A stretch of 52,530 nt of DNA. Origin: an uncultured Mycoplasmatota bacterium (GTDB lineage Bacteria; Bacillota_I; Bacilli_A; RF39; UBA660). The stretch is taken from the NCBI GenBank assembly GCA_900547465.1, contig URHJ01000005.1:1-52530 (forward strand). Direction: 5' to 3'. Every line of letters starts with the position of its first letter. Within the stretch, counting starts at the first letter, position 1. The notes beneath the pieces are model-generated. The model saw only the letters and a list, made by a program, of their open reading frames with translations. It did not search any database and had not been told where the DNA came from. The translations under genes and the position numbers were made by a program. Positions 1 through 52,530 of the stretch are shown piece after piece.

Positions 1-387
1 TGCTTTATATAATTTTAATTTACCGCTTTGATATATATAAATTACTTTTAATTTTAATTCTATTGAATGACTAATATTATATAAAATTGGAAATATCCAA
101 GTATCCAGCTTTTTATCTAAATTATCTTTAAGGCACCTATCTATCAATTCTATGGTGCATTCGTAATATGCATTAGCCATAATATCAAAATCATTTTCTT
201 CTGTATAGCTAAAATTAAAATTCCAACTAAGATAAGCAGTAGTATCTATTTGTTTTCCATATTTAAAAAATGATGGCATATTTTTACTAATAAATTCTAA
301 TTTTGAATCTTCTAATAATGAATATAAAAATTCCTTATTATTCTTTAATAAGTCTTCTTTCATTAATTTTTCTATAATATTTAACAT
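1..387 (-). CDS. Hypothetical protein, N-terminal 129 codons only (C-terminus lies beyond the left window edge); third gene downstream of the Gabija-like pair
   Basis: Absent from the ORF track because it runs off the window. ATG at 387-385 has AGAGGA about 9 nt upstream and lies 18 nt after the helicase stop. My translation is MLNIIEKLMKEDLLKNNKEFLYSLLEDSKLEF...DTWIFPILYNISHSIELKLKVIYIYQSGKLKLYKA, open to position 1. No family recognised. Confidence 0.55.
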   Translation of the reverse strand, partial: MLNIIEKLMKEDLLKNNKEFLYSLLEDSKLEFISKNMPSFFKYGKQIDTTAYLSWNFNFSYTEENDFDIMANAYYECTIELIDRCLKDNLDKKLDTWIFPILYNISHSIELKLKVIYIYQSGKLKLYKA

Positions 388-405
388 ATAACTTTTCCTC
401 TAAAT

Positions 406-1716
406 CTAATGTTCAAACCCTAAATGCTCTAATTCATCTAATCGTTTAAAATTACGTGGAATAACTAGATATAATCCTTTTTTTGCTCTAGTTAATGCAA
501 CATAAATTTTATTACTTTCCATATTCCTTTTGGATGTATCAAGTAAATATTTCAAAAAATTATTATCTATAATATAAAAACAATAATCTGCTTCTAACCC
601 TTTAACCTTATTAATACTATATATTTTATGTAAATTTGAATTACAACTAATATTGTTATTTATATAATCTAATAGTTGCATTTTTAAAATTGAACTTAAT
701 TCTATATTAAATTCTGATAATAGGCTATTTATTTTTATTATTTTTTTCTTTTGGGAATAACTATCATTTTTTATAATGATTTGTATTCTTGTATTAATAT
801 ATTTTTTATCATATGAACTTACATCTTCAAAATTCAAATTACAATCGTTTATAGATTCCTTATTAATAGTAAACTTTGAAGTGGATTCTTTCATATATAT
901 TAAAAACTCTTCATTATTATTTTGAAAATTACTTACTATTGATTCTAATTCATCATAAAATATATATTTCAATATTATATCTGAATTTTCAGTACTCTGT
1001 TGTTCAGTGTCAGGACATAATCTATTTGAAATAGTTATAAGATTAGCTCCACATCTATAACAGTTGCTATTATATTCAGGAATAATATTTCTTTTTTTTA
1101 ATTCTGCAATAAACCACCTTGAATAATCTCTTCCCATAATTTGTTGTTTAGGATCACCAACGATTGAAATGTTGATAGAGTTTTTACTAATAATTTTCAA
1201 AATAATTATTAAAATATCAATATCTAAATCCTGATACTCATCTATAAAAATACTATCAATATCAGAAATAAAATATTTAAAAATATTTTCACAAACTTCC
1301 TTTTGCTTTTTACTAAAATTACTTTTTCCACATAAAATCCACTTGGACATAGAAAAAACATTATCAGTATGAATACAGCTTTTATCTAATAATCTTGAAA
1401 ATTCATAATATTTACGATTATGATTATATTTAAAAGTAACAATATTTTCTATAGGTGTCTTTTGAAAAGTATATTTATAATAAGGATTAATAATCTCCTG
1501 AATACAAAATTTATGAACAGTCATAATTTTTACATTTTTAGGTAATGATCCATATTTTTTTACATAACTATTAATAATTTGATTTACAGCATAGTTTGTA
1601 TAGGTGATAACAAAAATCTTTTTATAATTAATTATGTCATTATAACGGTTAAATATTTTTTCAACTAATCCCGTTGTTTTTCCACCTCCAGCTCCTGAAA
1701 TTTCAATGCTAATCAT
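406..1716 (-). CDS. gajB: UvrD/PcrA/Rep-like superfamily 1 helicase, GajB-like (Gabija component B)
   Basis: Walker A SGAGGGKTT, motif II IFIDEYQDL, motif III IVGDPKQQI, KGLEADYCF, motif VI YVALTRAKKGLYLV. Lies directly downstream of an OLD-family nuclease. Likely start is ATG 1716 (MISIEISGAGGGK) with GGAGA 5 nt upstream, overlapping the gajA stop by 8 nt (ATGATTAG). The track start at 1728 is a TTG. Confidence 0.8.
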   Translation of the reverse strand: MISIEISGAGGGKTTGLVEKIFNRYNDIINYKKIFVITYTNYAVNQIINSYVKKYGSLPKNVKIMTVHKFCIQEIINPYYKYTFQKTPIENIVTFKYNHNRKYYEFSRLLDKSCIHTDNVFSMSKWILCGKSNFSKKQKEVCENIFKYFISDIDSIFIDEYQDLDIDILIIILKIISKNSINISIVGDPKQQIMGRDYSRWFIAELKKRNIIPEYNSNCYRCGANLITISNRLCPDTEQQSTENSDIILKYIFYDELESIVSNFQNNNEEFLIYMKESTSKFTINKESINDCNLNFEDVSSYDKKYINTRIQIIIKNDSYSQKKKIIKINSLLSEFNIELSSILKMQLLDYINNNISCNSNLHKIYSINKVKGLEADYCFYIIDNNFLKYLLDTSKRNMESNKIYVALTRAKKGLYLVIPRNFKRLDELEHLGFEH

Positions 1717-3439
1717 AACTGTCTCCAATTACTTTTTTTAAAATATCATCAATATATGGAGGGACTGTAATTTCATCATCACTATTAATAATTTTATCTG
1801 ATAATATCAATGCACATTTTGTTTTGTTATTGCTTTGAGTCATATAATCTTCCAATGCTTGATCTTTCTTAGAAAATAAATTTTCCAAATAAGTCTTATT
1901 GCTATAAATTAGTTCTACTTCAAAAGTTCTCCTTGTTATATCTGTTATTCCTATAAAAACTTTTTTTGATTCTTCGTTTAAAGCTTTATATTCATCTATT
2001 CTTGTCTGGCTTTCATCACTATCAGTAATAATACCAAGTGAATAAGTATTATAATAGGTAAGTTCTTTCTTTGCTTTCCATACCTCAATATACCTTTTGA
2101 AAGATATCCCATTTATAGAAAGAACCTGAACTTGACCCTTTAGTTTTTTTCTAGTTAAAATAGAGTTTATAAATATTTCCTCGCTTGGACCTTCAACTAA
2201 TATTACTTTTTTTAAAAATAAAATATCTAACAATTCATAATTTGGAACTTTAGAAAAAAATGTGGCAGTATCATCACTAATGCCTGATAAGTTATATATA
2301 TCATCACTTTTTAAGATGATAACATTTTTAATATTTAATTTATTAATTATAAATGATGAATGCGTGGTTATTAATATTTGCCTCTTTTTGTTAATTTCAC
2401 TTTCATTTTGAACTTCTTCTAAATAGTTTACAAGCTTATCTAATAAAGTTTTTGATAAATGCGCTTCTGGTTCTTCCACACAAATCAAATTGAAAACACC
2501 AGTTTCTGAAATATATTTAGACAATAGCAATGAAGTAAGAACTAGATTTTTTGTTCCCAACCCCTTGGTTTCAATATGCCCTTGATTAATTCCTAATTTT
2601 AAAGAAAAAAGTAAATCATTATAATTATCAGAATTCGGTAAAAAGGATAATTCATCTTTTTCATCTAAAATTTTAGAGAATGAACTATTAAAAGATGTTT
2701 TCAAAGAATTAATACCATCAATTTTAACTATTGAGTCAACCATATTGTTATAAATTTCAACCATATCAACTTTATCATTATTTTTTAAATTATCTTTTAA
2801 CATTTTTGGTAAAATACTATTTCTTTTAGAATTGACTAAACTTATAGATGGTTCATCACGTTCTGCATCAATAGTCAACACATTTACTCTTTGTAATTCA
2901 TCACTATCAACTCTCTTATTATCTGACAACGCAATAATTTGATAATCATAGTACTCCGATGGAATTAGAAATTTTTCTTTTTCCAAAGCTCTTTTACAAT
3001 AATCATACAATTCTTCTTTTTTATTTGATAATGGAGAAAAAATATATTTTATTTTTGCTACATCTTTATCATTTTTTTCATCATGCACTATCCAATTATT
3101 TACTATGGCTAATGTTTCTTCACCAAGCGATTCTATATTATCAAATGTTAAAGTTATTTCAATTTTTGGTAATAACTCAAAACATTCATCTTTAGTAAAA
3201 TCACCTTTTTCTGATAATAAACTATAAAATTCTGTAACGCTCAGATTATTAAAGTCATCCTTATATAATATTTTAGAATAATAATTTTGACTCTTATTAA
3301 ACAAAACTAAATTAATCGCTTTAATAAAGTTTGATTTTCCTGTATCATTTTCACCTATTAAAATTGAAAAAGGGAATAGGTCTACATTAACATTTCTAAA
3401 ATTTCTAAAATTTTTAATTTTCACATTACTTATAAACAT
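1709..3439 (-). CDS. gajA: OLD-family ATP-dependent endonuclease (ABC-type ATPase plus C-terminal TOPRIM), GajA-like (Gabija component A)
   Basis: N-terminal FISNVKIKNFRNF...LIGENDTGKSN (Walker A) and LICVEEPEAHL (Walker B). C-terminal TOPRIM residues ILVEGPSEE and GIITDSDES. About 576 aa from ATG 3439, which has GGAG 8 nt upstream. The track start at 3487 is a TTG with no SD. Confidence 0.85.
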   Translation of the reverse strand: MFISNVKIKNFRNFRNVNVDLFPFSILIGENDTGKSNFIKAINLVLFNKSQNYYSKILYKDDFNNLSVTEFYSLLSEKGDFTKDECFELLPKIEITLTFDNIESLGEETLAIVNNWIVHDEKNDKDVAKIKYIFSPLSNKKEELYDYCKRALEKEKFLIPSEYYDYQIIALSDNKRVDSDELQRVNVLTIDAERDEPSISLVNSKRNSILPKMLKDNLKNNDKVDMVEIYNNMVDSIVKIDGINSLKTSFNSSFSKILDEKDELSFLPNSDNYNDLLFSLKLGINQGHIETKGLGTKNLVLTSLLLSKYISETGVFNLICVEEPEAHLSKTLLDKLVNYLEEVQNESEINKKRQILITTHSSFIINKLNIKNVIILKSDDIYNLSGISDDTATFFSKVPNYELLDILFLKKVILVEGPSEEIFINSILTRKKLKGQVQVLSINGISFKRYIEVWKAKKELTYYNTYSLGIITDSDESQTRIDEYKALNEESKKVFIGITDITRRTFEVELIYSNKTYLENLFSKKDQALEDYMTQSNNKTKCALILSDKIINSDDEITVPPYIDDILKKVIGDSYD

Positions 3440-3513
3440 ACTACATACTCCATTTGTAAAAAAGAGCAATATTAACCCATACCTCAAGATTAATACTGCC
3501 CATCTCTAAATTA

Positions 3514-3548
3514 ATTATATCACGAAGATATAATTAAATCTATAATTT
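3514..3548 (-). promoter_or_regulatory. Candidate sigma-A promoter for gajA-gajB (extended -10 TGaTATAAT, weak -35 TAGATT)
   Basis: Reverse complement of 3514-3522 reads TGATATAAT. A 3/6 match to TTGACA lies 17 nt upstream. Confidence 0.35.
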
Positions 3549-3642
3549 AACAGCAATTCATACTTAAAATTAAATTTTAAATATATTCTGTCAAAAATAT
3601 CTTATTCAACAATTACTCAAATACAGCCGTCTTAATACCCAA

Positions 3643-3945
3643 TTAAATTATGTAATGGTAAGTAAACTCGTCACCTCCCGCATTTATGTGATTAGATACA
3701 ACTATTACATCATCATCCGCACCATAAAAATCTAACACCTTTTGAATCCTTTCATTTTTAGGCAAACTTGTATCAGAATCTCTAGTAAGTACAGCAGGTA
3801 TTCCTAATTGAGTTAAACGATCATATATATATTTAGCCGCTTTTAATGTAAAATCTTTCTCATACACATTTCCGCTAATAGCTCCCGGATCGCTACCTCC
3901 ATGTCCAGCATCAACAACAACACCTTTTAATGCTCTCTCATTCAT
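3643..3945 (-). pseudogene. Truncated N-acetylmuramoyl-L-alanine amidase (Amidase_3 family), N-terminal half only
   Basis: MNERALKGVVVDAGHGGSDPGA...EKDFTL...LTRDSD...VVSNHINAGG matches the first half of the Amidase_3/CwlD-type fold, including the first Zn ligands. The frame then ends after unrelated residues (DEFTYHYII), and the C-terminal half with the catalytic Glu is missing. A full-length paralog is present at 20456-21133. ATG 3945 has AGAGGTGA upstream. Confidence 0.55.
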
Positions 3946-3995
3946 CTTTTTCACCTCTAATATAGACTATGATAATAAAAATAAAATGTGAAAAA

Positions 3996-4022
3996 CAAAA
4001 AAAGACAACCATAAAGATTGTC
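3996..4022 (-). terminator. Weak rho-independent terminator after the 4027-5304 gene
   Basis: Minus strand reads GACAA-tctttatgg-TTGTC followed by TTTTTTT. The stem is only 5 bp. Confidence 0.35.
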
Positions 4023-4026
4023 AAAA

Positions 4027-5304
4027 TTATATTTTCTTATATACCTTTTTATTACCACTATCTTTAGATGCACCATTCAATAGCTTTTTCATCTGCTTTA
4101 AATCATTAATTTTTTCATTATTTGTTTTTTTACTATTAACAGCTAGATCAACTACATTAACCCAACCAACATTATTATACACTTCTCCATTTTTAGTATA
4201 TCCATCAAAGTTAATCGCAACATTTACCTTTGAATCACTACTTTTTATAGCATCTTTAACAACCTTATCTAATGTTTTTTTACTACCATTCTTAATTTTT
4301 TTAACTTTAATACCATTCTTATCACTAATTGAAACAATAGAAGGTTTATAATAACTACAACCTACTTTATCACTACTGACAATTGGTTTAGCTCCAGATG
4401 CTGAAGATTTAAATTTAACAGACTTTAAATAGTATCTATTTCCCAAAGTAAACTTCATATTTTTAGATTTACTTGTGCTCTTGCCACTATTTTTCCTTGT
4501 TTTTACTTTAACACTACTCTTAGTAGACCTTGCACTATTACTCATATTCATAAAATCATCATCAGTCATAACTCTTGAACTAAACTTTTTATCATTAATA
4601 TTATCATCATTTTGATGTGAAATTCCAAAAACACTACCAGCAAATATAGCCATACCAATAGCTATTGGTAAAATCTTTGATAACTTGTGCGATGAATTTT
4701 CATTTCTATTAGCCATATTCCTAATTTTAATCTTATCAAATATATTTAACTTAGAATTTTTCTTATAAAAACCATCAAATTGATACTCAATTGGATAAGC
4801 ATTTCCATTTCTTGCAAAATCTTCAGCAAAATTACTATTCATTTTCTTATCAAATTTAGAAAGTGCAGAATACAAATTAACATCTATATTTTGTAAAGTA
4901 TAACTACCATACTTATCTATTATTTCTTTTACTACTTTACTATTTTTCTTCATATCATCTCTACAAATAGAAATAGGCTCACAAAAACTTCTACCATTCT
5001 TATTATAACTTATTTTATAAGAGGCACTACTCATATCAAAGATAACTTCATTAATAGAAACTGAACTATTATCAATTTTCTCAACATCTCTATTATTTAA
5101 AACAGGTCCAATACTTCTCTTCATTTTTAAAATTTCATTTCTTTTAGACTTTAAATTATTAATGTCTAATAAAATGCTTGGATCACCATAAATACCCTCC
5201 GATGAAATATATTTTTCTGTCAATTGATTTATTTGATCATTTAATTCTTCTATTTTCTTATCACACTGCTTAACTCTTTTTTTCTTTAATAAATAATCAC
5301 TCAT
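4027..5304 (-). CDS. Hypothetical single-pass membrane protein (coiled-coil N-terminus, Lys/Ser-rich C-terminal region)
   Basis: 425-aa ORF with AAAGGGGA SD. One hydrophobic segment, ILPIAIGMAIFAGSVFGI. No recognisable catalytic motif. Confidence 0.6.
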   Translation of the reverse strand: MSDYLLKKKRVKQCDKKIEELNDQINQLTEKYISSEGIYGDPSILLDINNLKSKRNEILKMKRSIGPVLNNRDVEKIDNSSVSINEVIFDMSSASYKISYNKNGRSFCEPISICRDDMKKNSKVVKEIIDKYGSYTLQNIDVNLYSALSKFDKKMNSNFAEDFARNGNAYPIEYQFDGFYKKNSKLNIFDKIKIRNMANRNENSSHKLSKILPIAIGMAIFAGSVFGISHQNDDNINDKKFSSRVMTDDDFMNMSNSARSTKSSVKVKTRKNSGKSTSKSKNMKFTLGNRYYLKSVKFKSSASGAKPIVSSDKVGCSYYKPSIVSISDKNGIKVKKIKNGSKKTLDKVVKDAIKSSDSKVNVAINFDGYTKNGEVYNNVGWVNVVDLAVNSKKTNNEKINDLKQMKKLLNGASKDSGNKKVYKKI

Positions 5305-5439
5305 AATATTCCCCTTTCACAAGTTTCTACATTATACCATAAATTGTAAAATAAAGCAAATTATAACAACCTCTCATTGCATTTAAATTTTCTTTATGAT
5401 AAAATCAAATTATATAATAGAAGGAGAGGAATGAAAATA

Positions 5440-5997
5440 ATGAGAAATGATGCAAAAAGAAATGGTGTTATAATAGGTGCACTTTTAATTACAATCGCAT
5501 TAATGACAATCGGTTATGCAGCACTTGCTACTCAATTAACAATCAATGGTACAGCAAGTACAGGCGATGCAAGTTGGAATATTGAGTTTGAATCAATAAC
5601 TAAAAATGCTGATCTAACAACTGCTGGTGCTACTGAAAAAAGTCTACCAACAGCAAGTGGTACTGCTGCTACATTTAATGTCGAACTAGCTAAACCTGGA
5701 GCAAAAATGACATATGACTTAGTAGTAGTTAACAATGGTACTATTGATGCAACATTTAACGAAATCACTGGTATTGATGAGTTAAATACAGCTGAACCAA
5801 AAGCTATAACATATAAGGCTGAAAGACTTGACAGTGCAAATGGTTCGCCAGTAACTGGTTCAGGTGACTTACTAGCTAAAGGAAAAAATTACTTTAGAGT
5901 AACAGTTGAATGGCCAGCTGACTCAAACACAGTACCTACTGAAACAACATCTAAAACAGGTACTATTTACTTAGACTATGTTCAAAAAGCAAGCTAA
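5440..5997 (+). CDS. Secreted TasA/camelysin-like protein (SipW-dependent type)
   Basis: N-terminal basic region plus TM (VIIGALLITIALMTIGYAALATQL). The mature part has VELAKPGAKMTYDLVVVNNGTIDATF, which parallels the TasA/camelysin KPGD...NxG(S/T)(L/I) core. GGAGAGG lies 10 nt before ATG 5440. ATG 5431 is an alternative start, and the track start at 5377 is a TTG. Confidence 0.6.
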   Translation: MRNDAKRNGVIIGALLITIALMTIGYAALATQLTINGTASTGDASWNIEFESITKNADLTTAGATEKSLPTASGTAATFNVELAKPGAKMTYDLVVVNNGTIDATFNEITGIDELNTAEPKAITYKAERLDSANGSPVTGSGDLLAKGKNYFRVTVEWPADSNTVPTETTSKTGTIYLDYVQKAS

Positions 5998-6014
5998 TAA
6001 ATAGGTGATATAAT

Positions 6015-6893
6015 ATGAAAAAAATAAAAAAGAATAAGTTAAGTATTTATCATAAAATTGGAATTATCTACGTTATAATTCTATTGACAATAAGTACAGC
6101 TTATTCTTTTTTAAGTGAAAATTTATCATTAGAAGCAACGACAAGCATAAAAAGCTCAGATAAAAATTACAAAGTAGAAGTAACACCAATTTCTAAAACT
6201 GATTATAACGGGATCTACTATTATGAGTACAATGTAATAATAACTTATCTAGGAACAGAAACAACAACCGGATGGACTACATATATAGACGTGCCATATA
6301 CAACACAAATAACAGGATGTTACAATGCAAATAGCTGTGATATTGAAGGACAAGTACTAACAGTAACAAATGCAGATTATAACGCTAGTTTATCGCCAAG
6401 TAATACCTCAGCATCGTTCAACATAAAATTTGAAACTGATGAAGCAGATTATTCGTTAAATATTTTAGATGTACAATTTAAAACAGGAAATACGACTACT
6501 GATCCAGATCCAACTCCTAACCCTAATCCGGATAAACCAACAGCAGTAGATTATGTAAAAATATCATATGTTATGCAGAATGACTGGGGAAATCGTCAAT
6601 GGCATGTTCTAACCATAGAAAATGTATCAGACTCAGTCACAATAACATCTTGGACTGCAACATTAAAAGTATCTTCAAGTGATACAATGACTAATGCAAA
6701 TATATGGGGCGGTACATATAGTTACGATGAAGCCAGTGGAATAATAACTGTATCAGGTCCAAGTTGGTCACCTTCTCTTGCCCCTTCTTCCAAAGCAGAG
6801 ATAAACTTTCAAATTGCTCCACCAGAGCCAGAATTAATTTCATTTGAAGGTATAACATCAACTGGAGAAAAAATAACTACAACAATAAACTAG
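6015..6893 (+). CDS. Secreted protein with two CBM2-like beta-sandwich modules joined by a Pro/Thr/Asn/Asp linker
   Basis: N-terminal signal/anchor IGIIYVIILLTISTAYSFLSENL and linker TTTDPDPTPNPNPDKPT. The C-terminal module YVMQNDWGNRQWHVLTIENVSD...SWTATLKV...IWGGTYSY...VSGPSWSPSLAPSSKAEINFQI aligns by eye with family-2 carbohydrate-binding modules. The N-terminal module is a more divergent copy. Confidence 0.6.
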   Translation: MKKIKKNKLSIYHKIGIIYVIILLTISTAYSFLSENLSLEATTSIKSSDKNYKVEVTPISKTDYNGIYYYEYNVIITYLGTETTTGWTTYIDVPYTTQITGCYNANSCDIEGQVLTVTNADYNASLSPSNTSASFNIKFETDEADYSLNILDVQFKTGNTTTDPDPTPNPNPDKPTAVDYVKISYVMQNDWGNRQWHVLTIENVSDSVTITSWTATLKVSSSDTMTNANIWGGTYSYDEASGIITVSGPSWSPSLAPSSKAEINFQIAPPEPELISFEGITSTGEKITTTIN

Positions 6894-6904
6894 AGGAGGT
6901 TAAA

Positions 6905-8092
6905 ATGAGAAACTTTAATAAAAAAATAATTTTAATTTATATAATATTAATTCTCTACATTTTGTTTACAACATTATTTGGATATAAAAATTTTAACGCA
7001 GTCACAACAAATATAATTAATCCATTATTCTATATAATAACATTTATAATAAGTATTATCTTATCAGATGCTGACAGTAAACAAAGAATTAAAGGAAAAA
7101 ACAATAAATATCAAACCGTTTTCATAGTAACAATTTCTTATTTAATATTATATACTCTTTCTGGATTATTTTTAGGATATGTAAAAAGTATTTATTCCCA
7201 TACTATTCTAAGCATACTAAAAAATATATGGATTTATATTACACCAATTGTTTTTATAGAACTAACAAGAAACATTTTAATTAGGAATTCCGGAGATAAA
7301 AAAGTACCATTTATAGTAATTTCCATACTTTTTACCATAATTGAAATAAATTTATTTAATATAATTAACATAACAGATAAAAAGGAAATTTTTAAATCAA
7401 TATTTGAAATAATTATTCCAGCAATAACAAAAAACCTATGCTTAACATATATATCAAAAACATCAGGTTACATAACAAATTTAATATATTTACTTCCCCA
7501 AAAACTTACAACTATTATACTTCCTATATTTCCAGATTTAGACTGGTACTTTACAGGTTTATTTGGAATATTAGTACCAATCTTTGCATTTATCCCAATC
7601 AAATACATTGATAACAAAATAGATATAACAAACACAAGGCAAAGAATAAAAAAAGAGAAACCAATAAACTTCATCATTATAACAATACCGTTAATCATCT
7701 TTGCATTATTTGTTGCAGGTTTTTTCAGATACAAACCAACCGCAATAATGTCAAATAGTATGCACCCAATCTATGATAGAGGAGACGTCGTAATTGTAGA
7801 AAAATCAACTAAAACAGTATTAAACAACTTAAAAAAGTATGATATAATAGAATATATGCTAGACAAAACTATTGTTGCCCATAGAATTATTTACATTGAA
7901 AAACACAATGATAATACAAGATTATATATAACAAAAGGTGACAATAACAATATGGCTGATAAAGAAAAAGTTACTAATGATCAAATAAAAGGAAAAGTAA
8001 TATTTAGAATACCAAAAATAGGTTACCCAAGTGTTTGGTTAAATGAATTTTTAAATAAAAAGGAAGATGTTGCAGTAGAGACAGGAAAATAA
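6905..8092 (+). CDS. SipW-type (archaeal/ER-type, S26B) signal peptidase I fused to a roughly 260-aa polytopic N-terminal membrane domain
   Basis: C-terminal 125 aa carry AIMSNSMHPIYDRGDVVIV (nucleophile Ser), IAHRII (His of the Ser-His dyad) and TKGDNNNMAD (GDNN box). The N-terminal 260 aa contain about 8 hydrophobic segments. GAGGAGG SD. Confidence 0.75.
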   Translation: MRNFNKKIILIYIILILYILFTTLFGYKNFNAVTTNIINPLFYIITFIISIILSDADSKQRIKGKNNKYQTVFIVTISYLILYTLSGLFLGYVKSIYSHTILSILKNIWIYITPIVFIELTRNILIRNSGDKKVPFIVISILFTIIEINLFNIINITDKKEIFKSIFEIIIPAITKNLCLTYISKTSGYITNLIYLLPQKLTTIILPIFPDLDWYFTGLFGILVPIFAFIPIKYIDNKIDITNTRQRIKKEKPINFIIITIPLIIFALFVAGFFRYKPTAIMSNSMHPIYDRGDVVIVEKSTKTVLNNLKKYDIIEYMLDKTIVAHRIIYIEKHNDNTRLYITKGDNNNMADKEKVTNDQIKGKVIFRIPKIGYPSVWLNEFLNKKEDVAVETGK

Positions 8093-8104
8093 GGAAGTGT
8101 AATT

Positions 8105-9169
8105 ATGAACTCACCAAATAGAAAAAGACCTACATTAAAAATGTGGGTTAGAGTAAGTTTGACAATTATTATATCACTTGGCATTTTTATTCCAATATTA
8201 GAAATTTACCTAAATTCAATTGAAAAAAAACAATATAACAATAAAAAGATATATAGTTACCAAATAAATCAAAGTGCAGATTACAAAGTTCAATTATTTG
8301 ATAACACATTTACTGACGAACAAGAAATGGCATCAAATAAAATATACATTGCTGATTTAACAAAAAATATAAACTTAAATTTAGGATATACATACTCTGG
8401 AACAAAAAAAGCCCCACTAAAATATACATACGAAATAACTGGAAAATTATACGGTGAGAACCAAGATAGTCAAAATGGAAAAACAAATACAGTCTGGGAA
8501 AAGAAATATCAATTATTAGAAAAAACAGAAAAAGAGGTAAAAAACACTTCTGGATTTGCTGTTACAGAAAATTTAGATATAGACTATCAAAAATATCAAA
8601 ATGAAGTAGCAAACTTCAAAAAGCGATTTGGAATGACTCTAAACACAAAATTAAAGGTTATAATGAATATAAAGGTTAATGGCAAGTATGAAAAAAATAA
8701 CATAGATAGAAATGACAACATTATTTTAGAAATACCATTAGGTACTCAAGCATTCTCAATTACAGAAGATTATGAAAAGACTAAAAGTAAAGATTATTAT
8801 GAGAAAAAACAAAATATAAAAATAGTAAATTCGGCATATACGAAATTATGTATATCCATATCATTAATATCAATTTTATTATTTATATTATCATTTAAAG
8901 CATTATTCAATATAAAACCAAAAAGTTCGTATACAAAAAAAATTAATAAAATACTTAAAAATTATGGGCAAATAATTGTCGAAGTAGAAAACCCAATTAA
9001 AGAAAAAAGCTTTAACGTAGTGAAAGTAAAAGACTTTAATGAAATGCTTGATTTAGAAGAAGAACTAAAATTACCAATCATCTTTTATGAAGATCTGTAT
9101 AACTACAAGGCAGTATTCACAATCACAAAAGAATCAACAATATACAAATGCATAATAAAAAACCAGTAA
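8105..9169 (+). CDS. Two-TM membrane protein with a beta-rich extracytoplasmic domain and a small C-terminal cytoplasmic domain (resembles DUF5305-type SipW-neighbour proteins; unverified)
   Basis: TM1 is VRVSLTIIISLGIFIPILEIY and TM2 is LCISISLISILLFILSFKALF. It is the last gene of the operon, with a 12-nt gap after the peptidase gene. Confidence 0.55.
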   Translation: MNSPNRKRPTLKMWVRVSLTIIISLGIFIPILEIYLNSIEKKQYNNKKIYSYQINQSADYKVQLFDNTFTDEQEMASNKIYIADLTKNINLNLGYTYSGTKKAPLKYTYEITGKLYGENQDSQNGKTNTVWEKKYQLLEKTEKEVKNTSGFAVTENLDIDYQKYQNEVANFKKRFGMTLNTKLKVIMNIKVNGKYEKNNIDRNDNIILEIPLGTQAFSITEDYEKTKSKDYYEKKQNIKIVNSAYTKLCISISLISILLFILSFKALFNIKPKSSYTKKINKILKNYGQIIVEVENPIKEKSFNVVKVKDFNEMLDLEEELKLPIIFYEDLYNYKAVFTITKESTIYKCIIKNQ

Positions 9170-9181
9170 TCTGGTTTTTTT
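9157..9181. terminator. Bidirectional rho-independent terminator between the SipW operon (+) and htrA (-)
   Basis: AAAAAACCAG-taat-CTGGTTTTTTT. The stop codon of the + gene sits in the loop. Confidence 0.75.
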
Positions 9182-9189
9182 ATTATGTA

Positions 9190-10476
9190 TTAATCTTTAC
9201 TTTTAGTTAATGTAACTTTAGTACTATGTTCCTTACCATCTCTAATATAAGTTATATCAATAGTATCACCAGGTTTATTCTTATAAAGTTCATATCTTAA
9301 ATAAGCCGTATTTTCTACTTTTTCTCCATTTAGTTTAGTAATCACATCACCTGATTTCAAATCAGATTTACTAGCACCACTACCATTTGATATTTCTACA
9401 ACAACAACTCCTGACTTAATACTAGAATCAACTTGAATACGATTACGATATAATAAAGATTCATCTGTAACATTAGCCATACTAATACCTAACATAGGCC
9501 ACTCAATACTTTTTCCTTGTTCAAGTTCTTCAACATGTGCCATAGCAATTTCGATAGGAATAGCAAATCCCATACCTTCTATTTCATCTTCAACAAGTTT
9601 CATAGAATTAACACCAATAACCTCACCATTAATATTAACTAAAGGTCCACCACTATTACCAGGATTTATAGCAGCATCAATTTGTAAAACCTTCATAACC
9701 CAATCATTACTACTAGAATTAGAAACATTAACTGAAACCATTCTATCTTTACCAGAAAGTATTCCAGATGTTACAGTACCACGATATTCATATCCCATAG
9801 GAGAACCAACAGTAAACACAGTATCACCTATATTCATATCGTCAGAGTTACCAATCGTAGCAACTTGCAAAACCTTACTCTTATCTATTGTCATAACAGC
9901 AATATCTAAATACTCATCTCCACCAACTATTTTAGCTTCAACTTCTTCATCATTTGATAAAACTAAAACAACTTTATCACAACCAGAAACAACATGTTGA
10001 TTAGTCATAATATATCCATACTTGTCATCAGTTTTATAAACAAAACCAGTACCAGTTGAATACTCTTCTTCCCCCTTATAAGACTCAACCATAACAACAG
10101 AATCATATACTTTACTAATAGATGTACCTAAGCTAGATTTTTCATAAACTTTAGTCTTTTTAGTATTATCAATGATATTACTCGTACCACTTGCATAATT
10201 CAAAATAGGTGTCCACTTCAAAAGAGCAATCATAACAATACCACCCATAACAAATGAGAACATTATCAAAAAACATAATCTAGAATTATTATTTTTTAAT
10301 GTTTTTTTACTTTTAGAAGTATTTACTGTACTCTTTTTCTTTTCCTCTTTTTTCTCTTTTTCTTTAAAAACAGTAGCACTATCATCTACTTTATGTATCA
10401 CTACATCATCTTTTTTTGCATTTCCAGATGAAACATGTTCACTTAATTTTTCTACTTTTTTATCTTTTTCATTCAT
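9190..10476 (-). CDS. htrA: HtrA/DegP-family membrane-anchored serine protease with C-terminal PDZ domain
   Basis: Catalytic triad contexts TNQHVV, YLDIAVM and GNSGGPLVN. N-terminal Lys/Glu-rich tail plus TM LCFLIMFSFVMGGIVMIALL. PDZ-like region SGDVITKLNGEKV. Confidence 0.9.
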   Translation of the reverse strand: MNEKDKKVEKLSEHVSSGNAKKDDVVIHKVDDSATVFKEKEKKEEKKKSTVNTSKSKKTLKNNNSRLCFLIMFSFVMGGIVMIALLKWTPILNYASGTSNIIDNTKKTKVYEKSSLGTSISKVYDSVVMVESYKGEEEYSTGTGFVYKTDDKYGYIMTNQHVVSGCDKVVLVLSNDEEVEAKIVGGDEYLDIAVMTIDKSKVLQVATIGNSDDMNIGDTVFTVGSPMGYEYRGTVTSGILSGKDRMVSVNVSNSSSNDWVMKVLQIDAAINPGNSGGPLVNINGEVIGVNSMKLVEDEIEGMGFAIPIEIAMAHVEELEQGKSIEWPMLGISMANVTDESLLYRNRIQVDSSIKSGVVVVEISNGSGASKSDLKSGDVITKLNGEKVENTAYLRYELYKNKPGDTIDITYIRDGKEHSTKVTLTKSKD

Positions 10477-11422
10477 TTTCTACAACACTCCTTTCAATAT
10501 TAGCTAAATCTTTCCAGTTAGATGGAAATCCCATTTTATTTAAAACATCATCAACTCTAATAGTTTTCAAATTATAATCTAACGTTCTAAAAGCATTCTC
10601 AATTTCAATTGTCATACTCTTAAATTTGTCAGCATCTAATAACTGCTTCATAATAATAATCAAAGCAAAAGGATCATTCTTTCCAGAAACATATTCACCA
10701 TCAACTTTTTCAATTCCTAAAACCTTATGATAAATAGTATCCCCTATTACCTTTTGTGTTTTATAATCATACACAATTTCTTCATGAGCACATAAATTTC
10801 TGTAGTTAGCAAGAATAGGTAAATATGTGCTAAAGGTTTCAACATCAACTCCATAAATATTACTAATAGCCAGCTGATCATCCTGCTTCAAGATAGAATA
10901 CATCTCACTAACAATTCCAAATGACAAAACTTTTACTAAAATCCATAAAGGAATATAACCATAATTACATGCATAATGTTGAGTAGCACTATGTTGATCA
11001 CCATTAACCCTGATCTGTCTTTTCATCTTTTTTAAAAGATCATTGACTTGTCTTTGTTTCTCCGGTCGTCTAGTAAAATTTTTAGCTTTCAAGTAATCTC
11101 TTTCTTTATAACCATATTTTTTAGACAATTGATAAGATGTGATAGATTTAAAGTTATTTTCAATTATAAGTAAATTCTTAAAACAAATATTTCTAAAAGT
11201 ACGATCAAATAAAAATAAACTATACAATTCTTCAAATGTTGCTCCATCTTTATAGACTCTTTCATTAGAAGACTTCATAAGCATATGTCTATATCCATTC
11301 AAAAAGAAATAATTTTCACGAAGTAATATACTTTTAGCATAATCTTCATTATGAATAATTAAATGCTTATTCTTTAATATTTCTACTTGTTCATCAAGAG
11401 TTTTGAATTGTTTCTCTATCAT
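10469..11422 (-). CDS. Abi_2 family (AbiD/AbiF-like) abortive-infection-type protein with HEPN Rx4H motif
   Basis: N-terminus FKTLDEQVEILKNKHLII.NEDYAKSILLRENYFFLNGYRHML is typical of Abi_2. YRNLCAHEE supplies the HEPN R-x4-H motif. ATG 11422 has AGGTGA 5 nt upstream, and the track start at 11431 is a GTG. The stop overlaps the htrA start by 8 nt (ATGAATGA). Confidence 0.75.
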   Translation of the reverse strand: MIEKQFKTLDEQVEILKNKHLIIHNEDYAKSILLRENYFFLNGYRHMLMKSSNERVYKDGATFEELYSLFLFDRTFRNICFKNLLIIENNFKSITSYQLSKKYGYKERDYLKAKNFTRRPEKQRQVNDLLKKMKRQIRVNGDQHSATQHYACNYGYIPLWILVKVLSFGIVSEMYSILKQDDQLAISNIYGVDVETFSTYLPILANYRNLCAHEEIVYDYKTQKVIGDTIYHKVLGIEKVDGEYVSGKNDPFALIIIMKQLLDADKFKSMTIEIENAFRTLDYNLKTIRVDDVLNKMGFPSNWKDLANIERSVVENE

Positions 11423-11440
11423 AATTCTCACCTACTATAA

Positions 11441-11469
11441 ATTATACCATAGAAATATAAGAATAAATA
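11441..11469 (-). promoter_or_regulatory. Extended -10 promoter (TGgTATAAT) for the Abi_2-htrA operon
   Basis: Reverse complement of 11441-11449 reads TGGTATAAT. The predicted TSS lies about 10 nt upstream of the SD of ATG 11422. Confidence 0.5.
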
Positions 11470-11498
11470 TGAAAATTTAATGAATTTTATGCTATACT
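11470..11498 (+). promoter_or_regulatory. Extended -10 promoter (TGcTATACT) for the 11527 gene
   Basis: TGCTATACT at 11490-11498, with a weak -35 (TGAAAA) 17 nt upstream. Confidence 0.45.
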
Positions 11499-11526
11499 AA
11501 AACTAAAAGAAGGAAGGAATTATCAT

Positions 11527-12492
11527 ATGCCCGCAACTATAACTCATGCCTACTTTGCAGAAGATTTATTTAATCTATTAGATAAAAATACAAAAAATAA
11601 AATAAAAGAGAACAAAAAAAAATTAATGATGTTTTCACAAAGTACAGATCCATTAATGTTTTACATAATATCACCAACCAATGGAAAAAAAATAAGAAAT
11701 TTACAACATATTGCACACACAGAAAAAACAAATGATTTTTTCAAAAACACAATCACTTTTATTAAAGATAATAAATACTATGAGAAACCAGATGTTTTAG
11801 CCTTTTTATATGGATTTATCTGTCATTTCGTGCTAGATAGTAATGTACACCCTTTTATTTTTTACAAAACGGGAGAATTTATAAAAGATGATAGCAAAAC
11901 ATATAAGTACAATGGATTACATCACAATATGGAAAGTTACCTAGACAACTATATGCTAAAGAAACATAATATTACTAAAATAAATCTCAAAAAATTCTGT
12001 TTTTCATTAAAACCATTTACTAAAGAATTAAATAAAGTAATATCATATTCTTTTCTAAAAACATACAATATAAACAATATGGACAAAATTTACTTGAACT
12101 CATTAAAACAAATGAATTTCTTTGTAACAGCTTTTAGATTAGATCCGCACAAATATAAAAGTCATATATATAGATTCATTGATAAATTTACACCACCTAA
12201 AACCTTTAAATTAGAAGCAATATCATATAACATAGTAGATAAAAAAATAGATTATTTAAATAATAATCACAAAGAATGGAACTATCCAATAGATAAAAAA
12301 TTTAAAAGCCATAAAAGTTTTGAAGAATTATATCAAGATTCTCTGATTGAAGCTAAAAACATAATTGAAAAAGTTAATAACTATTTTTTTAAAAATCAAA
12401 ATCTAGAAATAGATTCACTTTTTCACAATAGAAACTACTTAACAGGTGTCGATTGCAAAATTAAAAAGAAACAAAAATATTTCGAATTTTAG
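11527..12492 (+). CDS. Zinc-dependent phospholipase C-like family protein (no signal peptide)
   Basis: MPATITHAYFAEDLF..., GFICHFVLDSNVHPFIF and NGLHHNMESYLD form the His/Asp-rich pattern of the Zn_dep_PLPC-like family. AAGGAAGGA SD. Confidence 0.55.
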   Translation: MPATITHAYFAEDLFNLLDKNTKNKIKENKKKLMMFSQSTDPLMFYIISPTNGKKIRNLQHIAHTEKTNDFFKNTITFIKDNKYYEKPDVLAFLYGFICHFVLDSNVHPFIFYKTGEFIKDDSKTYKYNGLHHNMESYLDNYMLKKHNITKINLKKFCFSLKPFTKELNKVISYSFLKTYNINNMDKIYLNSLKQMNFFVTAFRLDPHKYKSHIYRFIDKFTPPKTFKLEAISYNIVDKKIDYLNNNHKEWNYPIDKKFKSHKSFEELYQDSLIEAKNIIEKVNNYFFKNQNLEIDSLFHNRNYLTGVDCKIKKKQKYFEF

Positions 12493-12536
12493 TATAAAAA
12501 AAACAATACTATTCATACTAATATCAGGTGAAATAT

Positions 12537-13592
12537 ATGATATATAGATATGAAATAAAGAACAATGGAGCAGAAGATATACTTTATTTGTATGTCACTA
12601 TGACATATGAATTTTCTAAAGAATTAGAAGATAATAAAACAGAAAAAGTTAAATCAACCTGTAAAAAATTTATGAAAAATAATAGTATCGATTTCAAAGG
12701 AGACAAAATCTATCTAGTTATTGATGGAATAATAGTAAAGACACTTAATATTAATGAAGAGAATGATACAAAAGAAAATGAAAAATCAACAATTGATTTA
12801 TCAAACGATAATTTCTATGTCAATCTACACTATCCAAATAATAATACAGTAAAAATGACATTGAAAAATTATCTTTTAGGTGTTTTAGCAACTAATACAA
12901 TGGAAAACTTAGAATTAACTACCACAAAAGCACTTTGCTTACTCTATAGAACTTATGCATATAAACAAATGAAAGAAAAAAATTATATTGAAGCAATAAA
13001 TCCATATCAAATTTATAAACCTTTTTCCTACTACAAAGTATTTTGGAATGAAAAATACAACGATTATCATAATAAGTTTGTAAAAGCTATAGAAGATACT
13101 GATAAAGAATTTGTAACATATAATAATAAGTATATAAACCCATACATACACATCAGTAATAATGGATATACAGATAATAATAAAAATATCCCATATTTAG
13201 AAAAAAGACCAAGTCTCTGGGATTATGCATCTCCTTATTATTTAGAAATCAAAGACTTTACAAATCAAGAAATGAAAAATATATTCAATATTGACAAAGA
13301 TAATTTAAAAAACATAAATATATTAAAAGTAAGTGAATCAAACTATATCAGAAAAATAAAAATAGGAAACAATGAGTATACAGGAGAAATGCTTAAACAA
13401 AAACTAAATCTAAAGTCAACAGATATAACAATTATAATAAATCCAACCTACATTAGATTCATAACTAAAGGTTGGGGAAATAACTTAGGTATTAGTCAAT
13501 TTGGAGCAAATGAAATAGCTAAAGCAGGTTGTTCTTATACAAGCATTTTGAAATATTATTTTCCAAAAATATCAATAAAAAAATACCTATAA
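12537..13592 (+). CDS. SpoIID/LytB-domain protein (divergent)
   Basis: LKNYLLGVLATNTMENLELTTTKALCLLYRTYA aligns with the SpoIID core (Y..GVvaaEMP....ealKAqa.aaRTy). C-terminal GWGNNLGISQFGANEIAKAGCSYTSILKYYFP matches GHGvGmSQyGA..mA..G..y..IL..YYp. ATG 12537 has AGGTGA 5 nt upstream, and the track start at 12528 is a GTG. Confidence 0.75.
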   Translation: MIYRYEIKNNGAEDILYLYVTMTYEFSKELEDNKTEKVKSTCKKFMKNNSIDFKGDKIYLVIDGIIVKTLNINEENDTKENEKSTIDLSNDNFYVNLHYPNNNTVKMTLKNYLLGVLATNTMENLELTTTKALCLLYRTYAYKQMKEKNYIEAINPYQIYKPFSYYKVFWNEKYNDYHNKFVKAIEDTDKEFVTYNNKYINPYIHISNNGYTDNNKNIPYLEKRPSLWDYASPYYLEIKDFTNQEMKNIFNIDKDNLKNINILKVSESNYIRKIKIGNNEYTGEMLKQKLNLKSTDITIIINPTYIRFITKGWGNNLGISQFGANEIAKAGCSYTSILKYYFPKISIKKYL

Positions 13593-13618
13593 AAATAGAG
13601 CCAATTAAAGCTCTATTT
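13593..13618. terminator. Bidirectional hairpin between the SpoIID-like gene (+) and the T7SS-like operon (-)
   Basis: AAATAGAGC-caattaaa-GCTCTATTT flanked by A and T runs. It overlaps the last codons of the 13613 ORF. Confidence 0.6.
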
Positions 13619-13837
13619 ATTTTTTTCAATCATAACTTTTAAAGCAGAATCAGAATCTTGATATAATTTAACACTTGTTTCTAGAAACTTAGAATAATTA
13701 TCTAAACTATCACAAAATTCAGTAACCTGATCAATATTAGGATGATACTTATCAATGATTTTTCTTATGATCTGAGATGATTTAGCTAAAGATTTATATG
13801 CTTGTTCCATTTCTTCATATGTCATTTCTCCAATCAT
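13613..13837 (-). CDS. Small (74 aa) helical-hairpin protein, candidate T7SS-associated substrate or chaperone
   Basis: Predicted helix-turn (YHPNID)-helix. C-terminal LYQDSD fits a YxxxD/E motif. ATGA overlap with the upstream 61-aa ORF, with AGAGGT SD. Confidence 0.55.
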   Translation of the reverse strand: MIGEMTYEEMEQAYKSLAKSSQIIRKIIDKYHPNIDQVTEFCDSLDNYSKFLETSVKLYQDSDSALKVMIEKNK

Positions 13838-14019
13838 TTTTCTACCTCTTTCTTATCCTTCTTTTCCAAATAATTAGCTCCTCTAATAACAACATTTTTA
13901 AACTCGTTGATTTCCTCAATAGAACTTAAATTATCATTATTAGTCCAACTATTTTTTAATTTTTCAAGTAAGGAAAAGATATTATTTACCTCTGTAACAT
14001 ATTTTTCATAATCATTCAT
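13834..14019 (-). CDS. Small (61 aa) helical-hairpin protein, candidate T7SS-associated substrate or chaperone
   Basis: Helix, then turn NSWTNND, then helix. A strong GGAGG SD overlaps the esaB stop. It is not a canonical WXG100 protein, being too short and lacking W-x-G. Confidence 0.55.
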   Translation of the reverse strand: MNDYEKYVTEVNNIFSLLEKLKNSWTNNDNLSSIEEINEFKNVVIRGANYLEKKDKKEVEK

Positions 14020-14029
14020 AAAATACCTC

Positions 14030-14287
14030 CTAAAGCAATATCAATCGTGAACCATTTTTTAAATCAGAATCAATTATTCTCATATTAACATCATAAATTT
14101 GTCCTGTTTCTTTACTATACAGATTAACTTCATCAGAAGTAACATAATCATGATCAGTCAAGTCAATAATTCCTTTTTCAATTAAATTCTTAATAGTACC
14201 AATATGTTTAGAAACAGGTACAAAAACATCATATGATTTTTCTATACTAGGGATGGAAATCTCTAATAATATTTTGTTATTTTCCAC
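14030..14287 (-). CDS. esaB: EsaB/YukD-family ubiquitin-like T7SS protein
   Basis: 85 aa. LEISIPSIEKSYDVFVPVSKHIGTIKNLI...DSDLKNGSRLILL matches the YukD pattern. GTG start with AGGTGA 4 nt upstream. Lies immediately downstream of essC. Confidence 0.8.
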   Translation of the reverse strand: MENNKILLEISIPSIEKSYDVFVPVSKHIGTIKNLIEKGIIDLTDHDYVTSDEVNLYSKETGQIYDVNMRIIDSDLKNGSRLILL

Positions 14288-14295
14288 AAAATCAC

Positions 14296-17200
14296 CTACT
14301 TAACAACTAATTTTACCAAACTTGCTTTTCCCTTATGAACAACATATCCAAAGTTTTCAGGAATCTCTTCACGTAGTTCTCTAGGAGTAGTCAATAATTT
14401 AATAGCATATTGATCAGTAATTCCATTACCAAGCCATAATCCCTCAGATGTATCAACAGCATTTTTATACCAATCATCATAAGCAAAAGATTTTAATCCA
14501 TCAGCAGAATCTACAATTATAAAATTATCAACTTCAAGTTCTCTAGAATGCATCAAAGCATCACAGAAATCTGTTTTATTATCTGAACTAATTCTAGAAA
14601 AGAAAGTAGAAATTCCAAATATAACATAAGTATTTCTCTTATTATTTTTTAATGCATTATTATCAAAATTGTTTTTGTCATATATTTCTTTCTGTTCTTT
14701 ATATCTTTTGCCAACAACTTGAGCAATAGAATCAAAATTACTATTTATATAGTTTTCTGACACATCAGTAGAATTAAACATCTTAGCTGCATCAATCACC
14801 ACAATTTTTTGATAAGGAATCTTTTTTAATAACTTTACAAAGGTTCTAAAGAAGTTTCTTTCTGCGTAATAATCCAAAGACGAAATAATTGATACAGGGT
14901 TATTTTTAAAGTCCATAGTAGCAATCTCTAAATTATTTTTATTAATACCAACAGGTACAGATGAAAGCTTACCTATAGCTTCTTCAACAGATGAAATAGT
15001 AACAACTTCAGGTAAAACTGGAACTTTTGGAGCACTGCCACTACATATATTTTTAAGTCTACTACAAATGACCTTTATATATTCAGACATCTGTGCTTCA
15101 AAATAGGGATAAGCTGTTTGAAATTCATAAACACCATCTTTTTCAATAAGTCCACGTCCAACTGCTCTAGATGGATATTTACGATTTCTAGATTGAATAA
15201 CATCAGTATAATCAGAATAATCATTAAGTTGTAAGACAAGATTTGATTTAAAGTTCTGTCTTACACGATAACGTATTGCATTAGTACTACTAGTAGATAA
15301 AATAAAGACAACTCCGTACTTTGCACCTTCTCTAGTATACTGTAAAATTAAATCTTCATAATCATCATACGTATCAATAAAAGCCTCATAATTATTAATA
15401 ACAATAGTAACTAAAGGTATCTTTTTATTACTATGTCCTAAATAAAATAAATAAGAACCATTATAATCAGCAAACAATTTTTTTCTTTCTTCTATTATTT
15501 CGTCAATCATTTTAAATAAATTTTCAATTTTTTCGGAATCATTAGAAGTTAACACACCACCAACTTGGGGTGCTTTTTCAAACATCTTTAAAGTCTCAGC
15601 TCCAAAGTCCAAAATATAGTAATTTATTTCATCCGGATTATAATTTGTAATAGATGAATATATAATACTAGAAAGCAATAATTCTTTACCACTACCAGTA
15701 GAACCATAAATTATAGTATTACCATCAACAGTAAGATTTAAAGTTAAAATATCTTGTCTCTGATTATCAGGATCATCATATTCACCAATAACTAAATTCA
15801 CTTGATTTGGTTGACTAACAAAATTGTATTTTCTTTTTAAATCTTCTACATATATAACATCTGGAATTCTATCTAACCATAATTTTGGAATTGCAATACC
15901 TTCATCTTTTGCAGTTTTAATAATATATTTAATAATATTAGGTAATTCTTCTCCTTGTGATTGCACCTGAACAAAATTATTAGAAGAGTCAAAGGACTTA
16001 ATAACACTACCAACATTATCAATAAAATCTACTGCAGTATCTACTTTTTTCTTTCTTTTTTCAGTTGGATAGTATTGCGCACCAGTCCAAGCAGATTGTC
16101 CTAAAGCAAATAATTCATTGTAACCAACCTGTAAATAAAATCTACCCGGATTTTTTAAAGCAGCTGCATCAGGTCTTTTAATCATATCCATACTATCAGA
16201 TCTATCTTGAACTTTTAGACAAATCTTAAACTTAGAGTTAGACCAAATCTGATCATCAACAACTCCACTTGGTTTTTGTGTAGCTAAAATCAAATGAACA
16301 CCCAAGCTACGTCCAATACGAGCCGTTGAAATAAGTTGATCCATAAACTCAGGTTGTTGATCTTTAAGCTCAGCAAACTCATCAGAAATAATAAACAAAT
16401 GTGGAATTGGTTCATTTACTTTTCCTTCACGATAAAGTCTTTGATATTTATAGATATCTATAGTGCTTTCATTCAAATTATCACGAGCAATATTAAATTT
16501 TCTTTGTCTATTTTTCAATTCACTTTGAATAGAAGCTAAAGCCCTACTCATTTCAATAGTATCAAGGTTTGTAATAGAACCAGCTAAATGAGGTAGTTTA
16601 ACACCAGTATTTTTATTTTCAAATGCACCAGCAAGTCCTCCACCTTTATAATCTATCAATACAAATGATACTTCGTAAGGACTAAAATTAACAGCCATTG
16701 AAAGTATATATGAAATAATAAGTTCAGATTTTCCAGAACCAGTCATACCAGCTACTAAACCATGAGGTCCATAAAATTTTTCATGCAAGTCAAGTTTAAA
16801 TTGATCACCATTTTTATCAAGACCAATTGGAACTTGTAAAGTCTTCGTAGGATCATTATTTTTCCATCTATTTAAAATATTTAATTGTTCAATCATACCT
16901 ATATTATACATTTCCAAGAAAGTAACTGTAGAAGGTATATTTTTTTCTTCTTGTTCCATTTCTATAGGAATATTAGCAAGCATTTTAGCACAAGAATAAA
17001 TATTAAGATTAGGTAAAACATCAGCTACAAACTCTTTCTGTTTATTAGAAACAAGTTCGTTTTCAAAAACACCAGATTTTTGATCACCAATACTAATAAA
17101 TGTACTACATTCATTAGGCAAATTAGTAATTCTTGGAGAAACAATAATTAAACTAAAACCTAAATTAACTTCTTGTGCAGCAACATCTTTAATAATATCT

Positions 17201-18900
17201 AAATCTCTAACCATCTTATAATCATCAGTTAAAATAACATAATAAGGTTCATAACTAAGGTAAGATATATCACTACGGTTAGCTTCACCTATTTCAGCAC
17301 GATGTCTAAACTCCTTTTCTAAATATAAAGAAATTTCCTTCATATCATCTATATTAGTAGCATAAAACCTAATAGATTTATCATTATTAAAGCAATGAGG
17401 TAAAACCTTCAAATAATCCCACTTAGAATCATTTTTATCATTAGTAAGAACTACTATTTTTAAATCTTGATAACTATGAAAAGCCATCATCTGTAATAAT
17501 AAACCTTCTATAAAACTTTGTTTTTGTCTACCTTCACCTATAATAGCTGTAATATAATTTTTTACGAATGACAAAGAAATAGGTACATCAACGAGCATAC
17601 GTGATTCTGAAGCAACTTTATAAACAAATTCTCTTAAGTCATCTTCCTCTAACATAAATCTTTCTTCAGGAAATCTTATTTCACCCTCTAATTCGCAAGA
17701 ACCAATTCCCAAACGTAAATCTAAAAAGTCATCTTGCTTAATTTCTCTTTCCCATAAATTTCTTTTTTTATTCATAACAATATTTTCAACTACATCTAAA
17801 GGTAAATAATTATCAATTAATATTTGTCTTTGAATTTTCATTTGAGCAATTATATCTTGATGTTTTTCTTCAACATACTTACGATACTTATCTTGACGTG
17901 TTTTTTCTCTTTTTAATTGTTGTTTTTTTTGATAATTATTAGAAAGCAACGGCCATAATATAGTTGATAAAAGCATAGCAAGAGCCATAATAAGTGTAGG
18001 CATCGCACTATTAATATTCTGTGTTCCATTCATAACACCATTAATTGAAGAATAACCAAACATAACTGAACTCATGGACATAGTAAGCATAGGACCAACT
18101 GTATAAATCATTGGCATTTCATTTGGAGTTTCTTTAGCTGGAGGATCTTCAACTATAATTTGAACAGGTTCTATCTTAGATTTAAAACGAGGTGAACGAA
18201 AGAAATAATCATTTTCATGAAAAAATTCTATGTTTTCATCTTCTACAGTTTCTGAAGCAATTTGTTTTTGAACAATAGGGTCCATTACTTCAAAAGTATT
18301 ATTATCATATTGAATTAAATTACTAATATTATTAATAACTATAAAATTACCCATAATTATTATTTTAAGACCAAGAATAAAAATAATATCCCCATATTCT
18401 AGCTTTTTACTAACAGTAGCATAATTATTAACATAAGTACCATATTTACTAGTCAAATCTTGTACAAACCAAATTCCATCTTTATATATAAGTTTAGCAT
18501 GTTGTTTAGAAAGTAATGGATATTTATATTGAATATGACAATTACTATCATTACCAATTACAAATTCACCATTACGTAAAACCTTAAGTTTAATAAGATC
18601 AGAATCAAAAGATGGAGAACAATATAAAATAACAAACTCATTATCCGTACTAATTTTCAAAAAGTATAAATTGTAGTCTTTTAAATAAGCAGATTCAATT
18701 TCTTCATTACCAGACATAATTTTAGTTTCAAAATCACTTTTAATTTTCCACATACCATCTTCTGCTTCTACATTTATCAAATTTCTGACATTCCCCAAAT
18801 GATCATCATCAGTAATCCAATAATTACCAGATACCTTACTAGGCAAAGAAAAATTATAAATCTTAGTTCTTTTAATAAGTCTAATAATCACAAAAATCAC
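14296..18900 (-). CDS. essC: EssC/YukB-type FtsK/SpoIIIE-family T7SSb ATPase (two N-terminal FHA domains, two TM segments, three ATPase-like domains)
   Basis: FHA-like region IGNDSNCHIQYKYPLLSKQHAKLIYKDGIWFVQDLTSKYGTYVN. TMs MPMIYTVGPMLTMSMSSVMFGY and PTLIMALAMLLSTILWPLL. D1 has Walker A GMTGSGKSE and Walker B FIISDEFAEL. D2 has GSTGSGKE. D3 has no P-loop. GTG start at 18900 or 18891; the latter has GGGGTGA upstream. Confidence 0.9.
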   Translation of the reverse strand: MIFVIIRLIKRTKIYNFSLPSKVSGNYWITDDDHLGNVRNLINVEAEDGMWKIKSDFETKIMSGNEEIESAYLKDYNLYFLKISTDNEFVILYCSPSFDSDLIKLKVLRNGEFVIGNDSNCHIQYKYPLLSKQHAKLIYKDGIWFVQDLTSKYGTYVNNYATVSKKLEYGDIIFILGLKIIIMGNFIVINNISNLIQYDNNTFEVMDPIVQKQIASETVEDENIEFFHENDYFFRSPRFKSKIEPVQIIVEDPPAKETPNEMPMIYTVGPMLTMSMSSVMFGYSSINGVMNGTQNINSAMPTLIMALAMLLSTILWPLLSNNYQKKQQLKREKTRQDKYRKYVEEKHQDIIAQMKIQRQILIDNYLPLDVVENIVMNKKRNLWEREIKQDDFLDLRLGIGSCELEGEIRFPEERFMLEEDDLREFVYKVASESRMLVDVPISLSFVKNYITAIIGEGRQKQSFIEGLLLQMMAFHSYQDLKIVVLTNDKNDSKWDYLKVLPHCFNNDKSIRFYATNIDDMKEISLYLEKEFRHRAEIGEANRSDISYLSYEPYYVILTDDYKMVRDLDIIKDVAAQEVNLGFSLIIVSPRITNLPNECSTFISIGDQKSGVFENELVSNKQKEFVADVLPNLNIYSCAKMLANIPIEMEQEEKNIPSTVTFLEMYNIGMIEQLNILNRWKNNDPTKTLQVPIGLDKNGDQFKLDLHEKFYGPHGLVAGMTGSGKSELIISYILSMAVNFSPYEVSFVLIDYKGGGLAGAFENKNTGVKLPHLAGSITNLDTIEMSRALASIQSELKNRQRKFNIARDNLNESTIDIYKYQRLYREGKVNEPIPHLFIISDEFAELKDQQPEFMDQLISTARIGRSLGVHLILATQKPSGVVDDQIWSNSKFKICLKVQDRSDSMDMIKRPDAAALKNPGRFYLQVGYNELFALGQSAWTGAQYYPTEKRKKKVDTAVDFIDNVGSVIKSFDSSNNFVQVQSQGEELPNIIKYIIKTAKDEGIAIPKLWLDRIPDVIYVEDLKRKYNFVSQPNQVNLVIGEYDDPDNQRQDILTLNLTVDGNTIIYGSTGSGKELLLSSIIYSSITNYNPDEINYYILDFGAETLKMFEKAPQVGGVLTSNDSEKIENLFKMIDEIIEERKKLFADYNGSYLFYLGHSNKKIPLVTIVINNYEAFIDTYDDYEDLILQYTREGAKYGVVFILSTSSTNAIRYRVRQNFKSNLVLQLNDYSDYTDVIQSRNRKYPSRAVGRGLIEKDGVYEFQTAYPYFEAQMSEYIKVICSRLKNICSGSAPKVPVLPEVVTISSVEEAIGKLSSVPVGINKNNLEIATMDFKNNPVSIISSLDYYAERNFFRTFVKLLKKIPYQKIVVIDAAKMFNSTDVSENYINSNFDSIAQVVGKRYKEQKEIYDKNNFDNNALKNNKRNTYVIFGISTFFSRISSDNKTDFCDALMHSRELEVDNFIIVDSADGLKSFAYDDWYKNAVDTSEGLWLGNGITDQYAIKLLTTPRELREEIPENFGYVVHKGKASLVKLVVK

Positions 18901-18987
18901 CCCAGCTTACACTACAAACACTTTCTATTCTAAGATTAATTATAACCTTTTTTCAATGCATTTACAATATATATTTGGAATAATTCA

Positions 18988-20424
18988 TTACTTAGCAACA
19001 GAATTTTTTTTCAAAGAAGTATACTTTTGATAATTAGAAAAACAAGTATTAAAATTATTAATAGAATCATATGAAGAATATAATCCATCAACAATAGATG
19101 AAGAATACTTATAATTAAGATTAATTAAAGAACTTTTTAAAATATTTTTAGTTTTTATGCTATAAATATCTAAATTCTGCTGTAAAACAGTATCCATTAT
19201 GACATTATAAACATTTTCAGCATCTTCATTAAATGCATAATAATAATCATCATTAGTTATTGTAGAATCATTATTATTTCTATGTCTATTATAACTAGTA
19301 GCCATAATCCAAGTTTGAGCAAATTTTGCCTTAGCTACCATAAGTTCATCAGAACACAAAGAACCATCTTTTTCTAAAATACATTGACCTAATGCATTAT
19401 ACTTAATATTATAGTTATCATATATTCCTTTGATTGAATTTAACGAAAAGTCATATCTCGGATAGAAATCAAAAAAAGAATAGGTTTTCCCGATTTCGGA
19501 ATCATCTAAAAAAGGTTTTACTACATTCCTTTCCACACGACAAGAAGATGTATTATTCTTATGTAAATCTATTTCATCAATACATTTTAAAATAGAATTA
19601 TATACCAATTCTTTAAATTCTGCATTGCCATACTTTTTCTTAAAAATATTAAAAATTTTATTATCATATTCCACTTTAGACAATAAATAATCAGAACCTT
19701 TGATTAAATTACCATTATAGTCAAAATATTGAAATGGATTATCGTCTAAATATTTTTTAACAGCTTTTTCAATTCCATCAGAAAAAGACTTGGAAACAAC
19801 TGCTGAAAAAGATAAATGATCATCGCGTACTATATTATCTGCATACCCAATCCAAGAATTTATTTTTGATACTATCAAAGATGGTTCTTCACATCTAGAA
19901 ATAATATCAGGATGTTCATTTTCAAGCTCTTTTAATATTTCGATATTTCTATTTAAGTTCTTTGATGAAGAATAAATAACCATATTATCCTTTCTACCTA
20001 ATGATTCATTTCCAGCTATTTTAAAATAAAAAGGAATATCAACTTGTTTATATTTTTCATATAAATAAGAAGAAAATTTATGAATATCCTCATTTGCAAG
20101 ACATAAATACAATCTACAATCAATATCTTTCGATCTATATCCAACCTTACCAACTTCTTGAGAACGAACACTATACCATCCATTTTGACTAATCAAAGGA
20201 TGAACCCTCAAATTCAATCCAGTTTTTTTATAATCTTTATCAACTTTATCAATAAAATTTACAAAAGCATCAGTATCTATTTCTCCATTTTGATTGCATA
20301 AATCAACATTAATAATATTATATATTTGTTTATATGGTTCTATAAAATAACTAAATCTTTTATTAACATACAAATCTAAAACTTTAAAAATAACATTTTT
20401 ATCTACAATTGAACGTATATCCAT
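18988..20424 (-). CDS. Hypothetical soluble 478-aa protein, first gene upstream of essC
   Basis: Strong SD (GGTAGGAGG) and no TM segment. The segment CRLYLCL...IPFYFKIAGNESLGRKDNMVIY is faintly reminiscent of HopA1 / LanKC-N-terminal-like proteins, but I cannot verify this. Confidence 0.6.
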   Translation of the reverse strand: MDIRSIVDKNVIFKVLDLYVNKRFSYFIEPYKQIYNIINVDLCNQNGEIDTDAFVNFIDKVDKDYKKTGLNLRVHPLISQNGWYSVRSQEVGKVGYRSKDIDCRLYLCLANEDIHKFSSYLYEKYKQVDIPFYFKIAGNESLGRKDNMVIYSSSKNLNRNIEILKELENEHPDIISRCEEPSLIVSKINSWIGYADNIVRDDHLSFSAVVSKSFSDGIEKAVKKYLDDNPFQYFDYNGNLIKGSDYLLSKVEYDNKIFNIFKKKYGNAEFKELVYNSILKCIDEIDLHKNNTSSCRVERNVVKPFLDDSEIGKTYSFFDFYPRYDFSLNSIKGIYDNYNIKYNALGQCILEKDGSLCSDELMVAKAKFAQTWIMATSYNRHRNNNDSTITNDDYYYAFNEDAENVYNVIMDTVLQQNLDIYSIKTKNILKSSLINLNYKYSSSIVDGLYSSYDSINNFNTCFSNYQKYTSLKKNSVAK

Positions 20425-20455
20425 AAAAAGCCTCCTACCAATATAATTAATTATA

Positions 20456-21133
20456 TCATATTTTTTTTATATAATTAATTATCCCCTTAGAGATTGCGAT
20501 AGAAAACTTTTCTTGATAGTCAGATTTCTGTAACAAATATCTATCATCTGCATTAGATAAGAAACCACATTCCATCAAAACACCAACTGTATTAGTATGA
20601 TTATATAAAAATAAATTAGTTTTCTTTACTTCACGAGTTTTAATACCAGCATCTGTAAGTGATTCTGTTAAATTTAAAGCTAATTTATAGTTAAGTGGAT
20701 TGATTGTCGAATATAAAATTTCAGAGCCACCATAATAATAATCAGAATACCAATTCAAGTGTACTGATAAATATATGTCAGACTTTTTCGATTCTATATA
20801 ATTAATTCTTCTCTTTAAATCACTTCTTTTTTTTAGATAATCAGAATCTTTTGAAAAATCTACATCATCTTCTCTTAGTAAATAAACTGTTGCGCCAGCT
20901 TTTTCAAGTTGTTTCTTTAAAGACTTAGAAATTTCTAAATTTAAATCTTTTTCTAATAATTTCCCATATCTAGTACCCGGATCACGACCCCCATGACCAG
21001 GATCAATTGTAATAATAACCCCTTTCAATAACTTAGGCATTTTTTCTGCTTTTACATCATATTCATAAGAAATTAAGAAAAGTGAAATAAAAAATATCAA
21101 TAATAAAAGAATTTTATAATAAACCTTAATCAT
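20456..21133 (-). CDS. cwlD: Germination-specific N-acetylmuramoyl-L-alanine amidase CwlD
   Basis: Signal/anchor LLLLIFFISLFLISY, then ITIDPGHGGRDPG, LEKDLNLE, LSVHLNW and ECGFLSN. It has the conserved position downstream of rplM-rpsI, as in Bacillus subtilis. Confidence 0.85.
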   Translation of the reverse strand: MIKVYYKILLLLIFFISLFLISYEYDVKAEKMPKLLKGVIITIDPGHGGRDPGTRYGKLLEKDLNLEISKSLKKQLEKAGATVYLLREDDVDFSKDSDYLKKRSDLKRRINYIESKKSDIYLSVHLNWYSDYYYGGSEILYSTINPLNYKLALNLTESLTDAGIKTREVKKTNLFLYNHTNTVGVLMECGFLSNADDRYLLQKSDYQEKFSIAISKGIINYIKKI

Positions 21134-21163
21134 AGTTAATTATATGAAAATAAAATTATTTTA

Positions 21164-21454
21164 CTACTTTAATAACTTTTTCATATCATGAAAAGACTCT
21201 AACTTACCTTCCAACATTTTAAATATAGTATCAGCCCCTATAAAAGAAAATAATCCAACCCACAAACTATAAGCTATACTAAAGTCAGTAAATGTTAAAC
21301 AAAAACCTACACTAATAACCATATTTATAACAAAACTATAAATAACTAAGAATTTACTACTGTGAAATCCAATTTTCGTTTTTTGAATAAAAGAACAAGA
21401 TATAGCACTAATAACGATAGACACAAATAATATCTTCTTTAATATAATCTCCAT
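21164..21454 (-). CDS. Small three-TM membrane protein, function unknown
   Basis: ATG 21454 (MEIILKKILFV) has AGGTGA 4 nt upstream. The track start at 21487 lies inside the rpsI terminator hairpin. Confidence 0.55.
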   Translation of the reverse strand: MEIILKKILFVSIVISAISCSFIQKTKIGFHSSKFLVIYSFVINMVISVGFCLTFTDFSIAYSLWVGLFSFIGADTIFKMLEGKLESFHDMKKLLK

Positions 21455-21476
21455 AATATCACCTACTAAAGTATAT

Positions 21477-21507
21477 GAAAAAGACACTGAATATATATCA
21501 GTGTCTT
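21477..21507 (-). terminator. Rho-independent terminator of rplM-rpsI
   Basis: AAGACACTGA-atatata-TCAGTGTCTT, a 10-bp perfect stem, lies 14 nt after the rpsI stop. A U-run follows on the minus strand. Confidence 0.8.
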
Positions 21508-21520
21508 CAAAACAGTAATC

Positions 21521-21943
21521 TTATCTCTTACTAAATTGTGGAGCACGACGTGCTTTCTTTAAACCTGGTTTTTTACGTTCTTTCTTACGTGCATCTCTAG
21601 TAACAAATCCAGCAACTTTTAAAGTTTTACGGAAACTATTTTCACTATCAGCTGGTGTAGTCTTATCATAATCAAGTAAAGCTCTAGTAATACCTAAACG
21701 AGTAGCTCCAGCTTGTCCTGACATTCCTCCACCTTTAACTGTTACTTCGATATCAAACATTTCACGAGTATTAGTAATATCTAATGGTTGACATAAATCT
21801 AAAATTAATAATTTATCAGTAAAATATTCTTCTACATCACGACCATTAATAGTAATTTTTCCTGTTCCTGAAGTTAAACTAACACGTGCAACACTAGACT
21901 TTCTACGACCAGTACCAGTATAAACATTATTTTTCTTTGCCAT
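21521..21943 (-). CDS. rpsI: 30S ribosomal protein S9
   Basis: [12 protein letters not shown]...[10 protein letters not shown]...[25 protein letters not shown]. Confidence 0.97.
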
Positions 21944-21955
21944 ACTTTAACCCTC

Positions 21956-22387
21956 CTACTTAACCTCAAGCACTTCTGGCTTTTGAGCCTCATGCTTATG
22001 ATTTTCTCCTGCATATACAAATAATTTCTTGTACATTTGACGTCCTAAACGATTATGTGGAAGCATACCTTTAACAGCTCTTTCCATCATTTCTTCAGGA
22101 TATCTTTCTCTCATTTCTTTTGCAGTTCTTTCTCTTAAACCACCTTGATACATAGAATGGTTATAATAAATCTTCTTATCTTCCTTATTACCAGTTAAAA
22201 CAACCTTTTCAACATTAATAATAATGATATTGTCACCGCAATCAATATGTGGAGTATAAGTAGGTTTATGTTTTCCACGTAAATAAGTAGCAGCTAAAGT
22301 AGCAACTCTACCTAATGGTTTTCCAGCAGCATCAATTACATACCACTTACGATCTACTGTTTCTTTTTTTTGCATATAACTTTTCAT
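21956..22387 (-). CDS. rplM: 50S ribosomal protein L13
   Basis: [16 protein letters not shown]...[21 protein letters not shown]. Confidence 0.97.
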
Positions 22388-22406
22388 ATTTCTTCTCCTT
22401 TTACTT

Positions 22407-22433
22407 AAATTAAGTTTTCCCAGGACTTAATTT
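22407..22433 (-). promoter_or_regulatory. 5' leader hairpin of rplM (possible L13 autoregulatory leader)
   Basis: A perfect 9-bp stem AAATTAAGT/ACTTAATTT with a 9-nt loop lies about 10 nt upstream of the rplM SD and downstream of the promoter at 22463-22491. Confidence 0.4.
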
Positions 22434-22462
22434 ATGTGGGGATAACAAATGTACCAATTAAG

Positions 22463-22491
22463 ATTATACTAAAAATTTCTTTAAAAATCAA
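22463..22491 (-). promoter_or_regulatory. Sigma-A promoter of rplM-rpsI
   Basis: Minus strand reads TTGATT, then a 17-nt spacer, then TATAAT. Confidence 0.7.
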
Positions 22492-22550
22492 CATATTTTT
22501 GTCATAATTTTGACTATTCAAGAAAATTAACAAGTATTTCAATAATGATA

Positions 22551-23294
22551 CTATTTTTTTATATAGTTTTTTCCCTCAATTCCACCAAATCTATTACGTT
22601 TTGTCGCAATTATCATGGATCTTAGTTGTTGCAATTGCTCTACATTTTCAACATTACTAACAATATCATCAAAACTAGGAAGATCATCAGTTTTATTCAT
22701 ACATTGATTAATAATTTTAGATGCTTCTCCATATTTTTTTAAATTTCTTTCTTGAGATATTTTTTCTACCTTTTTCAAATTATCTTCATCTTGCTTAAAT
22801 CTATAAATATTATAATTTTGAATATTTATACATTGAAAATTAATAATAGCTCCACCAATTTCTAACATCATTAATAAAGGTGCAAAAGGTACTTCAAAAA
22901 AAGATAACATACCAAAACAAGAAATTAAAAAAGCATTTTTTACCAAACCTCGTTTATGAACATTCTTATTCCAATTTAAATAATAAATAAAACCTAACGG
23001 ACGATTTATATCCATATGATAATTTATATTTTTTTCACAATTAAATTCTTTATGTACTAACATCTTATGCCTACGGTATTTTTCATTTATCATTTTTTTA
23101 TTGGCACTTGAATGAACCTTTTTAATTTCTTTCCTTCGCTTATAATCAAGAAATTTATCATAATAGTTCAAAAAATTAGGACAAACAAATTTTATCGTTT
23201 TATATTTTAAACCCTCAACCTTAAAAACTACTTTTTGAAATTTTTCCGCACCAAGTAACTTACATCTATTTATTTTATTTTTGTAATCATCCAT
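22551..23294 (-). CDS. Hypothetical membrane protein (basic N-terminus, two central TM segments, coiled C-terminus)
   Basis: 247-aa ORF with GGGGGA SD. The hydrophobic core is AFLISCFGMLSFFEVPFAPLLMMLEIGGAIINF. The AIINFQCINIQNYNIYRF segment weakly resembles the C-terminal motif of diaponeurosporenoate acyltransferase-like membrane proteins (unverified). Confidence 0.55.
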   Translation of the reverse strand: MDDYKNKINRCKLLGAEKFQKVVFKVEGLKYKTIKFVCPNFLNYYDKFLDYKRRKEIKKVHSSANKKMINEKYRRHKMLVHKEFNCEKNINYHMDINRPLGFIYYLNWNKNVHKRGLVKNAFLISCFGMLSFFEVPFAPLLMMLEIGGAIINFQCINIQNYNIYRFKQDEDNLKKVEKISQERNLKKYGEASKIINQCMNKTDDLPSFDDIVSNVENVEQLQQLRSMIIATKRNRFGGIEGKNYIKK

Positions 23295-23314
23295 ACCAAT
23301 TCCCCCAATATAGA

Positions 23315-23620
23315 TTAAATAGATTTATTTTTATCACTTAATACTTTCACAACAGGACCATCCTGTTTCAAATCTAATTCCAGCTCCTTGTTATCTAATT
23401 TAACAATAAGTTCTTCTAATTGCTCATCAGACATTGATTCAATATAATTTTGAGCAAGTGTTATATTAACAGTATTATTAACCAATGACCCTGCTGTTGT
23501 CGCAGTAGAAGTCAAAGTTGTCATAGTATCACCAAAACCATCAGGCTCATCACCTAACAAAGTTACAGCACTATATGTAGTAGTCAACATTTCACTTACA
23601 CTTAAGTTAATTATTCCCAT
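23315..23620 (-). CDS. Hypothetical small acidic protein
   Basis: 101-aa ORF with a strong AGGAGGAA SD. Thr-rich N-terminal half, with an acidic helical C-terminal half. Confidence 0.5.
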   Translation of the reverse strand: MGIINLSVSEMLTTTYSAVTLLGDEPDGFGDTMTTLTSTATTAGSLVNNTVNITLAQNYIESMSDEQLEELIVKLDNKELELDLKQDGPVVKVLSDKNKSI

Positions 23621-23645
23621 ATGATTTCCTCCTATTTAATATATA

Positions 23646-24380
23646 TTAATTATAATTTACTTTTACCAAATATAATCCTTGAGAAGGAGCAGTCTTACCA
23701 TATTTAGATCTATCTCTACTGAGTAATATTTTTTCTACTTCTTCACAAGAAACCTTTTCTTCTCCAACTCTGATTAAAATACCAACCATATTTCTAACTT
23801 GATATCTCAAAAATCCATTACCATGAAATTTAATAATACAATGATCACCATCCTCAACAATTTCAGCAGAATAAATAGTTCTAACACAGTTTTCTTTTTC
23901 TTTATTATCTGTAACAAAAGCCCTAAAGTCATGCTCTCCTACAAATAATTTCAATGCCTCTCTCATCTTTGAAATATTGAGATGATAATTATACTGAAAA
24001 ACATAATTTCGCTCCATTGGTATATATTCTCCCAAGTTTATGTGATATTCATAAATCTTACTTTTAACATTATATCTAGCATGAAAATTATCAGCAACTT
24101 CATAAGTATTAATAACATGAATATCATCAGGTAAATTACTATTTAAAGCTCTCTTTAATTTATGAGGAGTAATTGTTATATCTAAATCAACATGAGCCCA
24201 TTGATCAAGTGCATGAACCCCTTTATCTGTCCTACCAGAAGAGTGAATAGAATGTTTTATTCCGTTGTTAACAATACAAACAGCTTTTTCTAATCTTTCT
24301 TGAATTGTATCCAAATTAGGTTGAATTTGATATCCACTATAATTAGAACCATCATAAGAAAAGTTAATTAAATATCTCAC
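23646..24380 (-). CDS. truA: tRNA pseudouridine(38-40) synthase TruA
   Basis: FSYDGSNYSGYQIQP and the catalytic-Asp context SSGRTDKGVHA. GTG start with AAGGTGA SD. Confidence 0.93.
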   Translation of the reverse strand: MRYLINFSYDGSNYSGYQIQPNLDTIQERLEKAVCIVNNGIKHSIHSSGRTDKGVHALDQWAHVDLDITITPHKLKRALNSNLPDDIHVINTYEVADNFHARYNVKSKIYEYHINLGEYIPMERNYVFQYNYHLNISKMREALKLFVGEHDFRAFVTDNKEKENCVRTIYSAEIVEDGDHCIIKFHGNGFLRYQVRNMVGILIRVGEEKVSCEEVEKILLSRDRSKYGKTAPSQGLYLVKVNYN

Positions 24381-25150
24381 TATTTCACCTTCTTATAAAT
24401 ATCTTTTATTAAATCTCTAATATCTTTAAAGTAACCTAGTTTAGTATTCTTTAAAGAATTAGCTCTATATGTAAACATAACTGTTTTAGGAATAGGAAGT
24501 CCATTCTTAATTAATATTTCTATATAATCATCAAAAACCTCTATTGTATCTCCACCAACAAAAAATTCATTTTTCTCAAAAATTATAACTTTTTTAGTTA
24601 ATGCATAAATATCATCAACATCATAGCATCTAATAAAAAATGTTTTATTATATTGTTCTGCCAACTGACTTAATATATTAATAACAAATTTAGTAGTTTT
24701 CAAATCAAGACCTTCAAAAAAATTATCAAAAACAATCATATTAGGATTAGATAATAAACTAATCGCAAATAATACAAGTCTCTGTTCTGACAAAGAAAGT
24801 AATGATATCTTTTTATTTAAATATTTAGAATCAAGACCAACTATTTTCAAAGAATCTTTAATCTTTTTGTTATAATCTTTTATAACCAAAAATTGATTTA
24901 TTAAAGAATACTTCATATATTCATATACAGATAAGTTAAGATAATCATCACAAATATATGATTCTACAAAACTAATTTTCTTTCTAAAGGCTCTTGTTTC
25001 AGTTTTATTTAATTTTTTAGAATCAACTGTAATAACTGGCTTATTAAATAGTAAGTTTTCTAAATAATTATAAAAATATCTATCTTCATCAATAACACCA
25101 ATAATATTACCAGCTTCTATTTCTATATCTTTTTCAAACTTTATTTCCAT
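24380..25150 (-). CDS. EcfA2 (EcfA')-like ABC ATPase homolog with destroyed nucleotide-binding motifs
   Basis: MEIKFEKD... and the C-terminal NGLPIPKTVMF match EcfA' termini. The P-loop position reads VIDEDRYFYNY, with no GxxxxGK(S/T). The signature is LSLSEQRL and Walker B is MIVFDNFFEGLD. Confidence 0.7.
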   Translation of the reverse strand: MEIKFEKDIEIEAGNIIGVIDEDRYFYNYLENLLFNKPVITVDSKKLNKTETRAFRKKISFVESYICDDYLNLSVYEYMKYSLINQFLVIKDYNKKIKDSLKIVGLDSKYLNKKISLLSLSEQRLVLFAISLLSNPNMIVFDNFFEGLDLKTTKFVINILSQLAEQYNKTFFIRCYDVDDIYALTKKVIIFEKNEFFVGGDTIEVFDDYIEILIKNGLPIPKTVMFTYRANSLKNTKLGYFKDIRDLIKDIYKKVK

Positions 25151-25926
25151 AACTCATTGACCATCCTGTCTATATCTAATACTACATCATCAACCAAATC
25201 ATAATATTTTAATTTTAGTGAAAGATCTACCATAAATGGTAAAGAAAGTCCTACTTTATTAAGTTTACTATCTTCTTTTAAAACATCTAATGGAGAATTT
25301 TTAACACATAAAGTACCATTATTAAAAATGGATAAAGAATCAAATTCTAGTGCCAAATCTAAGTCTTGCGCAGTCGCAACAACTGTAATTCCTCCAATTC
25401 TTCTTAAAATTGAAATTAATTCTTTAGATTGAGCCTCACTTAATTCTAAGAAAACCTGATCTAATAAAAGAATTTTAGGACTATGTAAAAGTTCCAACAT
25501 AATTGAAGCCTTAATTTTCTGAAATATTGTAAGATCAGAAATTGAATTAGTTAAATATTCACTAAGGCCAAAAATTTGAGTAAGATTTTTATATTTCATT
25601 TTTCTCTCAGATGGACTTAAATCTAAATAATCTAATCTATGTAAAATTTCTTGATCCAAATTAGAAAAGATAAAATGAAAACTACCATTATACAAAAAGT
25701 AACCAAATAATGTACTAAACTCTATAGATTTTAAAGAAGAAATATCTCTTTGTTTATAAAAAATCGTATTCTCAGACTCAATAATCCCAGCTAATAGTTT
25801 AATAAATGTTGTTTTACCACATTTATTAGAACCTGTAATAAGATGAAAATCATTCTCTTTAAAAGCTACATTCAAATCCTTAAAACAAGAATTATTCATA
25901 TTTTTCACTGTCAAAATATTAATCAT
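25141..25926 (-). CDS. EcfA1-like ABC ATPase homolog; Walker A retained, other catalytic motifs degenerate
   Basis: Walker A is GSNKCGKTT. The signature position reads LTIFQKIKAS, Walker B reads ILLLDQ (Glu to Gln) and the H-loop reads ATAQD. C-terminal VGLSLPFMVDLSLKL...MVNELWK parallels the Bacillus EcfA C-terminus. ATG 25926 has GAGGTG upstream. Confidence 0.7.
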   Translation of the reverse strand: MINILTVKNMNNSCFKDLNVAFKENDFHLITGSNKCGKTTFIKLLAGIIESENTIFYKQRDISSLKSIEFSTLFGYFLYNGSFHFIFSNLDQEILHRLDYLDLSPSERKMKYKNLTQIFGLSEYLTNSISDLTIFQKIKASIMLELLHSPKILLLDQVFLELSEAQSKELISILRRIGGITVVATAQDLDLALEFDSLSIFNNGTLCVKNSPLDVLKEDSKLNKVGLSLPFMVDLSLKLKYYDLVDDVVLDIDRMVNELWK

Positions 25927-25958
25927 ACTGCACCTCATTAGTTAGAAAAGCTAACCAA

Positions 25959-26717
25959 CTAGTTAGCTTTCTTTTTTTGAATTCTATAAGTAATTCTAAG
26001 TAAAAATTTATCTGATACAAATCTACTAAAGAACTTAGCCATCTTCATTTTAAATCCCGGAATAATGAGCATTCTGTTTTTCTCAAGCATCATATCAATT
26101 GCATAACGAGCAACTCTCTTTGCGCTCATAGGTTTAACTGAAAACTTAACACCTGCAACATTATTAAAGTTTGTATCAACAGGTCCTGGGCATAAAACCG
26201 AAACATGCACATTGCTCTTTTTCTTTTTTAGTTCATAGTAGATAGCCTCAGTAAGACTATACACATAAGACTTAGTTGCATAATATGTACTCATTAAAGG
26301 TCCACCAGGCATAAAACCAGCCGAAGAAGCAACATTTAAAATATATCCACGATTATCTTTTTCCATAGATTTCAAACAATACTTAGTTAAAATATGTACA
26401 GCTTTTATATTTGTATCAATCATTTCTAAATCTTTATTTAACTCAGTATTGGTAAAATAACCAAAATCCCCAAATCCAGCATTATTGATTAGAAAGTCTA
26501 TATGTTCATTTTTTATTAACACACATAATTCTTTTACTTTTTGTTCATTACTAACATCTAAAACAATAATAGTAGTTTTTGTAGGTAAAGATTGTTGTAA
26601 TGCCTCAAGTTTTTCTTTATTTCTAGCCACTAAAATAAGTTCATATTTTTTACTAGCTAAATACTTAGCAAATTCTAATCCAATTCCACTAGAAGCTCCT
26701 GTAATTAGTGCCTTCAT
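25959..26717 (-). CDS. Short-chain dehydrogenase/reductase (classical SDR, DltE/YqjQ-like)
   Basis: TGASSGIG cofactor motif, NNAG, and the catalytic context S...YYATKSY. ATG 26717 has GAGGTG 6 nt upstream. The track start at 26738 lies upstream of the predicted TSS. Confidence 0.85.
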   Translation of the reverse strand: MKALITGASSGIGLEFAKYLASKKYELILVARNKEKLEALQQSLPTKTTIIVLDVSNEQKVKELCVLIKNEHIDFLINNAGFGDFGYFTNTELNKDLEMIDTNIKAVHILTKYCLKSMEKDNRGYILNVASSAGFMPGGPLMSTYYATKSYVYSLTEAIYYELKKKKSNVHVSVLCPGPVDTNFNNVAGVKFSVKPMSAKRVARYAIDMMLEKNRMLIIPGFKMKMAKFFSRFVSDKFLLRITYRIQKKKAN

Positions 26718-26739
26718 ATCAGTCACCTCACATAACATA

Positions 26740-26768
26740 ATTATACCAGAAAAACTATATATTTACAA
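26740..26768 (-). promoter_or_regulatory. Sigma-A promoter for the SDR / EcfA-like / truA transcription unit
   Basis: Minus strand reads TTGTAA, then a 17-nt spacer, then TATAAT preceded by TGg (extended -10). It overlaps the U-run of the rplQ terminator. Confidence 0.7.
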
Positions 26769-26792
26769 AAAAAAGACAGTAAATTCTGTCTT
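26766..26792 (-). terminator. Rho-independent terminator after rplQ
   Basis: Minus strand reads AGACAG-aattta-CTGTCT followed by TTTTTTTT. The stem overlaps the rplQ stop codon. Confidence 0.65.
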
Positions 26793-27162
26793 ATTTTGCC
26801 TCTACAGTAGCTTTTTCTTCATCCATTAATCTTAATAAAACGATTAAAGCGCCGTCTCCTCTTCTTTCATCAAGTTTTAAGATTTGAGTATAACCACCAT
26901 TACGGTTAGCATAACGTGGTGCTAACTCATGGAATATTTTATCAACAACTTTCTTATCATTGTGTAAGAAAGCCAAAGCCTTACGACGAGAAACTAAATC
27001 ACCTTTTTTACCATAAGTAATCATTTTTTCAGCACATCTACGAACTTCTTTAGCTCTAGTATCAGTTGTTTTAATACTACCATTATTAAAAAGTTGTTTA
27101 GTTAAAGTTGCAAGCATGCTTCTTCTATGTTTATTATCGCGTCCTAGTTTTCTATATGCCAC
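26791..27162 (-). CDS. rplQ: 50S ribosomal protein L17
   Basis: [20 protein letters not shown]...[16 protein letters not shown]. Confidence 0.97.
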
Positions 27163-27179
27163 AGTTATTCCTCCTTCTA

Positions 27180-28130
27180 TTAATCATCATCACGTAATAC
27201 TAGACCCATATCTCTAATCTTATCTAATACTTCTTTTAGAGATTTCTTACCTAGATTACGAATTTTCATCATATCTGTTTCACTCTTATTTACAAGATCT
27301 TGTAAAGTGTGAATTCCAGCTCTCTTTAAGCAGTTATATGCTCTTACAGAGAAGTCTAAATCTTCAATTGAAGTTTCTAATGCTTTTACTGCTGGATCTT
27401 CAGTTTTTTCAATCATCATTCCAGTAGCATCAGCAATAGATGATAAATCAGTAAGTATTTCAAAATGTTCAATTAAAATACGAGATGCTAAAGCGATAGC
27501 TTCTTCAGGTTTGATTGAACCATTTGTCCATACATTCATGATTAATTTATCATAACTTTCATTTTGTCCAACACGGGCATTACCAACTTCATAAGAAACT
27601 CTTTCAATTGGAGAATATAATGAATCAATAGCAATAACTCCCGCTTTTTTATAATCATATAATTTTTTATTTTCTTCACTTTTTACATATCCACGACCAT
27701 TAGTAACAGTCATTTCCATGCTTAAGTGACCACCTTTAGCTAAAGTTGCAATAACCTTATCTGGATTTATAACTTCAATATCTGCATCATGCTCGATATC
27801 ACCAGCAGTTACTTCACCTTCTTTAGAAACGTCAATACGAACAACTTTTGCCTCGTTAGTATGATTTTTAAATACTACTCCCTTTAAGTTTAGGATAATA
27901 GTAGTAACATCTTCATATACTCCTTCTATAGTTTGGAATTCATGAAGAACACCATCAATTTTAATACTACTAATTGCACTTCCAGGAAGTGAAGATAACA
28001 TAACACGTCTTAACGCATTACCTAAAGTAGTACCAAAACCTCTTTCTAATGGTTCTAATTCAAATTTTCCATAGAAATTACTTTCTACAGAATCAGTTAC
28101 TTTATAAACTGGTTTTTCAAATTGTAACAT
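27180..28130 (-). CDS. rpoA: DNA-directed RNA polymerase subunit alpha
   Basis: [31 protein letters not shown] and the C-terminal domain [16 protein letters not shown]. Confidence 0.97.
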
Positions 28131-28153
28131 GAAACTAACCTCCCTTTAATTAA

Positions 28154-28537
28154 TTAACCACGTGGTCTTTTTGGTGGACGACATCCGTTGTGTGGTATTG
28201 GTGTTACATCGTAAATTGCAGTTACTTCAAGTCCTGCAGTTGATAATGAACGAATAGCTGTTTCACGACCAGGTCCTAAACCTTTAACGTATACTTCAAC
28301 CTTACGCATACCCATATCATAAGCTGCCTTTCCTGCAGCTTCAGCAGCCATTCCAGCAGCAAATGGAGTAGATTTCTTACTTCCCTTAAATCCAATTCCA
28401 CCTGGAGCAGACCAACTAATTGCATTACCATCTTTATCTGTTATAGTAACAATTGTATTATTAAATGTTGAATGAATGTGTGCTACACCTTCAGGAACAT
28501 TCTTTTTAACTTTTTTCTTTCTAGTCTTATAAGCCAT
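28154..28537 (-). CDS. rpsK: 30S ribosomal protein S11
   Basis: [20 protein letters not shown] and [10 protein letters not shown]. Confidence 0.97.
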
Positions 28538-28569
28538 AAGATTAACCTCCTTTTTTTATTTATTAATCA

Positions 28570-28938
28570 CTATACCTTTTTCTTATTTGCTACAGTCTTA
28601 CCCTTACCCTTACGAGTTCTAGCATTGCGATTTGTTCTTTGACCTCTAACAGGTAATCCTTTTTTATGACGAGATCCTTCATAAGAATTAATTTCCATCT
28701 TAGTTTTAATATTCATATTAACTTCACGACGTAAGTCACCTTCAGTCAAATGTTTATTAATTTCATCACGAAGTCTAATTAATTCTTCTTGAGTTACATC
28801 TTTAGTCTTCTTTGTTGGTTCAACTCCTGCATCCTTACAAATTACTTTAGCAAGACTTCTACCAATTCCATAGATATAAGTTAACGAAATAACGATATGT
28901 TTATCATTTGGAATATCTACACCTTTAATACGTGCCAT
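28570..28938 (-). CDS. rpsM: 30S ribosomal protein S13
   Basis: [26 protein letters not shown]. Confidence 0.97.
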
Positions 28939-28957
28939 TTAATACACCTCCTATAAA

Positions 28958-29071
28958 TTATCCTTGTCTTTGTTTGTGTTTTGGATTTTCACAAATAACT
29001 CTAATTTTACCTTTTCTTTTTACAATTTTGCATTTTTCACAAATTTTCTTCACAGATGATTGTACTTTCAT
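28958..29071 (-). CDS. rpmJ: 50S ribosomal protein L36
   Basis: Not in the ORF track because it is too short. My translation is [46 protein letters not shown] upstream. Confidence 0.93.
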
Positions 29072-29083
29072 TTTAATTCCTCC

Positions 29084-29299
29084 TCATTTACGATAGGTAA
29101 TACGCCCACGTGTTAAATCATAAGGTGATAATTCGACCATTACAGTATCCCCTGCTAAGATGCGAATATAGTGCATTCGTATTTTACCAGAAACGTGGGC
29201 TTCTATAATGTGTCCATTTTCAAGTTGAACTTTGAATTTACCACCAGGTATTATTTCAAGGACTTTTCCTTCTACTTCAATTGAATCTTCTTTAGCCAT
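29084..29299 (-). CDS. infA: Translation initiation factor IF-1
   Basis: [13 protein letters not shown]...[39 protein letters not shown]. Confidence 0.97.
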
Positions 29300-29303
29300 C
29301 TTT

Positions 29304-30050
29304 TCACTCTCCTGTTAAGATTTCATAACCATCCGCAGTTACTACCACTGTATGCTCAAAGTGAGCTGCTGGATGACCATCCATTGTAACTACTGTCCAA
29401 TCATCATCTAATAATTCAACTCTTGGACTTTTAGCAGTCAACATTGGTTCAACTGCAATTGTCATTCCCTCACGCAATCTAATTCCAGTATTTGGAATAC
29501 CGTAATTAGGAACATCAGGATCTTCATGCAAATTAGTACCAATTCCATGTCCACACAATTCACGAACAACGCCTAAACCATTAGCTTCAGCATATTTGCT
29601 AATTGCGTACCCAATATCACCAATTCTATTTCCTGGTTTAACTTGTTCTAGACCAACATAAAGTGATTTTTCAGTATGTTCCATAAGATGAGCTTTTTCT
29701 TCATCAATCTCACCTATAGCATAACTCCAAGCAGAATCACCATGATAGCCTTTATAACAAGCACATATATCAAGAGTAACAATATCTCCAGCCTCTATTT
29801 TTCTACTACCTGCAATTCCGTGAACAACTTCATCATTAACAGAAATACATATAGCAGCAGGATAACCTTCATAACCCTTACAAGATGGAGTAGCATCTAA
29901 ACTTCGAATATATTTATCAGCTAAATCATCTATTTCTTGAGTGGTAATACCAGGTTTTAAATAATCTTTCAAATATTGATGTGTTTTATAGACAATATTA
30001 CCAGCTATACGCATCAATTCAATTTCTCTATCACTTTTAACAGTAATCAC
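29304..30050 (-). CDS. map: Type I methionine aminopeptidase
   Basis: The metal-ligand contexts DIVTLD, GYHGDS, CGHGIG and TIAVEPM are all present. Confidence 0.95.
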
Positions 30051-30712
30051 TTTTGATCATCTCCACTGATAATATTATCTATTTGTTCGAATACAAGATC
30101 TTTTGGTTTATTACCATCAATCTCATATAAAACACCTTGTTTTTTATAATGTTCAATAATTGGAGAAACCTTCTCAGAATAAAGTTGATATCTATTTTCA
30201 AAAGCTTCCAAATTATCATCATTACGTTGATAAAGTCTACCTCCACAAATATCACATACAGAATCAACTTGTGGAGCACTTTCTTTATTATTTATATTAT
30301 AAACAGCATCACAGTTTTCACAAACTCTTCTTCCAATTACCCTTTTTTCCAATGTTTTTTTCTCAATATTAATTAAAAATACATTACCAATATCATATCC
30401 TAATCGTTTTAAAATCTCATCATATCTAACTGCCTGTTCTATACTTCTAGGAAATCCATCAATAATAAAACCATTTTTACAATCTTTACGACTTAATCTT
30501 TTTTCAATTAATTGATATGTAATTTCATCTTTAACTAACTCGCCACTTGATAATACTTCAGAAACATATTCACCTAATTCACTATTATCTTCAGCGATAT
30601 CTCTAAGAATATCACCAGTAGAAATATGAGGTATATGATATTTCTCTACTATCAAATCAGCTTGAGTCCCCTTACCTGCAGCAGGAGGGGCAATAAACAT
30701 AATATTCTTCAT
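30047..30712 (-). CDS. adk: Adenylate kinase (long form with Cys4 zinc lid)
   Basis: GKGTQ, ISTGDILR, GFIIDGFPR, and lid CENCDAVY...CDICGGRL. ATGA overlap with the secY stop. The P-loop is unusual (see findings). Confidence 0.93.
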   Translation of the reverse strand: MKNIMFIAPPAAGKGTQADLIVEKYHIPHISTGDILRDIAEDNSELGEYVSEVLSSGELVKDEITYQLIEKRLSRKDCKNGFIIDGFPRSIEQAVRYDEILKRLGYDIGNVFLINIEKKTLEKRVIGRRVCENCDAVYNINNKESAPQVDSVCDICGGRLYQRNDDNLEAFENRYQLYSEKVSPIIEHYKKQGVLYEIDGNKPKDLVFEQIDNIISGDDQK

Positions 30713-31980
30713 CGTCTACTATAACCTCTTCTATAATTTCTAGCAAGTAAACTTCCTTCTAATTGCTTATATGTTTCTAAAGCAACACCAACCACAATCA
30801 AAAGTCCAGTACCACCAATTGATACAGATGTAGGCATACTAGTAAAGTTTGAGAACAGTATTGGAATTCCCGCAATCATAACCAAGAATACAGCACCTAA
30901 AACAGTAAGTCTAGATAAAACTCTATTTAAATACTTTTTAGTATCAGTACCAGGTCTAACACCAGGTATAAATCCACCATTTTCTTGTAAGTTTTTAGAG
31001 AATTCTTCAGGTTTCAATTGGATAAATGTATAAAAATAAGCAAATAAGAATATTAATATTACATATATAATAAATCCAACTGGAGTATTGTAACTAAAAT
31101 ATTTAGATACAAACATTGAAAATTTTTCATTCTTCACAACTTGAGCAATAATTCCTGGAACAGAAATCAAACTAGATGCAAAGATAACTGGAATAACACC
31201 TGCCGTATTTATTCTAATAGGCATAAATGATTGATTTGCTTTTCCATAAGCAGATGTAGATTTATTAGCATATTGAATAGGTATTCTTCTTTCAGATTCT
31301 TGAACAAAAATCATACCAATAACAATAGCAAAATAAACAACTACAAATAATATAAATTTAGTAATTCCAAATGCTGTTGTTTGAGCAGTATCAAAAGTAA
31401 CTAAACTTTGAAATGCTGTAACAAACATTTGAGGAAGAGTTGCTATAATACCAGCCATAATAATTAAACTAGTACCATTTCCTATTCCTTTTTGAGTAAT
31501 CTGATCACCTAACCATAACAAGAATGAAGTACCTGCAGTAAGAACAGTAGCAATATACAAATATTGCATTGGATCCCCACTTTTACCTATAAATGCAAAT
31601 GCAAATGCATATCCTTCAATAAAAGCAAATAATATACCAATATATCTTGTTATTTGATTCAATTTTTGACGACCAGAATGACCTTGCTTACTTAATTCAG
31701 TAAAGTAAGGTATAACATCCATTTGCAAAAGTTGCATAATGATAGATGCTGTAATATAAGGCATAACACCTAAAGCAAAGATTGAAAAGTTTTTTAACGC
31801 TCCTCCACCCATAGTATTCAAAAGTTCTAAAAATCCTAAATTTGTACCCAAATTCTCAGTACCAGGAACTCTAATTGAAATACCTAGAATAAAGATAACT
31901 AAAGCTGCCAATGTAAAATATATTCTATGACGTAAATCTTTATTATTATGGGTAAATAATTGCTTCATGGTTTTAAACAT
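30709..31980 (-). CDS. secY: Preprotein translocase subunit SecY
   Basis: Ten-TM protein with FALGVMPYITASIIMQLL and GNGTSLIIMAGI. Confidence 0.97.
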   Translation of the reverse strand: MFKTMKQLFTHNNKDLRHRIYFTLAALVIFILGISIRVPGTENLGTNLGFLELLNTMGGGALKNFSIFALGVMPYITASIIMQLLQMDVIPYFTELSKQGHSGRQKLNQITRYIGILFAFIEGYAFAFAFIGKSGDPMQYLYIATVLTAGTSFLLWLGDQITQKGIGNGTSLIIMAGIIATLPQMFVTAFQSLVTFDTAQTTAFGITKFILFVVVYFAIVIGMIFVQESERRIPIQYANKSTSAYGKANQSFMPIRINTAGVIPVIFASSLISVPGIIAQVVKNEKFSMFVSKYFSYNTPVGFIIYVILIFLFAYFYTFIQLKPEEFSKNLQENGGFIPGVRPGTDTKKYLNRVLSRLTVLGAVFLVMIAGIPILFSNFTSMPTSVSIGGTGLLIVVGVALETYKQLEGSLLARNYRRGYSRR

Positions 31981-31981
31981 C

Positions 31982-32425
31982 TTAGATCACCTCAGCTTTG
32001 CTTCCGCTTTCTTTGATCTTTTCTAAAGCACTAGCAGAAAATTTATGAGCTTGAATTGTTAATTTCTTCTCAAGTTTTCCATTTCCTAATACTTTAATAC
32101 CCTTTAATTGTTTTTTTATTATTCCTTTTTCTTTTAATAATGCTGGTGTAACAACAGTACCATTATCAAACTTATTTAAATCACTAATATTAATTACTGC
32201 ATATTCAGTTTTAAATAAGTAATTTGAGAAACCTCTCTTAGGAAGTCTTCTATATAAAGGTAATTGCCCACCTTCAAATACTGGACTAATACTAACACCA
32301 CTACGTGCTTTTTGTCCCTTTTGTCCCTTACCAGAAGTCTTTCCAAGACCACTTCCACGTCCACATCCTAGACGTTTTTTTCTATGTGTAGCACCAATAT
32401 TTTTTTCTAATTCATGTAACTTCAT
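31982..32425 (-). CDS. rplO: 50S ribosomal protein L15
   Basis: MKLHEL...[22 protein letters not shown]...[17 protein letters not shown]. Confidence 0.97.
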
Positions 32426-32931
32426 TATCCTAATATCTCCTCTACTGACTTACCACGTAATCTAGCAACTTCTTCAGGTGTTTTAATAGATTGAAGTGCA
32501 TTTAACGCAGCTCTTGCCATATTTAATTTTGTTCTTGCTCCAAGGGACTTTGAAACAATATCACGAACTCCTGCTAATTCAAGAACAGCACGAACAGAAC
32601 CACCAGCAATAATACCAGTACCAGCTTTAGCAGGTTTAATAATAACCTTAGCAGCTCCAGCAGTACCAATAGCTTCATGAGCAACTGTTCTACCATCAAT
32701 TAAAGGAATTTTAATGATGTTCTTATTAGCATCTTGAATAGCCTTTTTAATTGCATCAGGTACTTCATTAGCTTTACCAATACCTAATCCAACACGACCT
32801 TTTCTGTCACCGACAACAACGATAGCAGAAAATCTTCTTTGACGTCCACCTTTAGTAACCTTTACGACACTTTTGATGTCAATAACTAATTCTTCTAAAG
32901 TTTTGTCTTTATCTTGTGCTTTTCTTTGCAT
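32425..32931 (-). CDS. rpsE: 30S ribosomal protein S5
   Basis: [38 protein letters not shown]. Confidence 0.97.
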
Positions 32932-32943
32932 AATAACCTCCTA

Positions 32944-33306
32944 TTAGAATTCTAATCCATTCTCGCGTGCAGCTTCAGCTAAAGCCTTTACACGACCATG
33001 ATAAAGATATCCACCTCTATCAAATACTACTTTTGTTATCTTTGCTTTAGAAGCTTTCTTAGCTATAGCTTCTCCAACAACCTTAGCTGCTTCAATATTG
33101 CTTCCATTTTTAAGTTTTAAACTCTTATCAAGTGATGAAGCAGAACAAAGAGTAGTCTTAGCTTCGTCATCTATAATTTGTGCATAAATTCCAGTATTAG
33201 AACGGAATACACATAATCTAGGCATTTCAGCAGTACCCATGATTTTAGAACGAATTCTTTCATGACGTACAACACGCATACTATTACGAGATTTTTTATT
33301 AATCAT
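32944..33306 (-). CDS. rplR: 50S ribosomal protein L18
   Basis: [29 protein letters not shown] and [23 protein letters not shown]. Confidence 0.97.
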
Positions 33307-33332
33307 AATTTTTTCTCCCTTCTATCTACTAA

Positions 33333-33863
33333 CTAAGCAGCTTTCTTTCCTTCTTTACGACGAATATGTTCATCTTTGTAACGAATACCTTTACCCTTAT
33401 ATGGTTCAGGTTTTCTTACCTTTCTTATATTAGCAGCAAATTCACCAACTAATACTTTGTCAATTCCCTTAACAGTAATTTCTGTATTACCATTAGCTTC
33501 TACTGTTAAACCTTCAGGAATTTCCATTTCAACTGGATGAGAATATCCAGCATTGATAACTAATTTCTTACCTTGAACATTGAAACGATAACCAACACCA
33601 ACTATTTCAAGACCTTTTTCATAACCCTTAGTAACACCAATAATCATATTTTCTACTAAAGAGTTCATAGTACCATGCATAGCCTTAGCAGCTTCATTTT
33701 TACGTTCTAATCTAATTTCGTTACCTTCTTGCTTCATAGTAATATCTTTTAACATTACTTGTCTTAATTCACCTTTAGGTCCTTTAACTATAACCTCATT
33801 ATTTTCTTCTGTAACAGTAACTCCTTCAGGAATTACTATAACACGATTTCCAATACGACTCAT
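33333..33863 (-). CDS. rplF: 50S ribosomal protein L6
   Basis: MSRIGNRVI.IPEGVTV and PEPYKGKGIRY.DE.IRRKEGK. Confidence 0.97.
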   Translation of the reverse strand: MSRIGNRVIVIPEGVTVTEENNEVIVKGPKGELRQVMLKDITMKQEGNEIRLERKNEAAKAMHGTMNSLVENMIIGVTKGYEKGLEIVGVGYRFNVQGKKLVINAGYSHPVEMEIPEGLTVEANGNTEITVKGIDKVLVGEFAANIRKVRKPEPYKGKGIRYKDEHIRRKEGKKAA

Positions 33864-33889
33864 TTTGACACCTCCTTATATTTCTTTTA

Positions 33890-34291
33890 TTACCAAATAT
33901 AAGCTAGAACTTCCCCACCTATATTTTGCTTACGAGCTTCCTTATCAGTCATGATTCCTTTAGATGTAGAAATAATAGCTATTCCTAAACCATTAAGAAC
34001 CATAGGAATTTCATCATTTTTCGCATATACACGAAGTCCTGGTTTGGAAATTCTCTTAAGTCCAGTGATAACTCTCTCACGTTTATCTGTATATTTTAAA
34101 TTTAATACAAGAGTACCTTGAACATTATCTTTTTCTAATTTGTAATCTTTTATAAATCCTTCTTCTTTTAAAATTCTAGCTATTTCACTTTTAACATTAG
34201 AAGCAGGAACTTTTACTTCTTCATAACGCATTTGATTAGCATTACGAATACGTGTTAACATATCTGCAATTGTATCTGTTACTACTGCCAT
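33890..34291 (-). CDS. rpsH: 30S ribosomal protein S8
   Basis: [18 protein letters not shown] and [12 protein letters not shown] 34291 has AGGAGGAG SD. The track start at 34312 is an upstream extension. Confidence 0.96.
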
Positions 34292-34312
34292 AATTTGTCT
34301 CCTCCTTTCCAA

Positions 34313-34498
34313 TTACCAACTTGATTTTTTTATTCCTGGTATTTGTCCTTTATAAGCTAATTCACGAAAGCAAATACGGCATATACCGAACTTACTCATA
34401 ACAGCATGTGGTCTACCACAACGTGAGCATCTAGTGTATTCACGTACTTTAAACTTTTGTGGTCTATTAGCTTTTACAATCATACTTTTTTTTGCCAT
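34313..34498 (-). CDS. rpsN: 30S ribosomal protein S14, type Z (zinc-binding, 61 aa)
   Basis: [33 protein letters not shown]...[22 protein letters not shown], with a Cys4 motif. The start at 34498 is trimmed from the track ORF. Confidence 0.96.
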
Positions 34499-34511
34499 TT
34501 TTACCCTCCAA

Positions 34512-35051
34512 TTACTTTCTAAAAGGAATTCCAAGTCCATTTAATAAGTCAAATGATTCCTCATTAGTTTTTGCTGTTGTAACGAACACGATATCCATAC
34601 CGCGAACCTTAACTATTTCATCATAATCAATTTCAGCGAAAATCAATTGTTCTTTAATACCCATAGTATAGTTTCCTCTACCATCAAATGCACGAGGTGA
34701 AACTCCTCTAAAGTCACGTACTTGAGGAAGTGAAATTGAAATTAACTTATCCATAAAGTTATACATATTTTCTCCTCTTAATGTAACTTTACATCCGATT
34801 GATTGACCTTCTCTTACTTTAAATCCAGCAATTGACTTTCTAGCCTTTGTAATTACTGGTTTTTGTCCTGAAATTTTTGCTAAATCAGCAACAGCTGCAT
34901 CTAATAATTTAGAATTAGTAGTAGCATCTCCTACTCCCATATTAATAACTATTTTTTCTAGTTTAGGAGCCTCCATAACTGATTTATAATTATATTTACT
35001 CATTAAACTTGGAACTACTTCATTTAAGTATTTTTCTTTTAGGCGGTTCAT
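34512..35051 (-). CDS. rplE: 50S ribosomal protein L5
   Basis: MNRLKEKY...[14 protein letters not shown] and [19 protein letters not shown]. Confidence 0.97.
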
Positions 35052-35069
35052 AAGTTACCCTCCTTTCAA

Positions 35070-35378
35070 TTAATCAAGCTTCTCGTTTGATTTTTTTGCT
35101 ATTCTTATTTTCTTACCATTTTTTTCTGTTGTATGTCCTATTCTAGTTCTTTTCTTAGATTTAGGATCAATAATCATAACATTAGATGCATGAATAGGAG
35201 CTTCTACTTCAACTATTCCACCAGCTTGTTGTCCATTTGGTTTAACATGTTTCTTAACAATATGTACACCTTCAACAACTACACGGTTTTCACTTCTTAA
35301 TGTCTTAATAATTTTTCCTTCTTTTCCCTTGTCAGAACCAGCGATAACTACAACCTTATCTCCAACTTTTAAGTTCAT
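35070..35378 (-). CDS. rplX: 50S ribosomal protein L24
   Basis: KVGDKVVVIAGSDKGKEG.I and EAPIHASNVM. Confidence 0.97.
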   Translation of the reverse strand: MNLKVGDKVVVIAGSDKGKEGKIIKTLRSENRVVVEGVHIVKKHVKPNGQQAGGIVEVEAPIHASNVMIIDPKSKKRTRIGHTTEKNGKKIRIAKKSNEKLD

Positions 35379-35391
35379 ATTTATCCTCCTA

Positions 35392-35760
35392 TTATAGTAC
35401 TTCTTTTGCTAAAGATACTATTTTCATATAATCTTTATCACGAAGTTCTCTTGCAACTGGTCCAAAGATACGAGTTCCTACTGGACTCTTGTCATCTTTA
35501 ATGATAACACAAGCATTGTCATCGAACTTAATATAACTTCCATCTTCACGACGAACACCTTGACGGCTACGAACGATAACTGCTTTTACAACTTTTCCTT
35601 TTTTCATGTTTGAATTTGGTAAAGCATTCTTTACTGTACCAACAACAACATCTCCGATATTTCCAGTTTTAACATGACTTCCACCAAGTACACGAATTAC
35701 TAATAATTCACGAGCCCCAGAGTTGTCAGCAACCTTCATACGACTTTCTTGTTGTAACAT
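35392..35760 (-). CDS. rplN: 50S ribosomal protein L14
   Basis: [27 protein letters not shown]. Confidence 0.97.
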
Positions 35761-35783
35761 AATTATTCCTCCTCACCTAAGCG

Positions 35784-36044
35784 TTAAATAATAACTGCTT
35801 CTTTTACTATTTCTTTTAAATAGAAATGCTTAGTTTTTGAAATTGGTCTTGTAGATACAATTCTAACTACATCTCCAACTTTAGCTTTATTTGTTTCATC
35901 ATGAACACAATATTTCTTAGAGCTTTTAACTCTTTTATGATATAATGGATGTTTTTTATAAGTTTCAACTAAAACAGTAATTGTCTTATTATTAGTTGCA
36001 CTAACTACTTTTCCAACGAATTCTTTCTTTATCGCTTTTTCCAT
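35784..36044 (-). CDS. rpsQ: 30S ribosomal protein S17
   Basis: GKVVS....[26 protein letters not shown]. Confidence 0.97.
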
Positions 36045-36055
36045 ACTCCATCCTC

Positions 36056-36250
36056 CTATTCATTAACTTCGCGTTCTTTAAGAACGGTTTTCATTCTAGC
36101 AACGGTGTGTCTTAATTCTCTGATTCTTGAAGGTTTTTCAAGAGTACCTGTAGCTTGTTGAAAACGTAAGTTAAATAACTCTTCTTTAGTCTCTACTATC
36201 TTCTTTTGAATTTCTTCAGTAGATAATTCTCTAATTTCTTTAACCTTCAT
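36056..36250 (-). CDS. rpmC: 50S ribosomal protein L29
   Basis: [13 protein letters not shown]...[17 protein letters not shown] 36250 lies directly after the rplP stop. The track start at 36265 would overlap rplP. Confidence 0.95.
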
Positions 36251-36251
36251 A

Positions 36252-36671
36252 TTATTCACCACCATTTTCTTTCTTTACAAATTTTGTGGTAACTGGTAAC
36301 TTGTGAGATGCAAGTCTTAATGCTTCACGAGCAACTTCTTCGCTAACTCCAGAAATTTCAAACATAATTTTTCCTTCCTTAACTACTGCTACCCAACCTT
36401 CAACATTACCTTTACCTTTACCTTGACGAGTACCAATTGGTTTCTTTGTTAGTGGCATATGTGGGAATATATTAATCCAAACTTTACCACCACGTTTCAT
36501 ATAACGAGTCATAGCAACACGAGCAGCTTCTATTTGGTTAGCTGTAATCCAAGCACCTTTTTTAGCTTGAAGACCATATTCACCAAAGCTTAATGTTGTA
36601 TTACCTCTAGACTTTCCTTCATGAGGTAATCTATGAACACGACGATACTTTGTTCTTGATGGTATCAACAT
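36252..36671 (-). CDS. rplP: 50S ribosomal protein L16
   Basis: [14 protein letters not shown] and [21 protein letters not shown]. Confidence 0.97.
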
Positions 36672-36672
36672 A

Positions 36673-37326
36673 TTAATTACCTCCCTTAGTCTTTTTAGAA
36701 TTTAGGATTTCTCCCTTATAGATCCATACCTTTACACCAATTTTACCAAATGTTGTATCTGCTTCTGATTGAGCATAATCAACATCAGCTCTTAATGTAT
36801 GTAGAGGAATAGTTCCTTCTGTATATCCTTCGCTACGTGCCATATCAGCACCACCTAAACGACCAGATACTAATGTTTTAATTCCCTTAGCTCCTGATTT
36901 CATAGCATTTCTAATTGCACGCTTTTGAGCCATACGGAATGATGCCCTGTTAGTAATTTGATTTGCAATAGAATCAGCAACTAATTGAGCATTTAAATCA
37001 ACTTTTTTAATATCAACAATTGAGATTTGAACATTCTCATCAGCAATTTTTGATAATGTTTTCTTTAATTTTTCAATTTCTTCTCCACCACGGCCAATCA
37101 TTACACCTGGTTTAGAAGTATGAATTACGATTTCACATCTCTTGGCATTTCTTTCAATTTCAACTTTAGCAATACCAGCATTCTTTACATTATTTTCTAA
37201 ATACTTACGAATCTTAATATCTTTTTCTAAACACTTAGCAAAATCTTTTTTATTAGAATACCATTTAGCTTCCCAATCTTTATTGATACCAAGTCTAAGT
37301 CCATTAGGACTAACCTTTTGTCCCAT
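36673..37326 (-). CDS. rpsC: 30S ribosomal protein S3
   Basis: [17 protein letters not shown]...W, a KH domain, and GRLGGA.MAR.E. Confidence 0.97.
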
Positions 37327-37341
37327 ACTGTAACCTCCTTA

Positions 37342-37674
37342 TTATTTTGTAGCCACTACTATAATAATGTGACTAGTTCTATGATTATTATGTCCAATAT
37401 GAGAACGTGAATCAAACATATGACGTTTCATAACTGGACCAGCATCTACTCTTGCTTCTTTAACATATAAAGTAGCTTGATCAGCACCTTCATTGTTAAC
37501 AGCATTGCTAATAGCAGAGTCTAAGACTTTTTTAGTAAGTCTTGCTGATTTATTATTAACATTACTTAATATGGTTAATGCTTCACTTACATCTTTTCCA
37601 CGAATTAAATCTGCAATTAAACGAGCTCTAATAGGTGAAACTCTAAGTGACTTAGCAATTGCTCTTGCTTCCAT
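37342..37674 (-). CDS. rplV: 50S ribosomal protein L22
   Basis: EARAIAKSLRVSPIRARLIADLIRGK.V.EAL.IL. Confidence 0.97.
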   Translation of the reverse strand: MEARAIAKSLRVSPIRARLIADLIRGKDVSEALTILSNVNNKSARLTKKVLDSAISNAVNNEGADQATLYVKEARVDAGPVMKRHMFDSRSHIGHNNHRTSHIIIVVATK

Positions 37675-37698
37675 ATATTCTCCTCCTAGTCATTAATT

Positions 37699-37968
37699 TT
37701 ATTTCTTTTTATCTGAACCATGTCCACCAAACTTACGAGTTAATGCAAATTCTCCAAGCTTATGTCCTACCATATCTTCAGTAACATAAACAGGGATAAA
37801 TTCTTTACCATTGTGAACTGCAAATGTGTGTCCTATAAAATCAGGAAAAATAGTAGAACGACGTGACCAAGTTTTAATAACTTCTTTTTTTCCAGACTTA
37901 TTTAGTTCTTGAACCTTTTTTAGTAATCTATCGAAAACGTAAGGTCCTTTTTTTAAACTTCTTGCCAT
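37699..37968 (-). CDS. rpsS: 30S ribosomal protein S19
   Basis: [31 protein letters not shown] and [13 protein letters not shown]. Confidence 0.97.
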
Positions 37969-37983
37969 TTTTGATCATCCTTT

Positions 37984-38814
37984 CTATTTACCATTACGAC
38001 GACGTACAATAAATTTATCAGATTGTTTCTTCTTACGTGTCTTATATCCAAGTGCAGGTTTACCCCAAGGTGTAACTGGTGCTTTACGTCCGATAGGAGC
38101 GCGTCCTTCACCACCACCATGTGGATGGTCATTAGGGTTCATAACAGATCCACGTACTGTAGGTCTAATTCCCATATGACGTTTACGTCCTGCTTTACCA
38201 ATTTTAACAAGTGATGAATCTTCATTACCAACTTCACCAATTGTAGCCATACAAGTACCTAAAACTAATCTTTGTTCTCCACTTGTAAGACGAATCATAA
38301 CATATTTACCTTCACGACCTAAGATTTGAGCAGATGAACCAGCACTTCTTGCTAATTCTCCACCTTTTCCAGGACGAAGTTCAATATTATGAACAGTTGT
38401 TCCTACAGGTATTGACATAAGTGGTAAAGCATTACCAACTTTGATATCAGCACCTTCTCCAGACATAACTTCCATACCAATCTTTAATCCCTTAGGAGCG
38501 ATAATATATCTCTTTTCTCCATCAGAGTAATTAATTAAAGCGATATTTGCAGTTCTATTTGGATCATATTCAATACTAGCTACAGTTCCAGGAACGTTTA
38601 CTTTATTTCTCTTGAAATCAACGATACGATACTTTTTCTTTACACCGCCACCTTGATGACGAACAGTAATCTTACCTTGATTATTACGACCACCATTTTT
38701 CTTGATAGTAACTACAAGACTTTTCTCAGGAGTAGATTTAGTAATTTCTTCATTTACTAAAGTACTCATCTTTCTACGTCCTGGTGTAGTAGGTTTATAA
38801 TTTCTAATTGCCAT
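37984..38814 (-). CDS. rplB: 50S ribosomal protein L2
   Basis: [28 protein letters not shown] and [14 protein letters not shown]. Confidence 0.97.
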
Positions 38815-38827
38815 AACTTATTCCTCC

Positions 38828-39112
38828 TTAACCAAGATCTATTGTTTGACCGTCTTTTAAAGTAACAATAGCTTTCTTAGATCTATTAGTTAATCCAGTA
38901 TAACGACCAACTCTTCTTTTTTTAGGTTTTTCATTTAATGTTTTAATAGAAGCAACTTTAACATTAAATAGCTTTTCAATAGCACTTTTAATTTCAGTTT
39001 TATTAGCTCTTGGGTCAACTTTAAATGTATATTGACCAGCTTCTTTAGCTAATTGACTCTTTTCAGTAATAACTGGTGCCTTAATAATTTCTAAGTATTT
39101 AGTATCTTTCAT
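38828..39112 (-). CDS. rplW: 50S ribosomal protein L23
   Basis: I..PVITEKS.......[23 protein letters not shown]. Confidence 0.96.
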
Positions 39113-39738
39113 TATGCTAGCACCTCCTCAATTTCACTTAATGCTTCTTTTGTAACAACCAAATAATCAGCACCAACTAAATCTAAAGCACTAATTTCAC
39201 TAGGTGTAACTAAGAATACATTATCTAAGTTTCTAGTAGCTAAAATTACATTTTCATCAAATTCTTTTACTACTAATAAAATCTTCTTATCAGCAATTTT
39301 TAATGCTTCTAAAACTTTAATGAAATCTTTTGTTTTAGGAGTTTCTAAAACTAATTCCTCTAATACAATAATTGCATTTTCTAAAGCCTTATGACTATAA
39401 GCAGATTTAATTGCTAATTGTCTTTCTTTACGATTTTGCTTTTTGCTATAATCGCGAGGTACTGGAGTTCCGAATCTTCCTCCACCTACCCATTGAACTG
39501 CTCTAATAGAACCTTGACGAGCATGTCCAGTTCCTTTTTGTCTCCATGGTTTTCTTCCTCCACCACTAACTTCAGAACGAGTTTTAGTAGAGTGTGTTCC
39601 TTGTCTAAGTGATGCACGACCTAAAATGATAGCATCATATAAAACTTTATCATTTGGAGTAATTCCAAATACATTTTCATTTAATTTAACATCATTAATT
39701 TTTTCACCTTTAAGATTGAAAATATCTACTTTTTTCAT
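39112..39738 (-). CDS. rplD: 50S ribosomal protein L4
   Basis: [34 protein letters not shown] 39738 has AAGGAGGAAG SD. The track start is an upstream extension. Confidence 0.96.
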
Positions 39739-39806
39739 ATCTCTTCCTCCTTTCATCACATTTGCTATTATTCTTAACTCAAACTACATATTGTTTTGTG
39801 ATGAGA

Positions 39807-40541
39807 TTATTCTGCAGTTTCTAATACTTCTGTATTCTCTACATTTTCAGCATTTTCTTCACTAACTTCAACTTCTTCAACGTAACTAACTAAATCAGCT
39901 GGAGTTTTTGATGCACCTGGCATCTTAACTGCTGTACGAATGATAACTAATGATTGTTTTGAACCTGGAACATTTCCTTTAATAAGGATTAAATTATTTT
40001 CTTTATCAATAGAAACAATTTCAAGATTTTGAACTGTTCTTTTTACGTTACCCATTTGTCCAGGCATTTTCTTACCTTTCAAAACGTGCATTGGTAACAT
40101 AGTACCAAGTGATCCTACACCTCTGTGATATTGAGAACCATGTCCCATTGGACCACATGATTGATTGTGACGTTTAATAACACCTTGGAATCCTTTTCCT
40201 TTACTGATTCCACTTACGTCAACCATTTCCCCTTCGTTAAAGATATCAACAGAAACAATTTGTCCTAATGAATAATCGTTAACATCAACACCTCTAATTT
40301 CTCTTAAGAAGCGCTTAGGTTCTGTGTTTGCTTTTTTTGTATGACCCATTTTAGGTTTATTGCTAACTTTTTCTCTTACTGTACAAGTAGCAAGTTGAAT
40401 AGCATCATAACCATCTTTTGCAACTGTCTTGATTTGAGTAACAACGTTAGGCTCAACTTCAACAACAGTAACTGGAATTAATTTACCTTCTTTAGTAAAT
40501 ACTTGAGTCATTCCAATCTTTTTACCTAAGATTCCTTTCAT
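39807..40541 (-). CDS. rplC: 50S ribosomal protein L3 (with acidic C-terminal extension)
   Basis: [15 protein letters not shown] and [12 protein letters not shown]....P..HGS..HR..GS.G. About 35 extra acidic residues follow the conserved end. Confidence 0.96.
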
Positions 40542-40558
40542 AATTATTTCCTCCTAAA

Positions 40559-40870
40559 TTATTTTGTTTTAATTTCGATATCAACACCACTTGGTAAATC
40601 TAAGTGTGCTAAAGCATCAATAGTTTCCTTTGATGGATTTTTGATATCAATAAGTCTTTTATGTGTACGCATTTCGAATTGTTCACGTGAATCTTTATAT
40701 TTATGAACAGCTCTCAAAATAGTAAACTTTTCAATCTCAGTTGGAAGTGGTACTGGACCAGAAATAGTTCCACCTGATCTTTTAATAGTTTCAACAATTT
40801 TAACTGCTGCCTTATCAAGAATTCTGTGATCATAAGCTTTAAGCTTAATTCTTACTCTCTCTGCTGACAT
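40559..40870 (-). CDS. rpsJ: 30S ribosomal protein S10
   Basis: [21 protein letters not shown] and [12 protein letters not shown]. Confidence 0.97.
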
Positions 40871-40992
40871 ATAAATCCTCCCTTCGCCTATATCTAGTAT
40901 AGACTTGCTCCATGCAAATAACCCGATACCAAATTAACAACTTAACCTGGTGTATCGACAACCTTGCATATCTAAGCAGTCACACAGCTAAA

Positions 40993-41022
40993 AGTATACC
41001 ATAGAACCCCCTTATTTTGCAA
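40993..41022 (-). promoter_or_regulatory. Sigma-A promoter of the S10 operon (TTGCAA, 18-nt spacer, TGgTATACT), giving a roughly 115-nt leader
   Basis: Read on the minus strand as GGCTTGCAAAATAAGGGGGTTCTATGGTATACTTTT. Confidence 0.6.
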
Positions 41023-41075
41023 GCCTTTTTTTATATTTTAGTAAAAAGTATGACATTTTTCTCAAAAATTTTCAT

Positions 41076-42293
41076 CTATTTTTTCTCATTATCCTTTTGA
41101 ATTAATTTCAATGAAGCAGGCATTATTAAAGATTTACCAAATTTATTATTTATCTTATCAATAGTATTTTGAAAAGAATCTTCTTGTTCAACCTTATCTT
41201 CATTAAAATCATCAAATATAGAGATCTGTCTCTTTCTTGTACTAGTTAAATCAGCAAGACGAACTCCAATTAATCTAATCGCATCCCTCTTCCAACTTAT
41301 CCTTAAAAGGTTAAGTATAACTTTATAAATATCTTCAGTCCCATTAATTGCATTATCTAATTTAACTTGTTTTGAATACATTTGAAACATATCATTTTTA
41401 TAAAATATACAAACAACATTGCAATATAAAGATCTATTTCTAAGTTGCCTACTAACCTCAGAAACTTGTCTTAATAAAACATCTTCTAATACATTCATAT
41501 CAACAACATCATAAGGTAAAGTCTCCGAAATACTTATACTAGGGCTCTTAGATTCCTGCTTTTCAACTTTTGAATAATCAATTCCATTAGCCGAATTTTT
41601 AAGAAAACTAGCTTGATTTTTAAAATGTGCTTCCAAAAATGCTAAATCAGTACAGGCAAGATCACCAATTGTATGAATACCTAGCTTTCTTAAAGCTGCC
41701 GATGTTTTCCTACCTACCATAAATAAATCACCAATATCTAAAGGCCACATCTTAGTTTGAACCTCATTCATAAATAATGTATGAACCTTATCTGGCTTCT
41801 CAAAATCACTAGCCATTTTAGCACATAACATATTATTACCAATTCCAACATTTACAGTAAAACCAAATAATTTTTTTATATCATCTTTTATCTTATATGC
41901 AAGCTTTATATAATCACTATAAATATATTTCATACCGGTTAAATCTAAAAAAGCCTCATCAATAGAATACTTCTCAATATTAGGTGTATATTGCTTCAAA
42001 TAATTATGAAACAATTGTGATTGCTTATAATACCAAGAATAATCAGCAGGATAAACTTTCAAATTTGGACACTTCTTTCTCGCTGAATACAATGTTTCTG
42101 CAGTAACTATACCAAATCTCTTTGCAATAGGACTCTTAGCCAAAACTATTCCATGTCTTTTGTCTTCATCTCCACCTATAACTGCAGGAATTTTCCTAAT
42201 ATCTAATTTACAACCATTTTTTAAAAGTAACACCGCACTCCAAGACAAGAATGCATTATTAACATCAACATGAAAAATTATACGTTCATCCAT
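41076..42293 (-). CDS. dinB: Y-family DNA polymerase (DinB/Pol IV-like)
   Basis: IIFHVDVNNAFLSWSAV, the catalytic context YSIDEAFLDLTG, GIGNNMLCAKMASD, and HhH region GRKTSAALRKLGIHTIGDL. ATG 42293 (MDERII) has GGTGA upstream. Confidence 0.88.
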   Translation of the reverse strand: MDERIIFHVDVNNAFLSWSAVLLLKNGCKLDIRKIPAVIGGDEDKRHGIVLAKSPIAKRFGIVTAETLYSARKKCPNLKVYPADYSWYYKQSQLFHNYLKQYTPNIEKYSIDEAFLDLTGMKYIYSDYIKLAYKIKDDIKKLFGFTVNVGIGNNMLCAKMASDFEKPDKVHTLFMNEVQTKMWPLDIGDLFMVGRKTSAALRKLGIHTIGDLACTDLAFLEAHFKNQASFLKNSANGIDYSKVEKQESKSPSISISETLPYDVVDMNVLEDVLLRQVSEVSRQLRNRSLYCNVVCIFYKNDMFQMYSKQVKLDNAINGTEDIYKVILNLLRISWKRDAIRLIGVRLADLTSTRKRQISIFDDFNEDKVEQEDSFQNTIDKINNKFGKSLIMPASLKLIQKDNEKK

Positions 42294-42361
42294 ACCAATC
42301 ACCAACAACATTATAGAACATACTTTCGTCAAAAACAATCGAACAAAAAGAAAAAGTAGAT

Positions 42362-42964
42362 TTACTTTTTAGTACAATCTACTTTAACATACTTCTCTGA
42401 CCAAAAACTAGGACTATAATATAATGTTAGTTTTTCATCATTTTGAGGAACTTGAAAAACTAAATTACCAGTAACTTTACCACCAGCAATCAATTCACCA
42501 CTAGATAATCCACCATCAATAGTATATGTTTCAACATCAACATCAGTTTTACTTCCCTGACTATTAACTATAGAAAAATCATAGGTACCATATGACTCTT
42601 CAGAATCACCAACATTTTCTAAGGTAATATTAATTTCTACAAACTCATTACCTTCATCTGGATTGTTATATTGATAGTTAGATTTAAAATTAACACTATT
42701 AACTATCAATTTCATATTCTTGTATTCAATTTCCTCACCAACATTAAATATCTTTTCATTTATATTTTCACTACTTTTACTACTATTATTTTTCCCATCA
42801 TTGCTTTTTGGTTCATCAGAACCTCCACTAGATATTGCAAATAAAATTAAAACTACAATTATTATAATAGCAATTATTTTACCCTTTCCTTGTCTCTTTC
42901 CACAATTAGGACAATTTTTCGCATTTTCAGCAATATCACTTTGACAATACTTACACTTCTTCAT
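42362..42964 (-). CDS. Zinc-ribbon / single-TM / DUF4352-like extracytoplasmic domain protein
   Basis: MKKCKYCQSDIAENAKNCPNCGK (zinc ribbon), TM IIAIIIIVVLILFAI, and a beta-rich C-terminal domain (FVEINITLENVGDSE...FSIVNSQG). ATG 42964 has AAAGGAGAAG SD. Confidence 0.7.
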   Translation of the reverse strand: MKKCKYCQSDIAENAKNCPNCGKRQGKGKIIAIIIIVVLILFAISSGGSDEPKSNDGKNNSSKSSENINEKIFNVGEEIEYKNMKLIVNSVNFKSNYQYNNPDEGNEFVEINITLENVGDSEESYGTYDFSIVNSQGSKTDVDVETYTIDGGLSSGELIAGGKVTGNLVFQVPQNDEKLTLYYSPSFWSEKYVKVDCTKK

Positions 42965-43009
42965 ATACTTCTCCTTTCTTATTAAGAAGTATATCATTAA
43001 TTTTTATGA

Positions 43010-43030
43010 ATGTAAACCTGTTGTTTACAT
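43010..43030. promoter_or_regulatory. Inverted repeat ATGTAAAC-N5-GTTTACAT, candidate operator for the adjacent XRE regulator
   Basis: Perfect 8-bp arms in the divergent intergenic region. The right arm overlaps a TTTACA -35-like hexamer, which lies 16 nt from TAATAC for the + strand gene. Confidence 0.45.
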
Positions 43031-43086
43031 ATATTTTCAAAATTTTAATACATAATAAAGATAAGTAAGAAATAATGGTGATATTT

Positions 43087-43320
43087 ATGGATATATATGA
43101 ACAAATTGCAGCAAATATTAAAAAATATCGTAAAGAGTCCGGACTCACTCAAGCCGAACTTGCAGAAAAGGTTGAGGTCTCACACGAATTCATACGTCGA
43201 ATTGAATCTAAAAAAGGAAGAAAAACCTTTTCAATTGATACCATATATAAAATATCACTTGCTTTAAATATCGATATAGCAAAACTTTTTGAACCAAATG
43301 AAAAAGAACCAAATCAATAG
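43087..43320 (+). CDS. XRE-family helix-turn-helix transcriptional regulator
   Basis: IAANIKKYRKESGLTQAELAEKVEVSHEFIRRIESKKG is a Cro/C1-type HTH. Confidence 0.85.
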   Translation: MDIYEQIAANIKKYRKESGLTQAELAEKVEVSHEFIRRIESKKGRKTFSIDTIYKISLALNIDIAKLFEPNEKEPNQ

Positions 43321-43327
43321 GTTCTTT

Positions 43328-44599
43328 TTACATTTTACTATCATTTAAACAAAATATAGAATAAACAGGTAAATACCTAATTTCTTTTTTTGTAGAGAAA
43401 TTATTCTCAGTAATTCTATATGCCTCTGTAACTGTAAACTTTTTCATCAAAACTGATAAAGACTTTGCTTTAGACATAGCCCTAGTTGTAATTTCTATAG
43501 GAATAATCTTTCCCATTCTATTTTGAACAACAAAATTAACTTCTGCTTTTCCACCAGATTGATAATAATATAAAGAATAACCAGCTTCTAATAAAGTTTT
43601 AGCTATATGATTCTCATATAATGTTTCACGTACAACCTCATCAGACATGAACTTTTTTCTAGATAAATGCATCATTGAATATAACAAACCATCATCTAAT
43701 AAATACAATTTAAAACTATCTTCAATTCTACAACTACTAAGTGGAGACTTTATTGTTTGTATCTTATAACTTCTACCAAGGACTTGATTATTTACTAAAT
43801 ATTGAATTATTGATTCATATTCTTTAGCTCTTCTTCCACGTCCTAATAAACCATATTGAAATTTTTTGTTTTCTTTTTCTAATTGTTGTGGAACTGATTT
43901 TAAAACCTCAATTCCTCTAGGAATATCAATCAATACAGAAGATAAAGCAATTTCTTTTTGATAACTATCCAATATCTTTTCCTTACGAGCTTCTAACTGA
44001 AAAGCATTTTCACCCTGAATAAAACTATAAACTATTTCTGGCAATCCACCAGTAAATAAATAATCATCAAAAAGTTCCATTGCTAACTTATGAAAAGGAC
44101 AAGTTTTTCTCTTCTCAAACGACTCTCTAATCAAATCAGCTAATTGTTTCTCACCTCTAGCCCACAAGAACTCTTCAAAATCCATTTCATTCATACTTTT
44201 AAATTGTAACTCAACACCCTTAAAACTTTTCAAATTCTCACGCCTTGAAGTAATCATAATTATATGATACGAACTTTGATCAAAAAGTTTCACTCCCTTA
44301 ACAATATCTAAATCATTAACAGAATCTAAAACCACTAAAGTATCATTCTCCAATATAGTCTCACCAGAAATCAATGATAAAGAAACTATAATTTTATCAA
44401 TTGCCTTTTCCTTTTTAAATAAATCAACAAGTTCTGGATAATTATTTGTATTAAAGTAAACTACATTTTTATATTCTCTCTTACCAAATTCTAAAACAGT
44501 AAAAGTCTTACCTACTTGTTTAGATCCATATATAACCAAAGGTTTCCTTATTAAATCATTTTTCCACTTTTTTAGAAATTCATCTATTTTTCGTTCCAT
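43328..44599 (-). CDS. AAA-family ATPase of the AAA_14 / DUF4143 type
   Basis: Walker A is GSKQVGKT. The architecture and length are typical of DUF4143 ATPases. The Walker B position reads LVVLDSVND (Asp-Ser rather than Asp-Glu). Confidence 0.7.
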   Translation of the reverse strand: MERKIDEFLKKWKNDLIRKPLVIYGSKQVGKTFTVLEFGKREYKNVVYFNTNNYPELVDLFKKEKAIDKIIVSLSLISGETILENDTLVVLDSVNDLDIVKGVKLFDQSSYHIIMITSRRENLKSFKGVELQFKSMNEMDFEEFLWARGEKQLADLIRESFEKRKTCPFHKLAMELFDDYLFTGGLPEIVYSFIQGENAFQLEARKEKILDSYQKEIALSSVLIDIPRGIEVLKSVPQQLEKENKKFQYGLLGRGRRAKEYESIIQYLVNNQVLGRSYKIQTIKSPLSSCRIEDSFKLYLLDDGLLYSMMHLSRKKFMSDEVVRETLYENHIAKTLLEAGYSLYYYQSGGKAEVNFVVQNRMGKIIPIEITTRAMSKAKSLSVLMKKFTVTEAYRITENNFSTKKEIRYLPVYSIFCLNDSKM

Positions 44600-44701
44600 A
44601 AAATGTAATCACCTCACATATTTTATAAAATAAGTATAATATTCTTTAGAAAGTTAGTCAACATTTTTACAAAATAAAAAAAGACGATACTGCTGTCCTT
44701 G

Positions 44702-45478
44702 TTAATTCATAATAGAAGCTTCACTAAATTCAAGTCTAAGTTTATCTGCAACAGTTACAATGAATTCTGAATTAGTTGGTTTAGCCTTATCGATATCAAC
44801 ACTATGTCCAAATATCTCTTCCATTAACTGCCAATTACCTCTATTCCAACTAACTTCAATTGCATGCCTAATTGCACGTTCAACTCTAGAAACTGTTGTT
44901 CCATACTTACTCGCAACTTCAGGATATAATTCCTTAGTTATTCCACCAATAACATCAGGTCTCTCATATAGCATCATAATACCATCTCTAATATATTGAT
45001 AACCTTTAATATGAGACGGAACACCTAACTCATGCAATATCTTTGTAGTAGATATCTGCAAATTATTATGATGTAGGTCAATACTCTTACTATCATATAA
45101 AGTTCCATTTGTAACTTCCACAATTCTCTTTTCAAGTTCAGAAAGTTCAAAAGGCTTTAATATATAGTAATTAACTCCTAACTCTGATACTTTTCTAATC
45201 ATATCCGGCGTATTATAAGATGTTAATACAATTACCTTTTCATTTATATTTTTCTTTTTCATAGTTTCTAAAACTGATATTCCATCTTTTTTAGGCATAA
45301 TAAGATCTAATATAATGACATCATATGCACCTTTCTTTGACTCTATCAATTCTAAACCTTCTGCTCCATCATGCGCTTCCATAACAACTTCAATTTCCGC
45401 GTGTTTACTAAAATACTCTGTTATCATACTGACTAATTCTTTATTATCATCAATAACTAACAATCTAGTTTTTCCCAT
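44702..45478 (-). CDS. spo0A: Sporulation master regulator Spo0A
   Basis: Receiver domain LLVIDDNKE...[14 protein letters not shown]. The Spo0A-specific C-terminal domain has [12 protein letters not shown] and [18 protein letters not shown] 45478 has AAGGAGAA SD. Confidence 0.93.
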
Positions 45479-45560
45479 TTTTTCTCCTTCCATATACTAC
45501 CACGCATTATAATTATATAACGATAATAAAAATTTTTAAAGGTAAAATTTTGGCAAGTTT

Positions 45561-45567
45561 TGTCGAA
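45561..45567 (+). promoter_or_regulatory. Consensus 0A box (TGTCGAA) upstream of spo0A
   Basis: An exact match to the TGNCGAA Spo0A recognition heptamer lies about 85 nt upstream of the spo0A start. Confidence 0.4.
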
Positions 45568-45592
45568 AAAAAAGTTAAGACAACGTCCTAAC
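45566..45592 (-). terminator. Rho-independent terminator of cdaA-cdaR
   Basis: Minus-strand RNA GUUAGGA-cguug-UCUUAAC (7 bp including one G-U) is followed by UUUUUUUU. The stem overlaps the cdaR stop. Confidence 0.6.
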
Positions 45593-46947
45593 TATTTTTC
45601 ACTAATTCTAATTTTTACCTTTTTAGTTTTAGGTGTATAAGTAAGTTTTAAATCATCACCTTTAACTTTTACATCTACCGAATGTTCTCCTACACCATAA
45701 CCATCAAGATCAATATAAGCACTAATTGAAGAAGCATCTATACTATTAAGTACACTTTCACTACCCTTAACAATAACTGTAACCTTACTATCAGCCTCAG
45801 ATAAAGCCTGAACCTTATACTTACTATCTAAGTTTTCAGTAGCAATAGAAATATCATTAAATTCTTTACTAACAGAATTATCAACATGTAATGTAACAGT
45901 CAATGTTTTTGCACTAATATCTGTAATACCACTAGGTTTTTTCAAAGTAACCTTATAGCTCTTATCTTCACTTAATCCAGTAACATCAACTTCAACTGGT
46001 AAAGCATCAATCTCATTAATAGCACTTTCACTACCATAAACAGTAACTTTGGATACACTAACATCAGTAGACTTAATTGATTTACCTGTTGCTAAATTAC
46101 CCTTAGGAACAACCTTAACAGGAACTTCCTTACTTGGAGATGTTATATTAACTTTAGCAGTAACTGTTTTTGGAACAATTTCAACATCAACAGTTTTACC
46201 CTTAGTATCATAAGCAACCAATCTAACATCTTTTAGTGTAATTTCACCAGCTTTTGGATTTGCAATATCATCAACATCAACTAAAGCTTTTACAGTTGCA
46301 ACTTTATCAATCTTATACTGAGCACCTTTAATAATAACATCATCACGATCAAGTTCTACATTCTTAATAGATAACTTACTATCTAAATTATCTTGATGTA
46401 AAATATCATAAGTTAAACTCTTAGTTTCAGAAACCTTTGGATATATTGTAACCGTAACTTGTGATGGATCTAACTTATAATCAAGAGATTTAAGTCTCTG
46501 CGAATATTTCAAAGTAACTTTATGATTTCCTTCACCCAATCCTGTTAAATCAACAGAAACACCTTTAGAAGGAGATTGTTTAGCTAAGAAAATATGTCTT
46601 TTTTCACCAACCAAAGTAATATCAACTGTCTTTGGTAACCCTTCAACCACATATAACTCTTCATTATAAACCGCAGTCACTGGTTGTTTATATAAAATTT
46701 CTGCATATTGATCAGTCATAACACTAGATTCTTTATCAATAAGTAAGAAAACCGCAAAAGCAAGTATTAAACTAATTACTATAAGCGTTGACTTCTTACC
46801 CATAAATTTATCAAAGCCTTTACTATTATTCTTAAATAAATCTGTTATTTTTAAGATAAACTTAGTAATTGGAGTTATCAACCATTTATCAAAGAACGAA
46901 CCAATATGATGTAAAACACTACCGATACCTTTAATTATTTTCTTCAT
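45592..46947 (-). CDS. cdaR: CdaR / YbbR-domain regulator of diadenylate cyclase
   Basis: N-terminal TM STLIVISLILAFAVFLLI is followed by four YbbR-like beta repeats. It lies immediately downstream of cdaA and overlaps it. ATG 46947 has GAGGAAGAG SD. The track start at 46977 is a GTG. Confidence 0.85.
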   Translation of the reverse strand: MKKIIKGIGSVLHHIGSFFDKWLITPITKFILKITDLFKNNSKGFDKFMGKKSTLIVISLILAFAVFLLIDKESSVMTDQYAEILYKQPVTAVYNEELYVVEGLPKTVDITLVGEKRHIFLAKQSPSKGVSVDLTGLGEGNHKVTLKYSQRLKSLDYKLDPSQVTVTIYPKVSETKSLTYDILHQDNLDSKLSIKNVELDRDDVIIKGAQYKIDKVATVKALVDVDDIANPKAGEITLKDVRLVAYDTKGKTVDVEIVPKTVTAKVNITSPSKEVPVKVVPKGNLATGKSIKSTDVSVSKVTVYGSESAINEIDALPVEVDVTGLSEDKSYKVTLKKPSGITDISAKTLTVTLHVDNSVSKEFNDISIATENLDSKYKVQALSEADSKVTVIVKGSESVLNSIDASSISAYIDLDGYGVGEHSVDVKVKGDDLKLTYTPKTKKVKIRISEK

Positions 46948-47764
46948 ATATCTCTTCCTCATCCATTTCTTCGTCACCTAAATTAATATCTTGCTTAGGT
47001 CTTAATTCATCAATTAGCATAATTCTGATATCATCAAGAGTAAGATTATGATATAACTCACCCTTAATAGCAACAGACATTCTACCAGTTTCCTCAGAAA
47101 CAACTAAACAAATAGCATCAGTTTCTTCACTAAGTCCTAAAGCTGCTCTATGTCTAGTACCAAGTCTCTTATTAATCTTTTGACTACTACTAGTAGGAAA
47201 AACTGCTCCAGCACAAGTAATTCTATCACCTTGAATTATTACACCACCATCATGTAGGGGATTACCTTCATAAAAGATGGCAATTAATAAATCACTAGTT
47301 AAGTCAGCATAGATTTTTTTTGCTTTATCAATATAATTTCCTAAACTAATATCTCTCTCAAGTACGATTAAAGCACCAATTCTTTCTTTTCTCATATAAT
47401 CCATTGCTTGAACTATAGAATATACAAGATGTTCTCTCTCATCAACAGTTAGAACTTTATGTCTACCTAACAATTGATTACGACCTAATTGCTCCAATAT
47501 ATTTCTAATTTCAGGTTGAAATATTATTATCAATGAGACAAATCCCCATTGTATAATATACTCAAGTAAAACCTTCATAGTAGTAAGTCCTAAAAGATCA
47601 CTCACAACTTTAAAAGCAAGTATAATAATTACACCTTTAATTATCAAAGAAAGTTTTACATTATTCTTAATATTCTTTAAAATAAAATAAAATATCATCC
47701 AAACTAACGAAATATCTATAATCTTTCGTACTATTGTAATAATATCTGTAACAGTTATTGACAT
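46931..47764 (-). CDS. cdaA: Membrane-bound diadenylate cyclase CdaA (DisA_N domain)
   Basis: Three N-terminal TMs, then GALIVLERD, PLHDGGVII and GTRHRAALGLSEETDAICLVVSEETG. Confidence 0.92.
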   Translation of the reverse strand: MSITVTDIITIVRKIIDISLVWMIFYFILKNIKNNVKLSLIIKGVIIILAFKVVSDLLGLTTMKVLLEYIIQWGFVSLIIIFQPEIRNILEQLGRNQLLGRHKVLTVDEREHLVYSIVQAMDYMRKERIGALIVLERDISLGNYIDKAKKIYADLTSDLLIAIFYEGNPLHDGGVIIQGDRITCAGAVFPTSSSQKINKRLGTRHRAALGLSEETDAICLVVSEETGRMSVAIKGELYHNLTLDDIRIMLIDELRPKQDINLGDEEMDEEEIYEENN

Positions 47765-47823
47765 CACATCGTCTCCTTTATCCGTAATACTTAGTATACA
47801 AAAAATAGTGAAAATAGTAAAGT

Positions 47824-48189
47824 CTATTGTCCTATATTTTGAGAATCATTCCCCTGATTTACAGTCAATTGTTGTGAAGAAGAAACAGTAGTTGGTATAC
47901 CAGAAACAACAGCCTGAATATCCTTTGCATTTTGTGGCATAGGAATAGTATTAGAAGAGTTATTTACACTAGATTGATTATTAGCTTCATGAAGATTCCA
48001 AGAAAGACTTTCATCTTTTGAAACCTCAGCATGAGAATTCTTGTAATCTTCAATTGCCTTCTTTTTTAGCAAGTTTTGTTCAGCTAAATATCCAATACAA
48101 GAACAAATTAAAATACCAGATATAATAGAAACAATAATATAAACAGGTCCATCTAAAACATCTCTAAAAAATGTAACAATAAAATCCAT
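47824..48189 (-). CDS. Hypothetical small membrane protein
   Basis: GAGGTGG SD and one TM, GPVYIIVSIISGILICSCIGYL. The tail is Ser/Asn/Gln-rich. Confidence 0.5.
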   Translation of the reverse strand: MDFIVTFFRDVLDGPVYIIVSIISGILICSCIGYLAEQNLLKKKAIEDYKNSHAEVSKDESLSWNLHEANNQSSVNNSSNTIPMPQNAKDIQAVVSGIPTTVSSSQQLTVNQGNDSQNIGQ

Positions 48190-48507
48190 CTAGCCACCTC
48201 TATTCTACAATAATATAATAACATCATAGTAAGATTTTTTAAAGACCAAATTATCAAACATTTCTAAATATTAGATATTTTCTATTATATGAAAAACAAT
48301 ATTTAATATTTAAATATCGCCTCTATAATATATATTATTAAGTACTTTTGTATAATCTTTAGTTTTAACACTCAACAAAAAAAGCCTAAGTAAATACCTA
48401 GACCTGTGTATACTTTTTATAGAATAATTTATACATAACTTAATTAAGTCAGCAACCATTAAATTATTTTGGACCTAATCATGATTGATATTTTACATTA
48501 CATAAAA

Positions 48508-48747
48508 TTATAATTTTTTAACAAGCAACTTTTTATTTAACATTTTTTCAACAGACAAACCATATTTCGCATTAATTATGCTTTGTTCCATCATTATTCT
48601 ATTTTCTTCTGTTCTAGCAAAAATACTTGCTTCTAATTTTGCATAATCTTCTAAAGTACCTTTATCATTTTCAGAAATAGTAACAAGCCTACTACCTAAA
48701 TTCAAATCAGCCAATTCCCTTACCATTTCTTCGTTAAAATTACCCAT
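48508..48747 (-). CDS. Hypothetical small soluble protein
   Basis: 79-aa ORF with a weak SD and no recognised motif. Confidence 0.35.
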   Translation of the reverse strand: MGNFNEEMVRELADLNLGSRLVTISENDKGTLEDYAKLEASIFARTEENRIMMEQSIINAKYGLSVEKMLNKKLLVKKL

Positions 48748-48870
48748 AATAAAAACCCCAAAAAATATTTGATAATAATATACACAATTATAATAAATTT
48801 ATCAACATCATCATTCATATAAAAAATACTTATTTAAAAAAAGTTCAAATTATTTGAACAAATATACAAA

Positions 48871-48946
48871 TGGTGCCGACTAAAGGACTTGAACCTTCGA
48901 CCTACTCATTACGAATGAGTTGCTCTACCAGCTGAGCTAAGTCGGC
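48871..48946 (-). tRNA. tRNA-Thr (anticodon CGU), CCA encoded
   Basis: The minus strand reads GCCGACTTAGCTCAGCTGGTAGAGCAACTCATTCGTAATGAGTAGGTCGAAGGTTCAAGTCCTTTAGTCGGCACCA. It folds into a perfect cloverleaf with a 7-bp acceptor stem, 4-bp D stem, 5-bp anticodon stem with loop TTCGTAA, and 5-bp T stem with TTCAAGT. Confidence 0.95.
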
Positions 48947-48998
48947 ATCTACAAATATAATACAACAAAAAAAGAATTTTGTGAACCTAAAACTCTTT

Positions 48999-49199
48999 TT
49001 ATTCAAAATCAATATGTTTAAACAAAATCCAGATATTAAGTACTCCAAAAATACCTATAATAATATAAATCAATTTAGTAAGAAAACTACCTTCCTGGAA
49101 AAGTAATGTAACAAGATTTAAATCAAATAATCCTACAAGACCCCAGTTAATAGCTCCTACAATTGTAAACACTAATCCAATTTTTTCTATTGTTTCCAT
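48999..49199 (-). CDS. DUF378-family small membrane protein
   Basis: The signature VGAINWGLVGLFDLNLV is present, along with two TM helices. AAAGGAGTG SD. Confidence 0.8.
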   Translation of the reverse strand: METIEKIGLVFTIVGAINWGLVGLFDLNLVTLLFQEGSFLTKLIYIIIGIFGVLNIWILFKHIDFE

Positions 49200-49246
49200 A
49201 ATACACTCCTTTCAATAGTATTTTTTACCAAAAATATAGTTTTATA

Positions 49247-49272
49247 CAAAAAAACTACATTTAAGTAGTTTT
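49247..49272 (-). terminator. Rho-independent terminator after mgtA
   Basis: The minus strand reads AAAACTAC-ttaaat-GTAGTTTT followed by TTTG, 8 nt after the mgtA stop. Confidence 0.55.
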
Positions 49273-49279
49273 AATAAAT

Positions 49280-51904
49280 TTACAACCATTCACCATTACG
49301 TTTTATGTATATTTTTTTAACAAAAGTTACTATTAAAAAGTATAAAATTACTAATCCGATTAAATATAAATAATAGTTAATTGGCAAAACAACAAAATGA
49401 AAACTTTCAACATTAGATAAGATAATAGGACAAATTATAGTTAATCCAATAGAAAATATAGTTAGTAGGTTTAATTTTTTACTTGCCATAGATTCTATAA
49501 ATGGTTTTTTAGCAGTTCTTACATTATAAATAATCATTAATTCAGTAACTAAACATGTAACAAACCAAGCAGTTTGAAAATAATCTTGTTTTGCTACACC
49601 ATTATAACCAAAAACATACCAGAATATAATAAATGATAATACATCAATAAATGAACTTGTAATTCCCATTACCTTCATAAATTTAGATATTCCTTTAGTA
49701 TCCCATTTCTTAGGATGAAGTAGGAACTCATCATCAACATTATCATATGGAATACCAATTTGAGATATATCATATATAAAATCTTGTATCAACATTTGAA
49801 TTGGTAATAATGGCAAAAATGGTAAAAAGATACTAGCAATCATAATACTAAATACATCACCAAAGTCAGCACTCATAGCCATCTTCATATATTTAATAAT
49901 ATTACCATAAACTTTTCTTCCTTCTATTACACCATCATAAATAACTTTCAAACTTTGTTCTAACAAAATTATATCACTTGCTTCTTTAGCAATCGAAGTC
50001 GCAGAATTAACCGAAATACCAACATCAGCTTTAGTAAGTGAAGGAGCATCATTCACACCATCACCCATATATCCAACAACATGCCCATTTGTCTTATATA
50101 AACGAACAATTCTTTCTTTTTGCAAAGGATTCATTCTAGCAAAAACATCAATATCTTCTATTTTCAAAGCTAACTCATCATCACTCATCTTATCAATATC
50201 ACTACCAAGTAATATATCATTACCATTAAGACCAACCATATTACAAATATTTTTAGTAGTAAAAGGATTATCACCAGTTAATATTTTTGTCTTAACACCA
50301 ACACGATACAACTTCTTCAAAGTATTTTTAACATCTTTCTTAGCAGGATCCAAAAATCCAACAAAACCAACAAATATCATATTTTTTTCATAACTAGAAT
50401 CAAATTCCTTACTTCCAGGATATTCATTTCTATAAGCTAAAGCAATAACCTGCATTCCATCACTAGCTAACTCAGTTGCTTTACTTTGTACCTTTTTAAT
50501 GATAGAATCATTAATTTTAGAAATTTTACCATTAATCTGCACTCTATCACAAATATTAATTATTTCCTCCAATGCACCCTTAGTAATCATTCTATAATGA
50601 TCATCTTTCTGAACAATAACACTTACTTTCTTACGTGTATAATCAAAAGGTATCTCATCTATCTTTTTATATTTACTTAAAATATCATAAAGCTTATGCT
50701 CCTTACCATAAGAAATAACAGCTCTATCTACTAAATTTTTAATACCAGTACTATAATAACTATTTAAAAAGGCATAATCTAAAATATCAATATTTTCATT
50801 ACCATTAACATCAATGTATTTCTGAAGAATAATTTTATTCTCTGTTAAAGTACCAGTTTTATCAGTACACAATATATCAATAGCTCCTAAATTTTGAATC
50901 GATTCCACTTTCTTAACAAGCGTCTTTTTAGAAGCAAGACTTCTACTACCTTTAGTCAAATTAACATTTACTATCATTGGAAGCATACTTGGGGTAATTC
51001 CAACCGCAACAGATAAAGCAAAAAGTAAAGCCTCAGCAAAATTATTTTTAATAAAGCCATCAATAATAATAACAACTATACATACAACAATCATATACTT
51101 GATTAATAAATTAGATATATCTTTTATACCTTTATCAAAGTTCGTAACTTCTTTTTTCTCATGAATTTCTCTACCCATTTCACCTAAATAAGTATTAAAA
51201 CCAGTATCAATCACCACTCCAGTACCATTGCCACTAATAACTGAACAACCCATTAAACAAATATTATTAATATTAAATAGGTCTTTGCTATCACCACTAT
51301 CTTCACTTAATTTTTCTATAGGAGCACTCTCACCTGTAAAAACAGATTGATTAATAAACAAATCTTTACTTTCTACAATTCTTAAATCTGCTGGAATAAT
51401 TGTACCTGCATTCAATTTTACAACATCACCAACAGCTACATCTTCTACCTTTATCTCAACTTCTTTCCCACTTCTAATCACACAAACAGTAGAATATATA
51501 CTTTGTCTCAATTTTCTATTAAACTTATACACAGAGTATTCTTGAAAAAAACGAAGTAAAGCACTAATAATAGCAATAGCTACAATAATAACCGAACCTA
51601 AATGATCACCTAAACAGAAATTAATAATAGCAAGTATCAATAAAATAATGATAAATTCATCTTTAAACGAATTTAATATAAAATATAATATACTCTTTTC
51701 ATCATCACGAATAACAATATTTTTACCATCACGTTTTAATCTCTCAGAAACCTTATTCCTATTAAGTCCAGTAACTGTTGTTTTGTATTTACTAAATATT
51801 TCTTCTCTTGGTAATATAGAAATAGAATTATATTTATTAAGTTTCTCTAGATCATCAGAAATCAAATTATTATTATGTTTTTTTATATCAAATATTCTTA
51901 TCAT
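49280..51904 (-). CDS. mgtA: Magnesium-translocating P-type ATPase (MgtA/MgtB type)
   Basis: Phosphorylation site CTDKTGTLT, TGES, and hinge MGDGVNDAPSL. The MgtA-specific segment is PFLPLLPIQMLIQDFIYDISQIGIPYDNVDDEFL. Confidence 0.92.
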   Translation of the reverse strand: MIRIFDIKKHNNNLISDDLEKLNKYNSISILPREEIFSKYKTTVTGLNRNKVSERLKRDGKNIVIRDDEKSILYFILNSFKDEFIIILLILAIINFCLGDHLGSVIIVAIAIISALLRFFQEYSVYKFNRKLRQSIYSTVCVIRSGKEVEIKVEDVAVGDVVKLNAGTIIPADLRIVESKDLFINQSVFTGESAPIEKLSEDSGDSKDLFNINNICLMGCSVISGNGTGVVIDTGFNTYLGEMGREIHEKKEVTNFDKGIKDISNLLIKYMIVVCIVVIIIDGFIKNNFAEALLFALSVAVGITPSMLPMIVNVNLTKGSRSLASKKTLVKKVESIQNLGAIDILCTDKTGTLTENKIILQKYIDVNGNENIDILDYAFLNSYYSTGIKNLVDRAVISYGKEHKLYDILSKYKKIDEIPFDYTRKKVSVIVQKDDHYRMITKGALEEIINICDRVQINGKISKINDSIIKKVQSKATELASDGMQVIALAYRNEYPGSKEFDSSYEKNMIFVGFVGFLDPAKKDVKNTLKKLYRVGVKTKILTGDNPFTTKNICNMVGLNGNDILLGSDIDKMSDDELALKIEDIDVFARMNPLQKERIVRLYKTNGHVVGYMGDGVNDAPSLTKADVGISVNSATSIAKEASDIILLEQSLKVIYDGVIEGRKVYGNIIKYMKMAMSADFGDVFSIMIASIFLPFLPLLPIQMLIQDFIYDISQIGIPYDNVDDEFLLHPKKWDTKGISKFMKVMGITSSFIDVLSFIIFWYVFGYNGVAKQDYFQTAWFVTCLVTELMIIYNVRTAKKPFIESMASKKLNLLTIFSIGLTIICPIILSNVESFHFVVLPINYYLYLIGLVILYFLIVTFVKKIYIKRNGEWL

Positions 51905-52043
51905 AATATCGCCTCTATCTTCAATTAAATTATACTACTAAACAAAAAAATAGACACATCAAATTACTTTATAGTGTATAAAATTGTAAAAATCTTTTAA
52001 ATTCGAATATATATTTATCTTCATAACTAAATCCTAACAAATT

Positions 52044-52072
52044 AAAAATCTACATTTTTTTCATGTAGACTT
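52044..52072 (-). terminator. Rho-independent terminator after the 52075 gene
   Basis: The minus strand reads TCTACAT-gaaaaaa-ATGTAGA followed by TTTTT, starting directly after the stop codon. Confidence 0.55.
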
Positions 52073-52074
52073 TT

Positions 52075-52500
52075 TTATAAATTAATCCATCTGCCTTTTT
52101 CTGAATTATTAATATCACTATTTTGACTGTTAGTACCTCTCTTATCCAAATCTCCCTTCATTCCTAACCAATCAGGCGATATATCAAATAATTGATCTAT
52201 AATCTTTTGTTCAGACTCAGTTTGTTCTTTTTTTATAAATATGGCTCTTTGTCTATCTAAAAATTCTCGTAAAGGATATCGAGAATTAGCACATTTATAT
52301 CCAGTAATTACATTTAAATCTCCGTACATGTCATAGTATCTTTTTGATTCATCTATTCCACGTAATTGGTACTTTACTTCTTGAATCTTATTATACTGCC
52401 TCAATTGTTCTTCCTCTAAACTTGAAACAACTTCTCCAGTTTCTTGTTTTTCTTTTATCTTTCTACATTGTGTTCGTAAATTAAGTTCAAAACTTCCCAT
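52075..52500 (-). CDS. Hypothetical protein (may extend beyond the right window edge)
   Basis: 141-aa ORF. The frame stays open upstream of ATG 52500 to position 52530 (KDRTPLGNTT), so the true start may lie outside the window. No family recognised. Confidence 0.45.
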   Translation of the reverse strand: MGSFELNLRTQCRKIKEKQETGEVVSSLEEEQLRQYNKIQEVKYQLRGIDESKRYYDMYGDLNVITGYKCANSRYPLREFLDRQRAIFIKKEQTESEQKIIDQLFDISPDWLGMKGDLDKRGTNSQNSDINNSEKGRWINL

Positions 52501-52530
52501 TGTAGTATTTCCTAATGGGGTTCTATCTTT

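Follow-up and report, generated by a model that had tools for sequence, protein, structure and literature searches.

A four-gene locus of an uncultured gut Bacilli bacterium with the features of an AbpX-type fibre operon, a CBM2-containing partner and a polytopic signal peptidase

The window analyzed here (the whole 52,530-nucleotide stretch of contig URHJ01000005.1) comes from an uncultured low-GC gut bacterium of a mesophilic gut Bacilli lineage. Four co-directional open reading frames (ORFs) on its plus strand (5431-5997, 6015-6893, 6905-8092 and 8105-9169) are separated by gaps of 17 nt (5998-6014), 11 nt (6894-6904) and 12 nt (8093-8104), as reported in a preliminary description of this DNA. 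The range given in the same description starts at 5377, but the TTG at this position is only an upstream extension of the gene 1 ORF. Direct reading of the sequence revealed GGAGAGG at 5423-5429 upstream of two ATG codons (5431 and 5440), and the homologues (182-188 aa) have a start aligned with the second ATG. The features of the locus are:

5421..5429, plus strand: ribosome-binding site of gene 1 (AAGGAGAGG), the true start being ATG 5431 or 5440
5431..5997, plus strand: gene 1, predicted AbpX-like (TasA-superfamily) major subunit precursor, 188 aa (profile, hhalign and AF2)
5431..5520, plus strand: predicted signal peptide of gene 1, residues 1-30 (...LMTIGYA; hydropathy, motif and AbpX precursor sequence)
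5521..5556, plus strand: putative donor strand of gene 1, A31-A42 (ALATQLTINGTA; register shared with AbpX)
6015..6893, plus strand: gene 2, putative accessory subunit or adhesin, 292 aa, whose subunit-type signal and donor-strand motif precede two CBM2 modules
6015..6143, plus strand: predicted signal peptide (residues 1-31, ...ISTAYS) and donor-strand-like segment F32-T43 (FLSENLSLEATT) of gene 2 (AbpX match)
6228..6428, plus strand: CBM2-like module 1 of gene 2, residues 72-138 (CBM_2, 29.4 bits scanned alone)
6567..6818, plus strand: CBM2-like module 2 of gene 2, residues 185-268 (CBM_2, 25.7 bits scanned alone)
6905..7654, plus strand: N-terminal polytopic domain of gene 3, eight predicted membrane helices within residues 6-243 (AF2, hydropathy and conservation)
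7664..8092, plus strand: membrane anchor (residues 254-270) and Sec11/archaeal-type signal peptidase I domain of gene 3 (TIGR02228 and SEC11 matches)
8105..9169, plus strand: gene 4, DUF5305 protein, 354 aa (PF17231 and hydropathy)
9147..9191, no strand assigned: hairpin terminator of gene 4 and a convergent htrA-like gene (fold energy; core also found by a simple scan)

Folding of the terminator region yields a ~20-bp hairpin with -20.2 kcal/mol (z = -8.7 relative to shuffled sequences), stronger than the simple scan had indicated. Its loop contains the gene 4 stop codon, and its foot the stop, at 9190, of the htrA-like gene (minus strand, 9190-10476). The hairpin is flanked by an A-run and, on the opposite side, a T-run, which fit bidirectional use, as first proposed.

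Gene 1 had been described as TasA/camelysin-like. No significant family match could be found for it in Pfam or NCBIfam, TasA/camelysin models included, and Peptidase_M73 was reached, below threshold, by 4 of 48 relatives. Among solved structures, its family profile matched only the fibre and crystal chains of Pyrodictium abyssi AbpX (9sj2_C, E = 4.6e-4; 9rhp_A, E = 8.4e-4). In hhalign, the AbpX family was recovered with a probability of 97.5% (E = 7.8e-12, 164 columns) and the homology spanned signal peptide, donor strand and core, whereas TasA reached 23% over 31 columns, with direct similarity limited to a PGD...N-G motif. AbpX has been assigned to the TasA superfamily in the literature. On the basis of these profile comparisons, the demonstrable relative of gene 1 is AbpX, and the proposed kinship with TasA holds at the superfamily level only, by way of AbpX.

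The AF2 model of gene 1 (pLDDT 89) consists of an N-terminal helix followed by an eight-strand beta-sandwich (residues 51-185), and the N-terminal segment is not packed against this confident sandwich. Foldseek of the model against the PDB returned weak generic Ig/pilin-like matches (best E = 7e-3), including the CsuA/B and PapGII pilin domains, and neither TasA nor AbpX was among the top 50. Weak matches to CARDB, DUF11 and Ig-like families were present among the relatives, of which 10 of 48 reached DUF7507/CLIPPER_2 (best E = 8.5e-7) and 14 of 48 reached DUF11. Lys-Asp-Asn isopeptide triads are frequent in the latter two families, and gene 1 might accordingly be read as a CLIPPER_2/CnaA-like domain that is stabilised, in the manner of fibrillar adhesin stalks or sortase pili, by an isopeptide bond within the molecule. 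However, gene 1 itself matched neither family, its own family has no invariant or near-invariant Lys or Asp, the protein is single-domain, and the operon encodes neither sortase nor LPXTG; this reading, already disfavoured, is in our opinion extremely improbable.

By comparison with AbpX (TYA↓QW) and TasA (TWA↓AF), the gene 1 product is predicted to be cut behind Y29-A30, and the signal motif M-[AST]-[VI]-G-Y-[AS] was seen in 87 unique relatives. The residues at -3 and -1 (G/A and A/S) obey the signal-peptidase rule, and in the alignment they coincide with the sites at which AbpX and TasA are cleaved. Cryo-EM has proven that the AbpX fibre is a donor-strand polymer, in which W2, L6, L8, A10 and I12 are buried in the groove of the neighbour. 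In the putative donor strand of gene 1, mature positions 2, 6 and 8 are hydrophobic and 10 and 12 are small, in register with these residues, and relatives conserve L/F at +2, L at +6, I at +8 and N-G at +9/+10. The corresponding segment of gene 2 agrees with AbpX QWSETLSLSATI at S3, E4, L6, S7, L8, A10 and T11. The AbpX alternation is retained in both genes in the same register. Among unique sequences, 87 subunit-like and 18 gene-2-like proteins keep the motif, a conservation that far exceeds the needs of a generic signal peptide. It should be noted that gene 1 has Leu at position 2 where AbpX has an aromatic residue and Thr at position 4 where AbpX has an acidic one, and that the AbpX calcium-site residues D18, D46, D48 and E52 are not conserved in the alignment; therefore, the assembly chemistry may differ.

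Two alternatives bear on this region. According to the first, the operon is a dedicated maturation module whose two client proteins, secreted or on the surface, do not polymerise: genes 3 and 4 would do no more than release the beta-sandwich protein of gene 1 and the CBM2 glycan-binding protein of gene 2, both of which would work as monomers (capturing polysaccharides, for instance), and no fibre is made. The above differences from AbpX, the generic Foldseek matches, the weak CARDB, DUF11 and Ig-like similarities and the fact that CBM2 modules are typically carried by secreted glycan-binding proteins would all be compatible with it. Against it, the homology with AbpX covers the whole gene 1 protein, tandem subunit paralogues occur at related loci, as in pilus operons, and the 12-residue amphipathic segment directly behind the predicted cleavage site is conserved across both groups of proteins in the register of a proven donor strand, which would be difficult to account for in monomers; we consider this reading unlikely. 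According to the second, an N-terminal helix that is never cleaved anchors the products of genes 1 and 2 at the surface as type II membrane proteins, and the peptidase fusion acts on other substrates or is non-catalytic, like SipA/LepA of streptococcal pili. AF2 indeed renders residues 6-38 of gene 1 as a single unbroken helix, and the Streptococcus pyogenes SipA structure was also among the fold matches of gene 3. On the other hand, the -3/-1 residues suit cleavage, and the candidate catalytic residues of gene 3 (S285, H326 and D346/D352) are invariant in orthologues down to 27% identity, so we hold this possibility to be quite improbable.

Gene 2 combines the subunit-type N terminus with two carbohydrate-binding modules. 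The subunit HMM aligned with residues 13-67 (E = 2e-7 one-to-one, 3e-4 among 1487 ORFs), and Pfam CBM_2 was matched with E = 1.5e-12. Both modules, 29% identical to each other, separately exceeded the Pfam cut-off of 24 bits, in agreement with the preliminary description. A Pro/Thr/Asp/Asn-rich linker (about residues 165-184) precedes the second module. The nearest solved structure is 3ndy, the CBM2 of endoglucanase D, and gene-2-like partners at other loci carry CBM49 modules, cadherin-like modules or CBM_2, the last in two or three copies. The TapA family was not matched by any operon protein in Pfam and NCBIfam scans. As gene 2 shares the signal and donor-strand motif of gene 1, it could fill the strand-donating accessory role of TapA (PMC10151520). 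The lack of TapA may thus leave no functional gap, and gene 2 could be a TapA analogue at most.

Gene 3 had been called a SipW-type peptidase fused to a polytopic domain. The fusion was borne out: residues 257-380 matched TIGR02228, the archaeal-type signal peptidase I (79.3 bits versus a cut-off of 51.9, E = 2.8e-22), the catalytic domain matched SEC11C and SEC11A in the PDB (about 1e-12), and Foldseek found 7p2p_A at 8e-4. The peptidase is thus of the Sec11/archaeal type and not a SipW orthologue, the SipW equivalog NF046067 giving 62.5 bits (E = 3.8e-17) against a cut-off of 190. AF2 gives nine membrane helices in total, versus ten reported for the signal peptidase I (SPase I) of AbpX loci. 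No Pfam family was found for the polytopic domain, in which 42 orthologues (identity down to 27%) conserve Y83, G87, N107, E119-x-x-R122, N177, T181, Y182, P207-x-x-P210 and W214; its relatives form 781 representative clusters, nearly all with a Peptidase_S26 fusion. These results also bear on the possibility that the locus is simply a diverged orthologue of a known operon, either tapA-sipW-tasA for biofilm formation in Bacillus or sipW-bsaA in clostridia. The subthreshold SipW similarity and the PGD...N-G motif common to gene 1 and TasA speak for it. However, the TasA and Peptidase_M73 models are unmatched, hhalign clearly separates TasA from AbpX, and SipW, with two membrane helices in B. 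subtilis, has neither the eight-helix N-terminal domain nor a DUF5305 partner; this already disfavoured option is very improbable.

Gene 4 matched DUF5305 (PF17231, 81.5 bits versus a cut-off of 29, E = 7.9e-23). Its layout, an N-terminal helix (~17-35), an external domain of ~215 residues, a second helix (250-268) and a cytoplasmic tail of ~85 residues, corresponds to the two-pass protein with a large external domain noted before. At the loci examined, DUF5305 proteins of this type always adjoin the polytopic peptidase, and remote pairs of the two adjoin subunits with the canonical TAYA↓LWSK motif (locus L063).

The same gene order, that is, one or more subunits, an optional CBM2/gene-2-like gene, the polytopic peptidase and DUF5305, was present in about 45 of 63 related loci drawn from uncultured gut Bacilli/"Tenericutes" MAGs, with peptidase identity dropping to 27% across loci that keep it. 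Such a recurrent arrangement is far beyond chance. No further neighbour gene was conserved beyond the close lineage at these loci, and no c-di-GMP or two-component genes were present near the operon.

Taken together, the best explanation, and in our judgement a likely one, is that the operon encodes a fibre of the surface or matrix, from the AbpX branch of the TasA superfamily, along with its own processing module. The major subunit (gene 1) and the accessory protein (gene 2) would pass through Sec and stay in the membrane by means of the unusually conserved signal peptide ending in G/A-Y-A/S. On the outer face, gene 3, a Sec11/SipW-type Ser/His signal peptidase I with its fused eight-helix domain, would cut after Y-A/S, with the DUF5305 protein as a putative accessory subunit. 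Cleavage would free the amphipathic N-terminal strands of both proteins. By donor-strand complementation, the freed strand would then insert into the beta-sandwich that lies open in the following gene 1 subunit, and the resulting polymer would be non-covalent. Because gene 2 has a donor strand but two CBM2 modules where the subunit core would be, its product would be joined to the fibre as a glycan-binding adhesin, in the simplest case at the end whose acceptor groove is free; it may also be a nucleator, as TapA for TasA. Thus, the functional reading in the preliminary description was largely right and its interpretation is partly supported: a CBM partner and an extra membrane component do set the locus apart from tasA-tapA-sipW, but its composition is not novel, and the fibre and its peptidase dependence are what we infer.

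This system is not unprecedented, since a January 2026 preprint (bioRxiv 10.64898/2026.01.04.697558) describes AbpX-like loci in archaea and Bacillota that encode minor/tip proteins, a DUF5305 accessory protein and an SPase I with ten helices. As here, most of these loci combine the DUF5305 accessory with variable tip or minor proteins. The SPase I next to AbpX in P. abyssi (380 aa, S26 at 269-370) has a large N-terminal polytopic domain laid out like that of gene 3, with E-x-x-R in register. The present locus apparently adds a member with a CBM2 partner in a gut lineage, set apart further by its donor strand without the AbpX aromatic clamp and calcium-binding acid and by the lack of a wall anchor: many bacterial AbpX loci have one, whereas neither SLH nor LPXTG was found in this operon.

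Other known systems share parts of the scheme. In B. subtilis, TasA forms fibres via N-terminal strand donation and the accessory protein donates a strand (PMC9674648, PMC10151520); a secreted beta-sandwich subunit (TasA fibre, PDB 8aur), an aromatic-Ala cleavage context and a Sec11-type peptidase in the same operon are common to this system and the present locus. In the haloarchaeal Tat-fimbriae (tafi), a dedicated SPase I (TafD) and an adjoining DUF5305 protein (TafG) lie near donor-strand pilins (TafA/TafE) and tip/adhesin proteins, and deletion of TafD abolishes the fibres. However, the tafi subunits are Tat-exported and belong to another superfamily cluster than gene 1, and TafD, with four helices and an Ig-like domain at its C terminus, lacks the N-terminal eight-helix domain. 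The nearest solved relatives of the gene 3 catalytic domain are in the eukaryotic signal peptidase complex (SEC11A/C and SPCS; 7p2p, 7p2q), from which the idea is taken that DUF5305 may be an accessory subunit without catalytic function; SEC11, with a single membrane helix, acts as a general peptidase and is not dedicated to particular substrates. Chaperone-usher and other donor-strand pili likewise insert an N-terminal strand into an incomplete beta-sandwich and carry tip adhesins, but the chaperone, usher and outer membrane have no counterpart here, and the relation is one of mechanism only. Finally, mature gene 1 is acidic (pI 4.5, 12% Asp+Glu), somewhat less so than AbpX (about 4.0, 14.6%).

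The four plus-strand genes and the hairpin at the end of their operon are listed below; the window is AT-rich (~27% G+C) and the minus strand carries nearly all of its other genes.

Fibre operon of the window
5377/5431-5997, plus strand: gene 1, predicted AbpX-like fibre subunit (188 aa)
6015-6893, plus strand: gene 2, predicted CBM2-bearing partner (292 aa)
6905-8092, plus strand: gene 3, polytopic signal peptidase (395 aa)
8105-9169, plus strand: gene 4, DUF5305 protein (354 aa)
9147-9191: hairpin at the operon end (-20.2 kcal/mol, z = -8.7)

All four open reading frames were present with intergenic gaps of 17, 11 and 12 nt, which confirmed the tightly spaced operon of the preliminary description, and the strong terminator proposed to close it was also recovered. 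The stop codon of gene 4 falls within this hairpin, and that of a convergent HtrA-like protease gene directly adjoins it. The TTG at 5377 could be ruled out as the start of gene 1: GGAGAGG at 5423-5429 precedes ATG codons at 5431 and 5440, and the homologues of gene 1 begin at the position of the second ATG. No riboswitch or leader RNA was found by Rfam searches of 4900-9400 at E up to 1, and a promoter scan gave no excess over the shuffled expectation. GC skew is negative across the window, and almost all genes, including a ribosomal-protein-sized gene run at ~26-41 kb, are on the minus strand; the only plus-strand blocks are the fibre operon and the genes at 11527-13592. If the skew marks the leading strand, both blocks would be transcribed head-on to replication.

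Gene 1 had been described as a TasA/camelysin-like secreted protein, and this family assignment did not hold. It had no significant match to any Pfam or NCBIfam family, including Pfam Peptidase_M73, and its score against the TasA model NF046066 (E 0.071, 12.5 bits) fell below the family cut-off of 450. Subthreshold Peptidase_M73 matches appeared in only 4 of 48 relatives (best 0.0064). Alignment of the gene 1 family with TasA by hhalign, using a sequence checked to be identical to that of the TasA fibre structure (PDB 8aur_A), gave a probability of 23%, and the 31 aligned columns were confined to the surroundings of the PGD...N-G motif. By contrast with these results against TasA, the gene 1 family profile had exactly two matches in the PDB, both of them AbpX, the fibre protein of Pyrodictium abyssi (9sj2_C, E 4.6e-4; 9rhp_A, 8.4e-4). 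The hhalign comparison of the gene 1 and AbpX families gave a probability of 97.5% (E 7.8e-12) over 164 columns that included signal peptide, donor strand and core. The AbpX set used here comprised the AbpX precursor and four relatives, as a word-based search with the AbpX core returned 5 Pyrodictium-type sequences only; the direct comparison covered these rather than the bacterial AbpX homologues named in a recent preprint (bioRxiv 10.64898/2026.01.04.697558). The family profile was required: phmmer with gene 1 alone found no match among PDB sequences. On the basis of homology across the donor strand and the jelly-roll core, gene 1 is thus assigned to the AbpX clade of the TasA superfamily, either within the AbpX cluster or in a sister cluster.

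In the AF2 model of the gene 1 monomer (pLDDT 89), an N-terminal helix leads into a beta-sandwich of eight strands, and the N-terminal segment stays outside the sandwich. In a Foldseek search of the PDB with the full-length model, the best 50 of 829 matches were weak and generic (Ig, adaptin-ear and pilin; best E 7e-3) and included neither TasA nor AbpX, although the entries of the latter may be newer than the fold library. In a large protein collection, 94 relatives of ~165-190 aa were found. They share a basic N-terminus and a hydrophobic stretch, then the motif M-[AST]-[VI]-G-Y-[AS]-x-[LF]-[AS]-x-x-L-T-I-N-G-T-A, which is followed by W-[ND]-[IV], by '...PG(D)...Y...V-N-x-G-T-I-D-A' and by a C-terminal '...L-x-Y-x-Q'. 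Some relatives weakly match DUF7507/CLIPPER_2, DUF11 and CARDB, because these have the same PGD...N-G motif, and gene 1 itself is below threshold for all of them. CLIPPER_2/DUF7507 domains are defined by an isopeptide triad of Lys, Asp and Asn (PMC12617251); such a domain was rejected for gene 1, as the triad is not conserved and neither Lys nor Asp occupies any column that is invariant or nearly so. Also unsupported was an intermolecular isopeptide linking the conserved donor-strand Asn (+9, counted from the mature N-terminus) to Lys175, because the Lys varies in distant relatives.

In the cryo-EM structure of AbpX, subunits polymerize by donor-strand complementation, with W2, L6, L8, A10 and I12 buried in the groove of the neighbour, and Glu4 contributes to calcium binding. 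The putative donor strand of gene 1 has L2, L6, I8, G10 and A12 at these positions and that of gene 2 has L2, L6, L8, A10 and T12. This amphipathic pattern directly follows the predicted signal peptidase I site and is kept in 87 subunit-like and 18 gene-2-like unique sequences. At the predicted site itself, both proteins have the aromatic-small context of AbpX (TYA↓Q, arrow at the cleavage site) and TasA (TWA↓A). According to the preprint (bioRxiv 10.64898/2026.01.04.697558), the AbpX clade features a 'Trp clamp', an aromatic residue at position 2 of the mature protein. It is absent here: both gene 1 and gene 2 have Leu at +2, and of 87 sequences of the gene 1 family, 50 have L and 32 have F. 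The acid at donor-strand position 4 of AbpX is replaced by Thr in gene 1 (Q/T in its family), whereas gene 2 has Glu. In addition, the calcium-binding acids D18, D46, D48 and E52 of AbpX appear not to be conserved in gene 1; the alignment pairs D18 with N50 and places the D46/D48/E52 loop at a gap or a non-acidic stretch. As clamp, acid and calcium-site residues are all missing from gene 1, its strand mechanism is likely a calcium-independent variant.

Further analysis of gene 2 revealed the two CBM2-like modules noticed earlier, at residues ~72-138 and 185-268 and joined by a Pro/Thr-rich linker. The whole protein scored 48.2 bits against CBM_2, and each module exceeded the Pfam cut-off of 24 on its own (29.4 and 25.7 bits). 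Among solved sequences, a clostridial endoglucanase CBM2 comes closest. At its N-terminus, gene 2 follows the gene 1 pattern: residues 13-67 align with the HMM of the gene 1 family, and FLSENLSLEATT, which follows the predicted cleavage site, agrees with the mature N-terminus of AbpX, QWSETLSLSATI, at 7 of 12 positions, including Glu4. The same N-terminal motif is common to 18 unique gene-2-like proteins from related loci, which mostly carry CBM_2 (two or three copies), CBM49 or a cadherin-like module.

Gene 3 had been described as a SipW-type peptidase fused to a polytopic domain. The fusion and the Sec11/SipW type stood, whereas orthology to SipW did not (62.5 bits against the SipW equivalog NF046067, cut-off 190). 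The C-terminal domain scored 79.3 bits against the archaeal-type signal peptidase I profile TIGR02228 (cut-off 51.85), matched SEC11A/C at ~1e-12 and had a Foldseek match to 7p2p_A at 8e-4. S285, H326, D346 and D352 are invariant, a Ser/His rather than Ser/Lys catalytic set. These similarities identify it as a signal peptidase I of the Sec11/archaeal type, and the charge distribution would place it outside the cell. Nine membrane helices were predicted, eight of them forming an N-terminal domain and one an anchor directly before the peptidase domain. The eight-helix domain had no Pfam family in 39 members. It is the most interesting part of the operon and highly conserved: Y83, G87, N107, E119-x-x-R122, N177, T181, Y182, P207-x-x-P210 and W214 are kept in 42 orthologues down to 27% identity. 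When this domain was searched alone against 1.84 billion representatives, 781 clusters (50% identity) were found, nearly all of 375-400 aa with the domain N-terminal and Peptidase_S26 behind it. One Foldseek match of gene 3 was to Rce1, a CAAX protease (4cad_C, TM-score 0.56 on the target, E 0.45). An Rce1/CPBP-like polytopic domain was unsupported, with no PF02517 match in 39 members and no conserved His, and is kept as a lead only. The conserved intramembrane E119-x-x-R122, N107 and N177, together with this weak Rce1-like fold match, leave room for a second activity, either catalytic or in the gating of substrates.

Gene 4 matched PF17231 (DUF5305) with 81.5 bits (cut-off 29). Two hydrophobic segments surround its ~215-residue domain and a Lys-rich tail of ~85 residues follows, in agreement with the two-TM protein described before. 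DUF5305 is adjacent to the peptidase in 47 open reading frames across the loci compared, and two remote polytopic peptidases likewise adjoin it. In the literature, the adjacency of DUF5305 and peptidase genes is strict and fusions of the two are known; in the haloarchaeal Tat-fimbriae (tafi), where the DUF5305 protein TafG is the partner of the peptidase TafD, TafD is genetically required for the fimbriae. By analogy with such adjacency, fusions and TafD genetics, DUF5305 would be an accessory subunit of the peptidase.

In January 2026, AbpX-like proteins were described as a distinct TasA-superfamily clade in Thermoproteota, Bacillota and Chloroflexota, on the basis of a set taken from RefSeq; their loci contain minor subunits, structurally variable tip proteins, a ten-helix signal peptidase I and a DUF5305 accessory protein (bioRxiv 10.64898/2026.01.04.697558). 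The window operon matches this description component for component, and is therefore a further member of a system already known. The earlier proposal of a distinct SipW-dependent fibre system was thus right in substance, and overstated the likeness to TasA and the novelty. The peptidase adjacent to P. abyssi abpX has the same layout as gene 3 (380 aa, S26 domain at 269-370), and its N-domain aligns weakly with the gene 3 family with E-x-x-R in register. Differences from the AbpX-like loci are nine rather than ten predicted helices in the peptidase, an LTINGTA-type donor strand that lacks clamp and acid, the CBM2 partner, and a minimal four-gene layout without anchor or regulators. The text of the preprint makes no mention of gut bacteria, Mollicutes-like lineages or carbohydrate-binding partners (bioRxiv 10.64898/2026.01.04.697558).

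We compared 63 related loci, collected by exact-protein look-ups and a genome scan. The order of subunit gene(s), optional gene-2-like gene, polytopic peptidase and DUF5305 was kept in ~45 of them, and the gene-2-like gene is missing from some. All matches were MAGs of uncultured bacteria, mostly from human or animal gut samples and for the most part labelled by their depositors as Bacilli, Tenericutes, Mollicutes or Acholeplasmataceae; the genome-scan pattern came from a 10-sequence alignment, which biases this taxonomic range towards close relatives. No further conserved neighbours of the operon were found beyond lineage-level synteny, the HtrA, AbiD and amidase-fragment neighbours being kept only in the immediate lineage. 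Among the related loci (L028-L032 and L036; L039, L044, L046 and L050), some have three subunit paralogues in tandem upstream of the peptidase/DUF5305 pair and one more downstream of it, and others encode 477-552-aa proteins with the subunit module first and the peptidase not adjacent. In five more distant loci (L026, L027, L037, L040 and L045), a ~210-aa gene ~3 kb upstream of the subunit gene looks by eye like a sigma factor, with no equivalent in the window. Locus L063 has two subunit genes with canonical 'TAYA↓LWSK...VQWNEY' features ahead of its peptidase, and the N-domain of this peptidase is homologous to that of gene 3 (E 1e-40). A 637-aa polytopic signal peptidase of L063 (3460-5373) has a C-terminal extension in which a hydrophobic stretch precedes 'LAYS↓HWSETIYIQGTVTTG'. 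The extension resembles an AbpX-like signal and donor strand, and is either a peptidase-substrate fusion or an assembly/frameshift artefact.

From the strand alternation in register and the aromatic-small cleavage context, we infer that the gene 3 peptidase would cleave after Y-A/S, that the strand freed from one gene 1 subunit would complete the sandwich of the next, and that gene 2 would be linked to the fibre by its own donor strand and display its CBM2 modules. A position of gene 2 at the fibre end only would hinge on whether its first module accepts a strand. It is rather unlikely, in our estimate, that the eight-helix domain and DUF5305 form an assembly machine in which cleavage is coupled to the hand-over of the strand into the next tethered subunit. 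If they did, the fibre would grow from its base, where the last subunit, still uncleaved, would keep it anchored; the CBM2 protein would be the first to enter and would end up at the tip. Such a signal-peptidase-driven pilus pathway would differ from the chaperone-usher, sortase and type IV pathways and from the self-assembly of TasA/AbpX, and would work without a calcium switch in this clade. With the present operon, the AbpX branch of TasA-like matrix fibres now reaches uncultured gut Bacilli, whose cell surface is little known, and the data suggest that these bacteria attach to glycans by a CBM2-bearing fibre. A compact four-gene system without the calcium-site residues also provides a route to the roles of the polytopic domain, DUF5305 and the accessory strand-donor.

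Several neighbouring genes of the window are related to defence. A Gabija pair lies on the minus strand, with a GajB-like UvrD helicase at 406-1728 (E 2.9e-88) and a GajA-like OLD-family ATPase/nuclease at 1709-3487 (E 1.3e-99), and an AbiD/Abi_2 gene (10469-11431, minus) is found just downstream of the fibre operon. Two near-identical relatives have other defence genes in the upstream slot instead: a type I R-M system and Abi_2 in L007 (1-5385), and RnlA/RnlB and DUF7017 in L008 (136-2883). Since different defence genes flank it in relatives, the fibre operon adjoins a variable defence islet. A 103-aa open reading frame at 3643-3954 (minus) corresponds to the N-terminal part only of Amidase_3, which is present at full length at 20456-21133; the short frame is kept in 14 related loci. 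Divergent from the operon, a gene at 4027-5304 (minus) encodes a 425-aa protein that had no Pfam or PADLOC match. The protein begins with a coiled-coil-like stretch, contains one hydrophobic segment and is rich in Lys and Ser in its C-terminal half; its gene also adjoins the operon in L007 and L008. Finally, the region 13600-20424 (minus) encodes a 1534-aa FHA and FtsK/SpoIIIE protein, an EssC-like type VII secretion ATPase. In the near-identical locus L007, three small genes (61-85 aa) lie next to the matching FtsK/SpoIIIE gene, and after them comes one for a 478-aa protein that weakly matches HopA1; this arrangement suggests a cluster for type VII secretion.

Follow-up and report, generated by a model that had tools for sequence, protein, structure and literature searches.

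A putative, reduced type VII secretion cassette of four genes in uncultured gut Bacilli

[quoted passage not shown] The core machinery of T7SSb is taken to include EssB, EsaA and EssA. The first-pass annotation of the window had described a full-length EssC and a YukD-like protein with none of these partners nearby, and had suggested that the type VIIb-like locus may be a minimal or functionally diverged export system. Here, we propose that the locus holds a reduced form of type VII secretion cassette, particular to its lineage, whose four genes are co-transcribed, a reading to which we assign a probability of about 0.62. All five ORFs that the annotation had placed at 13613-20424 were found at those positions, each on the minus strand (Table 1).

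Table 1. Positions of the features at the locus, numbered from the first nucleotide of the window.
Feature	Position	Strand	Remarks
spoIID-like gene	12528-13592		convergent to the cassette; flanks the locus
Hairpin ATAGAGC-N8-GCTCTAT	13593-13618	.	T-runs on both strands
Second WXG100-like gene	13613-13837	-	74 aa
Shortened WXG100-like gene	13834-14019	-	61 aa
YukD/EsaB-type ubiquitin-like gene	14030-14287	-	85 aa
essC ORF	14296-18900	-	1534 aa; probable start GTG at 18891 (1531 aa)
Promoter-like site	18927-18967	-	TTGTAA-17-TATAAT; second overlapping match
HopA1/LxmY-like gene	18988-20424	-	478 aa; adjoins the cassette, not a conserved part of it
cwlD	20456-21133		flanks the locus

The four cassette genes are bracketed by a promoter-like site and a putative terminator. 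The promoter-like site is located in the 87-bp gap separating the 478-aa gene and essC, and is a consensus match only; since such matches occur no more often in this AT-rich region than chance would give (58 versus 61 expected), a promoter of its own for essC is suggestive only. The hairpin between the 74-aa gene and the spoIID-like gene is likely a two-way terminator, and no terminator separates the 478-aa gene from essC. In the sequence ATGA, the start codon of the 74-aa gene and the stop codon of the 61-aa gene overlap, an arrangement that points to translational coupling.

Judged from its sequence, EssC is a genuine and intact T7SS ATPase, in agreement with the earlier description of a full-length protein bearing a forkhead-associated (FHA) domain. 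It scored 1055.7 bits against the NCBIfam model TIGR03928 (T7_EssCb_Firm; cut-off 778.4), and Pfam detected FtsK_SpoIIIE and FHA domains, the latter at residues 114-173 (E 1.2e-12). Its N-terminal FHA region is accompanied by two transmembrane segments (about residues 265-320), by a DUF and by three P-loop domains. Its true start is probably the GTG listed in Table 1, which is preceded by a GGGGTG ribosome-binding site and agrees with the gene calls on metagenome contigs. D1 keeps both of its Walker motifs, A (GMTGSGKS) and B (DE), in 24 of 24 relatives, and by these motifs is catalytically complete. D2 has the Walker A motif GSTGSGKE, and the D2 Walker B and the D3 motifs are degenerate. D3 is the most variable domain (30-37% identity among close relatives, compared to 81-84% for D1), as expected of a substrate-recognition module. 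The closest solved relative is B. subtilis YukB (phmmer against the PDB, 399 bits over residues 300-973). None of the first 299 residues, the FHA region among them, was aligned by phmmer with those of YukB. Conservation of the FHA region at about 60% in close relatives points to a binding partner; this could be an unseen protein and not the ubiquitin-like one. Of its phosphothreonine pocket, Ser-x-x-His remains and Arg and Asn have been lost, an incomplete state which recalls the EssC of T7SSb, whose FHA domains are without a phosphothreonine-binding site (Garrett et al., PMC11217815).

The 85-aa protein encoded next to essC is, by its predicted fold, a ubiquitin-like relative of YukD/EsaB, as had been claimed. 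An AlphaFold2 model computed from an alignment of database homologues has a mean pLDDT of 89.6 and a beta-beta-alpha-beta-beta topology (beta-grasp), and Foldseek matched this model to ubiquitin-like proteins; among these were the corresponding domains of EccD in ESX-5 (7npt_D8, rank 2) and of EccD1 (4kv2). The window's own protein has no significant Pfam match, and four of the 19 members of its family match YukD (PF08817; best E 1.8e-5). The C-terminus ends in SRLILL, without Gly-Gly. The ubiquitin-like gene adjoins EssC in 23 of the related loci. Since its family forms 158 clusters at 90% identity in metagenomes, the variant appears to be common in uncultured gut bacteria.

The two short proteins had been described as hairpin proteins in a window with no canonical WXG100 gene. 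Profile comparisons indicate that both are shortened, divergent relatives of WXG100 proteins, which means that the substrate gene would be degenerate and not missing. When an HMM built from six bona fide WXG100 proteins at related loci was run over the 438 six-frame ORFs of the window, its sole matches were the 74-aa protein (E 7.9e-5) and the 61-aa protein (E 1e-4). In hhalign, the 61-aa family aligned with true WXG100 proteins across the hairpin turn (probability 81%, E 1.2e-5). The 74-aa protein matched Pfam WXG100 (E 1.4e-3) and NCBIfam ESAT6_2 (E 2e-5), each below the cut-off, and a homologue at 65% identity carries the JGI name 'uncharacterized protein YukE'. The word canonical stands only in so far as both proteins fall under the curated thresholds of Pfam and NCBIfam and neither has the W-x-G motif; in the 61-aa protein the W is kept and the G is lost (SWTNND). 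For the three small proteins, neither single sequences nor profiles found a useful match in the PDB; the one exception was a weak match of the 61-aa profile to 4lws, a T. curvata EsxA/EsxB entry (E 0.09).

The same four genes, in the same order and orientation, were found in 11 further species-level loci (L005-L009, L011, L012, L015 and L035-L037), which makes 12 cassette loci with the window; the 61-aa gene is found in all 12. The hosts are uncultured Bacilli of the gut with low GC content, and their records carry the labels Bacilli, Erysipelotrichaceae or 'Tenericutes' MAGs. To our knowledge, the lineage has no cultured representative. All four genes are under purifying selection, with dN/dS values of 0.07-0.10 for essC, 0.10-0.18 for the 85-aa gene, 0.19-0.27 for the 61-aa gene and 0.10-0.21 for the 74-aa gene; this overall range of 0.07-0.27 is comparable with that of the neighbouring htrA and abi genes. 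The shortening of the WXG100 genes to 61 and 74 aa with loss of W-x-G, together with the degenerate D2 Walker B and D3 motifs, might be taken to mean that the cassette is a decaying, non-functional remnant of a larger T7SS. We disfavour this explanation as extremely improbable: the low dN/dS of all four genes stands against it, as do the intact essC frame in all close relatives (1518-1544 aa), the invariant D1 motifs and the 21 invariant positions across 45 sequences of the ubiquitin-like family. In addition, the degenerate D2 and D3 motifs are no sign of decay in this species because they are common to all 24 aligned EssC relatives, kinase-linked systems included.

More distant relatives of EssC occur in other settings. 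Four of them (L010, L016, L017 and L020) lie in small islands beside housekeeping genes such as ftsY/ffh, rpoB, argS and prfA; all four have the ubiquitin-like gene, and most also have WXG100-type proteins. L010 additionally carries DUF4176 proteins and large toxin-like genes, a gene content which suggests export of T7SS-type cargo by this EssC clade. At L021-L025 (36-37% identity), EssC is accompanied by a kinase with TPR repeats, a vWA-FHA protein and an Ig-like lipoprotein.

The absence of EssB-like and EsaA-like genes from the window, as first described, held for the ORFs that were scanned. No Pfam match to EssB/YukC, EsaA/YueB or EssA was obtained from ORFs of the locus and its flanks or from those at 1-12.5 kb, 22.5-25.2 kb and 41-52.5 kb; on same-species metagenome contigs, the stretch matching about 25-30.7 kb holds ribosomal-protein, RNA polymerase and related housekeeping genes. 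Nor were EssB, EsaA or EssA seen among the neighbours examined at some 25 related EssC loci, with about 10 kb read to either side; the neighbours scanned at the four islands had none either. The large polytopic neighbours are P-type ATPases only. Two candidates for an EsaA-like protein were rejected: the 884-aa polytopic gene at L016 encodes a P-type ATPase, and the 998-aa gene upstream of essC at L015 reads, on inspection of its sequence, as a secreted cysteine-protease-like surface protein.

The missing genes might instead lie in a second locus, in which case this would be an ordinary T7SSb whose essB, esaA, essA and full-length esxA work with the present EssC. The conserved FHA region suggests a partner, YukB is the nearest solved structure to the EssC body, and the related MAG RUG10929 carries two EssC loci, so that a genome of this group can hold more than one T7SS locus. 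However, both RUG10929 loci are without EssB, EsaA and EssA among the neighbours scanned, and the 11 further cassette loci have no EssB-, EsaA- or EssA-like protein among their Pfam-annotated or examined neighbours within about 10 kb. Also against a second locus, the known T7SSb loci compared keep essB, esaA, essA and esxA contiguous, the N-terminal part of EssC is not aligned with that of YukB by phmmer, and genomes with non-b subtypes have been reported without further T7SSa or T7SSb orthologues (Garrett et al., PMC11217815). We consider this explanation unlikely.

The 478-aa gene had been counted as part of the operon, a view that was not upheld once its co-occurrence with EssC was surveyed. 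The gene is missing from all 11 more distant cassette loci and, at the cassette, is confined to this species and its nearest relatives, and the gene directly upstream of essC varies between loci. In the close relative L034, a homologue with 64% identity occupies the same position, next to an EssC whose N-terminus is 91% identical. Only 13 homologues of the protein were found, and the remote ones occur in non-T7SS contexts, adjoining histidine-phosphatase genes. The protein matches Pfam HopA1 (PF17914) marginally (23.8 bits, cut-off 22.7). Its structure model matches LxmY of the lexapeptide dehydratase (9dk1-3; for 9dk3_B, E 1.2e-4) and HopA1 (4rsw, E 5.5e-4; also 4rsx) in Foldseek; because the confidence of this model is low (mean pLDDT 59.7), these fold matches serve only to support the Pfam match. 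It is conceivable that the HopA1-like protein is a cargo or effector of EssC, so that all five genes form one functional unit: HopA1 is a secreted effector family, the gene lies directly upstream on the same strand with no intervening terminator, its non-synonymous divergence is about six times that of the EssC N-terminus beside it (dN 0.234 versus 0.040), and a C-terminal helical extension with a YxxxD/E-like motif is common to three close homologues. We regard this as improbable, given the distribution and contexts described above and the promoter-like site of essC; moreover, the protein has no recognisable LXG or WXG domain, and the YxxxD/E match is a short motif in three sequences. Comparison of the loci thus places the 478-aa gene outside the conserved T7SS cassette.

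A similar comparison bears on the surroundings of the cassette, which had been described as a sporulation and cell-wall neighbourhood. The cwlD and spoIID-like genes do flank the locus and a Spo0A gene is present in the window, features that would fit a system serving sporulation or the remodelling of the spore cell wall. The setting is not a conserved one, however: spoIID is not adjacent at 5 of the 12 cassette loci, cwlD is directly upstream at only three, and the more distant EssC relatives adjoin unrelated housekeeping genes. In addition, cwlD after rplM-rpsI is ordinary Bacillota synteny, as in B. subtilis. A role in sporulation is therefore very doubtful, and the neighbourhood looks incidental.

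We compared the four-gene cassette with the known T7SS subtypes, designated a to j, most of which share only the ATPase, a ubiquitin-like protein and a WXG100 protein (Garrett et al. 2024, PMC11217815). The reading as type VII-like export with no EssB, EsaA or EssA nearby holds and recurs in the 11 further loci, but 'T7SSb-like' is too narrow because those three parts are common to most subtypes. The resemblance to T7SSb lies in the EssC body, which is nearest YukB and passes the NCBIfam EssC equivalog model, in the separate YukD/EsaB-like gene adjoining essC and in the incomplete FHA pocket. Unlike T7SSb, the cassette has no EssB/YukC, EsaA/YueB or EssA/YueC in the scanned window or near the related loci, it has two different short WXG100-like genes downstream of essC instead of one esxA upstream, and its FHA region is not aligned with that of YukB by phmmer.

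Of the nearly universal T7SS core, the cassette also has a TsxC ATPase and a TsxB ubiquitin-like protein without Gly-Gly, together with putative, divergent TsxA proteins of WXG100 type. Among subtypes c to j (PMC11217815), T7SSg is the simplest, and T7SSe and T7SSj are the closest relatives seen here. As in T7SSe and T7SSg, there is a non-identical pair of small, putatively helical proteins, and the ATPase carries an FHA domain, as in T7SSb, d, e, f, i and j. In contrast, the T7SSg ATPase has no FHA domain, and the T7SSg marks DUF5050 and Tad components were absent from the scanned window ORFs and the annotated neighbours. The Ser/Thr kinase, PPM phosphatase, FHA protein and Ig-like envelope protein of T7SSe and T7SSj were likewise absent from the scanned window ORFs and the close relatives; partners of this type are present only beside the distant relatives L021-L025, whose gene set recalls T7SSj and T7SSe. 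The small proteins of the cassette are 61-78 aa long and without W-x-G, compared to about 100 aa in subtypes c to j. Unlike in those subtypes, a fourth machinery component was not found next to the cassette: neither a TsgL beta-propeller nor a kinase, a phosphatase, a separate FHA protein, an Ig-like protein or an EspG-like chaperone was seen beside it. The hosts are uncultured lineages represented by MAGs and were probably missed by the RefSeq-based survey of Garrett et al.

Our literature search found no published description of the four-gene arrangement. A minimal secretion system of 'WXG100 plus FtsK/SpoIIIE ATPase' was reportedly proposed by Pallen in 2002, and that idea reportedly set out the least that systems of different phyla have in common and did not describe a system shown to work. 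The recognisable parts here are likewise an ATPase and WXG100-type proteins, plus a ubiquitin-like protein; unlike in that idea, a single clade here carries the reduced set as a cassette that is conserved and under selection. Taken together, these comparisons favour reading the cassette as a T7SS variant that is new to the literature and reduced still further, which extends the known range of T7SS and is not a new kind of machine.

How such a cassette might work can be outlined from better-known systems. On the model of the B. subtilis YukB-YukC-YukD structure (PMC12637312), EssC would oligomerise to form both the membrane channel and the motor, and the ubiquitin-like protein would be gripped between the FHA region and the DUF of EssC and would stabilise that conformation. 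Such a grip would explain why the FHA region is kept without an EssB partner. From the gene arrangement and by analogy with other T7SS, we infer that the 61-aa and 74-aa proteins may form a heterodimeric helical bundle, and coupled translation of their genes would fit equal amounts of each. A C-terminal tail of the bundle may dock on the variable D3 domain, and the bundle would be exported; it might serve other cargo as a co-factor as well. EssC, the ubiquitin-like protein and the WXG100 pair might even be a complete, self-sufficient export machine that needs no other dedicated membrane part, a tentative proposal to which we give rather less than even odds.

If self-sufficient, the cassette would be smaller than any other natural T7SS and could serve as a minimal model of an EssC hexamer that itself forms the channel. 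It would take its place as an eleventh gene arrangement beside the a to j catalogue, drawn from MAG lineages that RefSeq surveys have missed, and it would offer a four-gene target for reconstitution. If the cassette works, this would suggest that the ATPase and its ubiquitin-like clamp are the real engine of the T7SS.

Five minus-strand genes, flanked by cwlD on one side and a convergent spoIID-like gene on the other, have the placement proposed by the first-pass annotation (see table). The window has a G+C content of ~27% and contains rplM-rpsI, cwlD, spoIID and spo0A, which together indicate that its source is a low-GC Bacillota lineage retaining sporulation genes. The identical gene order was found on contigs of many gut metagenomes; the 478-aa protein is indexed in 116 blocks of the metagenome collection, in which the contigs reach 569 kb.

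Genes of the EssC locus and its surroundings, with dN/dS computed on closely related pairs
Feature	Position	Strand	dN/dS	Remarks
GajB	406-1728	-		UvrD-like helicase, 295 bits
GajA	1709-3487	-		PADLOC GajA 332 bits; OLD-type TOPRIM domain
htrA and abi (neighbour genes)			0.04-0.16	
74-aa protein	13613-13837	-	0.10-0.21	
61-aa protein	13834-14019	-	0.19-0.27	
85-aa protein (ubiquitin-like gene)	14030-14287	-	0.10-0.18	
EssC	14296-18900	-	0.07-0.10	probable true start GTG at 18891, downstream of GGGGTG ribosome-binding site
478-aa protein	18988-20424	-		

The EssC scan of species-representative genomes returned 25 loci, and three more were reached via the ubiquitin-like protein. The cassette of essC, the ubiquitin-like gene and the two small genes was present in 12 species-level loci (the window and, in related genomes, loci L005-L009, L011, L012, L015 and L035-L037), with the same order in 12 of 12. 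It usually lies 3' of rplM-rpsI and 5' of an abi-htrA pair, and spoIID adjoins it in 7/12 loci, while the gene directly 5' of essC varies by locus (cwlD, a ZIP transporter, a nucleoside phosphorylase-like protein, a lipoprotein or a 998-aa secreted protease-like protein). The window abi gene (10469-11431, minus strand) is of the AbiD/Abi_2 abortive-infection type (PADLOC AbiD E 7e-59) and shares an 8-nt overlap with htrA (9190-10476); the two genes keep their synteny in all cassette loci except L006 (11 of 12), an unusual pattern for a defence gene.

EssC, which has FHA and FtsK/SpoIIIE domains and two hydrophobic segments around residues 265-320, passes the NCBIfam EssC equivalog model (1055.7 bits, cut-off 778.4). 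Its closest solved relative is B. subtilis YukB (399 bits, residues 300-973), followed by Thermomonospora EccC (246 bits). The N-terminal 299 residues, including the FHA region, gave no phmmer alignment to YukB; T7SS subtypes differ in their FHA regions (Garrett et al., PMC11217815). FHA2 (the Pfam FHA domain, residues 114-173) retains Ser-x-x-His, while Gly-Asn replaces Gly-Arg and Tyr replaces the Asn of S-x-N-G, which indicates that the phosphothreonine pocket is incomplete. When the window protein was aligned with 23 relatives, the first P-loop ATPase domain (D1) had an invariant Walker A (GMTGSGKS) and Walker B (...DEFAELK), D2 had the Walker A GSTGSGKE and a degenerate Walker B, and D3 was degenerate. 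Identity to eight close relatives was 81-84% in D1 but only 30-37% in D3, a divergence that would fit a substrate-recognition module.

The 85-aa protein alone gave no significant family match in Pfam, NCBIfam and PDB sequence searches. BLAST groups it with the small gene adjoining EssC in 22 related loci, and 4 of 19 small EssC-adjacent proteins match Pfam YukD (best E 1.8e-5). A database search gave 158 homologue clusters of 84-97 aa; among the 120 clusters listed, identity was 55-99% and the named members were labelled 'Bacilli bacterium' or 'bacterium' MAGs. From an alignment of 45 homologues, AlphaFold2 produced a confident beta-grasp model (pLDDT 89.6), with which Foldseek retrieved ubiquitin-like proteins, including the EccD ubiquitin-like domains of ESX-5 and ESX-1. 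The C-terminal Gly-Gly is absent. The indirect but consistent evidence from sequence and model suggests a YukD/EsaB-type ubiquitin-like protein.

Two divergent WXG100 relatives were found in a window said to have no canonical WXG100 gene: with an HMM built from six true WXG100 proteins, the 61- and 74-aa ORFs were the only matches among 438 six-frame window ORFs. Relatives of the 61-aa protein have 62-67 aa, and BLAST connects this family to bona fide WXG100 proteins of ~100 aa in the related locus L010. Profile-profile comparison with full-length WXG100 proteins gave a probability of 81% (E 1.2e-5) spanning the hairpin turn. The earlier wording holds insofar as SWTNND stands opposite W-x-G in the 61-aa protein and the matches of the 74-aa protein are sub-threshold (WXG100, E 1.4e-3; ESAT6_2, E 2e-5). 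A 74-aa homologue at 65% identity is named YukE by JGI, and the start of the 74-aa gene overlaps the stop of the 61-aa gene.

The reported absence of EssB and EsaA was borne out in the window ORFs scanned (the locus and its flanks, 1-12.5, 22.5-25.2 and 41-52.5 kb), where EssB/YukC, EsaA/YueB and EssA had no match; on same-species contigs, the annotation for the equivalent of ~25-30.7 kb lists genes for ribosomal proteins, RNA polymerase and related housekeeping functions. Neighbours examined at related loci likewise gave no match to the three proteins. More distant EssC relatives (37-49% identity) also form small islands adjoining housekeeping genes: ftsY and ffh come next in L010 and rpoB in L017, and the L020 locus lies between argS and prfA. 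L010 also has two WXG100 genes of full length, a WXG100-LysM fusion, two DUF4176 proteins and a pair of large toxin-like genes; this gene content suggests that the EssC clade deals with cargo typical of T7SS. This cargo island (L010 1658-9975) lies 5' of essC; the toxin-like proteins (1230 and 590 aa) have similar N-termini and no Pfam match, and both DUF4176 genes are 3' of toxin-like genes, one immediately after the 590-aa gene. MAG RUG10929 (Erysipelotrichaceae label) carries two distinct EssC loci, L014 and L016 (42% and 40% identity to the window EssC), each with a separate ubiquitin-like gene. In L014 the order is ubiquitin-like gene, essC and then a gene for a 205-aa protein, whose L013 homologue has two Pfam WXG100 matches, which suggests a family of double-WXG100 proteins. 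The most distant relatives (Hungatella/Clostridiaceae, 36-37% identity) are accompanied by a TPR-containing Ser/Thr kinase, a vWA-FHA protein and an Ig-like lipoprotein, reminiscent of T7SSj/e of Garrett et al.

The 478-aa gene had been assigned to the same operon. Its position 5' of essC stands, and a 64%-identical homologue keeps the cwlD-478-essC position in a close relative, but the gene is absent from all 11 more distant cassette loci. Thirteen homologues were found; those at ~31% identity occur in unrelated contexts adjoining histidine-phosphatase genes. Since essC also has its own promoter-like site directly upstream, we regard the 478-aa gene as a variable insertion. Two remote HopA1-like homologues (L030 6504-7724 and L031 4031-5209) lie near His_Phos_1 genes in two different contexts, the latter after rplM-rpsI and before a CYTH gene. 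The protein matches Pfam HopA1 marginally, and its model, which is of low confidence, matches HopA1 itself, LxmY (a HopA1-like subunit in lexapeptide dehydratase) and class III lanthipeptide synthetases in their lyase domains. At most, it is a possible cargo protein.

Elsewhere in the window, a Gabija anti-phage system occupies 406-3487 (minus strand), and an AAA_14/DUF4143 ATPase matching candidate defence family PDC-S01 (43328-44599, minus strand; 370 bits) adjoins spo0A (44702-45493). Between truA and rplM (22551-23620, minus strand) lie genes for two proteins, one of 247 aa with a hydrophobic hairpin at its centre and one of 101 aa, neither of which had a Pfam or NCBIfam match. The 247-aa protein, a membrane protein specific to the clade and encoded 2-4 kb from the cassette, recurs at the equivalent spot in L006, L009, L012 and L015 (31-38% identity), with no T7SS link seen. 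A CBM_2/Ig-like protein, a signal-peptidase S26-domain protein and a DUF5305 protein are encoded at 6015-9169 (plus strand), and part of this group is again present 3' of htrA in L037. The 103-aa ORF at 3643-3954 (minus strand) covers the first half only of an Amidase_3 domain and probably represents an amidase gene that has been truncated.

In the B. subtilis cryo-EM structure, the YukB FHA domains and DUF hold YukD 'like a ball in a hand' (PMC12637312), which implies a role for the FHA region independent of EssB. By analogy, the 85-aa protein would be clamped between the EssC FHA region and DUF. The 61- and 74-aa proteins would most likely pair as a heterodimeric helical bundle, which the fast-evolving D3 would recognise and the D1-driven motor would export.

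Garrett, Higginson and Palmer (2024) divided T7SS into subtypes a-j, most of which have in common only an ATPase, a ubiquitin-like protein and a WXG100 protein (PMC11217815). The simplest, T7SSg, comprises A1, A2, B, C and a beta-propeller, with an ATPase without FHA domains (PMC11217815). The cassette, in contrast, has FHA domains and truncated WXG100-like genes, and no fifth component was found beside it. It differs from all ten of the arrangements described, and we found no description of its arrangement in the literature. The cassette is a variant within T7SS and not a new type of system.
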